Shown here one piece after another: positions 1 to 64,000 of a DNA stretch of 64,000 nt. The first letter of the stretch is position 1. Every line of letters starts with the position of its first letter. The DNA is from Lingula anatina. Taxonomy: Eukaryota > Animalia > Brachiopoda. The notes beneath the pieces were generated by a model. That model ran no database searches, was not told the DNA's origin, and saw only the letters and a program-made list of their open reading frames with translations. The position numbers and the translations under genes are program-made. The stretch is taken from positions 3,844,001 through 3,908,000 of the forward strand of contig CM120645.1 in assembly GCA_051362555.1 (NCBI GenBank), in the 5' to 3' direction.

Positions 1-612
1 GTTGTATGAATAGGGCTGAATAACAGAGAGATTTCACAGGTGAGAAGTTCAAGAATTAGTGCAGGTGCTTTCTGGTATCATCCAGAGTTCTAGAGATTAC
101 TGAAAACTCACCTGTGTAATCAACAAGGCTCAAGTGTCTTATGTTCAGTATCCTGTATCCTGATAATGGAGGCGGGTTGTCTGGCATTGGAGATATTACA
201 AATTACTTACTGTTTTTGGAAAATACAATTAATCTTTTTTTTTTGTTTTTTCAAATTTTTTAAATTTTTTATAATAATTTTTTTTATAATTTTATAATTA
301 CTATGTCAGTCAATGTAACTTACGCCTTGATGCCAGGAATAAAAGTCAAAGACCCAGATGTATCACATGAATGCTAGTTCACTAATTGATCAGCAAATCG
401 CATTCAAAATGTTGCTTTTTTTAGTCTTCACATACCATATTGTCTGCCTAGGCATTTGTGGGGTGTTGTTTGTTGCCTGCAGGCTAGATTTTTTTATCAG
501 GTTCAAATCAGATGTGATTATTGTTTAATGTGCACTGTTATAATGACCATTTGAAATTCATCAGACAATTTAATTTTGACCGGTAGGAAAATTGGACACA
601 TTGGTAACTAAG

Positions 613-752
613 ACCCCATTCCCAGAGATTAGATCGATCCAACTAGATCGACCTAACTCCCCGGGACGGACATTTAAGCCGGATTATCTGACAGTAATCT
701 AGTGAGACTCCCCAGGGGGATAGATCGATCTAAAATCTATGGGAATGCACCC
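613..752. mobile_element. Short palindromic MITE-like element in the last lipase intron
   Basis: cattcccagagattagatcgatc (~616-638) is an imperfect inverted repeat of gatcgatctaaaatctatgggaatg (~723-747). Confidence 0.45.
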
Positions 753-776
753 TAAAAGTGTATCTTTTCATTTCAG

Positions 777-890
777 CTTTATGATGGTTACTACCACCAG
801 CTTCACTACGAACCCGATGATGATGGTGCTGAAGTGCGACAGGACATCTTTGATTGGATTCTGGCAAGAATTGATGCACCCTCTGGCTAG
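777..890 (+). CDS. Final coding exon of a monoglyceride lipase-like alpha/beta hydrolase (upstream exons outside the window)
   Basis: After the acceptor tttcag (774-776) the frame reads LYDGYYHQLHYEPDDDGAEVRQDIFDWILARIDAPSG* (TAG at 888-890). This matches the MGLL-family C-terminus pattern YxGxYHxLHxE...V..DI..WI, which carries the catalytic His. Not in the ORF track. Confidence 0.75.
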   Translation, partial: LYDGYYHQLHYEPDDDGAEVRQDIFDWILARIDAPSG

Positions 891-3539
891 AATAAGGAAG
901 CTAAGGCAGCAAGTTCTACACTGAAAGATTTTAGGACAGGTGGTTTTGAGTAAGGCCTGAAAGCAAAAGTTTGGGCTGATTTTTGTGATAAATGCTTGCA
1001 TTCCTTTGAGACAGAATGCACCAAAACCTTGACCTGTTAAATAAAAATGGGATACAGAAGCTTCTGTCACACTGAGAAACCATGTGAACTAATGCTTAAT
1101 TATGATACAATTTTAAAGGCATACAATGAAGAAATGTAAAACAAGGAAATATCAGACATCAAAGTTGTGCACATGAAGACATCATTGATCTGACAGTCAA
1201 AGTTGGGATACAAAAGCCCTCGCCACTCTTGGAATCCAGTGAAAGATTTGACAAAACAAATGAGGCAAAAAAGACTCTTTCAACGTTATTGACTTTCAGT
1301 GTTATTGGTAAAACAATACTGAGAGCAACTCCATGAAGTAGGGTCTACACTTGCACCCGCTTAATGGGATAACAACTCTTCATTTTGGTGAGGAAAGTGT
1401 CATAAATGGATTTTCCTGGGGTGCACGACATTTTCCCATGTTTTCCAATGGGTAACGAATCTGTTCCAAATTATTATATTTATTTAAAATTGGTAATCTT
1501 CAGAGATTATCATGGAGGGTAGCCATCTAAAAAAAAAATATTATATGAAAAGTTGTGATTGCTTCCAGCTTAGCAGTGAGTACCAAACCAAAACATAATT
1601 GTGCATTCCAAATGTGATTAAGAAACCGATACCTATTGTGAATTAACTGTTTCCAGGAGTTTAGAGGGGTTGAACCCTTTCTGGGCGTGGTTGCAGAAAA
1701 GAACTTCAGACCGAGACTTGGTCTCAACGTGAAGAATGAAAATTTCAGTCTTCAGTTCAAAATAAATTTGACATAGCGAACCACTGAAAGAAAGGAGGCA
1801 GTGGTTTAAGTTTTTTTTTATTAATATAACATGTCTCATTTTATTAAACACACACAATATTTCATATGTACGTGGAGGGGTGGGAAGGTAGGCTAAGAAA
1901 TTTTGTCTTAAAGTAAAGACCAATTTTCGGTTTGAATTTCTCTGTGGAACTTTGTCCAGATATATGTTTAAACTGGTGGGTATGGGAAATAGAATATCAA
2001 CAAACCTATACCAACAAAGAAAAGAAAAAAAACTTACAGGGTTACTTTCTACTTCTTACCATTGGTAGTATTCCAACTGCTGACAAACAGTATTTAAGAC
2101 AATTCTGATATGAATTTATATTTATGTTTTTGTTGGCAGATGTAGTAGTAGTTATACTAGTAGTAATGGAAGTAGTAGTTGTAGTAGAAAATTGTCCATA
2201 GAAATACAGTGTTGACTCAAAGTGACTGCTGGCTGTGTATATTGTAAACATTGACCAAATGATATTGTGTAGGCACCTGCTTTCATTTGAATTTGCATAA
2301 TATCAATTTTGCAGATGTGATAGCTATTAAATGTTGTAATCTACCATGATTTATATGCATCGACCCTTTTCAGTATCCCTGTAACTTCCAAGATTAGAGT
2401 TAATAGGCAGAATTTCTGTAAGTGTCAGCTACTACCAAAGAAGAACCTTTTTGCACAGATTTGTTCAAGAGGAGCAATAATTTGAGTCACAAGGTGATGG
2501 GTTCAGCAGTGTATTTTGGAGAAGGTTGCTGTGGTTGTTTCTTGCTTCAGACGAAGATGGAGCACTACTGTTTGATCATTCCATTTTTAAGTCACTTCAT
2601 ACACTGAATACCACTCCTTAAAAAATAAGTCCTAGTAATTTTATACTTTTCTTTTAATCATCAAGGAACACTATATGCAAAAATGTTGAGAAAGTTGCTT
2701 TTTTGCCACTCTCATAATGGAGGGACAGTGATGGTAAATATAAGAAGTATAAATATAAGAAGTCCTAAATAGGTTCATATTGATAATAATTTGCTCAGCT
2801 GTTTTGGAGAAAGTATACCTCACAGATATGGTGATAAAGAGAAATTGTTGAAATTTCAGGAAAGCGTTTTGAATGATTGTAAAACACACTACATGCCTTT
2901 CAGTTTTACTTTTTGCATTATGTAAGTGTTGTACACATCTGACAGGCATAATGTTTTATATTTAAAGCAAAGATTGTGATATTGTAATATTTCAAGTATT
3001 CCTACAAATTAGTTTTTTTCCAATTTCCCCAAAAATATACTTTGTCTGTGATGTGTGGAATAGATTATTTCCAGTCAGCCTAATGTGTTAGGTTCAGGTT
3101 ATGGAATGTATTTTGTAAGTAATAAAAATGTAGAAATAAGATGTCGGATTTTGTGAGAAAATAAAATGCATGCAATAAATTTACATGGACTGCTTTCCAT
3201 GGTTGTAAATTGGACATTTTTGTAGTCTTTTCTTGTATTATCTGATTTATTTTGGAACAAAGCAAACAGCGAGGAAAATTTTTCAGCTTATGTCAAACAC
3301 GTGATTTATACCAGATATTCTGCCTTTTTCTCTTCATGTCCGAAACATATCTCTGGATGCATTAGGATTCAGGAAGCATCACCCTGACCACAAGTCCCCT
3401 AACAATAGCATGTATCACAGGGTGCTGGAAATACTGGACACCAACGAAAGTGTCAAGTTTGAAATTTTGCACAATTTTGAAATCGCATATACATCCAACC
3501 TTCCTTCCTTCCAACATACCGGTACATTATAAAAGAAAA

Positions 3540-3775
3540 CTAGAAAAACACTCCGAGAGCGCAGACCTCCGCCAAGGCAGCAATTTTTTATTGGTTATTG
3601 ATTGATTATTGATCCAGATCACCACCAAAAACTAATCATCTGTTCCTTGGCCCACTTCTGACTTCCTGAAAATTTCATCAAAATCGGTCCATAACTTTTT
3701 GAGTTATGTTGATGACAGACATACAGACAAACAAACAAACAGGGGTGAAAACATAACCTCCTTGGCGGAGGTAAA
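3540..3775 (-). mobile_element. Helentron-associated non-autonomous element (HINE/DINE-1-like)
   Basis: On the minus strand it begins ttacctccgccaaggaggttatgttttc, continues through a GTTT/GTCT microsatellite, and ends ccttggcggaggtctgcgctctcggagtg-tttttctagtt. That is a subterminal inverted repeat (cctccgccaagg/ccttggcggagg) plus a 3' hairpin, the HINE architecture. Confidence 0.75.
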
Positions 3776-4263
3776 TATTGCAGATACGCCGTTCAGAATA
3801 TAACTTGGCTCACATCATGGTAGGGTACCTGGGAAACGAGATATAAAAGAGGAAAACCTCCAAAAACTTGGGTCAAATATTACAAGTTGGTCAAATATAA
3901 CGCCTAAATAAACAACAAAAACTGGAAGATCGACAGGGCGAAAAAAATCGCTGTTAACTAACTAGCTTACGGACATCTCAGCGAAACAATTTCTAATGCG
4001 ATCAGTAATGTATAGAACAGCATCTTTAATCTTAACTTAAGTATTCAAGAGATTGCTTAAAAGTGATTAAGCACACAAATTATCAAAGTTTGCAACGCAT
4101 TTATCACTGTTTGAGCTATTTATCGGTTCACTCGTTTTTCTGCTTGCACGCTTACACGGAAACGAACCGCGACGGGAACTGACCTCCCCTCTACCAGGAC
4201 TACGGGATATATATATATATATACTTGACCAACTTGCAATAGACGAACGGCGTATCTGCAATA

Positions 4264-4437
4264 TTTACCTCCGCCAAGGAGGTTATGTTTTCACCCCTGT
4301 TTGTTTGTTTGTTTGTCTGTCTGTCTTTCTGTCATCAACATAACTCAAAAAGTTATGGACCGATTTTGATGAAATTTTCAGGAACTGTCAAAAGTGGGCC
4401 AAGGAACAGATTAGTATTTGGTGGTGATCCGGATCAT
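4264..4437 (+). mobile_element. Second, 3'-truncated HINE copy in inverted orientation
   Basis: ttacctccgccaaggaggttatgttttcacccctgtttgtttg...ggtggtgatccggatc is a near-exact reverse complement of 3611-3775. Confidence 0.7.
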
Positions 4438-5648
4438 ATATTCACAGATAATTTTTTGGCTGGTTATGCGCAATTTTGCTCTGTGGCCCTGTGCTGAAAT
4501 GTTACGTCTGTGTTGCCCTGGCAAATGTCAGCTCTAAATCAAAATTTTATCTACGGCAGGCTTTGTGACAACATATTACGTTTTTTTTTTCGATAAAGGA
4601 TCCACCTCCTTTAAGCACATTTACACCACATCACTAATTTTTTCAAATATTCTTTTATATTTTCATGTACTTATTTCACCTGTAGCATAGTCAAACAGGT
4701 AATAAATGAATTTGTCTTACTCTTTGTTCTAGTACCAGCATTTTGCCAACCTAGGCTTAATTTCGTCGCAGGTTCTAGGGTCGTAAGTAATACATGTTGG
4801 TCCGGACTTTTTTCGCGGATGAAATGAACTGGCATTTTTCTGTTCATTTTACCTCTGTAAAGTCTACTGAACATTTAAAATGGATTTTAGACTATAAATA
4901 AATATTATTTATTTATTATTAACCAAATAAATAAATTAATTAATTAATTAATAAAAAATAAAAACAGAGTCTAATGGGAATATTTCGTGACAACAAGCTG
5001 GATATCACTTTCAAGCACATATTTTCCATCTGATAAATTATTAACCAGACAATAAAGACACCAATAAAGGTGGTTCATACAGAGGACAAAATACAGGGTT
5101 TCAAGGTTTCAACTACTCCCGTGTACACGTTGTTTTTTTTGTCAGATAACATTCACTGATGTCCAGAGGCAATACACATTTTTTCCATGCCAGGTCGCAG
5201 AAGACGTTGAATGAATCAGAGGACCTATAAAGCCAAAATATATCAATATTATAATTCTTTGTAAGAAACAGAGAATTTGGGGTCTGAATACTGTAACGGA
5301 TTACGTTAGATATTATCCATCTGGCCGAACAAAACTTTTGCATATGTGTATTTGTGGACATGACACGGGGACCTATGATACATATTGTTTTATTTAAATC
5401 CATCGTGACACAAAGCATGTTGATCGGACGTTGTTGTCTTGGTCAGTGAAGGTAAACAAGATTTCGACTGTGTTGATTTCGCCTACGCTTATCGGCGGGT
5501 CGCAGATTAATTATGTGCACTTTCCTCCAGCAGAATTTATTGTCATAAATTAGTTATATATCTAGTAAATAATCAATATGATCATATCTCATGGTATATG
5601 ATTTATATTTTAATGTCTTCAAATTGAATTTGCGTTATATATATAGGG

Positions 5649-5650
<2 letters not shown>

Positions 5651-5743
<93 letters not shown>
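5651..5743. repeat. Compound (TA)n(GA)n microsatellite
   Basis: Directly visible. It produces the spurious YIYI/ERER ORF at 5591-5782. Confidence 0.95.
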
Positions 5744-5747
<4 letters not shown>

Positions 5748-8718
5748 ACCTAGTAGAGGGCAGTACCTCCCAAGGAGGTTGAATTATCTCCTTCACTTTC
5801 TTTGTTAGCATGAATAGCCTAGTTGTTTGTTAGTGGGCAAGATATCTTAGGAAGATCTTCAAAAAGTGACATTTTTGAGGACTTTCTCTTCTTCAACTGA
5901 AGTTTTATTGCGACTTCATGGGCAGGGCTAGGACTCTGATTTTTTTCTATTTCAAAAGAAAAAAGTGAAAAATCACAAAAGTATCATCAAATAATTAAAT
6001 AGTACCTAAGAAAGAGTTGTGATATCCAAAAATAATTATCTAGTTTATAAATGAGGTGAGAGTGAAAAAATTATCCATCATCTCGTGTCAGACAGATGAT
6101 GCGCACGTCACCTAACGTGCACAGTCGCATCTCCAAACATGTCTGTCAACAAACATCCATCAACTAGTTTAGCTTCCGTTTATGGATGAAGGTCAACCTA
6201 TGACGTTTTGTCTCATCCCTATCAGTGACGTTGTATCGCCGCTTGTCGCTCTAAAATAGCCACCACACGCAGTTAACTCTCCCAGTTGTTTTTCGACGTT
6301 TGGCATACACAGACATCTTTTCAAAGAGGTAAGATTTGTTAAATTATCAGCTACGTATTTGATTTCAGGTAATGCGTTTTTGGGTTTTTGACAATGTGTA
6401 AAATGTGAATACCATTTCTTGTATATGATTATATCTCAATGTCCCCAAGTTGAATTTGCGTTCTTTCTTTCAAATAGTTAATTGAAAAATTCGGACGTCC
6501 TCTTGTACCAGTTTATACCTTAACTCTAACAGTGCATTCGCTGTGCTCTATTTAGGTAATAACGCCTATTTTTCCTGATATTTTCTTTCCGCTGCCTTGA
6601 ATCTGTAAAGCTAGGAGATATTTTTATTATTTGTAAGAAATAGAGTGTCACGGTTGGAAGGATTTGGGGTTTAGACACTGTGACAGATAATGTTAGATAT
6701 TACCCATGTGGCCGAACATAGTTTTTTTCGGATGTGTATTTGTGGACATGATACGGGTATATGATACGTATTGTTTTTATTTAAAATCATACACGCTTAT
6801 TCCCGGCAAAAGGGGGCGGGTTATACGTCCTTTGGACGCTCCTTTTTTTGCGGGGAGGGACGCAGAGATTATCCTGATTAATCGTTGAGGATCCACTGGG
6901 GGTTCACTGATTCACTCGGGGCTAGGATTCAAGTCCGCTGTTCTAAATGCGCTCTATATAGAGTTAGCTCAGGGAATGTATGGGTCAAGCGATGATTGAA
7001 CATTTATGTTATACCGCCGGCATATTATTATCATTAGAGACAGGAAGATTGTATCTGACAATGCAGGTTGTTATACAATAAGGGATATTATAATGGTATC
7101 TCTGCACAACGAAATGTTATGCAACAAGAAACTGCCTTTTATTTATTTATTTATTAACGCTTTAAAATATTTTAAAATATTTCATCCACACAGTGAAGCA
7201 GTGATGTATGACTACATGATGACTATGGTGGCAAGTTTTTCAGGTTTATTGGCGAAGATCTGACATGTCACCTCGCTTCGAGTGCGTCATTAAGTTAATT
7301 ACACCTACTTTTCAGGCCATGTCAATAATTTGTACACGCGAATATGTATTAGACATTTTAAATTAGAGAAGCTACAGTCTGTTGGACATATCTAGGTGGA
7401 TGAAAATGACAATATAAATATAATTTTAGTTAATATGCTATTAAACAATTACAATAATATATAGGGATACAGTGACACATCTTTATAGCACATATAACAT
7501 TGTCGACCAGGTGCAGCCATCCCAGTAATTCAACATCGAAGGATTTGGCTTTGCCTGACAAATGCAAGAAATGGAAAGGCTCTAAAATCTCAAAAAATGT
7601 TATGTAATTTATTTGGGAGGGTGGGGAGAGCAGATATATATCGGACTCAAGTTTTGAAGATATATATATATATTCAAAACTTGAGTCCGATACATGATAC
7701 ATATCCTCTACCAGGGCGACAGATCGATTTTCCACAGATATTTACGGATATGTCTATAGATAAATAGACAGTCATTTTGGCTCTCGGTCTCAGTCGCCTC
7801 ACCAAAAATGTCCACAATAGCAACTGCGGCCCTGAGGGTACATGATACTGATGACAAGTACAGAGAACGTCAAAGTTGGCCATAAAAAAGGAGAAGAACG
7901 CTCCGGTGTTATGGTTCGGTTGGTCTGCACGGCTATGTAAAATCACCTCTGTTGCCTCTTAAAAGTATGCAGATAAACATCGGACCCAAGTGCTATCCCG
8001 CGAGGAATATTACACTAATTAAATAAAGAGAGAATAGAAATCGCCGTCTTCATTTTCTATAATTATGCTGCTCGGGAACATTGGCAGTGTCTGGTCATGG
8101 GGGTCCTAGGTCATGCACGCGTACCCTATACCAGGGTCACAGTGACAATTCCTTCATTAGATATTCATTGGCTATGTATATTTTGATCTGTATTTTTTTA
8201 ATTAAAATGATAATATGCTAGATGGTGTCTATGGGAATCCACTGCATATCTCCACACTTCCCCACATTTAAACGAGTGGCTAACAGTCATGGACCCCATT
8301 ACCTTGATATCTGTGCCAGTGACAATGTCTGGGTCTTATATGGATAATTGTTGCAAATAAAATTAAAAGTAACAGCATAAAAAGTATCTGAAAATGCTTA
8401 ACGTAAAAAGATTACATCCCAGGGACAGTCCATATCTGTAAAAATATCTATCACTCGCCCTGGTAGATCCGCCCCTGGTTCCAGTACGAGTATATATCGT
8501 TCAAGTGTGACTGACAAGTAATTCGACAAGTAAATCGCAATGAAGCGTATGAAAATACAGTCAATCTTGTGGGCACAATACAAGTGCAATTAGTTCCAAA
8601 CGCCACCCGTGGTATAAAGGCGTCTATTCATCTTGGCCACACTTGCAAATTAAGTTTCCTACATTCCGTTCATTATATCTTCCAGTGCACACATTCCCGA
8701 TTCGGAGCGTCACCCAAA

Positions 8719-8947
8719 ATGGACTCGGAGAGCTACGGAGAAGAATTAATATGGAAGGCTAAGGCTGTGGCTGTCATTTGCCCTCTTTCCTGCCTGTTTT
8801 TTACCGCCGTCAATATTTTAGTGAAGTCACATTTTACACCACAAAAATGTGCCACCTTTCCTGGCCGATGGCGTATGTTTGTAACTTCGTGGGTCCATGC
8901 TGTTATTTGTGCCGTAGCCGCCTTAACTATGTAAGTATCATTCAGTC

Positions 8948-9012
<65 letters not shown>

Positions 9013-12000
9013 TCGTGCTTATAGCTAATTTCCCTGAGGTAAGGTGATTTCTCTGACGAACCAACTTTTGACGCAGTCCATTCCTGACAGTCGCCATCGT
9101 ACTGTAACAATCTGGGTGTATTAAAAAGTGCTTGATCCAAGGTTGTGGCTTTTTCAAACACCACCATCACTTTGCCTACTATATTCCACGCGTTGCGTGC
9201 GATTCAGAACTGTGTTAAGATTATTGTTTAAGGTACACTTCATAAGACCCGCCAAAATCTGTTTTTCCCTGGAAAATAAGCAATTTTTTGTACTCACGAA
9301 TTATTTATCTATCCCGCTCTGCACTTGGATTCGATCTTTGATAAAATTTATTAAGGTTGATTTAGCTTAAAATGGGTGGCCTGTCATTATAACAGCAACC
9401 ATTTTCCTATGGATTCCAAAGGAAACATCAATGTCCAGAAAAATATTCAAGGGGTTAAATTATTTCAAGGAGTATGTTACGTTTTATAAGAAGCTGCGGA
9501 AGGCAAAAATAATGGGATTTCATAACCATGGAGTGTACCTTTAAGATGTTTGACAGGTGGCGACGTTCGTCCGGAGGCGATAACTTAAATAATTTTAGGC
9601 GATATTAATTCCTGGAATTAAAATGATCAAAAAGTGTCACTTGTGTTTTAAGATAGGTTCACCAAGAAGTGGTTTATGCACTTAAAAATCACTTAAAAAT
9701 AATAAAGGGACTAACCATAGAAATTTTAACACGGAGGGTCGAAACGTCATGCCTTATAGTACGTTAATAAAAACACGCTGCCTCTTAAAAACAACAGCGG
9801 TGCATACCCTTTTTCTGCCCTTACACAAAAGACAATGAAAATCGCCATATTATCTCTGACTTGATTGTTATTTTCAGTATTTTGACAGAGGAGGAGTGGA
9901 TGGGGGACTCCGATCGCGGTTTTTATCTTCATCTCATGTCCTCAGGTAAGAAGTGTGCTGAATATGGTAATTGGAGGTCATTCTTAGGTCAATTTTGGTT
10001 GCTTTATTTTTAATTAACGTCCATGTTTACTGACACTTCGAGGGCGCGGCGTAAATTTTTGTAGAAAACATTGAGCAATAATCTGAAGAGTGTAATAAGA
10101 GATGTGCATGGGGTTTTAAAAAATGTGTTGATTTAAGTACTTTAAGTGTAATTATGATCTCTTGTTTTTTACCTATCTAAATCATATCATAAATTTATCA
10201 ATTTTGTAATTTCTGAGTACATTCTGTCACACAATATTGCTGGCATAATTCTGTTCTATGACCTCAATTATTTCGATTTTAGGGTATTTCATCTACGATA
10301 CTGTCTTCAAATATACAAGCCCTGAGAAGTTAGGAAGTTTCGAAATGTACGCTCACCATATACTGGTAAGAAAAAGCGTTTTCAATATTTAACCTCGTCC
10401 GTGTAAATACGTTTGTTGCTATGTAAACTGTATGAGGGCAGTTATAAGATAGTACTAACAGTTTAAGACATTGAAGTATTGTATCACGATGTATTGGAAT
10501 CAACTCACCGTTTTGCTATTATGTTACATAATACGTAAAACACCACTTCACAATTCTGTCCTTATGTTTTACCATTAGCCCAGTGATTCCCGCGGACTGG
10601 CGGATCTAAGGATTTGCTAAGGCCAGGGAGAGGGTTTTGGAGGGGTACAGTGTAAAACAGTAGACGGGGCCAATTTATGGCTGCATTCACAACAGCGGAC
10701 TAACTACTCCGCGGATCAAATATGGCGACCCACTTAAAAGCTTGCCGTTTAATCCCCTAAATGACAACGAATATAATTTCTGCGGGGATTCCGCAACAAA
10801 GCATTTAAGTGGGTCGGTCATATTTGATCCGCGTTGTAAATGAAGGCTATCTAAATATGTAAAGGCCAAGGGTTTTTTTTTTAATTAATATTTTGGTTTT
10901 GCCATATTTGATCCGCGTTGGAAATGCAGGATATCTAAATATGTAAAGGCCAAGGAATTTAATTTTAATAGTTTTGGTTTTGTTATTTTTCTCACTGTGC
11001 ACTTTTTCTTTCTTTCTTTTTTTTTTTTTTTTTTTTTTTTTTGGGGGGGGGGGTTCAGAAGGAAGAAGAGGGAGTATCTTAGAAACTGTGGGAGGGGATG
11101 TGCCCGCTGCACCCTCAATCCGCCCCAGAATCTGCCATTTGCGCGTCTGTCAATTAGAATATATTATCCAAACTTGAAAAACCTGAAATACATTGTCTTA
11201 GATTCTTTGGAGGATAAGGGGAGACGAAAGAAGAGACCAGGTCAGATCAAAATGTAAATGATATTCTACTTTGACATGCGCGAAACGATTGAAATTAAAC
11301 AAGGCATTTAATTGTGTCCCCTTCTCCCTCCGCAGAATAGTTTAAACTACCTGATAATTGGAAGTCTTTATTAGCATTTTCACGCCATGAAATACTTGTA
11401 TGTATAAATGTATTTCCATGTATTTACTTTCAGTCCATCTTCTTCATCACGGTGTCCCAGTTTCCCCCTTGCGGAAGGATAAGTACCTACTCCCCCTGGG
11501 ACTACTTGTGTGAGGTGGCAAACGTGTTCCTACACGGGAGGAAAATAATTGTGATGGTGGGCCTCAGAGAATCGGTCTTATACAAATGGCTGACTGTTTT
11601 ATTCTTCGGTAATTTTTTTATTCGGTCTATCTCTCTGAAACAGTTCTTTTCAGTTGTCCATGAAATATTTTCGTTTATTCCTTTGCATCTTTTGGTTTTT
11701 TGTTTTATCTGCTAGTAGGCATATTTTTTATTTTGTTTTATATTCTCAACACCACAATGAAACACGACAACACACTTAAAATGGCTTTGTTTTAAACAAT
11801 CTCAAGTCAGCAAAACTAATCGAACGATATCAAACACGTACGCTATAGTTGTAAAATGCTCACAGGTAGCGCCTACAGCCATCTGCCTTGGCCTGTGGCT
11901 TATAAAGCTTAACATTGTTTATTTTGATTTTTTTTTCCTTTTCAGCATCATTCACTTTGTTTCGCTTCATCCCACAAATCCTTGTGTTTGTAATGATGAA

Positions 12001-12211
12001 CGTGGATTACTGGAGTACCAGTCGGCTGTCGCTGTTCTGTTATTTGATTGCCATCCCCCAGCAGTTGTTGTTGGTCGTAATCGGGACACATGTCGCTTAT
12101 AACATTATTAGGCGATCTGCTCTTTACGCACTTAAGGTGGCGCCACATGACAATTCCGATAAAAATGCTCAAAACGGCGCAAAAATGGAATCGGCTAAAA
12201 AGGAAGAGTAG
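8719..12211 (+). CDS. TLC (TRAM/LAG1/CLN8) domain membrane protein, TLCD1/2-like; 5 exons
   Basis: Exons 8719-8930, 9878-9945, 10283-10365, 11434-11608 and 11946-12211 are all GT-AG and phase-compatible. The joined protein has the TLC motifs SWVHA, GYFIYD, HH (MYAHHIL), EVANVFLHGRK and FTLFRF, plus several hydrophobic segments. Confidence 0.85.
8951..9011. repeat. (TA)n microsatellite in intron 1 of the TLC gene
   Basis: Directly visible run of about 30 TA units. Confidence 0.95.
10818..10955. repeat. Two-copy local tandem duplication (~53-bp core, ~84-bp period)
   Basis: catatttgatccgcgttg(t/g)aaatg..gg.tatctaaatatgtaaaggccaagg occurs at ~10819 and ~10903. Confidence 0.8.
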
Positions 12212-13298
12212 ACTAGTTTATTTATTTATCTGTTTAGTTATTTTAGCAAACGAAATTCAACGGTTTGCAACAAACATACTCTAGTCAGAATGTCGATTAT
12301 GTGGATGGTGGTTTGCTATGTTAGAATAAATATGATTTAATAACTTAGATTTAGTGGAAGGTTTTTAGACATGAAGTTGAAAGATGTAAGACTGTAAGAT
12401 GTTAGTTTATATTTAAATATATATATTTTAATTTGAATATATGTTTTAATCGACAGAATTGTATATACGAATATTTAATTTTAGTGTATTATTTATGATA
12501 TTAAATTAATTTATTTAAAATCTAAAGACTTTGTTATACCTCTTCGTTGATAAACAGGCGATTGCATCATTCAACAGAAACAAACAAAAGTAGAGACAAA
12601 ATTTACCCGTAATAATTTGTCTTACTGATACAACCCAAAACTTTAATGAATGAAGGATAAGCATCAAGTTGGTTTCGACTTTGAAAAAAAACAACTTTTG
12701 CTGGCGCCCGAGGACAGTATGTCAAATTGGGTATTTCTTTATTCTTTATAGCAGATAGGTGATTTGTCAAACTGAAACGTTCCAGACATGACAGCCACAT
12801 AAACTAAAAAGAGAAAAATAAGCAAAACAACAGATCCTTATTCCAAGATAAATACTAAAATATCTAAAACGCAATATAACCTATCAAACGGATGTGCCTA
12901 CCAAACACAATATATGACGCTAGGAACTGAAGTCTCGTCTCAACCGGGCACATCTAACACAATCTACTCGCCTTCACACCTACTCCACTCACAATGAAAA
13001 TATTGTCCCGCAGTTTAGTTAAGTTACAACATTTGCATTCAAATACAACATATGTTTATGTTTTTTTCCTTAAATTTAAAGTGAATGCACAGATTTAATG
13101 CAGTGGCCGACATTAAGTTATACCCGTCGATAGAATGCCTTTACGCACGTGAAGGCATATTTATCTTTCTCAAATATGATAACGTAAAACGTTGGATTTT
13201 TAATGGAAATAGACATTTAAAGTCATAAAAACATACAGACTCCAACAACCTTATTTAATCTCACTGACTTTCACTTTTAGGATTCACCAATAAACTTG

Positions 13299-13342
13299 AG
13301 CAATCCATGGACATAATGAGCTCATTATGTCCATGAGCAATC
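13299..13342. mobile_element. 30-bp perfect palindrome flanked by a 7-bp direct repeat (DNA-transposon footprint or minimal remnant)
   Basis: AGCAATC [CATGGACATAATGAGCTCATTATGTCCATG] AGCAATC, with the palindrome at 13306-13335. Confidence 0.65.
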
Positions 13343-15199
13343 TGAAGAGAAATACCAAAACCTTTTGGATATACAGATTAACCTGACACCTTGAAGCCAT
13401 CATAACAGATCGGCCCAAGATTTCACTCAAAAATAGACTTACATTGTAAAATTATGAAACTGTGTTCTTTCTAAAAATAATATGTTTAAAATTTATGATC
13501 TATTCAAGACTTTTAAAATAAAGTAAAATACCGCAAAAATGTTTATCAGTACCACAGCTTTCACCCAATTTTTCAGGTAGTACATACCATAAAACTGTCC
13601 GCTGAGGCACCATCAGCGACATAAAGACTATATAATGATACTCACCTCTCGATCTGAAAGTGTCCGAACTATGTTTTATGAGTTATAATAAAAAGTTTAA
13701 TGATAACAATTCATTTTAAAAAAATCATTACAGACCGATATCAAAAGGGGCGTGTCAAAATAGCAAGCGGGAGATAATCGGTTTATGTTTATATTACCTG
13801 TTGTACTCAGGGTACATCCAGAGATATTTTCTGACAGTCTTCCAAATTATTTTTGTTGGCCTATCCTTCATTTTTGACCGTCTTCCGACAGAAAAAAATA
13901 GATGCCCGTCAATTTAAACCTGAAAAATTCTGACCATCTTCCGGAAGACCCAGAAGACGGCCTCCCTCCGCTTCCAAGGTCTTACGACCAAACCAGGTCT
14001 GTAGGGTAACTGATAGAGTCGTAGATATCTTCTTCCAACAATTTGCAAGCCTAAGCCATTTCCGCCGCAGATTAAATGTGCATCCGAACCTCAAGTTTGT
14101 CTACAAGAATTAAGCTAGGAGTACTAGTAATTTTTTGTTCCAACAACCTCCAGAAAAATCATCATTGATAAGATATTTTTTCAAATTTTCAAAGGATTGA
14201 GAGGACAACAACTTAAATATGGCTTTATCAGAGAGATGTAAAAATAGTTGTTCAAAAATAAACCTAATATGTGGACACGTCAAATTAAGTTTAAAAAGCA
14301 TGTACTTATTTAAAACTAGGACATACTTTCAAATGTCCTAGTTAATAATAAGTCTCTCTTGAAAATCTGTGGAAAATACATGTCGATCACAAAAAAAAAA
14401 AAAGAAAAAAAATTACATTTTTCAATGTCATAAATTAATTTACTTAATCGTGTGACGTATATTTATAAGTCATTTGTGACTGAACTTTATTTTTTGTGCC
14501 TCGCAACGTATAGAAATGCACTGTTTTAACTAATTAAAATTAGTTTAAATGTATTTCTCTTTCGTTTCTATAAGGTTGCTCCCATTTAACTATTCTGTGT
14601 GTCGTAGAAAGCATAATGTAACGGACAGCAGCAGTTTGGACTGCCTGGTATCTTCAAAAAAAGCCGAATGAATTTCATCAATGTAAATGTCATTGTTAAT
14701 TTTCTGCGCAGTACCTGTGCGCAGTAGCAAAACCTACAAATGCCTTGAAGACCTAGTTAGCCTCCAACCCAACTTTGTTTCGGCCAATAAGTAGTATTTT
14801 GCAGGATTTCTAAGATAAAAACACCTTTAAGCATTAAAGAAACAGTCAAATACGTGAAATTTTATTGATAAAAATCAGTGTTGTATTCTTCATTGAGAGA
14901 CAAAGTTTGGAGACTATTCATATTCAGGAAGTGCTTTTGCTCTTCCATTGATTTTGTACACCCTCACTGACTTTAATTTGCCAAACCTATTCATTTCATC
15001 AATCTGAATAATAAGCACTTTTAATATATTCATTTTCTAAAGTCATTGTAATTTTGAATTAGATCGCTACTATCAAAGGAATATACAATATTTTTGATAT
15101 TTTCAAGAGTGAGATTCCACAGGGGTTAAAGCAATTAATGACGGGGGTGATAGCGCTTCTTGTGCCAGCTGTAATCACATATTGCGGTCGAGATAGTTG

Positions 15200-15267
15200 T
15201 GAATGAATGTGGCCGGACTACGATACTGAGACCGCATTCTGACCAGCGGACCAGCTACGAAGGACGG
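15200..15267 (+). other. Probable non-coding first exon / promoter region of the laminin beta gene
   Basis: A CpG-richer stretch ends in a strong donor (acg|gtaagt at ~15267). An acceptor ttccag at 16168 precedes the ATG-bearing exon. The start coordinate is approximate. Confidence 0.4.
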
Positions 15268-16272
15268 TAAGTACATTGCACTTAGGGTCAGCACGCGGGG
15301 AGTAGATTTTACACTCTATTTTAGTTGCACCGTATTTATATGTGTATGTTGTGTATCGTTCGGGTGCTTTGTCGGGACCGATTTCGCGTCCCCTAACTTG
15401 GTTTGTGTAATGTGAGTTGCAGCGTTTGTAATCACTGCTTTCCACGACCGACCCGCCTACGCCTAGTTGTGTCAAACTTGTGAGACTTTCGGAAATTTGC
15501 GCTGCATATCGCTTTTCTATGCTTCTCCTAATCGTTGTGATAGTACGCCGTAGATATTTGCCACAAGACAAGATTTATATGCTCCATTTAGTCAACCTTC
15601 ATGCACTGCAGATCAAAGCGAAAAAGATATTCCAAAGTCTGTCTGGATCTGATATTAAAAGTTATATAAGAACTGCTACCTTAAATTTAAATAAGGAAAA
15701 CTCATTCATGTTTAGAATTGACATACGGAAGGCACTGACGTTTTTTCAAAATTGCTTGCTTAATTTGTAGGATGTACTTGCTGGGACTTCGATAATTTGA
15801 AAGTCTGTGTGTTTCTGAATTAAGTCATCCTGCAGGATAATTGGAATTGATAGACAGGGTGATGAACTGTGTTAATGCAATATGTTGTATTTTTGATCTT
15901 GATCTTTATCCTAACTTAACTGGACATCGAGAGCATCTCCGCTATCATGTTCTGTCAAACAGAGATCTTACTGGACCATGACATCTAGCCCAATGTTGTA
16001 TGAATTTGTCCATCTATTGGAACTCATGCCCAAAATGAAAAAAAAAATGAGCTAAAATTTATTTTAAAATCCTTCATAGAGTAAAGATTTGGTCAAATTG
16101 CCACACATGTTGCAGATGTTTTACCTGTGCTTACAAATTAACAAATTTACTTTTCATTTGCCTTCCAGGACTTGGTAATACAATTACTGAGGAGTGTAAG
16201 ACATCTGTAGAAAGAGAGACAGACAGAGAGAGGTCCGTCAGAGGTCAGTGTAAGGGTCATTAAAACAGCACA

Positions 16273-19200
16273 ATGACCAGCAGGACCAGGACAGCCCTGC
16301 CCTTTATAGCCATCCTTATAAAAGGTAAGGCCCATTCTTCAAATGATAGAAATTCAATATTTGACACTACCTGACTTATCGCTGTCAGAACAACACCACT
16401 ATTCCTATTATATATCTCTATCCACTTACGGGTCAACCTAGCATGGTTTTCTATTTAAGCATATGACAGGGTCTTTCGCCATGTTACAGATAAATTGATA
16501 AAAGTAATCTGCATGTTATTAACTTCAGTTAATCATCTTTAGTGCTTGTTAAGATTGAAGAGCTGTTAGGAGTCTTGTTTCAACAGGATAATAGTAAATT
16601 TTATGAGATGGACAGGGTGAGTTAATGTGCTTGATTTCATGGTTGGGTAAGGGGTGAGGGATTAAATTATGATTCCTTATCCAGATCACTCCTGTTTTTC
16701 ACCGCAAGATGGGTTGCAATTATCACAAAGTTTGAAGCAAAAATATCACTTGACTAACTGCTAAATTGATTTTAAGTGAACATCTTCGAATTTGTTTGAG
16801 GTTTTTAAAAGTTTAAAAGTTACAGAAATGTTGAAAAGCAAGTCTCTATTTGCAAAAGAAGTGGTACTTCACATATACCATAGTGTAACTGTTAAACACA
16901 CATTTATTATTTTGCAAATATGTCTCCAATATATATAGGGTGTGCACCTTTGGGATACAATACCCAAAACCAGAAAGAGGGTAGCAACCAGGAAAAAAAA
17001 TTATCTATCGTGAGTGATATTCTGTCTCCTTTAACAAATAGAGGTCAAGTAGATGAACTGTTTTATCAATCGGAGTGAACTCCCAGCTGTATTTACTGTG
17101 ATGAATGGCAGTTGCACACTTGATACTAGGCATAGGTTTATCAAGTGTGAATATTTGCCTACACCTCAAAGTATTCCAGGTATTTGAAATGGTTCTGTGT
17201 TCTCTTTCTGGTCTATATGTTTATACCATTGAGTGAGCTTCTCTCTATCTGAGATTGTGAAAGCTGGCAAGAAATTGTACTACCTCGACAAAAAAGTAAA
17301 GAACTAAAACTTGCTGTTAATGGGTTATAGTTGTGTCCACGAAGGAGAGTGTTTTGCAGCTTCTCACCCGATTAAAACTTCAGCAATGAAATGTGTCATT
17401 TTAGGCGATATATTAAAACCCTCAAAACTTACACTTGAAACAATGTAACATCATCACCAAAATGAATGCAGAATTTTAAATTTGAAGGAACAGTAGGGAA
17501 GGCTAGTGGGGGTGGGGTGGGAGGTGTTTAGGGTCCGCATTGTTAAGTATGTCAAATCAAAACAAAATCTCCCGTCTGAACACAACCTTTAAATGGACCC
17601 AGACCCACCTCTTGCCAGTTTTGGCAAAATGGTGTGACTCATAAGATAGGGATCAGCATCTTTTTGTATTGTTTTATCTGTGTTCCTGCCAGCAGAGAGA
17701 GGGTGAGGAATGTGAGCCATGTGTTTGACCTCACTACACAGGAAATATCTGTGTGTGTGTGTACACTCTCTTGTTCTCCCTGCACAATGGCAGCAGTATA
17801 AGGAGCTTGGGGATCCTCGTTTCATAAAAAGAAGTCTAGACTGAAAGTTGCTCCTTAAATTTTAAGACCATTTTGTAAAGTCTGCTTAGACCCAAAATGA
17901 ATCAGCAGTAGTGTAATAAGAGTTATATTGCATGTGCATTATACTAAGACAGGAAGATGTACTGTTTTAGTGGACTACCACAGATTTATCATAGGTTGAT
18001 GGAGACCAAAATGATGTGGTCCAAAAGTTTAGACCTATTTTCGGTCTAATGTTGGTTCGTGAATGGGGGCCAGGTTTTTTAGTGGATAATCAAGAGAAAA
18101 GGTTCAGTTCTCAGACTTCAAATCACTGAAAGCAGTATTTACATCAGTGGTGAATGAAAAAGAGAAATCCATAAATATTTCGCTGGCTTATACTCTTGTG
18201 AATTGTGGCACAGCACAGTACAGTACAGTACAGAACAGTACCATACTTCAGATTGCTCACAATGTACAGCTTTATACCAGGTTCCATTGTGAGTAGGGTC
18301 TTTACTTTATGTCAATATTTATGTGTACTGAGGCCAAAGTATGTAATCAACTGCTTTATGGTTTATACCACACTGGATGCACAGACATAATACGGGGGTT
18401 CAGCTCTCTTTGCATGCTGGAAATGAAACCCAGTTCCTCATTAGAGACCAAAAAGTATTTTATCCATGGCTAAGGTGTGCTGTGGTATATATCTGCTACA
18501 GTTTTGAGACTTTTGAATTATTTTCCTATCTGACTGGAAAAAAAGAAAAAAATCATAACTCTTTTAATCCAAATTGGTGAAAATCCTAAAAATATATATA
18601 AACAGGAATTGAAAATACATTGGGCGGGTCATGTAAAAGAGAAACACTTACAAGGATACATTTGTGTATTTGTGAGTGGAGGGGGGGTGCATTGGAAGTG
18701 ACAGCTACTGAAGCTTGTAAAGGTAAATTTTAGTAAAGATATTTTTTAAACAAATTTATCTAAATCATTGCTGAATTTAGAATTTGCTTCAAATGTATTG
18801 CCCCCCAGTTTTCATTCTAAATGAATCATATTGAGCATTGGGCAAAACAGCCAGTATTTGCTATCACCTTATTGTATATTTTTCCTCAGATGGCCATTTT
18901 TATTAGATTTTCCTCTATGGATTTGGGTTTATGATGGGAGGAGCACTTTGTTCTGGTATCAAAGCTAAGTATGCCGCAGCTGTGATTTATGAAGCTCTGG
19001 AGGTGATGTGGTCAGGAAGAAAAGTGAAATGCTGCTTTTTATTTAGAGATGATCTCAGAGATTGATAAAAGGGAAATTGCTGACATCTTTCTCTTGATTT
19101 TGGGACAGATGCTCAAAAGGCTTATTTTTCAATGAATTTGACCACATTCCTTTTTTATGGCACTGTTTTAGTTTAGAATATAAAAAATTTGACCTTTAAA

Positions 19201-22200
19201 TCCAATTTTGGGCCAGTATAGCTGTAAGCATGGGAAATGTGGCATTGTTTTTTCCTCAAAAAGTCTCAGTAAAAGTCAAATATTTTGTCCTGATAGTTAA
19301 GATGTGCTGCTATAGTACAAAGCATGCTTGCAAAATATTTATAAGACAATTATAAGATAAACATCAAAGGCAAATTGTTGAATATAATTATAAATGCAGT
19401 TTTTAAACTTGTTATTATTATATTATTATTATTATTTTTTTTCTTTGCACTAAAATTAATAATTTTCAGCTTTTTGGCACAAACAAATGTTTCGCCAATA
19501 TGGGTGTCCACATGTTTCATACTATCAGAGACAGAGGGGGTAATGGCCACTTACTATAATTATATAGAAATCCTTGTACAAGTCCTATTAGCTATATCCT
19601 TTCTATCTCATGTAAGATAAAAGTCTTAAGATTACTTCCTCCCTGATATGTTGAAGATGACATTCCCTTCCTAAGTTAGGCCAGTTATCTCCAACAGTTC
19701 ACAAGAGATAGTATATAATTCCAAATTACAATGCCCTTTGTCCAGTAGTGACCAGTGGGTATTGACATAATTACAAGATGACCACCGGTGATTACCTGTA
19801 TCACATGTACCTGTATAATAGTCATAGCCTACACCTGTCCTTGGTTGTGGTTTAAATTATTGTGGAATCTCTGATGAGTCATTTCGATATGAAGATTCAA
19901 CCACATGTTAAAATGTTAGGAAAGAATGTTGAAGTTCTACATGTTTGCAAATATTTTACATCCATTGGTTACCTTCAGATTCTTTTGCTGGAGTCTCCGG
20001 CAGTTAATTTTATGTCAGACAACTAACAGTTAAAATTAAAGGTATTTTTAAAACTTTCAAGCACATATGCATCTTAACTATTTTTTGAAACATTTTGACA
20101 AAAAAATTATGGAGGACAAAAGAACGAGGATGAAATACTGATGAATGGTCCACAGCGCAGCATACAAAAATGGTGTGAACAAAGTTGGGATTTTTAACCA
20201 ACTATAGGAAGCATGACTATTTACTTGAATGAGCAGTTTGGTTGCCTAGTTTATTGGCCACGTCAGTGAACAGCGGTTCTTTAAGGGCATGGTCATTTTT
20301 CACCTCTTAACTACCTTCCATGACCTGAGAGGGTGTTAATGTGCGAATGCTCTTGCGTTTTTGCAATATAATATCCGCTTGCTGACGATGCTGGGTCCTA
20401 CAATAGATGTGATGAAGTACACATGGATGGTCTACGCTGGTGCTGTATAGGAGGCTTGCACTACAAATGTCACAGAAAATCTACTTTGACTGAAGAAAAG
20501 TGAAATTTTCAATCAATTTGTTCATTTGACTTAAAATTTCGTGGAAAATGATATTTTGGAGAAACCTTTTTGCTCATATGTACCTCCCTCCCCCACTTGA
20601 TAGGCATAAATATGGCACTCGTAGCAATTTGACTGCTTAAATCTTGTTAATGGTCAGAATAAGAATTGAGATTTCAATGTGAACTTGGGTGTAGTATTTT
20701 GTATTAATGAAAATACATTAAGAACATTTGCACAGGCCATACTGAGTGAACCCATTGCACATAAACATTGTTACTAGCTGTTACAATAACATACCACAGA
20801 AAACAATGAAATGTCAATCAAGATTAGTCCATAAACCCAATTTCATTATGAAATACAATAAAATTACTACGGTACCCAGTGCATTAAAGAGCACATAGGT
20901 ACAAAAAGCACTGGACAAGACAGGTTTTATGCCAACATTCCCCCAACAAATCGTGACCCTGAATTTCAGAGTACTGATAGTTAACAATCACATTATCAAC
21001 CAAAAGTGCACTTTATTACCCTGAGTCTCTAGGCTTTGATGATAGCTCTTCTGCAACCTATAAATCCCTCCAAGTCTCAGTGAATTAAACGTCTATGCTC
21101 ACAAGAAAGGTTCGGGCGCAGGCACAGGCACTGAAACTCAGGGTGCAGAGTCGCCAGCCTGTGTTGCTATTTCGCCTTTGGTCTCAAAAGTTTCTTGGTT
21201 CATGTTTAATGGACACAAGACTATTTGAAGTATGCCTGACTTGACATTGCCATATAGCTTAGTGAAACTGGATACCGTCAGTAACAATAGCAACCTGCTA
21301 CTTTCATGGCGGACTATGAGTGGACTTTTGGGGGATTGGGGATGGTGTGGAGGGGGGAGGGGTGGATAAGATGAATGCTGTTATTTCTTATACATGTCAA
21401 ATGTTGAACATCACATTCTCTAGTATTGAATTTTTCCCCAAAATTTGTTTTTATTTGAATATTTTGCCTATTTAGGCAATTGGAATAAAAGTGGTCACAT
21501 AGGCTTCAGAGAAATAATGTGACCAGGTTCTTAACTGTGGGGCATGTCATTTACATATGGGTAATTTTGTTAAACAATTCTTTTGCCAATGACAATATTT
21601 GAAAAATAAAAAAAAAACAAAAACAAAACAAAACAAAAAATTCCAAATCTTTAAAAAAAGTTCTGTTTGCATTTTCAGGTCTTCTTGCTCAGATAGAACA
21701 GCCATGTTTCCAAACATCTTGTTATCCAGCGACAGGCGATCTTCTCATCGGCCGAGAGGAAAAACTGAGTGCTACATCAACCTGTGGTCTGGACAGGCCA
21801 GAGACCTATTGTATAGTTTCTCACTTAGAGGACCAGAAGAAATGCTTTACTTGTGACTCTAGAGAGCAGTATGTAGAAGGACTGTATCCCTATAGCCATA
21901 GAATAGAAAATATTGTTTCCTCAGCCTATTTAGGGCGAAAAGACAGTTGGTGGCAGGCTCAGAATGGACTAGAAAACGTCTCCATTCAGTTAGATTTGGA
22001 GGCTGAGTTTCACTTCACTCATTTGATTATGACCTTCAAAACGTTCCGGCCAGCCGGAATGTTGGTTGAGAGATCGTATGATTTTGGAAAAACCTGGAAG
22101 GTATATCGATATTTTGCTGAGGATTGTGAGCAGACATTTCCTGGAGTACGGACTGGACCGATCAGATCACTGGATGATGTAATCTGCGAATCTCGTTACT

Positions 22201-25200
22201 CCCAGGTGGCGCCCTCTACAGAAGGAGAGGTAAGCTATTTGCTTGTGTTTCTTTTATGTTTATGTAAAATAAATGCTTGAAAAGGGTGACAAAATATATT
22301 TGATTATTATAAATCACTGTTGTTAAATTTTTCCCTGTACAACAGATGTCATCTCAGCAGTTAGACTGACAATGGCCTGATAAAAAAGTCTTAAAGGATA
22401 AAATATCTTATTTCTGTGTCTGGTGTGAAGAAAAAGTGATCACTGTCCTTGCTTTTTGCAGGTAATCATGAGAGTTGTGCCTCCAAACATTGTTGTCACT
22501 GACCCTTACAGTGAGGATGTTCAGGATCTGCTCAAGATGACCAACCTGAGAGTCAACTTCACAAAACTACACACACTAGGTAAGATTTTACATACATCAC
22601 GGTGACTTCCAATTGGCCAAAAAATCAAGAATGTCATAATATATATTTGTAGATGTTGATATTAGACTGCAGATCTGCAACTGCATTTTTCAATGGGAAT
22701 TATCAGTTCTTGCTAGCAAATGGTGTCACATGCAAAAGGCCAATAGTTTTATGGAGTCTTATGGAATAACAAACGTGGAGTTCGATTCTCTTAAAACTAC
22801 AAGTTTTAGGGTCACATCCCATTCAAGAAAGTAATATATACTAGTATAAGTGCTTGTTTGGAATTTGAACAATGGATTTCTGGTTGGCCATTCTTTTCTT
22901 ATAATTGCTCCTGTTTCAATAGTAAAGGAATGCAGTGAATTTCCTGTGTGTACTAAAGTGGTTCTTGAATATTGTATGGGTGCAATATTATTGGGTTAGG
23001 AATATAAATATATATATATGTCTGATATATGTGATGAAGTTTGAAACATTTCTGCAAAGTAAATCTGTTTGTTTACTTTATATAGAGCATGAGAAAAATA
23101 CAACACCTAAACAAAACACCAAATTTAGAATGTGGATGCAGGGTTTTCAGTCAGTTTCAACATTGAAGTAAAAAGAAAGATTTCATTGTTTCCAATATGG
23201 ATCCTAAAATTTAGTGCCCATATTGTTTTGACCTGTGTTAATACAGAAGTAAAATATTTCCTGTCTGAATGAATGTAAAAAGAAAGAAGTGATAGTTTCG
23301 TGGTTTGCAATCTCCATGTTATTCCCTCGTATACATCCTGTGGTTGCCAAAAAAGGGGTTATGTGGTCAAGATCAGTACTTTTCCAGGCTGGCTATTAAA
23401 TTTGATGGTAAATTTCACAGTTTTGTTTGTGAAGTTTGGAGTTTTACTTAAAAACTTGAGAAATTGGATAGAAAATTTGAATATGTTTGGGAATTTTAAT
23501 TTGTAAAGTATTTCACAGTTGGCTGGTAGTAAATTTATACTTTTGTCTGCAGCATATCTGCTCATTTTGCAGATAAATCTTTGTTTGATATGTAATATTT
23601 TCAGTAGGACTTGAAAACTTCAGCTCTAATGATCATTTGCCATTTTGACAAACTTTTCAGATCCTCCTGTTGTAGAAAATATTAAAATCTCTTACACTTA
23701 TTTTCAAACTTTGCCGGATTAATACTATGATACTATATGATTTATAAAGTTCACAATCATTTTTTTTTGCCAAAATGGGCTCAGATTCCTGTAGGGTTGG
23801 ACATTTTGGAAATGTACACCAGTCTGTGAAAAGTGTTTGTTGCCCGACACAGGGTTGAGATTGGCCAAATAACGCAGGCCACAATAACGTCACCTCACTT
23901 TGATCTGCAGTGCTTTATGAATGCATTGAAAGCCAGGTTGTATTTGGGGGCATTATTTAGGGAAGACCTTTGTGTTTGAGGCAGGGAGAATGATGAATTA
24001 GTGTCAGGAAACGGGAGACCCGTGCATATAGGTTGCAATGTTCTATTAAACTGAGGGGTGCATTCAGGGGGTGCAGAAATATGTGACCCAGACAACAAGA
24101 GGGTGGAAAATTTACCTCACGATCAGTTCAGACAGGGACTACCATTAGAGCGAAAATCTGGAAAAACTTGTGTCTTTCAGACATCCAGGTGCAAAATTTT
24201 ACATGGTAGAACACACCGAGAGCAGAGAAAAATGGCCTAGATCAACATAATTGTGAGAAGAGTCAGCTTTTTAAGTTCTGGAGTAATGATTTTAACCTTT
24301 GAGTTATGACAGGGTGATGGATTGTGTATGGCAACACCTTAATGTACTGCCTCTAGCTAGTAATACTCTTCCACAAGAATGTGTTAACCAGCACTGACCA
24401 TCAGTTGACCATAAACTGACCAAGGGTATCCCCTTGACCACCTGGCCTTGGTATTGGTGAGATATCACACAAAATGGAATAGCTGGGATGGACCAATCAT
24501 AACTGGGAATGAGAAATTACAACAACCAAAAATTATTATTAATAGAAAAAAATGAAAACGCCTCACTTTCTGTGGTCTTAAACTTTTTGCAACATCCCAA
24601 ATGCATATATAACATCTTTTTAAGATGATTGAAATAATGTTTTTTTTAAAAGAAAAATGCAAAGAATGCCCATAATTGTTCATTCTTTTCATGAATTGTT
24701 TAATGAGGAAAATTGTATTGGAAATTTATCTCAAGTATGCTGTCCCTTTAAAACAAATGCAGTTAAAATCCACATGTAAAAACAGCTGTGGTACATAAGA
24801 TGCCATTTTCCTGGAATATAAGGTCTGCTGCTGCCAGCTTGTCAAAATGAAAATGTTCAGGAATCTCTCGGCGGCGTCCAGTTCTCAGCTTTGTATTAAA
24901 ACATACACTCGTGTGCTAAACACATGCGGCAGGAAGAGATGAAACATTTCAAGGCTGCAAATCAAAGCAGTGGATATGAACTTATGCGAGAGCAGATATT
25001 GTTACAGATGAAAGGGAAGCAGAATTATAATACAGAGCAGCGCTCTCACATTTGTGGAGAGTTTTCTTTCCGCCTGGTGACCTCATGCTGTACTGAAGGC
25101 CCTGTGTTGACAGCTGGAGGGTGGGGAACTGAGGGATCCAAACACTGTCTGGACTGTGGCCGTATGAAGCCAAGTCCAGCAGAAATGTCTGGATTGAAAT

Positions 25201-26178
25201 GTCTGTATGTAGCCTGGCAGAAATATAGCACATATCCTCACTACATGAGCTTTTAACGTGGAAATGCAGAATTCTGCTTTTTTTAATTCAATTTTAAGGC
25301 ATCCCCTGGACCCCAGGCCAGTTAGGTGTTGGGTCCCATGATAAATGTGCAGAGTTTTTTTCGGTAGTCTAGGCTCGTGTCTATGACATAGAGGCAGTGT
25401 TCCCAAAGGACATGGGCTCAAAATTGGTCTGAACTTCTAGAAATTCAGCCTTCTTCAGTTTGAAATAGATATATATGTGGACAAAATAGTCCATTTGAAT
25501 GAAGTGAGTATTGGTATGATGGTAGGAAATGTCTTGTTAATGAATTAAAACATGAACTGCAATATATACCATGTCACTTGACTATTTCTGATGGGTCAAA
25601 GTTGACTTAAGTTTTGCTCTTAATTTTTAGTCTACAACAGTTTTTGGACTAAATTTCTCTTGTGAAACAGACAGGTGCTGTAGAGGTGTGTCTAGACTAG
25701 GACCCTCATCAGAGCTGGTGTGGGTCTTGATGACATCATCAGATTACCAGAATAACTATCAGAGGTATTACTGTTTGCACTGGTGTGGACTTGCTGTGCA
25801 GCATCTTTTCACTGCTGTACTCCGGTGCACCAGTAGGTATTAATAAGGGTAATTAGATGGTTGATGGATGTCCTGCTGAGGTATTTAAATCTGTATCTGG
25901 TACAGTAATTTCACTACTATGCTTTTGCTGTTTTCAGTGTTCAGATATACACCATTATTTGTATAATACATTGCAATTAAAAATAAAATTGTTAGTTTTA
26001 AGCATTTTGTAAAAATGTCCTAGAACCCTTATAAAATTATTGTTAAAATTGGGATATCTAATGATGTTGGTTAGTTGGTTAGTTTCAAACTGGTGTAAGT
26101 GTAGGTCTGGGTGATAGCTTATGCTATTATACTACCTGGTATAGTTTATGTATTTGGTGGCATTGGTGCAACAGCTGG

Positions 26179-26213
<35 letters not shown>

Positions 26214-27806
26214 TACATAGGGGTCCTGGGAGATTTCCATACCTAACAAACCATGCAGTCATGATTGCAGTGATTTCTGAATTGGAATTGATGAAGTTAA
26301 TTCCCAAACTAACTTTACTTCATTTAATCCAGATTTATGAATTAGTTATTATTTGATTTTAATTGGAAATGTGGCTGATATTTTTCTCCAAAGTAAATTG
26401 TCATTATGGTAACCATTAAGTGGTCATTATAAATACTAGTGTGGACCTGGCTCAATTTGACCTGTAGAAACCTAATGCAAGCTTATGAATATATTTTAAT
26501 TATCATTAATACTCAATTATCATTGAGTTTTGCACTTGTATATTAACCTGAATAAAAAAAGGCAGTAGAGTGTCACTGTGGAGTGTCTGGCCCTCAGGAG
26601 AGGGTGGACATTTAATTCTTGCACTTTAGCGACCATTTGACTGCAGGCCAAGTGACCACACAGTGTATATTTCACTGTCTGTCCATTGTTATTTTTTCTA
26701 TGGCCTGGTGTATTAAATCCTCTGCGCATTGAAATGACCATTCCATTGCCAACACATTACATCGTCTGTGCATTAAATAACGATACCCTGCCCCAGTTCA
26801 TTACATTGTCTGTCTATTGTCATGCGCCCCGGGTTTCATGTAATAAGCAACAAAGGCTGGTGAATACAGAGGATGGATAAATGGGGTGCTCATTCACAAC
26901 CAAGGTTGTAGAAATTTAGACAGCTGTGTTATTATACCCTCCATAACTGTTATTTCCTATCAACACAAGACTGTGTTCATTCTAGCATGGGGCATTTAAG
27001 CAAAATGCGTAATATATACTAATTTGGTGAAATAAAATGTAAAAATTATACTTTTTTAATTTAATTTATCATTTTGTATTGGCTTAAATTATTCAGTGGT
27101 TTGGTGACATGAAATTTGGGAGCTTATGCAGTAAGACCACAGCTGAAGACTGGTGATTTGTTCCCCTCCACAGTGCAAATAGTTTGTGATAATTACAATT
27201 ATAATGATAACATTCATTCAGCGAATTAAGTATATAAATCACATATTATAAAAACAGCTTTTTAGTCCCAAGAGAAAAATTTATGTTAAAACAGTTTTTA
27301 AAGATTGCAGGGATATGCTTTTTGTCCAATTGATATGGCAATTGGATAAAAATTTCTAAACACCTGCTTTTAATAAGATGTTTTATTTGAAATAAATTGG
27401 CAAATGGGCTAAAAACATAGCACCAAGTGACTGGGTTTATTACATTCAGCTTTAGTAGTCTGAAGAACAGTGGGTTCTCTTTGTATTACCACCCTCTGCA
27501 TAGCACTGATGATGACTTTTTGGTTCTTTTCTGTGTGATTCCACACTTCCTCTTAGACAAATATGATTATTATTTGTTAAATGCAAAATGCACAGATCAA
27601 GATAAATCTGGTAGCATTAAGTTGAACACACAACAGCAAGCTCATAGGAAATACATAAACTTGTAATTATTGTGTAAATATTTGTGGTGAGATTGGTGAG
27701 AGGTCAGCAAGTGTCAAAGACAAGGCAGAAACTGTTGTGGTTATCATATATAGTCTCTTGTAATTCATGTCAACTTGATGATTGTAGTATTGATTGCTGA
27801 AACAGT

Positions 27807-27850
<44 letters not shown>

Positions 27851-29450
27851 ATATCAGAATTGGGAAGGCGGCAAAGAAAGATTTTAAGAGAGAGAGAGAA
27901 TTATAAGACAGGGAGAGAGTACCTCTGTTACCCATTTTAACATTTAGTCATGGCATGTGTTTCAGATAACACCTATAAGATTCCTTTACAGTAGAATGCA
28001 CAAATATAGAATCCACTGACCACTTGGTGTGTTTTTATAGTGAACTAGGCCATGTTGGACATGGGGGCGGTCTACTCCTCATTTTACAAAAAAAAAAAAA
28101 AAAAAAAAAAAAAACTTGCAAGATTATTCTTTATTTGATTGGTGGTCTTTTATCAAGTCTAACAGGTTGACAACATATAAAGACCCTGTAAATGAATAAG
28201 ATTAAGATTTGGTTGGCAGGTCAGTGGCATTTTCAAACACAGGTTTTTTTTTTTCAATCTTTAATATTGACAATTTAAGCCTGGCATACTTAATTATTGG
28301 CCACAACCTCTGCACATGGAGGCTATTTCTTAGTACACAGGAATGTGGCACACATTGCCAGGCCTTGATATTAGGATAGTTCTCCCTACAAGTTCAACAG
28401 AACTGCCTTCTTTCTACATGAGACACTCTAGTGGCTTAATGGCTTACCATGGCTAAACAGACATCTTTCTTTGAAAGAAGTGAGGCAATTAAATGTTTGG
28501 CATCCTACCTAAAACACAATAAGAATGGTCTATCTTGATCTCTTGCCAATTTCAAAATGAATACAGCTCACCCATTGCAATCAGCACCAGTACCTTTTCA
28601 CCATCTCTGCACCAATACCTCTTGCCCATGTCAACATTAATATCTCTTGCCCATCTCAACACCAATGGATTGTGCCTGCATCCACACCTCTTGCCTATTT
28701 TTGCACCAATACCTCTTGCCCATGTCAGCACCATTTTGAAAGTGAAATGTTTTCTTTTTAGGTGATGACCTTCTTGACAGCAGACCAGAGATCAAGGAGA
28801 AGTATTACTATTCCATCTATGAAATGGTAGTCCGTGGAAGCTGCTCCTGCTATGGTCATGCTTCTCGCTGTCTGCCACTACCAGGCTTGCCAAATAGATC
28901 AGACATGGTAAGTCACAATTGGCATATTTTTTATCAGAAGTTTTGTCGAAATTTGCTTCAAATGACCATGTTGAGTTTTGCCCATAGATATTTGTCCCAT
29001 ATTCCCCACTCTCTGAAAAAAATGCACCATGTTTGAGTCCGTATTCTGTTCCTGAGTCACTAGTTATATATATTTTTTTAAATTAGAAGAGTTAAAATAT
29101 TTTATTATTAATTTCATTGTTTTCGTTTTATATGCTCATATTATGGTCAGTTTTTATAGCTCAATTACAATATGGTTGTTTGAAACCTTATAATATGAAA
29201 ACAATTTGCACATGTCAAGTTTGAATAAAAATGACCTTGACCTGAGCCTGATTTTACCTTGACCCCAGGTTCATGGACGCTGTGAGTGTACCCACAATAC
29301 CAAAGGTTTGAACTGTGAGCAGTGTGAAGCTTTCTACAATGACTTGCCATGGAGACCTGCCAGAGGAAACCAGTCAAATGAGTGCAAAAGTAGGTTATGA
29401 AACACAGGGTGCAAATTGTATCACTTCCCAACTGGCCAGTGTTTGCTTGC

Positions 29451-29493
<43 letters not shown>

Positions 29494-32400
29494 TTTTTTC
29501 ATGCATGCCATGAATATTGTGATGAGGTGGAAACTTTCAATTTAAAAAATGTACACACTATCAAGTATTCTTTAACTAATTAAGTTTTAGTAGAACAGCA
29601 GCTATATATGGAGGTTTTCGATAATCTGACCCGTAACTGTGTTATAATAAAGACTAGTAGAAAATATTAAAGAATGTCCATAAACAGTTTCAGCTACATC
29701 ACTCTGCATTTCCTTACATTACAGTAACAAGAAACCTATATCCGTAAATATGTAATTATGAAAAGGAAATGAAATGAATGGTGCATAATTTTTAGTGTGT
29801 TTCTTATCAGATTTGACATTTTGCCAGCAGTTGAAGTGATTGGCACATGCCTGGTTCGCACTTCTGGTTGAAAAAAAGGAAAATCTGTTAAAATTTTTGG
29901 TGCTTTTTTATCAAAATGTAATTGAAATAATTATTTTATTTTTCAGAATGTGAGTGCAATAATCATGCCAGCAGATGTCACTTTGATCCTGCCGTGTACG
30001 AGGCCACGGGACGTGTCAGTGGAGGTGTTTGTGATGACTGCCAACACAATACTATGGGTCGTAACTGCCAGGAATGTAAGCCATTTTACTATCAAGATCC
30101 CACCAAAGACATCAGGCATCCAGAAGTTTGCAAACGTAAGTATTCTGGCAAATTATTTCCTCAGCTGTATTATGCATTTAAAGTTACAAGTTTCTTCAAA
30201 GGAAAAATGTGTATTAAAATTATAATAACAATCATAAAATATTATTACTATTATTATTATTATTATTATTAACAATGTTACATTTTCACTTGAAATCTTT
30301 TAAATAAAGGACCTCTGAAAGTATTTTGTCATGTATAATTTAGGTTTTCAGCTCAAGATCTATCCCCTTGCTATTACTGAGTTTCATCACATAATCTTAC
30401 TTTCAAAGACCTGAGTTCTTAAAAACAACTTGTTTTTTTAGACAGAATTTTTTCATGTAAATAGTTTAAAGGTTTGTTTCTTTCCCATCCTTAGCCTGTG
30501 ACTGTGACCCCAAGGGCTCTGAGAACAGTGGCGAGTGTGAAAGTCGCTCAGACCCGGAGCACAACCTGGTGGCAGGGCGCTGCTTCTGTAAACGGTTCGT
30601 AGACGGACCCAGGTGTGACACCTGTAAAAATGGCTACTGGAACTTGCGTGAAGAAAGCATCGATGGTTGTGAACGTGAGTAATTTTTAGGATCATTCTGA
30701 AATGAATTTTATAGATTTATCTGTTAGCTAAATTTTATTTGTTAGATTTTTATTATTGCCAAAAATAACGATATAGATTTTTAAATATTTTTTGTGTATA
30801 TTGAAGTTAATATTAAGCTTTGTACATTGATCTTAATTTAAATTATGTTTACCAAGAACACACCAACTGTATGACATACAATTAGGTAATGATTAACTTG
30901 AGATGTAATTTTATCATTATTTGAAGCAAATCAAACAAACAGAAATTTTAATATTCCATCTTTTTTCCAGCCTGTGAATGTAACACCTATGGCACCGTGG
31001 GGAACTTTGGCTGTAACAAGATCACTGGTGTTTGCACCTGTAAAAGATTTGTCACAGGAAGGAACTGCGACCAGTGTCTGGTAAGGAGAAAGTTTGTGTG
31101 TAAACTGATACCAACAATCTAACAATCAGTTATGTTCAGGTTGCTCCTGTAATATATCTTTTTGTTCATAATTTTATGCAATTTATAAACATCCATCTGA
31201 CTTGAAGGGTGTCATATGGAACTCAAATAAATAAATGAAAATAACAACAAAAATTTAAAAATAGAAAATTCATAGAAAACCAACTTTTTGATTTTTTCAG
31301 TTATTTCATGACGGTCTAAAAGTCTCCTATTTAGGCTGTCTGATAAATATTAGATAAATTATTAGATAAATAAATGAATAAATATTCCTCTCTCTCTCTC
31401 TCTCCTCACACAGGCTGGTTACTGGGGGCTTGGCCCAGATGTAGACGGTTGTAAGGCCTGCGACTGTGACTTTGGTGGTGCCTTGAACAACATGTGTGAA
31501 CAAACGACAGGGCAGTGCGCCTGCAGGCAGAACATCATTGGCCGTCGCTGTGAGCGACCGCGACCAGGATATTTCATCACTAATCTGGATTATCTAGTTT
31601 ATGAGGGCGAGTTTGCCAGAGGCACTGGGGTAAGTAGCCATCTTCTTTTGTTCAATCATTTATGTTTGTGGTTTTGTTTCACAATAGTAGAACCAGATAG
31701 TGATTGAGGTGTTTTAACTAGTGCACTTGTGTTTTTTATTCAAAATCTGGAATACAAACCAGTCTTGTGTGAAAAAACAATTTATAACCACTTGCTACAT
31801 TTTACTAGTGAAGAGCAACATTTTTTTCCCTTGTTTCAAGTTAAGATGGAGGGGTTGAGAAATAGACAGATAATTTCATCAAAACTTACCGATATATAAT
31901 TAAGCAGATATTTTTGGCACAGCTACAGATACACATTTTGAGGAAATTATTTTCAGAATTACCAGGTGGTGATCCGTGAGCCTGTGGCGGGACGTCCCAC
32001 CACATGGACAGGTCCTGGGTTTATGCGGGTCAGCGAGGGGGACTCCCTGGTTTTCACAGTGGACAACCTGCCTTCCTCCATGGAGTATGACATCGTCATC
32101 AGATATGAGCCACAGGTAGGTAAAGAATACACTGGAGAAACCATGGGTACTATTATTGCCTGTTCTTTTAATGAACTGAAAAGATTTACTATGAAGACTG
32201 TGTTCTTTTAATCTCATCGTGAATACTTTTGTCAGTCACTGTGGAATCGTGTACTAGATTATGGCAGTGATCATGTAGTCTTCAGAAACTTGTGAACAAA
32301 ACTTATTAGAACTATGTTTCCTGTTAAATCTGTCCTAGTTTAAGCTTTAAAGTCTGAAGAGATGGCTAGTTATGTCATGTAAAATATTTTCCATTTGATA

Positions 32401-35400
32401 AAAGTAATTAAATTCTGCCTCAAAATTTGAAAAAATAATTACACTATAGTCAATTTCTGTGTGATTTTTCTGAAAAAATTACCAATGTGAAAATCAGTGA
32501 AGGTTTAGCTAGCCTGCATCAAGATGTTGATAAGATGAAAGGTGCAATTATTTATGGATTTATGTTCATTTCTAAAAGATTTTATGAGATCTAAAATTTC
32601 TAATGGCATAAAGTTTGGTATGAAGAAAAAGTTACCAAATTAATTTTTCTTTTGTTCTGCATTCCAAGGACTTAACGGGTAAGTTCAGATGTCTGTGATG
32701 TAGGAATCGAGTGAATTTTTTATGTGGGTGTTGGTGGGTAACTTGCTGTATCTTGTTTTAGGACTCCAGGATAGATTGTTGAATTTTTTTTTTTGCTTCC
32801 CTTTTTTTCTGATGGCTTTTAAAAAATTGAAGTGAAAAAAAAATTTATACAGTATATATATTTTAAAGGAAGTGTGGTTTTCTCGAGTCTGTACCTGATA
32901 TTTTGCAGTTGATTGGGTATGCGATACTGGCTTATACCAACACCAGATTTTATGAAAATTGAATAAGCAGTTTAAATAAATTCTCTGTAATTCAGATGCC
33001 AGATCGTTGGGATGATGTTCGCGTGACTGTAGAAAGACCAGGGCGGGTGGACCAGAACAGTGTCTGTGCCAACAGCATTCCTCAAGATGACTTCAAGGCT
33101 ACCAGTCTACCTGCAGGTCAGTCAACAGACACCCATGGGCTACTGTCCACTCACATCCATTGGCTGGTTCCACAGAATTACTTTAAATTGAAAGTTGGTT
33201 TTTATCTTAAGAACCAAAATTTTGGTCTACTTTTATTTTAAAAAAAAGCAGGTAGTAGTCCACTAAAATAGAATATCTCTTGGTCTAAAACTGTTTTTTG
33301 GGTAAAACATGGTGTTTGAGTCGATTTCTGGAAATGTTTTTAAAAAGTTTTTCTTTTTTTGTTAAAATAGCATACAATCAAAAGTGAAAAATCAATTAAT
33401 AAATGGCATAATAATGCATTTCAGGTATTCGTTACTACACAGTCTCCCCGCCATCTTGTTTAGAGACAGGTGTTTCATATACCATCAAATTAGAATTCAA
33501 CAGGTACAAGAGTGACAGAGCTACACCTGACGCCACTGCCTTGATTGATTCAGTAAGTCAAGTTTTCATATATTTGTAAAGAATTGGAATTTCTATTTGA
33601 AATAAAAGTTTTACTGTGTTCACTAAAAACTGAAAGCTGTTACTGGGACTGCAACAATATTTAAGTGATTTTTATCACATTATTTTTATTTCTTTAAACT
33701 TCTGTATGGTTTAACAAATAGTTGAACATAAATTTATACTCAAGAGGACTTAAGTATGTGAAATCAATTATTTTAACTCAATTTAATTTATACAACATCA
33801 CATATATTCTTATTCCAGATTGTCCTTGTCCCAAGAATAAACAGTATTCCTGGCACCCCACAGGAGATCACCACAGATTTCGAGCGCTACCGCTGCCGAG
33901 AGGACCAGCTGACGGCAGCCAGGCCAGACCTTGCTGAGGTTTGCAAGAAATACCTCTTCAGTTTAGGAGCCATCATTCACCAGCAAGCTCTTGGTAAGTG
34001 TAAATCTTCAGTAGTTGTGTATGGATATTGCATATTTTGGAAAGGTGCATTGCTGGTAATTAATCAGCAACGGTAAATTACAGAACTTCATAACAAAGTT
34101 GGAAACTAGCATTAGGATTGTGTTTTTACACTGAGTGCATTAAGATTAAGTCAATATTTGGCTTTGAAGTAGAAATTCCACTGCATGGGTAGTAGTGTTC
34201 AACTAAACATGCCCAAAAATGTTTTTAGTAATGAGAACATTAGATAGTGTTCTGCCCTCGAGTTACTATTGCAGGTTTAAACAACACTCTTTCTGTTGAA
34301 AAAAACTACTCATTGCTGAAAAACCAAATTATTAATTGTCAAGTGAATAAATGTATAGATAGATAAATAGATTTGAATAAACACCTGGTTATCTTTTCAG
34401 ACTGTGAATGTGACCCCACTGGCTCCGTGAGTGCCGTGTGCGACCCCTCTGGTGGTCAGTGTCAATGTAAACCAAATGTCATAGGAAGACGCTGTGATAA
34501 GTGTGCACCAGGAACGTATGGATTTGGACCACAGGGATGCTTAGGTTAGTGACAAACCCAGTCTGCAACATAAATGCTAATCTCAGTTAATTTTAAGCTG
34601 CGCCCAAAAAATAGAAATGTAACTTTGTTTAGCCAGTGGACAGTGTTTCTGCTTTGGGTCAGTTGATTCCTTGAAACTGGTGCCCAGAAGGGCTAGTAGA
34701 TTTTTTTTACCTGTACCTGTAATGCTTTTCGTTGTCGTTTAAACTTCACTTAAAATGTTTCATATATAATTTCAGCCTGTAACTGTAATGCTCTCGGTTC
34801 CCGCGACAATTTCTGTGATGTGACTTCTGGCCAGTGTCTGTGTATCCCTAACGCCTATGGCCGCCAGTGTGACCAGTGTCAGCGTGGGTATTATAACTTC
34901 CCCAACTGTCGCCTGTGTCAATGTAATGGTCATGCTGACACCTGTGAGGACACCACAGGGCGATGTATTGGATGTAGAGATTACACTGCTGGAGACAATT
35001 GTGAACTGTGAGTATTGTTTTTGGAATGTTTCACCATTAGCACACCCTAGTAGAGTTGTTTCTATGTGGCACAGTCATTAAAGCAATATCTGCCTAATCT
35101 TAATACACTTTGGTATTCACTATGTCTCAGCGTGGATAACCAAATATTTCTCACTTTTCTAGCTTTATATTGCATTAATAAAAATAATAGCAGGATATCA
35201 GTGGTTATCAGTTTTAGGTTTATATTCTTAATTCTAAAGTTCCTTAATAATTACCTGCTAAAAATTGTTGAGAAATGCATTGTACACAGTCTGTTCTCTC
35301 AGGTGATCCATTTTCTCATATCTTTCCCCATTGATTTTCAGATGTGTCCGTGGTTACTATGGAGATCCCAGACTAGGCGCCAACATTCCTTGTCGTGCCT

Positions 35401-38400
35401 GCCCATGTCCTGGTGGCCAAGGCAGCGGATTCCAGCATGCAGACACGTGCAGCTTGACCAGAGAACAAAATGTCCGCTGTGACTGTCGCCCTGGGTACAC
35501 CGGTGACCGTTGCGATCGCTGTGCTGATAACTTCTATGGCAACCCAGTTGTACCTGGTGGGGAATGCAGGGCATGTTTCTGTAATAATAATATTGATCCT
35601 GACGTACCTGGTAGCTGTGACCCTGTCACTGGGGAATGTTTGAAGTGTCTGTACCAGACTGAAGGTTACAGCTGTGAGAGGTGTAAGGAGGGTTACTATG
35701 GAGATGCAACAAGGCAGACATGTCAGGGTAGGTTGATCTTCAGTAAACAGTCATGAGCTTTTTCTGCAGAATTCTGCATTTTAAATTGAATTCTGATGGT
35801 TCCTGAGATTCTTCTTGTCTGATATTCGATAAATTTTCAGAGTTTTTTTTTTTTTTAAACCTAGGCTCATGCCGGGTAAAAGAAGATTTGTAAATGAAGA
35901 GGAAAGTAAAAATTTTTAACTTTTGGATTGTTTAAAGTTGCTTAAGACTTTCAGATTTTTGTTTTACATAACATTGGAGAAAGATATTCTGTATTTAAGC
36001 TTTGCTATGATTATGTTTAATCTTTGAATATTACAGCATGTGTGTGTAACATTCTCGGCACAAACCGCTCCATGGGAGCTTGTGACATTGTCACTGGACA
36101 GTGTCCATGCTTGCCCAATGTGATTGGACGAGCTTGTGACCGGTGTGCTCCCAACCACTGGAAGCTGGCCAGCGGTACTGGCTGTGAGGCCTGCAACTGT
36201 GACCCTGATGGGTCTCTGTCCACTCAGTGTAATGAGGTGAGCTGTTGTTGTCTGTTGCTTTCAAGTTTGATGAAATAACCAGAAATTTTTCTAAAAAATG
36301 TGTGTGTGTAAAAGAGTTTTAATAAACTCTTTCTAGTTTTGTTCATGCAAAATATATTTTTTGAAGGGGTGCCACTTTAATTGGATTGAAAAGAGATATG
36401 TAAAATTTAGATAGGGATGTAATATTGAAGCCTTTATGACATTGCAACTTGAGCTTAGGTAGCAGACATACTTTCACCCTTTCATAAGTGCGGTATGTGG
36501 TATTGTTTGCCTCCCGTAGGTGGCACTACTGATTGCACATTTCCAAGACAAGATTTTAATTTTACTTGCAATAGATATAATAGATAATGAAGTATACGAG
36601 TTATGTTTTCCAGTTTGATGGCCAATGTGAGTGTAAGCCAGGAAGAGGAGGGCTGACATGTGGAGAATGTGAGGCATTCTACTGGGGCAACCCTAACATA
36701 GCCTGCTATCGTAAGTACAGACAGCATTGCATCCCATTTCAGTAAAGTTGGTCTTAACTTTAAGAATAAGTTTTTGACAGCTTTGACTAAGGGTTTATCC
36801 AGGTACTAAATGCTAGAAATGCCATAGGTCTGAGCACACAAAAATTTTCAGTCTATAAAATAAGTTATGGAAACTAATGACATGAGAACTCGCTGACCCA
36901 TATCACGCCCCCTATTGGCATCACATAACCAGAGAGAAATTAATTTTAGTCTTAATTCCTCATGTCAACTGTTTGAAATTAAACATATACTGTGAACATC
37001 AAAAACATGGCAAATATGCAATACTCCCAACATCACATATATCATAAAAAATGTCATTTGCTGTCCAATTATGCCCTGAAGTCATTGTAAATCTGTGATA
37101 TGCCTCAGATTTTTTCAGTTTGTTCATGTCTGTTTATTTACTTGATTTCTATCCCACTAGCCTGTGATTGTAACCGGGAAGGGTCAGCCAGCCTGCAGTG
37201 TGACCGCCGTACTGGTCAGTGTGAGTGTCTGGAAGGGGTGGCTGGACACAAGTGTGACCGCTGCGAAAGGGGGACCACGGGCCAGCTCCCCAACTGTGTG
37301 CCCTGTGGAGAGTGCTTTGATAACTGGGACAAGATCATTCAGGATCTGGCGGGTAAGTTACTGTGTTCTTGGTTCATAGTTCATTCTGGAGATCAAATAT
37401 GGCCAACCTACTTTTAAATTTTTCAAAAATAGAAATCAGATTGATAGATTAGTGTAGACTCAATGATGTGACAGACTGTAACCTAATAAAACTGTCTTGG
37501 TGGCCCAGAAACTAAAAATGGGTTCTTTGGTTAGTGTCATCTTCAGTTTTAATATAAACAAATTAGAAATTTGTTAAAAGAATGAAATTCAAGATCTAAA
37601 TACAAGGACCCATCATTAACCCATTTCTTCTTCAGGAAGGACACGCTTGCTGATCCAAGAAGCAAATGAAATCAAAATTCAGGGTGTAAGCAAAGCTTAC
37701 GAGCAGGTGTTCCGTGAGATGGAGAGCAAACTTGACCAGGTTCGCCAGCTAATCGAAAATGCAAATGTCTCTGTGGCTGATATTGAGGGGCTAAAACTTA
37801 AGCTGGAACAGCTCAGGTAGGATATATTGACATGTTTAAAATTGTGTGTACTTAAATGTTGGTGTCATGTATTTTTGGCCGCATCAGGTGTTACTAAATA
37901 AGAAGTTTTTAAATGATGTTTTACAAAGGAAATATTTAAAGAATTAAAGGAGAATTAAATGTCTGTCATGCCTACAGAATCTGCTAGGGGGTAAAGATAA
38001 TTACCCCCTAACAGTTTTTTCTAGGCATTATTATTAAGCCAGTATTTATATATACTTAATATCAATGAACAATCCAAGTACCTTAAGTTACAGATAAATG
38101 TTATTATATACATTCAGAACCCAGTTGGATGGCCAGGCCAACTCTGTTCAGGGAGTTGAAGATGGAGTGAAGGAAGCAGGAAGAGAAATCCTGAAGACGG
38201 AAAATAGCATTCAGGTTCTACGTCTTGGCATTAATGGACTAAGACAAGCCGCTGATGAACTGAAGAAGGAAGCTGAGGAACTGAAGGAACAGAATGTACA
38301 AGGTGAGTCTCACACCTAATTTGACATTATTTTGTTGTCACACCTAACACAATTTGATGTTATTTTCTTAAATCTTTTTCTCACACTCTTATAGGAGATA

Positions 38401-41400
38401 ATAAAATTGCAGTAATAGTAATTCAGAGAGCTGTCATAGATACACATTTTTCAGAGAGGAAATTTTATAAACAATATTAAAAACACATTCTATTGGCCAT
38501 TTCTTAAAAGGTGCGTTTGAAAGTTTGCAAAGCAGCCAGAAAAGGTCGGAAGCAGCGCAGAAGACTGTGGATGACACAGATGACACTGTTGCCCAGTCCA
38601 AACAGACACGAGAACGAGCAGAGCAGTTCATGGCAGACAACCAGGCCGAGTTCCAGCGTAAGACACAGGAAAACGAAGATGCTATTGAAGATGTGCAAAC
38701 TGACATCGAACTCCTCGAGAATCAGCTGGCAGATGTTAACAACATGGTAAAATTTCTTATTAAAGAAACATTAATTGATTTATTTATCTGAACGTTAAGT
38801 TAATAGTATTCTCTTATTGAAGTAATCTGAAATGCACTTTTTCTTAAAAAATAAGAAGTTGATCCCAGTGCTCTTTGTATGTGTCAGATTCCAAATTTCC
38901 ATGCAAATTGTGGATTTAGGAGTTTTAACATTCACTTGATATCTTTTAGTAGACCAAAACCATTTCTTGCCTGGAGATTTGAACACTTAAAGATCTTTTT
39001 ATTTATTCCTCCTAGGTATGTGATGGGCGTGGCACACCATGTGACGTGCTATGTGGTGGAGGAGGATGTGGCAAGTGCGGCATTATAGGTGGCGGTCAAA
39101 GCTGCGATGCAGGTGCCGTGACCAAGGCGAACAACTCCCTCTCCCTGGCTAAACAGACAGAAGATACTCTGGCAGAGAGGTCAAAGAATCTGCAAGACTT
39201 ACTTGGAGAGGTAAGAATTGATATGATGTATTTATTTATGTGCAGCCAAGCAGGTCTTTATGTCATGAAATTGGTTTGTTAATCTTCTTATAACTGGCAA
39301 ATCAGGTCATTATCTGGTCTTGGGAGTGTATATATTGAAGAGAAAGGTGAACATGGGCCATAAATGAATACATGGAATATACATTACACAATTTGGTACT
39401 GTGCCATTCATACTTCATTGTTCAAGCTGTCCCACAATCATATTTTCCGTCTACATCTCTATTAAAAGCTTCTGGGCTTTCTCAATTCAGGCCTTAAAAA
39501 CCATAAATCCCTCAAATAAAAGCATGTGATGCCAGTATTTCCTACTAAAGGCAGGCACAGACAGTCTGCGTATTGCAAGAAACATTTAAAACTTAATTAT
39601 TTAATTAAAATGGTATGAAACACCAAATTTAACTGATATCAAGCAATAATTCATGATTAGGCGAAATTTACTTTTTATCCAAGGAAAAATTGGTAGGAAA
39701 ATCCTGAATATAGGATTTTTGAACATCTCAGTTGTAACTGTTCAACTTACATCTGCAGTGAACAATTACTGGTTGTCTTTAGTATTTTAAGCTTTGGTAA
39801 AATCATCACAAGATAACAGGATTAACATGTAGTTTTTACTGTTCTAGGTAGAAGCAGTGGAAGCAGATGCCTCAGTGGCAAAGAGCGAGGTACAGGCCGC
39901 ATTTGACAAAGCTGAGCAAGCCAAGAACATGTCTGAGTCATCTCGAACAGAGTTACAGAAACTACTGGAATCAATTGCAGAGTTCCTCACCAAGGGTGGG
40001 GCTCGCCCAGAAGATATCCGTCAGGTCGCAGAAGAGGTTTTGGCAATGAGTATTTCACTGACACCAGAGGAAATAGAAAATTTGGCTGCGGAGATTAACA
40101 AAACTGTCATTGGACTTACCAATATTGACGAGATTTTGGATGCCACCAGGAGTCGGAATGAAACGGCTCACAAATTGCAGGAAGAAGCTAAAAAAGCCAG
40201 GTGAATTACCAGAGTATCACTTAAGAACTTATGTAATTTTAGAACAAAAAAATTGATACACTTAAGGTAGAGATAAATTCATACCAGTCCACTGAAATAA
40301 AATTAAAGTTTTGGTCTAAAACTTAAACAATGGAGTCTTTATGCCATAAAACAGATGCAATAGTTAATTAACTGGATCATTTCTGATTTTACTTTGTGTC
40401 AAACACCGTCAAATATTGCTTTCAGTGCTGATGCGGCCACCATCTTGGACACAGCGCGTAAGGTGTCTGACCGCCTGGACTTGGCCGAAGAGGCTCAGGA
40501 CAAAGCCCAGAAGGCTATAGACCAAGCCAATGAGAATATTAAGGAGGCAGAAACACATCTCACTCAGGTATAGTATTTGGGCTGTTGTATACTGAACATC
40601 AGTAGAAATACATGTTATTCCGAGTTTTACACATGTATGATTAATTTACTTGGTAGTTCACATTGATTACTAGTTATTGTAATGAGTGTATATATATTAA
40701 AAGTAAACCATATCTGAAGACAAAAGGTGAAGTTTTTTTCTGATGTGTGCATTTTCCATGATACCTAATGTATTGGTGCTCTTTTGATAATTTATCTGTT
40801 TAAATAAGATGCATTTAAATGTTATGTCATTTGAAAATTAGACTCTCTGTAGCTTCAGTGGGGTTTAAGCTGTATGTATTTTGAAATGCCATTGATCACA
40901 TTTTTATGTACAGACACAGATGTGTCTGTACATATAGCCATCATCTGCGTCTGTCGTCGCCGTCGTCGCTGTCGTCGCCGTCGCCGTCGCCGTGCACTTT
41001 TACCGATAACACGATAAGTGGAAAACCATTTTACCTTTTGACTTGAAACTTGCAGAACTGATGAATATTCATAATACGCAGGTCAAGTTCGAAAATCAGC
41101 ATGATCGGGTCACTTTTAGGGAATTTATGCAGTTTTTTCTCTTTTTTCAGCATATATGCAGCACCGATAACACGATAAGTGGAAAACCATTTTACCTTTT
41201 GACTTGAAACTTACAGAACTGAAGAATATTCATAATACGCAGGTCAAGTTCGAAAATCAGCATGATCGGGTCACTTTTAGGGAATTTATGCAGTTTTTTC
41301 TCTTTTTTCAGCATATATGCAGCACCGATAACACGATAAGTGGAAAACCATTTTACCTTTTGACTTGAAACTTACAGAACTGATGAATATTCATAATACG

Positions 41401-43971
41401 CAGGTTAAGTTCGAAAATCAGCATGATTGGGCTATTTTGAGGGAATTTATGCTGTTTTTTCACTATTTTCAATATAAATGCAACACTAATAACACAATAT
41501 AAGAAAAACGGATTGGCCAATTGTAATTATACTCACAGGAGTGGTCAATCTTACTAAAACGCAGGTTGAGTTCGAAAATCAGCATAATCGGGCCATTATT
41601 TTAGAAGTTATACTGTTTTTTTTCACATTTCCTCAGATTCAATTCTTAAGCATGTTAACAGTCTCATTATTTAACTAATAAGATGCCTAAAAGTGTTTGT
41701 TTGATATTTCCTGCATCTTTACAACATTGTTAGTTGATTATGTAAAAAACATGGTAAACTTGTTATCATGTATTGTGTAATAAAGTGTCAAAAATGGAAA
41801 TAAACTCATATCATTGCAGTTTGTCAGATTCAATCATCCACTATGTTCAGAATCTCAGAATGGAGGAAATTGGACATTTAACACTGTTCTATTGATACTT
41901 TTCCCATCTCATCAATTTTTTTAGTTGGTCATATAAAAATGGCAGTAAAATGTTTATTTTGTTTTATGTTAAAAAAGTGTTAAAAATGGAAATAAACCCA
42001 TTTCAGAACAGTGCTGTCTTGTTTACATTTTGGCATTTTCAAGGCGTGACTTTGAAGTTCCATGGGCCTGAAGACCTTTGCTAGTCACATTTTCTGAATA
42101 TCTGTGATACAAATATTTTATAATTAAAAATTGATGGTCATTAAGCTGTTAAACATTATGTAATATTGCATCAAAATTTGAAGAAACCCCTATTTTGGGC
42201 ACTGCTTCCATGATGACCATTTAAGGAAAATCATGTCACTTACTGTTCTCAAACTTACAGGAAAGAAACATGGGACTAAAATACAGCTTCAGTAGGCAAT
42301 GCAGTCTGTTTGGTATTTTTTTTTTTTTTTTTTTTTTTTTTTGGCAGTTAAACAGTTTTTTGTGAAAATTTAATTTTTCACATATTGGCATTTTCAAGGT
42401 GTGACTCTAAAGTTCCATGATCTTGAAGACTTTTGCTTGTCACATTTTCTGAATGTCCATGTTACTAATATTTTATTAATAACATTTGATTGTCATTATG
42501 CTGTTAAACATTATTTAATGTTGTATCAAAATTTGAAGAAACCCCTATTTTGGGCACTGCTCCTATGATGACCATTTAAGGGAAATCATGTCACTTACTG
42601 TTCTCAAACTTATAGGAAAGAAATATGGGACTAAAATACAGCTTCAATAGGCAACGCATACTGTTTGGTAAATTTCTCTGGCAGTTTTTTGTGAAAATTT
42701 AATTTTTCACTTATTTGCATCTTTATTTTCTGTTCTTTGTCTGTACATTTGACAGCTTTGCTGCCTTGTTAAACAAGTAGTTTTTAAACATGGTAGTTTT
42801 TTGCAAATGTATTTTTTCTCATTTCTGATATTGAAAATTAAAATTAAAGAAAATTATTTAAACAGTACATACTTTGTTCTTTTTGAAGGGGTTTCTGAAT
42901 GTAATAGTACCAAATTGAAATCATCTGTTTTATTCCTTTATTTCTGCAGGTTGAATCAGAGACGGATGCCGCACTGGGCAAAGCCAATGCTTCCCTGGAA
43001 GCTGTCCAGAACTTGACCACAAAACTGGAGGATGTCAAGAAGAAATATGTCCAGAATGAACTCAGCGTCCAGCGAGCCAAAGGGGAGGCTGACGGAGCCA
43101 TGAAAATGGCCAATAAGGCAGAATCTGTGAGTTTGGCAAAGTTTGGTTTTCAATCGAATATATTTTGCACTTTTAAAACATGTTTGCAGTATTTTTTCTG
43201 GTTTGTGACTTGAATATAAGAATGTATCTTTCTTAATTCATTAAGTTTTACTGGTTATAATCCCAAGTGGAACATAGCTTTAGGAAGCAACTTAGTTTCC
43301 AAAGTGATTGATTATTATCACTAATAGCACTGTAAGATGTGACATTGTGATTGTTTTTTTTTTTTTTTGTCAGGATGCAGCAGACTTGGAGACCAAGTAC
43401 CAGGATGCTTCTGCTCAGCTAGAGGCCAAATACAACATGACCAAGGATGCAAAAGAGAGAGCAGTCCAACTTAAAAATAATGCAACAACTTTGGCACAAA
43501 GTACTCAGTTTAAACTGTACCAACTTCGAAGTAGGTTGAAAGCAAATTCTTATATAGTTGAACACTTTTTTGTCAGTTATAGATATTTAATGTAAAGATA
43601 AAATATTTTAAAGTTCTCATAAATGTATTTTTTGTAGAAAGCTATAAGGCACTTAAACATATTAGTTTGTCTGCACATAACTTAAATGTTTATTTGGTTT
43701 ACATAAATTACTGAATGTTCATAGTTTCTTCTTGCCAAACAGAGCATCTGACCTCAAACCTAAACAAGCAAAAAAAAAATTAAAAAAGAAGTGAAATTCA
43801 CTCATTTACAATGAACTGCTTTGTTCTTCAGCAATGGAGCGAGATTTCATGGAAAGAGAGAAGTCTTTGACAGAGCTTTCTGGCGAGATTGAGGCCCTGC
43901 TTGCACGAATGAAACTTCTCACTCAAGAAATCCAGGAAAAGTCTGATTTCTATCGAGATTGCCAGCCCTAA
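16273..43971 (+). CDS. LAMB1: Laminin subunit beta (beta-1-like), complete, 28 coding exons
   Basis: Exons: 16273-16324 (signal peptide [18 protein letters not shown]), 21679-22229 (LN domain: [45 protein letters not shown]), 22462-22579, 28762-28907, 29269-29389, 29947-30135, 30495-30674, 30971-31080, 31414-31629, 31957-32115, 32996-33116, 33425-33552, 33819-33993 (LF/IV-B), 34401-34544, 34776-35007, 35342-35727, 36037-36236, 36614-36710, 37161-37352 (LE repeats ending [10 protein letters not shown]), 37636-37816, 38118-38302, 38511-38746, 39016-39210 (beta-knob [14 protein letters not shown]), 39848-40200, 40426-40567, 42950-43126, 43374-43530, 43832-43971 (coiled coil ending FYRDCQP*). Boundaries are GT-AG. 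Confidence 0.96.
28565..28735. repeat. Degenerate ~25-bp minisatellite just upstream of a laminin exon
   Basis: The unit cccat(c/g)tca(a/g)caccaatacctcttg recurs about 6 times with variation. Confidence 0.6.
40900..42770 (+). mobile_element. HINE/Helentron-type element carrying internal tandem-repeat arrays, in a laminin intron
   Basis: It starts TTTTT-atgtacagacacagatgtgtctgtacat (hairpin/subTIR), followed by a (GTCGCC)n microsatellite. Then come a 161-bp tandem repeat (starts 41002, 41163, 41324, diverged fourth ~41485) and a ~355-bp duplication (~42032 and ~42387). It ends gtctgtacat + gacagctttgctgcc hairpin + TT. Confidence 0.75.
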
Positions 43972-46278
43972 TAAGTAATCTGGTGAATCAAACAGTGGAT
44001 TAAATAGTAGAGAAAAAATTCAACATTCATCTGACAGGTCAACGGAACTCTTCTTGGGATTGAACTGTAGGTAACCTCCAAGCCAAAAGGTCAAATGTTA
44101 ACTTTTGGGACGTTGTTCTGTGTTTCTATGTTTAACTTATTAAAACTGAGAACAGGTCACATGGTGCTCCATCATGTGCTGCCATCTATACTAGTGTATG
44201 TAAGTAATAAATGATGGAGAAATGCTTTTAGATTTTATTGTTATAATTAAGTCATTTAGTAATTACTCACAAATTTCATACAATTCATATTTGTCCGATT
44301 TTTCCAGAAATATTGAAAGTGTGCTTTCATACATATCCAACAAAACCATTTAAGGAAGATTTTTTCAGATAATTACTATATATGTCACTTCCTTAGAAGA
44401 TTATTTGATAGAAACAAAGTATCAGTTACAAATATTGATATTGATAAAAGTAAGTAAATCTTAAGGAGAGCATCAAGCCATTGTTTTTGCATTATAGATA
44501 CCTTGTGTCTTTTTTGTAGTTTTTCCAAAATGGTTAAAATGGTTGTTCCATTTTCTCCAAACAAAAGTTAGAAAAAGGCTGTATAGCATTCCAATCTACT
44601 TGCCCCTACTTAAAGTAGGTTTAAAATACAGCACTGTCATCTTACGTGTAATGCCAATAGTATTAACATGGAAAGAATGTGTTCATTTATATAAGTGTAA
44701 ATATTTCTAGTAAAAGTTTATTGCATGTAATTATAGGGTGCAACTTATATTATGTCCCACCGCTAGATTTTTTGATAAATGAATTGTATGATAAATTATA
44801 CAAATGATAACAGTGAATTATTCCACATAACTGCTCTCCAGTCTTTGTTTACTAGATAACAGAGGCACTGAACTGTAAATCATACTTTAAAATGGATTGG
44901 ATATTTTTTAATTTTTAATTTGTTTACTTGAGGCACTGTTTTCTCAAGGAATAAATAGGCTTGGTTTCTTTATCATGTTATATAAGAAAATTGATTGGTA
45001 CATTGATATAGCTGTAACACTGCCAGGGTTTTTTACTTGACCCAGAATCTCGTGTTTACGCTTTTTAAAACTCGTGTGTTCTGTCAGCCCATTTTAAGCA
45101 CAGTCACGCCTATGTTTAGCACCACTTTGTATCATGGTATCATATTGACTGAAGCAGTTGGTGAAATCACATACATATGATACTTGAGCATTGGATTTAA
45201 GTTTTACTGTACACTTTAAATGAAAGTAAGAAGTGTAAGCTGCACAACCAAATAACTGGCCCACACATTCTTTATTGTAAATTTTAATTTGAGTGTGTAA
45301 GTGTAGGTAAGATTATTTAAACTTTTACACAGGCATTTGTTTACCTATAAAATGTTAGAATGTAAAAACAAATTTTCATATCAGTTTTGGTCATTAACTT
45401 GGTGCTTAATTAGAAGAACTTACATTTCATCACTGTGTAACATCATATATATAAATATATACAGCTTTAATATATCTTAGCTTTATGTGTCTAGCGTGTC
45501 ATATATTACAAATCTCTTTTCTTTTTTATCTCATTTACTCTTAAGAAGACAGGTAAAATGGGCTGAAGTAAATTCAAATATCATTGGTCTATTTGTGTAG
45601 GATGGAGCATGATAACCCGTGTCTGATTGGTAGCTTGGATGCATAGATTGGATGGGTTTTCAGTTTGTGCTAGATTGGTCAGTTGTGTCCAGGCATGTGA
45701 ATGGCTAGTTTTACTTTCGCCATTTTAGTTTTTATTGGCAAAAAAATGAATGTGTTTTGATTATAGAATGCAGGCTAAAGACTAAGCTTTTCACAAATCT
45801 ACATTTGTCATCAAGTACTCAAAATTTGGTGGAAATACTCAAGGGCAGAGATACGAACTAGTGTCACATTTTTATTGTCAAAATTGATTTTGATCGACCT
45901 TTCTAATTTGATATATTGCAATGCGTTTGTAGTCTTTTTTTTTATTATTGTGTTGTTCATATTAACATATCTTATTATAATAACATGAATTTTTAAGACG
46001 TATTAGATAACCTTGTGTTATTGGCAATATGAGATTTAATCTTTTAGTTCATCCATCTCCTGGAAATTAAAGAAACTTTACATTTTATCATATGCAGGCA
46101 AATTCTGTATTTGAGAAACTATTAAATCGGCTATAAGAATTTTATAAGTACTTAAATCATGATGTCCAGTTTTGAATAAAGATAATTCACTAAGATTTGC
46201 TAGTTTTTTTCGTTGAAAACATCTTGACCTGCCATACCTGTCACATCGGGCGCAAATGGTGCTCACTCGTTGCAGTTT

Positions 46279-46527
46279 CCCCTGCGAATATTTGTCTCAT
46301 TTAATGTTCACTTACGGTTCTCAATCTATTCTAGAACATTTGGTGTATTTTTTACAGTTCTAGTGTTGTTCTGTAATAAATGTTACAGTTCGAGAACTGT
46401 TTTTGGGATGTCATTCGGAATGTCCTTAAACAGACTGAGGATTTTTTTTAATTTAAAGAGCAATACATGTTCTAGGACAGATTGAGAACCGTAAGTGAGT
46501 GTTAAGTGAGACAAATTTTGGCAGGGA
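46279..46527. mobile_element. MITE with ~60-bp imperfect terminal inverted repeats
   Basis: ccctgcgaatatttgtctcatttaatgttcacttacggttctcaatct is inverted relative to agattgagaaccgtaagtgagtgttaagtgagacaaattttggcaggg. Confidence 0.6.
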
Positions 46528-46669
46528 TTCAGTGAGCGTGGTTTGAAGCTGTGGCTACCCCAGGTTTGATCTTAAGTAGAGATAATATAATAATAATATA
46601 TTTATTTTAAGTCTAAACTCCATATGAATATGTTCGTTAGACTTTACAAATATGTACATACATATAACA

Positions 46670-46937
46670 AGTATACAACTGGTCAAAACACGCTGTGTAC
46701 AATCTCGCCTCCCTGGGGAGGATACAGCCCCGCTGCCGTATGAGGCGCTGAGTGCTATCAATCTTACAATATCGTTCTCTGCCTGACCAGGACCCTGCTT
46801 CAACCCCAAAGTGCTGAGTGCCAAGCGGGGAGACAGCAGGTACCGTTTATAAAGGACTGGTATGTCCCCGGACGGGTTTTGAACCCACGTCCTCCCGCTC
46901 CGGAGGCGGACACTCTAACCACAAGGCCATCCGGTCG
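46670..46937 (-). mobile_element. tRNA-derived SINE (central domain resembles the Meta domain)
   Basis: The minus strand reads gaccggaTGGCCTTGTGGttagagtgtccgcctccggagcgggaggacgtgGGTTCAAAACCcgtccgggga (A and B boxes), then tgctgtctccccgcttggcactcagcac. It has no proper acceptor stem. The 3' end is approximate. Confidence 0.7.
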
Positions 46938-48949
46938 GTTCTAAAAGATCATTCTAGATATTCTAGAGATCATTCTAGAACGCGTCATTCGACGGCTAGA
47001 CGACAAAGAGGAACTGTTCATATTGTATATTATTAATCTTATTATATTTCAAGCGATTTTTTCTAACTTAGACATTGGCGTACAAAACCCATGGTCTGTT
47101 GTCGCGTTAGATACTTATGTGGTGTAAATTTGAAAATGTTGCAAATATTTTCTGCACGAGACAAAAGGATCTCTTGGTAAAAAGTAATGTAAGGTGACAA
47201 ATATAGTACAATAGACTTTTTTTGGTAAAATTAATGCAACGATCAGAATAACTGTTCTGTCCATATGGTCGGAGTTTTGAGTGAAACAAAGTCGCTTTGA
47301 AAAACTGTCAGGTTTATTTGGTTGAATATGAAAATAAAAAAGAACAAAAAGGCACACACACACACACATTGATATATTTACAAGAAAAAGTGATCAGAAC
47401 TCATGAGATATTCAGCTTGTATGTACAATGTACAAAGGAATGTACTCTACGCATACGCGTTTTCGCTGTATAATCTGAAGCAATATGCCTGGATAAGGTT
47501 AGCCCTTGTGGTTTAAAATAAGTCTTATAACATCAGATGTAATACTTTGTACATTCCAATCAGGTCTTAAGAGCTTGTCCACGAGAGAACCAGCCCAGGG
47601 TGGCAAGGTGGGGGTCAGCGGATTTCAACCAAATTTGTTGTATGGAGGCATATTAGGAAGTTATTCATGAGTTAGGAAGGAATCCCAAAAATATCCTTTC
47701 TTCAGAGAATTATAGCCTATTATAAGTCATGGCTTATGTAGCCTCTTTGAGACTCCATTTTTACCTTGGAAAAATAATGATATATTTTGTGTAAATTAAA
47801 CAAAAATGGAGAAATCTAAAAAATATTAGACCTTACAATCATTGAAAACAATCATTTGGCTTGCCACAGATATATGTAGAATTCAGATAAGACCCTGCTT
47901 GGGCGAGCCACACCCATTTATAACACCCCTCCCCCCAAAGTCCAATTTTGATACTACCATCTTTAATTGCATATATCTCCATCTTTACAGGGTTTACAGC
48001 TATAAAACTGCATGAATATTTTAGGCAGATATGGGTCATTCCAAATCAAGTTTCAAAAGTTACTGCTGTATTAAAACAGGTACTGAAAAATACCTCCAAA
48101 GTTGGCCATTTTTAAGGCAAAAAATCGTGGTGGATTCATTCAAGTCTATGTAGACGATAGGTTTGATTAATTTATTAAACCATTTTGCTCTACAATGATG
48201 TTACTAAATTAATAGGGCTGGTGAACATGGAAAGTGGGTGTGTACTAATGAATATCAGGTCAGTAGGTCAAGGTCACTGGGCTTCATATTTGTAAATTGC
48301 CATATAAGGACTTCTTAATTTATATGGACAAAAAATTTAGAGGAAATAAATCATAGACTCTGTTACTTTGGATAGGCACTGGCAATTAACTTGAGAGTTT
48401 ACAAGATAATTTTAATATATATATATATTTTTTAATATCATCAATTTGGTGAATACAAATTAAAATCTTAGTTTAGTAGCGATTTCTTTTTGGTGCAATA
48501 TTTATCATATAGAGATCAGGATATGCCATAGTATTTATGATAGCAAAGCCAGAACAAATCTTTTTTAATTATCAAGAGTTTTTTTTTAATCATCCACACC
48601 ACTTTTTGGTGACTATTTATGAGCATACAGTAACTAAAAAATTATTCAATTTAGTTTATTGTTGTCTCAGATGAATAATTTCAAATAATAAAAAAAAATC
48701 ACAAAATTATAATATAGCAATACATGCAAAGCAGTGCAACATTAGTTGTGATCATTACAAACTATATCATAATGTAGCAAAACAAGATAATTTTCTATTC
48801 AAAAAGCAAAACTAACACAACCGCAAAATATATCCTGGTGTTATGAAACATCTTTGCAGTTTTGTATCAAACATTACAGCTCTTAACATCAAGGTTTTTA
48901 ATACATTCAAAAATAACTGCCGATTTTTTCTTCCTGAATAGTCTGTAAC

Positions 48950-49740
48950 CCTTCTTACTGACATTTCAATCTCATCTTCATGCTCACAAATGCTAGGTTC
49001 TGCTGGCCTGTTTCTTGTGCCCTTCTAAACTCCTTCAGTAAAAACTCCTATACTTTATTTGAATATAGTTTCAAAGGTTTAGATGACTTTAAAGCTCATC
49101 CATTGTGTAACTCAGTGAGATATTCAAGAGGGTGGAGTTCTCTCACAGCTGATGTGCTTTAAGTTTTTCTTTAGTCAGATTGTTGGCCCACTAGACTTTA
49201 ATTTGATCAAAAGCTGTTTTTTTTTTGGCACATTTCATAACTGTGGTCTAAAAAAGGACCTTACAAATACTCTTCAGTCTTAGTAGCAAAAGATTTCAGA
49301 GAAAACTTCTCTGGACAAGAAAAAATTTCCCTGTTTGTGATCTTGCTTGGTATAGTCCCAGTTGGCATATTTGCCTCAGAAAAACCCAAATTAACTTTAA
49401 CATCAGTATCACTCATGTTAAAACTGCTCAAGGAAGGAAGACACCTTTTCTCATGTTGTAGGAATCAAGAAAGCTAAATTGTTGTAATTGGACACTCCAG
49501 TCCACGCGGGTTTGGAAGATGTCTGTCTAGCTGGATGTAGAAAATGGCTCCAACTGCAGAAACTAGGGCCTCATGCATCTCCTCAGCATTTGTTATATTG
49601 TGGCTTTCATTTACATACTGTACATGCCTTTCTACAACAGCCATCATTTCCACACTAGTTTCAGTTTCTGCAAGACTTTGGACTCTTTTGCTGACCATAA
49701 GATCACTGTGTGTCAAATAACACTTCTCAAATATGCCTGA
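48950..49740 (-). pseudogene. Transposase-like remnant with stop codons
   Basis: Minus-strand fragments ERHVQYVNESHNITNAEEMHEAL, FSCPEKFSLKSF...TAFDQIKV*WA and G*ALKSSKP...V*EFLLKEFRRAQETGQQ...VSMKMR resemble the C-terminal half of Sola3-type transposases (from memory of family motifs; not searched). Confidence 0.55.
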
Positions 49741-50250
49741 AATATAAATATAGCTTACTATAGACACATGAAAACACTTATCTGAAAGTTAATTGATACA
49801 TTGATGAAAAATAAATTATTATCCCATTTGTCCATGTTTTATAAGTAAGGCATGGTTTCGAATATTAATTATGATGAGCCTAGCAATTTTGCCAAGACCA
49901 GCCCTAGCTTCAATCTAATTCCAATTGTTACCCTTAAATTTATTTTACCCAAGTACCATTAAACCTACATAAATACCCACACAAATATAGCTTAAAAGAT
50001 AAAATTATCACAGGTCCTTAGGCTGCAATTTCATTATTTGAAAGGGGGCATTTTTCTTTTTAAAAAAATGGAGCGTTTACCATTAAAAAATTACACCTAG
50101 ATCATTTTTCTGAGTGAACTTTTTTTCTGGATTTTAGCCTGTATTAAAATACAAACAAACCCGTTTCTTACCTGAACCAAGTGGCATCAGTATATTCAAA
50201 TGCCTTTTTGTCTACACTGACATCTTGTAGTGCCAGGGGCAGGTAGAACC

Positions 50251-50324
50251 GGCCGGGTAGCTCAGTAGGTAAGAGCACTCGCCCTGTAAGCGAGGGGTCC
50301 CGGGTTCGATTCCTGGCCTGGCTG
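50251..50324 (+). tRNA. tRNA-Thr(UGU)-like sequence inside the 5' LTR (element-borne, probably not a functional tRNA)
   Basis: The cloverleaf GGCCGGG TA GCTC AGTAGGTAA GAGC A CTCGC CCTGTAA GCGAG GGGTC CCGGG TTCGATT CCTGG CCTGGCT G has anticodon TGT and C at position 33. A T5 run follows 4 nt downstream. Confidence 0.65.
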
Positions 50325-50441
50325 GTGATTTTTCTGCACTCACCCCAAATCGCTACAATGGTGGCAGCGGTGTTGCGAGATAGGGCTCGCGTCTTTCGGC
50401 ATTTGGGGGGGAGGAGTGTAGTGCCAGGGGCAGGTAGAACC

Positions 50442-50515
50442 GGCCGGGTAGCTCAGTAGGTAAGAGCACTCGCCCTGTAAGCGAGGGGTCCCGGGTTCGA
50501 TTCCTGGTCTGGCTG
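50442..50515 (+). tRNA. tRNA-Thr(UGU)-like sequence inside the 3' LTR
   Basis: Identical to the first copy except for one C>T change in the acceptor stem (G-C becomes G-U). Confidence 0.65.
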
Positions 50516-51705
50516 GTGATTTTTCTGCACTCACCCCAAATCGCTACAATCTGCAAGTTAATCCCATGACATATTTCGTTATAGGCTCGTTTTCCCCTGT
50601 GTGGATGGTTTCCAGCACAAACCAAGCCCATATCCCAGTGCTGGTCACATGGTGTAACCCATTTATTCTCCCAAAGATACTTGAAAAAGTCCAATTGCTG
50701 TCATCGGATACAAAAGAATTCACACCTGACAAGAATCAGTGTGCTTTCGTAACTCACGCTGTTTTGCTTCACGTAAACGCGACGAAGATGACTGTTAATA
50801 TCTCTGTTGCAATTTTTCAATACACTACATGTTTTTTTATATCTGTAGTCAGAGTATAAATCACATGATATACGACTTCGTTGAGGAAGATTTGTAAACA
50901 AACAGTCTGCGATTTCCGCCATGTTGGATAATGACGTTGTGTTGTTCTGACGTTAGTACATTAGTTTCACATGGTTTTAAAATGTGTTAGATGCTTGTTT
51001 TAACCAGAAAAAAATTAGAATAGGTAAAATGAAAATAAAAAGTTCAACTAACAGTGTTTTAAACCATTCGTTGACTTGAAAGAGATGGCTGAAGTTCAGT
51101 GCACCGATATACGTGTTCGGATATATTTACGAAAAATGAAGAAATTAGGTCATGTTCTATCTGTTACAACGGACAAGTTGTAGAACAGCAGTAAGTTTTG
51201 ATTTCATGTATAAATAGATTAATGAGTTATCTGTTAGTCCTGAACACGCTTTACCCCAAAGACCTGTGAAGATGAAGATATTGTCAAAAATAGAAGGGGG
51301 GTGTTCAAAGCATGTGGTTTGTAGGCCTGAGAAAAACGCTTGGTTTGTTACCATGGAAACAAAGAGAGTGGAAAAAGTGTATATCATTTTAATCCCCTAT
51401 CTTTAGGTTATAATATATCACCAAACTAAATCATTTGGTGACACCTGTATAAACTTTAAGGCCAATCAATATAACCCTGTTTTTCAGAAGAATTTTTGGT
51501 TGATAAACCCCCCAAATTGTCACTGGCCATATCTCTGTAAGTAGGGATTTTTTTCAGGAAATATTGCAGCCTCAGATATTGTTCATATAAAGGTTCAAAC
51601 ACACCAAATATGATGTAAATCCGTTCACCCCCACCTTGCCGCATTTTCTACATTTGGTTTGGTTTTCTCGTGGACACACACTTAAGCTATATACAGAGTC
51701 ACAGT

Positions 51706-54093
51706 CTACACCATATCTGCGTTTGAAAGCGCGCTCATTTCCTGCAGAAGGAGGGTCAAAGATGGCCGCAGAGCAGGATCGTCTGCTACGCACTGTCCCA
51801 TCAAAACTTTCAAATCCTCCATCTTCTCTCCCTCCGCCAGCGCCTGCAGCACGTGGCCTAAACTGTACACATCCCAGGCTGCTGAAGAGACGCCATGTTC
51901 GAAGATTTCAGGCGCCAGATGGACGCTATCGTGGCGGAGAGCTCTCAGGGTTTCTAAAGAGAACCTCTCTGGTGGCATCATGGGCTTGTCGCCGTTGAGG
52001 GCGCACGCGGCTCCAAAGTCCACGATGCGAGGGTGAATGGCACCCTGACGGTCGCGTGTCACCATGATGTTCTCGTACTTGAGATCAAAGACACCGACTC
52101 CTTTCTGGAACGAATAAAATTTTGTCTTAAAGTATATTTCATAAATAATTTAAAGACGTCAGTATGGAATATTAGAAAAGTTATATGAAATGGACACAAG
52201 CACATAACGACCAAGGGCCATCTTCTCGAAGGGCTTTAGCTTGTATTTTTTTAAAATAAATTTTCACGTCAGTCCAATTGTTCACGTAGGTTGGTATTCT
52301 CGAAAGTTTGTAAGTTACTACGGACAGTTACGTGAAAAGTTACAAACAATCGTAAGTACAATAGAAGTAAGTAGGCCTACACTAGTTTTGAGAATAGTGC
52401 TAAAGACCAAGTAACAAATAGTTACAAAAGTTACAACCTTTTGAGAATTCGGCCCCAGGCAGAGAGAGAGCAACGAAATTCAAAACATAAAGAAAATAAA
52501 AACGGAAAGGCAATGTACACCAATTTCAATGTAACAGTCCAGAAATATACACGTCTGAAAAAAAAAAACATAGAACATTTTAAAAATTATATTGAAACGC
52601 ACCTCGTGTATCTCCTGCACCCCTTCCACAAGTTCCAGGCTGAAGTTCAGCCAGTCTTGTGACGTCAGTCCCCGGCGAGCAAAGTAAGTCTGCGAGAACT
52701 TCTTCAAGTCGAAGCACTGCAAAGTGCTCTTCCTGAAGCGAACCAGTTCCGTGACTACAGCCAGGTGGGCAAATCTGCCCTCTGCAACGCCGCCGTCCGC
52801 CCCGTAGTCGACCAACCCGTAGAACTCAGGGCAAAGCTTTGTGCCGGCAAGGTGGCCCAGGACGGCTGCCTCGCGGCGAATTCTCTGGTCGGAGGAGTAT
52901 TTCCTCTTGAACATCTTCACGGCCACGACGTCGCCAGTGGGCCGGTGAGTGGCAAGGAAGACGGTGCCAAAGCCACCGCTGCCTATTTCAACCAGCCTCC
53001 CGCGAGAGTCTCTATCAAACTCGATGTCAGCAGGAGAGCATTCCTTGATGTTTTTCTGAAAAAAAGGAAAAAGCGCCTATTATTGAAAGTTCAGGAAATT
53101 TTGTATTTCAGACCTCTATTTGTACTGTCTTATTTCAGCTTAGTAGTAACTTGAATTTGAAAAGTAATCACTGAACACTGTTCTACATCGTATTGTGGAC
53201 AAAAGTTACAGGTGTGTGTGTGTATGTGTGAGTGTGTGTGTGTGTGTGAGAAAGAGAGAGAGAGAGAGAGAGAACGACGTCCGTAAAAAGTAAAATTAAG
53301 AAGAAAAGAAATTTTTCATCACACCAACCAGATCATCGTCAATGGTAGCCGATGACAAAAATCCAGGTTTCAGACTTTCAATGGTATCCAAAGAAATCTG
53401 AAGAGAAACATCAGCTATGTCCCGGAGGAGATCTGGAGTACGGAGCGATCCATTTCCTCCATTCATTCCTTGTACGTGGAGGGATTCATTGGCGGCAGTG
53501 CTGATTGAGATGGTGGGACTTTTACCAGCGCAAAACAGACTCCGCACCCTCTGTTTCATGACTGCCCAGACACTAGGCCGTCCCTGAGAATGATAACAGA
53601 TCCCATGTAATAAACTGTAATTGCATATGCCTTCATTAATTGCAAGTTAAGAAGTAAAATAAAAGCAAATAAGTTAAAGTCCAGAAAGTTATGAATTGCG
53701 AGTTTAATTTTCGTAAGAGTCAATTAGTGAGTAAATTATTTTAGTATTTGGCGAAAATGAAAAAATGCCAAAGTCACACAAATTTTTAATTGGTTGGTAA
53801 ACTTTACATTCCAAAAAGTATTTTTCCATGAGGTGTATAACGCCTGCAGACTGGACTGCATTCAATTCTAACTTAGATTTGTGATGAAGTAGGTGGTTTA
53901 TTTAAGACTTTCAACAAAAAGATTTTAGTGGGGCATAGAACATAATTACGTTAATGTTCACAGTGAAATGCCGATATAAAAAAGTCATTCCTACATGCAA
54001 ACAGTAAGGAGATATCCTTTTAAAACCACTTACCAGGGTAGAAACCCTCCTTGTTTTGGTCTTCATAGCTCGCATTTGAGAAATACATAACAT
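51706..54093 (-). CDS. Protein kinase, Ser/Thr-type fold, atypical catalytic loop; tandem copy A
   Basis: Exons 54093-54034 (start uncertain; donor gtaagt), 53583-53329, 53055-52603 and 52104-51706, all phase 0. Motifs: GSGGFGTV, VAVK, RREA, GVFDLKYEN, DFG, APE, DVYSLG, DPALRPS. Confidence 0.85.
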
Positions 54094-54925
54094 TTTCACA
54101 ATAAGTAAATTGAAAAATACGTGCAAAAAACACCGTCAAACGTAGACGTTGTCAGAGTCGAACGTGATTATAGCAACGGCTCCACGGCAACCGCTGCCCT
54201 ATGACGTAATTTTATTGTGACATGCAGTGGTTTGTAACATTTCGATGACGTCACTGAGGGGACGTCTGCTATGTCGCCATATTCAACTGTTTTTCTTTGT
54301 GGCCGCCACATCCTCACGACAGGAGTTGTGTATTTGTTTTTTCTAAACTTAAAATGCACCATCCTGAATGAGATATTATGCATATTTTGAAAAAAAAAAA
54401 AAACAAAGAAAAACAGGAGTCTGTTTTCAGGATGCGCGTAGCCAATATTTTTCTGCACGAGGCAAAATCTCTTGCAATCAATTTAAAGACCTCTTGGCAA
54501 AAAGTAGTATAAGATGACACATATAGTACAATAAACAATAGTTTATGGGAATTTTTGTAAAATTAATGCAACAATCAGAATAATTGTCCATTTGATGTGG
54601 TCGGTGTTTTGAGTGAAACAATGTCGCTTTGAAAAACTGTCAGGTTTATTTGGTTGAATATGAAAATAAAAAAGAGCAAAAAGGCACAGCCACAAACACA
54701 CACGCACACACACACACGCACACACACACACAGACACACACACACAGTAATGTATTTACAAGATGTACATAGGAATGTACTCCACGCATACGCGTTTTCG
54801 CTATATAATCTGAGGCAATATGCCTGGATGAGGTTAGCCCTTGTAGTTTTATGTAAGTCTGATAACATCAGATGTAATATTTTGTACATTCCAATCAGGG
54901 CTTAAGTTATATACAGAGTCACAGT

Positions 54926-55666
54926 CTAAGCCATATCTGCGTTTGAAAGCGCGTTCATTTCCTGCAGAAGGAGGGCCAAAGATGGTCGCAGAGCAGGATC
55001 GTCTGCTACGCACTGTCCCATCAAAAATTTCAAGTCCTCCATCTTCTCTCCCTCCGCCAGGTCCTGCAGCACGTGGCCTAAACTGTACACATCCCAGGCT
55101 GCTGAAGAGACGCCATGTTCGAAGATTTCAGGCGCCAGATGGACGCTATCGTGGCGGAGAGCTCTCAGGGTTTCTAAAGAGAACCTCTCTGGTGGCATCA
55201 TGGGCTTGTCGCCGTTGAGGGCGCACGCGGCTCCAAAGTCCACGATGCGAGGGTGAATGGCACCCTGACGGTCGCGTGTCACCATGATGTTCTCGTACTT
55301 GAGATCAAAGACACCGACTCCTTTCTGGAACGAATAAAATTTTGTCTTAAAGTATATTTCATAAGTAATTTAAAGACATCAGTATAAAATATTAGAAAAG
55401 CTACATGAAATGGATACAAGCACATAAGGGCCGTATTCTCGAAAGGTTTTAGCTTGAATTTTTTTAATTAGATTTTACACGTCAGTCCGATTGTTCACGT
55501 AGGTTGGTATTCTCGAAAGTTTCTAAGTTCCTACGGACAGTTACGTGACAAGTTACAAAAATTCGTAAGTACAATAGCTGCACTAGTTTTGAGAATACTG
55601 CGAAAGACCAAAGTTACAAGTTTACGTAAATAGTTACAAAAGTTACAACCCTTTGAGAATACGGCC

Positions 55667-55715
<49 letters not shown>

Positions 55716-56464
55716 CGAAATTCAAAACATATAAATAAATAAAACTGAAAAACAATGCACACTTATTTTAATGCAACAATCCAGAAATATTATACTGTCA
55801 ACTAATCACACGTCTGAAAAAATGATCAGAACATTTTAAAAATTATACTGAAACGCACCTCGTGTATCTCCTGCACTCCTTCTACCAGTTCCAGGCTGAA
55901 GTTCAGCCAGTCTTGTGGCGTCAGTCCCCGGCGAGCAAAGTAAGTCTGCGAGAACTTCTTCAAGTCGAAGCACTGCAAAGTGCTCTTCCTGAAGCGAACC
56001 AGTTCCGTGACTACAGCCAGGTGAGCAAATCTGCCCTCTGCGACGCCGCCGTCCGCCCCGTAGTCGACCAACCCGTAGAACTCAGGGCAAAGCTTCGTGC
56101 CGGCAAGGTGGCCCAGGACGGCTGCCTCGCGGCGAATTCTCTGGTCGGAGGAGTATTTCCTCTTGAACATCTTCACGGCCACGACGTCGCCAGTGGGCCG
56201 GTGAGTGGCAAGGAAGACGGTGCCAAAGCCACCGCTGCCTATTTCAACCAGCCTCCCGCGAGAGTCTCTATCAAACTCGATGTCAGCAGGAGAGCATTCC
56301 TTGATGTTTTTCTGAAAAAAGGAAACAGCGCCTTTTATTGAAAGTTCAGGAAATTTTGTATTTCAGACCTTTATTTGTACTGTCTTATTTCAGCTTAGTA
56401 GTAACTTGAATTTGAAAAGTAATCACTGAACAGTGTTCTACATCGTATTGTGGACAAAAGTGAC

Positions 56465-56542
<78 letters not shown>

Positions 56543-57371
56543 GAGAGAGGGGTAGAGAACGAAGTCCGTAAAAAGTAAAGATAAGAAGAAAAGAAATTCT
56601 TCATCACACCCACCAGATCATCGTCAATGGTAGCCGATGACAAAAATCCAGGTTTCAGACTTTCAATGGTATCCAAAGAAATCTGAAGAGAAATGTCAGC
56701 TATGTCCCGGAGGAGATCTGGAGTACGGAGCGATCCATTTCCTCCATTCATTCCTTGTACGAGGGATTCACTGGCGGCAGTGCTGATTGAGATGGTGGGA
56801 CTTTTACCAGCGCAAAACAGACTCCGCACCCTCTGTTTCATGACTGCCCAGACACTAGGCCGTCCCTGAGAATGATAACAGATCCCATGTAATAAACTGT
56901 AATTGCGTATGCCTTCATTAATTGCAAGTTAAGAATTAAAACAAAAGCAAATAAGTTAAAGTCCAGCAAGTTATGAACTGCAAGTTTGATTTCCTTAAGA
57001 GTCAACTGGTGAGTAAATTGTTTGTATTTGGCGAAAATGGAAAATGCCAAAGGCACATGAAGTTTTAGTTGGTTGGTGAATTTCGCAATCAAAAAAGTAT
57101 TTTTCCATGACATGTATAACATCTGCAGACTGGACTGCATTCAATTCTAACTTAGATTTGTGATGAAGTAGGTGGTTTATTTAAGTTTTCAACAAAAAGA
57201 TTTTAGTGGGGCATAGAACATAATTACGTTAATGTTCACAGTGAAATGCCGATATAAAATAGTCATTCCATCATGCAAACAGTAAGAAGATATCCTTTTA
57301 AAACCACTTACCAGGGAAGAAACCCTCCTTGTTTTGGTCTTCATAGCTCGCATTTGAGAAATACATAACAT
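54926..57371 (-). CDS. Protein kinase, tandem copy B
   Basis: Exons 57371-57312, 56865-56614, 56311-55859 and 55324-54926. Near-identical to copy A, with a few substitutions and one 3-bp indel in exon 2. The frame is intact. Confidence 0.85.
55428..55667. mobile_element. MITE (Harbinger-like GGGCC...GGCCC ends) in the last kinase intron; diverged paralog at ~52215-52456
   Basis: gggccgtattctc...gagaatacggccc terminal inverted repeats with internal agttac repeats. Confidence 0.6.
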
Positions 57372-58296
57372 TTTCACAATAAGTAAATTGAAAAATACGT
57401 GCAAAAAACACCGTCAAACGTAGACGTTGTCAGAGTCGAACGTGATTATAGCAACGGCTCCACGGCAACCGCTGCCCTATGATGTAATTTTATTGTGACG
57501 TTTAGTGCTTTGTAACATTTCGCTGATGTCATTGAGGGGACGTCTCCTTACGTCTGATGACTTCGTCAAATACGTCTCAGTCGCAGCGTTCCATTGTTCA
57601 TCATTGTAGCCACGTCATCCTCACGAATCGAGTATTTCAACAGTTGTGTATTTGTTTTTTCAAAGCTTAAGTGCATGATCTTGAATGAAAAATTATGCAT
57701 ATTTGTAAAGATAAACATGAGTCTTTTTTTCGGGATTTTTTTTTCTGGGTGGATAAAACAGTGGCCAGAACAAGAACAACGGTAGTTTGGGACCTAGAAT
57801 AAAAATAGACAAGCGCTAAGGCGTTTTATCATGTGAATGGGTAGACAGACATTTGTAGTGGAAACAAAAAATTATTATTTTTAGGAAACAATTCTATTCA
57901 CATCACTAAAATCATTTTAAATCAAGTTTTCTTCACTGTACATTGTTAGTCTCCCCACTCTGCACATTTGAATCAATGGAGCAGACGCACTTCCTTGACC
58001 AACTTTGAAATTTCGCTCCATCTAGAATTCACCTGTTGCGATTATAAGATTCTGTAACGTGTGATTGTTACTTTTGAGGTTGGGGCTTTGATTTGATTTT
58101 TCTTTCTTTCTTTCTTTTTTCATGTATTCGATAACTGAAAGGTAACAACAGCGTTACTTTGTTCTTCATGTCTAAAAAATTACAACCCTGTTAGGCCTTC
58201 AAAGGCCGATAACAGAGCCAATAATATTTTTTCGTCGATTGTCATGTTTGTGCAATCTTTGCTAAATAAATATGGCACTGGACTGTGGATGGCGTA

Positions 58297-61200
58297 TTAA
58301 TGTCCATCTCGATTCTGCTGGAAGCCGTAAGCAGCTTTAAGAAGAGTCGCCTCATCAAAATGCTTTCCGACGATCATGAGGCCAACCGGAAGTCCATCTG
58401 CGAATCCTGCATTGATGCTGAGTGCCGGGTGATGGGTGACGTTGAACTGGGGCGTGTTGTGAATCATCTCAAGGCTTCGCTCTATACTCTCTAAAACAGA
58501 TAGAAAGAGAGGGCTAGAAACGAGTGAAATATTCAAAGTATGTCAAAATGAACGTTTTGATTCATTCAAGCTGTTTCAAAATGTAATAAGGATGGGATTG
58601 CGATTAACGCTCAAACTCGATCTTACGTTTGAAACACAGAATGTCACCACGTGACGTCGGTGACAACTCAACCTCAGTTTCAAAGGTAAGGTTCAGTATT
58701 ACGGTTAATTTCAATTATATCCGTAGTGTGCTCAAGGTAATTTTCGTAAAGATTGGCATTATTATTATTATTATTAGCAATCAATTTAAAGTTTAACCTT
58801 ACAAAATTATTTTGCACATGATAAATTGATAGGAGTGTGTATACGAAACTAGTTAGTAACTGTCGTGAATCAGTTATTCTGGGAAGATCTTGCAGTTTTC
58901 AATGAAAGTGAGTCTACCTACCTATAATACTGGCTTTCTTTTCCAACAGCTTTGCCGGCAAAATGTGTATAGTGGGCATGACGATGACGTCATAGTTGGC
59001 GAGGGCGTCATCATAGGCCTGTCGAAGCAGTCGGGCGCAGTTCATGGCTTTAGCATAGTGGATGTGGTTGTAGCGTTGTTTCGTATACTCTCCAATCAAG
59101 GCGTTGACTTTAACCGTGTGTGACACGTCATTGAAATGGGTCCTCAAACCACGAGCCTGAGCCTCTTGCATCGATGTTGGGTAAAATCCGGGAAAACCAA
59201 ACGCCGATCCTTAAATTATAGAAGTCAAGATTGATTCCCTGTAGCCAATGTTAAGAAAGCGGAAAAAGGCAACAAACTTTTGCGTTTCAGCTATTTTTTG
59301 GCATTAAAAACGTTAACACAAAAGTAACGTTTACAATTTTTGTCCAACATAGACCTATTGTATACGACATTTATTGATACAGTCGTTTCGTCTAAACAAG
59401 TATAATACTAACCCGCTCCATTGAAAATGTTTTCATAGCATCCTTCTAATAAAATTGGCGCAACCAGCTTTCGGCCTACAAAAGGACAAACGCAATGTTA
59501 TGTCCAAATTGTACACTGTACAGAACATAGTAAAACAAGTAAAATATAGAAAAATCTTGTATTTAAAATGAATCGTATTTATTAAATTTACGTGTACGCG
59601 TTCAGACTATTTGAATATAGAAAAATCTTGTATTTAAAATTAATCGTATTTATTAAATTTACGTGTACGCGTTCAGACTATTTGATTTGGCTAACATCTA
59701 AGAATACCTAAAACGTCACATGTAACATGCATGCAAGTAAGTGTGCAGCTTGAAAGCTATGATTTGAACATTATCGGTATCCCTTTCTTTTCACATCTTT
59801 CATATTTCATGATCAGTAAAATATAGGAAATCATTTTTATATTAAAACAATAAAATAATACCAGTAATGTGCAAAGGAATGCTGATCTCTTGCACTTTGG
59901 CACCGGCTGCTTGAAAATACTGCATGGAGGCCCGAATGGTGGAAGTAACCTGTTCTTCACATTTAAAAAATCCTTCTTTTACCAAACCCACATTCATGTC
60001 CGTGAGGTCAGCAGACAACTATAGTAAAAGGTATTACGCTGCATGCAGATTCAAAGATTTGAAGCTATACTTAAAGAAATTGTGCCAAATTCTAACTTCC
60101 GCAAGCAAAAAAGTAATGTTTTCTATACTCGAATTACCCCCCGACCCATCCCTGACTTTGACTAAAATTTTTGGTACTACTTCCAAATTAATAACCTAAG
60201 TGACAATCATGATTTATCGGGTAGTTTAACGTTATTTAGCCACAATAAATATGACTGTGTACTTATTTGAAATGCAAATTGTATACCTTTGAGGGAGCCA
60301 TAGTTCAGAGTTGTTGAAAATAGGGTTGACTTGATACGACCAAAATTTACAGACAAGTACATGTACATACGTTAACCTACAGAACATACAAATGTTCCAT
60401 CCCCATGTTAATCTGTTTTTTAGCCGATTGTTGTAAATTATAGCAAGTTCATATGATCACAAGAGAATACAAAAGCTTTCACAAAAACAAATGTAGTACC
60501 GAGATGGGCAAAACAATAATTTAGAAATAAAAAAGCTAACCCTTTACACTGTAATACACAAAACGTCACAGTCATCGGATATAATCTTGTCAACTTAAGT
60601 GGTCTGACATGGGGTTTTACAATAAATTAGCCAAACTTCTATTGAGCAGTGCAAAAATTCTGACCAAATCTGAAAACTGAACAATTTTATTCCCACCACA
60701 GTCCAAAGTATTAATGGATAACTTACTAGTTTTGCATATTCTGGTACCACTAAGTTCTGAGGTTGCCTTGGATCAAGACCATTATCGTAACCAGCAGTAA
60801 CCTTTGGCAAATGAAAAAAAATCAAATAGCGCATATATTTAATTGTGTCATTCAGAGAAGTGAAAAATACAAGTAAATATTTCTTTTTGTAACAGGCTTT
60901 ACAAATCATTAGTTTATTTATTGGATAATTTTTACACTGAGATGGGATAAATGCTTCTAAGATAAAACGCGGGTATTAAGGGAATAACAACTAAAAATCA
61001 TCCATCATATTTCTTGGCAAAAACAAAGTATTAACCGCCTTTACGACGTTAAAGGAAAAGACTGCTTTTGGTAAAAAAAAAAAGGTGGATTTGCTCTTTC
61101 TTTTGATACATGCCCTACCGGTACATGCCGTACAGCCCTATAAAATATCGGAATTCCAACACGCAGAGTAGCTTTGAATACACCGAAGACGGCAAGGCAT

Positions 61201-63036
61201 TTTATTTTCATCGAACTGAATTCAAAAATTGACCTGTAAGGCGTGTTTTGTTAACGTTAATCCCTCTTACGTCACAGCTAACCTCCAATAATAAGGCACA
61301 GTCCTCCACAGTCCTCGTCATAGGTCCCATATGGTCGAGATGAGGGTGCATGGCGGACGCTCCGGTGTACGGAACCAACCCCCACGTGGGTTTTAACCCC
61401 ACAATACCACACCATGAGGCAGGCATACGTATAGATCCACCTTGGTCGCCGCCAAGAGCCATGTCAATTTGGCCCCCTGCGACCTTCAAAATATGAAAAA
61501 ATTGTGACTCAAAATTAAATCTCTGAAAAAAAATTTACGAAGTGACCACTTGGGTCTTTTTAGAAGAAATTAAATAGGGGGTGTCATAGATCAAGGCCCC
61601 TATTTAATTACGCATTCCATACAAGCAAACTGGCAGCTCATCTGTAAATTACTTGGCCAATTAACATGCTCATTATGCTGTTAACAATGCAAAGACCCAA
61701 CTGGGATCTGGCCTGTGCCATATGCATCCCCAAATGCAGGCAATAAATTCTACGGGATATGCGGTGTTCACATGTAGAAAACAACGTGTAGTCATGTACT
61801 TACCAGGGCTGCACTACCAGCACTGGTACCACCAGCCGAACGCGTTGGGTCATATGGATTTAAAACCGGCATTTTACTGTTGGTGAAACTACTTCCACCC
61901 AAGCACAGGTCCTCGGATGCAGTTTTCCCAAGAATTCGTCCACCTGAATAAAACAAGTTTATTGTTGTCAAAATGTTGTAACGGCTCCCACATGGAGAGC
62001 ATTTATCGGTATCACAGTTTTGAGAAATCTGGCCATAATCCATGCTAAAATTAAAGATGCATTTGAAGCGAGTTGGCATGTCAAATCATTGCCTAACCCG
62101 ACCAAATGCCCCCTTATAGTTTCAAAAACTTAAAGAAATACCAAATATCAATTCAAGCGTAACACCAATATTTGTCCACGTCACCTGCGTCCAGTATCCT
62201 GGTGACCACAGTGGCATCAAACTCTGGCATGTAGCCCTCCAACACCCTGGACCCGTTCATCATAGGTACCCCAGCCACCGCCGTGTTGTCTTTGATACCC
62301 AGGGTTTTCCCAGCCAACTTCCCAGAGGGGGCACCTTGAATATCTGTACGCCAGTACCTAAATAGTTTAAAAAAAAAGTAAAACAATGTTTAACGATGGA
62401 ATTACGTTAGCATCAAGTCACTCTTCGACAAAAGATACCAAAAGTCGCATTATTCATTGTTTGCAATAAGAGATATTTTGTTCTTTCAACTGCATTGCAA
62501 CATCACATGGCTGTAAGAAATGACGCTAGAAAAAAAAAGGCGTTTGCAGCGTCGTGGATTTGACAGCTATATCTCTTTTCAGATGAAAGATAATTAGTGA
62601 TGGTTATTGAAGAAAAACAGTTACAGAGGAACATTATAATCAGAAAAAAATATTTATATCAAAGGGGTCACCCAGATCTAGATGGGATCAAAACCGTTTA
62701 CAGATTTGTCTTACTCCCGGAATTATACTGTTTGATTACACCAAACATCAGTTTAGCGATCTTCATTATTAGGTTACGGACAATAAAGGCTCCCTAAAGC
62801 GATTGACATATTTCGCTACACTCAAACCATCTATAGCCAGACGATGACTAAACATTAGCATAAAACGCCTTTAATTTAAACTGTGCCGAAAGTGCCCATT
62901 TGTGCTCACCAGCCATTGAAAGGGTTGTCGTCTGCCTTTGGACGCCATCCGGGGGTTCGAGGATAATTAACAGGTAACGTAGGTTCTGCCAGTTCATCCA
63001 GCACGCTGTAGTCTTCATCAAGGCCGAGCATCCGTT
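58297..63036 (-). CDS. Amidase-signature family enzyme, 5'-partial (9 exons visible)
   Basis: Exons 63036-62910, 62357-62185, 61943-61804, 61483-61283, 60801-60727, 60018-59862, 59475-59413, 59209-58922 and 58490-58297 are GT-AG and phase-compatible. Motifs: [79 protein letters not shown]. Confidence 0.92.
59544..59684. repeat. 70-bp direct tandem duplication in an amidase intron
   Basis: aatatagaaaaatcttgtatttaaaat.aatcgtatttattaaatttacgtgtacgcgttcagactatttg occurs twice. Confidence 0.9.
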
Positions 63037-63219
63037 CTAAGAGATAAAAAAGACAATAGACACTGGTTGTTAGTAATTGTTGTATGTGACGAAAATGACC
63101 AGTCTGTAGCACAAAGCATTCAATTGAAAGGAATGAGTAGCATGAAAAAGTTTTTATGGTCGACTTACGGATCTTTTGCGCAGACGCCAGACATGTTAAG
63201 ATGCAGAGGAGAGTGCGCG

Positions 63220-63294
<75 letters not shown>
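63220..63294. repeat. Compound (CA)n(GA)n microsatellite; similar ones at 27830, 53210, 55670 and 56467
   Basis: Directly visible. Confidence 0.9.
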
Positions 63295-63297
<3 letters not shown>

Positions 63298-64000
63298 CTA
63301 AAAATCTGAACCTATTCATAATTATTCCATATGGCCGACATGCGACAGCATTTCAGTTATCTGATCATCTTCTTTCTGAAGGGGCCGCGATACTGTTGGA
63401 TATCTATATCGTCTGTTGCTTTTCTTCCTTGCAGCAAGTAATAAATACTGTGCATTACAGGTGTATTAATGCGTTACGTAAGAGAAATAGCATGACTGTG
63501 AATTACTATTCTACCTCTGTATGCAGTTAATTCTTCCTCCGATAGTTCCAGTCCTAGGTTCTCTGCGAGCTTTCTCAACTGACATTTGTTGGGAGGAATA
63601 AAAGTGGGCGCCTTGGCGTAACCATTGGGGACTGGAAAATTGTTAAATTTAAGAAATATAAATTCCTATAATATATTGGTGATAATGTATAAACCGATGT
63701 AATTAAAGCCAGCCTGTTAAGAAGACTTACATGTATATTATACACGGTTAATAAATTAAAGTTTGACCACATGCAGGTTTTCTGAATATATGGATATCTC
63801 TCCTGTTTAAAACGCACACTACATCGTCTTAACTTGAAATAGTGAAGGCAAAATTCCCACACCCACCCCTTAAAAACACTATAATGTGATGAAAATATGA
63901 CTTCGGGCTTGATACCCGTTGTTTATTTAGGATTTCAAACAATTTATGAAAACATCACATAACATCTGAGAAATGGTCTGTGTTTCACGTTTTATCAGAT

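What the first reader, a model, noticed from the sequence alone, without database searches (positions are those of the whole stretch)
50222..50552. Miniature LTR retrotransposon whose LTRs are built around a tRNA gene
Seen: what looks like a tandem pair of tRNAs is a complete 323-bp element: ATCT | TG..LTR(132)..CA | a | TGGTGGCAGCGGT | 33-nt spacer | GGGGGGGAGGAG | TG..LTR(132)..CA | ATCT. Each LTR holds a 74-nt tRNA-Thr(UGU)-like cloverleaf with intact Pol III A/B boxes. Established: TG..CA LTRs, a TGG-starting PBS, a PPT and a short TSD define LTR retroelements, and the PBS is complementary to the 3' end of tRNA-Leu (..ACCGCUGCCA-CCA). Plant Cassandra TRIMs carry 5S rRNA in their LTRs. As I recall, tRNA-bearing TRIMs with 4-bp TSDs in animals have been named Helenus, so the class may be known while this family may not be. 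Inference: this is a SINE/LTR hybrid that uses a Pol III promoter but borrows RT and integrase from an autonomous tRNA-Leu-primed (probably Gypsy) element. One mismatch in 132 bp suggests a relatively young insertion.
Basis: partly seen in the sequence, partly recalled or inferred. Interest (0 to 1): 0.88.

Follow-up and report, generated by a model that had tools for sequence, protein, structure and literature searches.

The report
Known tRNA-bearing mini retrotransposon, Helenus-1_LAn
What looks like two tRNA genes side by side is one 323-base, gene-less jumping element that matches the published family Helenus-1_LAn from a lamp shell almost letter for letter; it is likely transcribed by RNA polymerase III and likely moved by a Gypsy retrotransposon's enzymes, and it is an ordinary copy of a known family.

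Summary
It is a real insertion. Public reads show the empty site, lacking exactly 323+4 bases, in 3 of 4 DNA and 3 of 4 RNA runs, and LTR ends joined to unrelated flanks. But the family itself is published. Kojima 2024 (PMC10886601) lists Helenus-1_LAn of Lingula anatina with LTR 132, internal 59, length 323, TSD 4; by eye the core is identical and the LTRs differ at 2 and 3 bases. The scan has met this class in at least 21 genomes. Small additions: the element sits in the coding exon of a 4.1-kb TTAA-flanked repeat, and each LTR has a five-T run just after the tRNA-like unit. That run would stop polymerase III before the primer site unless it leaks, which the paper does not discuss. RNA-seq showed no defined transcript (inconclusive). 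Verdict: already known, low interest.

The parts
50222..50225 (+). left target-site duplication ATCT
   Evidence: the empty site keeps one copy
50226..50357 (+). 5' LTR, 132 nt, TGTAG..CTACA
   Evidence: 129/132 to the Helenus-1_LAn LTR by eye
50251..50324 (+). tRNA-like unit in the 5' LTR (TGT anticodon, C at position 33); A box about 50258-50269, B box about 50303-50313
   Evidence: ARAGORN; Rfam 61.9 bits; cloverleaf is the minimum-energy fold, -29.0 kcal/mol; box positions read from the sequence
50329..50333 (+). five-T run, Pol III terminator-like, upstream of the primer-binding site
   Evidence: function inferred
50334..50357 (+). putative U5, predicted to pair with the PPT/3'-LTR junction
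   Evidence: about 2% of shuffles as strong; windows chosen after seeing the fold
50359..50372 (+). [quoted passage not shown]
   Evidence: sequence against Kojima Fig. S2, by eye
50405..50416 (+). polypurine tract
50417..50548 (+). 3' LTR, 132 nt
   Evidence: 130/132 to the Helenus-1_LAn LTR by eye
50442..50515 (+). tRNA-like unit in the 3' LTR
   Evidence: 58.5 bits
50520..50524 (+). second five-T run, predicted 3' end of the template RNA
   Evidence: function inferred
50549..50552 (+). right target-site duplication ATCT
47571..51681 (-). host: 4.1-kb insertion with imperfect terminal inverted repeats and TTAA on both sides, carrying a spliced minus-strand gene whose exon the Helenus copy interrupts; probably a Kolobok-like DNA transposon
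   Evidence: empty TTAA in the neighbouring duplicate unit; spliced reads; Kolobok definition

Best explanation
This is a complete copy of Helenus-1_LAn, a published 323-base non-coding LTR retrotransposon, inserted with a 4-base target duplication; it is likely transcribed by RNA polymerase III from the tRNA-derived promoter in its first LTR and likely reverse-transcribed and integrated by proteins borrowed from a Gypsy element, with host tRNA-Leu as the predicted primer. Shown: anatomy, family identity, empty site, other insertion sites. Inferred steps: (1) Pol III starts near 50251 from the A/B boxes. (2) Part of the polymerases stop at the first five-T run and give an ~80-nt tRNA-like by-product; the rest read through and stop at the second run, giving an ~275-nt template with an ~80-nt tRNA-like R region at both ends. 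(3) tRNA-Leu primes at 50359-50372, strong-stop DNA jumps via R, and the PPT primes the second strand. (4) A Gypsy integrase inserts it with a 4-bp duplication. The tRNA-like unit serves as promoter, not as decoder or primer.
For: Table S1 row for Helenus-1_LAn: LTR 132, internal 59, full 323, TSD 4, the same as measured. Data S1 consensus by eye: internal 59/59, LTRs 130/132 and 129/132. Reads of other copies carry the consensus letters at exactly these sites (50513/50514 in 4 of 4 DNA runs; 50317/50322/50323 in RNA runs). Empty-site joint in DNA runs X1, X4, X9 (3 of 4 in the joint table, 3 studies; X3 shows it as loose ends) and RNA runs X13, X16, X17 (3 of 4; X19 shows variant joints). Loose ends at 50225/50226 and 50548 carry mixed unrelated flanks, agreement 0.48-0.68. 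Gypsy-130_CGi and Gypsy-57_CaAu share this Leu-AAG PBS. The paper assigns animal Helenus to Gypsy from PBS and 4-bp TSD. Leaky termination is documented: human Pol III stops at T4-T9 runs with 52-65% efficiency in vitro (PMC13385618), and many yeast tRNA genes read through (PMC4937561).
Against: No Pol III transcript was seen. In 4 RNA runs (about 6-25% of each read) no start or end peaks appeared. In the two stranded runs sense-strand depth on the element was at most 2; the higher depth in X17 (up to 28) is on the opposite strand, carries another copy's variants and runs into foreign flanks. These libraries would lose short non-polyadenylated RNA, so this is weak. No helper Gypsy was found, since no genome was held. 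An intact cloverleaf should attract RNase P and RNase Z, which would cut the template (inference; RNase Z cleavage of read-through pre-tRNA is discussed). The paper states that Pol III use is unvalidated. No listed piece of contig spans a junction of this filled site (only the longest pieces are listed).
Confidence: 0.85

Rival explanations
1. Same element, but its template RNA comes from RNA polymerase II read-through of host genes; Pol III makes only the ~80-nt tRNA-like RNA that ends at the first T run, or nothing.
For: The five-T run lies upstream of the PBS. The element reads seen in X17 look like host read-through of another copy. This copy sits in a repeat whose family is transcribed. 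Cassandra multi-unit transcripts read through LTRs (PMC7215508).
Against: A and B boxes are conserved across Helenus families. The read-through seen was mostly antisense to the PBS strand. The small size of all families fits Pol III.
Confidence: 0.11
2. The LTR tRNA-like unit is processed, gets CCA and primes the element's own reverse transcription.
For: With CCA added, the 3' end of this copy's unit matches 7 nt of the PBS.
Against: The match starts 4 nt from the LTR instead of 1 and is half the 14-nt tRNA-Leu match. It depends on the two bases where this copy departs from the published consensus. Kojima found no such complementarity in the class.
Confidence: 0.02
3. A genuine pair of tRNA-Thr genes or a local tandem duplication, with LTR-like flanks by chance.
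For: Two programs score both units as tRNA; the first folds as a full cloverleaf with 21 of 21 stem pairs standard or G-U.
Against: The empty site lacks exactly the element plus one TSD. The match to a published TRIM consensus is near-exact. Position 33 is C. The insertion interrupts a reading frame that is continuous across the empty site.
Confidence: 0.02

Closest known systems
Helenus-1_LAn (Lingula anatina), Kojima 2024, Biology 13:119, PMC10886601; read: abstract, main text parts 1-4 of 6, figure legends and tables, supplement parts 1, 7, 9, 10 of 11 and search hits in part 11
   Same: LTR 132, internal 59, total 323, TSD 4; internal sequence identical and LTRs 130/132 and 129/132 by eye.
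   Different: Two substitutions shared by both LTRs and one more in the 5' LTR, all in the acceptor-stem 3' strand and all keeping pairing. The paper gives no primer assignment for the LAn families in Fig. S2, no copy number for them in the text, no empty site, and does not discuss Helenus terminators.
Helenus-2_LAn and Helenus-3_LAn (same paper)
   Same: Same Leu-type PBS start, same layout, T run after the tRNA-like unit. Loose ends at 50463 and 50540 in the reads look like family 3 (by eye).
   Different: Diverged LTRs (127 and 132 nt). Family 2 has a different acceptor-stem sequence that still pairs 7 of 7 by eye.
Cassandra TRIM (plants); Kalendar 2020, PMC7215508, read: search passages and section 2.4; the 2008 paper was not held
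   Same: Non-coding LTR element with a Pol III gene-derived promoter and terminators in both LTRs; read-through across LTRs reported.
   Different: 5S rRNA-derived, 565-860 bp, plant; the only member with validated Pol III transcription.
tRNA-derived SINE2
   Same: Internal A/B-box promoter from a tRNA gene.
   Different: SINEs have no paired LTRs, PBS or PPT and move by target-primed reverse transcription.

Membership tests
Helenus (TRIMp3) | TRIM under 1000 bp, non-coding, two LTRs | tested here: met
   323 bp, LTRs 131/132 identical
Helenus (TRIMp3) | tRNA-derived sequence with A and B boxes in the LTRs | tested here: met
   motifs TRGCY, YGG-like and GGTTC are present (A-box GG preceded by A here)
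Helenus (TRIMp3) | PBS after the 5' LTR and PPT before the 3' LTR | tested here: met
Helenus (TRIMp3) | 4-bp TSD (animal type) | tested here: met
   ATCT/ATCT, and the empty site skips 327 with 4 ambiguous; TSDs of other copies were not paired up
Helenus (TRIMp3) | dispersed, multi-copy | tested here: met
   loose ends with mixed unrelated flanks at both LTR ends; copy number not measured
Helenus (TRIMp3) | transcription by RNA polymerase III | tested here: inconclusive
   no start or end peaks in 4 RNA runs whose libraries are unsuited to short Pol III RNA; unvalidated for the whole class
Helenus (TRIMp3) | mobilised in trans by a Gypsy element | not testable with these tools
   no genome held; only shared PBS with oyster and goldfish Gypsy families
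Helenus-1_LAn | over 90% identity over 90% of the consensus (the paper's full-length rule) | tested here: met
   318 of 323 positions equal, compared by eye with Data S1; sizes equal
functional tRNA-Thr(UGU) gene | cloverleaf with canonical invariant bases | tested here: not met
   cloverleaf present but C at position 33 (U33 rule recalled); Helenus-1_LAn is not among the candidates seen in Fig. S1 panels A-F
Kolobok (host repeat only) | TTAA TSD, 5'-RR..YY-3' termini, DDE transposase | tested here: inconclusive
   TTAA on both sides and a single TTAA in the empty duplicate; ends GA..AC fit only in part; no transposase match

The most novel reading that the evidence does not exclude
Helenus LTRs keep a deliberately leaky Pol III terminator. 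The same T run must be passed once and obeyed once, so each copy makes both an ~80-nt tRNA mimic and an ~275-nt genome RNA (yield peaks near 50% termination). The U5 segment pairs with the polypurine tract to bring both priming sites together as a recognition signal for the helper Gypsy particle, and the cloverleaf is kept by selection on RNA structure, not only on promoter boxes. This 323-base element would be a minimal test substrate.
Probability: 0.3. Interest if true: 0.45.

Novelty: already known. Interest (0 to 1): 0.12.

Why it matters
As a discovery it matters little: class, family, sizes and TSD length are in print. In practice such copies inflate tRNA gene counts; the only two tRNA calls in this window are the LTRs. 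The open question for the class is how a Pol III transcript gets past the terminator-like run in the first LTR and escapes tRNA-processing nucleases. In two literature searches the only papers on the subject were the 2024 paper and two others listed; I read passages of one of them, which merely cites it. I saw no experimental test of Helenus transcription there.

Tried and rejected
No whole genome was held, so copy number, paired TSDs of other copies, solo LTRs, tandem arrays and the helper Gypsy were not examined. A PBS-gap-PPT pattern scan of metagenome contigs gave 0 matches. The run search listed no RNA holder, which says nothing on expression. Folding the predicted 273-nt template was no better than shuffles (z 0.10; 109 of 200 as good). 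The U5-PPT duplex (-24.8 kcal/mol) was matched by about 100-119 of 5000 shuffles and the 88-nt core by 42 of 2000, with windows chosen after seeing the fold and a control window shifted by 8 nt giving only z -1.37: a weak hint. Self-priming was rejected. The host protein stayed unidentified: Pfam gave nothing under cut-off for 6 pieces, two homologue searches gave 0 hits, and the one hit of the HMMER search is a tandem-repeat ORF, taken as spurious. A recalled claim that CT after a T5 run weakens yeast Pol III termination could not be verified in held papers and is not used. Whether the empty site is an allele or a paralogue could not be told, because the flanks are a multi-copy repeat. The sequence look-up in earlier findings returned only 2 unrelated bacterial tRNA notes.

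Full report
Observation. The window shows ATCT at 50222-50225, a 132-nt repeat at 50226-50357, a 59-nt core, a second repeat at 50417-50548 and ATCT at 50549-50552; of TSD lengths 2-8 only 4 fits, and the repeats differ at one site. Both begin TGTAG and end CTACA. Each holds a tRNA-like unit: ARAGORN calls tRNA-Thr(TGT) twice, the only tRNAs in 64 kb, and Rfam gives 61.9 and 58.5 bits. The first unit folds as a full cloverleaf at minimum energy; the second comes within 0.3 kcal/mol. The anticodon loop has C at position 33, where tRNAs almost always have U (rule recalled). The core starts one base after the LTR with a stretch complementary over 14 nt to tRNA-Leu-AAG as printed in Kojima's Fig. 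S2 (by eye) and ends in a 12-nt purine run. No further copy lies in the window.

It is a real insertion. No genome was held, so I laid public runs. In DNA contigs a joint from 50221 to 50549, skipping 327 bases with 4 ambiguous, appears in X1, X4 and X9 (3 of 4 runs, 3 studies); X3 shows the same form as loose ends. That is the element plus one TSD copy. RNA reads show the same joint in X13, X16 and X17 (3 of 4); X19 shows variant joints. Loose ends at 50225/50226 and 50548 carry mixed, unrelated flanks with agreement 0.48-0.68, so other insertion sites exist. Two limits apply. The flanks are themselves a multi-copy repeat (divergent contigs lie on them), so the empty form may be a paralogue rather than an allele. 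And no listed piece spans a junction of this filled site, though only the longest pieces are shown.

Identity. Searching the supplement of Kojima 2024 (PMC10886601) with short motifs hit Helenus-1_LAn of Lingula anatina. Table S1 gives LTR 132, internal 59, length 323, TSD 4. By eye, not by an aligner, the core is identical, the 3' LTR differs at 50513-50514 and the 5' LTR at 50317 and 50322-50323; reads of other copies carry the consensus letters at these very sites. The window therefore likely comes from that species or a close relative, which fits the animal laminin-beta exons upstream. The scan's index holds 111 notes with these words in at least 21 genomes. Age: 1/132 has a 95% interval of 0.02-4.1%, so 'young' is plausible but loose.

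Surroundings. The copy lies in a 4.1-kb insertion (47571-51681) with imperfect terminal inverted repeats (70% over 86 nt) and TTAA on both sides; the neighbouring duplicate of a kinase-gene unit has a single TTAA there. RNA reads join 50171 to about 49736, matching GT-AG signals on the minus strand. The reading frame runs in phase across the Helenus site and the intron, with two stops in this copy. TTAA with purine-start ends suggests Kolobok (PMC9587614, passages), but one end fits only in part and no protein match was found.

Mechanism. Shown: anatomy, family, insertion. From the paper (main text parts 1-4 and tables read): animal Helenus share PBS types only with Gypsy and make 4-bp TSDs, and the tRNA-like part does not prime; Pol III use is not validated. 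Gypsy-130_CGi and Gypsy-57_CaAu have this same Leu PBS. Inferred: Pol III starts near 50251, the tRNA-like unit forms R, tRNA-Leu primes, the PPT primes the second strand, and a Gypsy integrase inserts.

One point is not covered by the paper: 'terminat' occurs twice, both about Cassandra. A five-T run sits 4 nt after the tRNA-like unit in both LTRs, upstream of the PBS. By eye, a run of 4 or more T follows box B in 22 of 25 Helenus LTRs in supplement part 7 and 10 of 12 in part 9 (two of eleven parts, related families, no background control). A template RNA must pass the first run and may stop at the second. Human Pol III terminates at T4-T9 with 52-65% efficiency in vitro (PMC13385618, passages), which would leave about a quarter of transcripts full length (my arithmetic); yeast tRNA genes often read through (PMC4937561, passages). 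U5 is predicted to pair with the PPT/LTR junction, but only about 2% of shuffles are as strong in windows chosen after the fact, and the whole 273-nt RNA folds no better than shuffles. Cassandra is also reported to fold into a hairpin (PMC7215508, section 2.4).

Expression. About 6-25% of four RNA runs was read. No start or end peaks appeared. In the two stranded runs sense-strand depth on the element was at most 2. X17 had up to 28 reads deep on the opposite strand, with another copy's variants and foreign flanks, which looks like host read-through. X13 had up to 10 and 7 on the two strands, X19 at most 1. Poly-A and standard libraries would miss short Pol III RNA, so this neither supports nor refutes.

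Rivals. Pol II read-through as the source of the template remains possible (0.11). Self-priming, a lead from two earlier scan notes, gives only 7 nt at the wrong offset and rests on bases absent from the consensus (0.02). A true tRNA pair is excluded by the empty site (0.02).

Verdict. Real, correctly described, already known down to the family. Interest 0.12. The leaky-terminator and RNA-structure reading is the only unpublished angle I found in searches (probability 0.3, interest if true 0.45). Repbase and Dfam could not be searched, and supplement parts 2-6 and 8 were seen only through term searches.

Noticed in passing
window 47571-51681: 4.1-kb TTAA-flanked repeat with imperfect terminal inverted repeats and a spliced minus-strand gene (about 50922-50172 joined to 49736-49477) without any protein match; its family is transcribed in 4 of 4 RNA runs. 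Possibly an undescribed Kolobok-like element.
   Followed up: partly
window 47165-47571 + 51681-54398 versus 54485-57715: Tandem duplication of a protein-kinase gene unit (82-89% identical; Pfam Pkinase); the first unit is split by the 4.1-kb insertion.
   Followed up: partly
window 21603-40204: Exons of a laminin beta gene (Laminin_N, LAMB1 helical domain).
   Followed up: no
window 50463, 50524 and 50540 (loose ends): Contigs that diverge here look by eye like the sister family Helenus-3_LAn, so it is present in the same runs.
   Followed up: partly
window 50312-50324 and 50503-50515: All of this copy's departures from the published consensus fall in the acceptor-stem 3' strand and keep pairing (G-C versus G-U); with so few C/T changes opposite G this is not significant.
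   Followed up: partly
window 41002-42723: Tandem repeats with periods of about 161, 191 and 355 bases (self-BLAST).
   Followed up: no
window 3603-4444 and 46280-46526: Long inverted repeat pairs (203 nt at 90%; 60 nt at 87%), MITE-like.
   Followed up: no
window 48053-48077 and 51177-51201: A 25-nt inverted pair (84%) inside the host repeat; role unknown.
   Followed up: no
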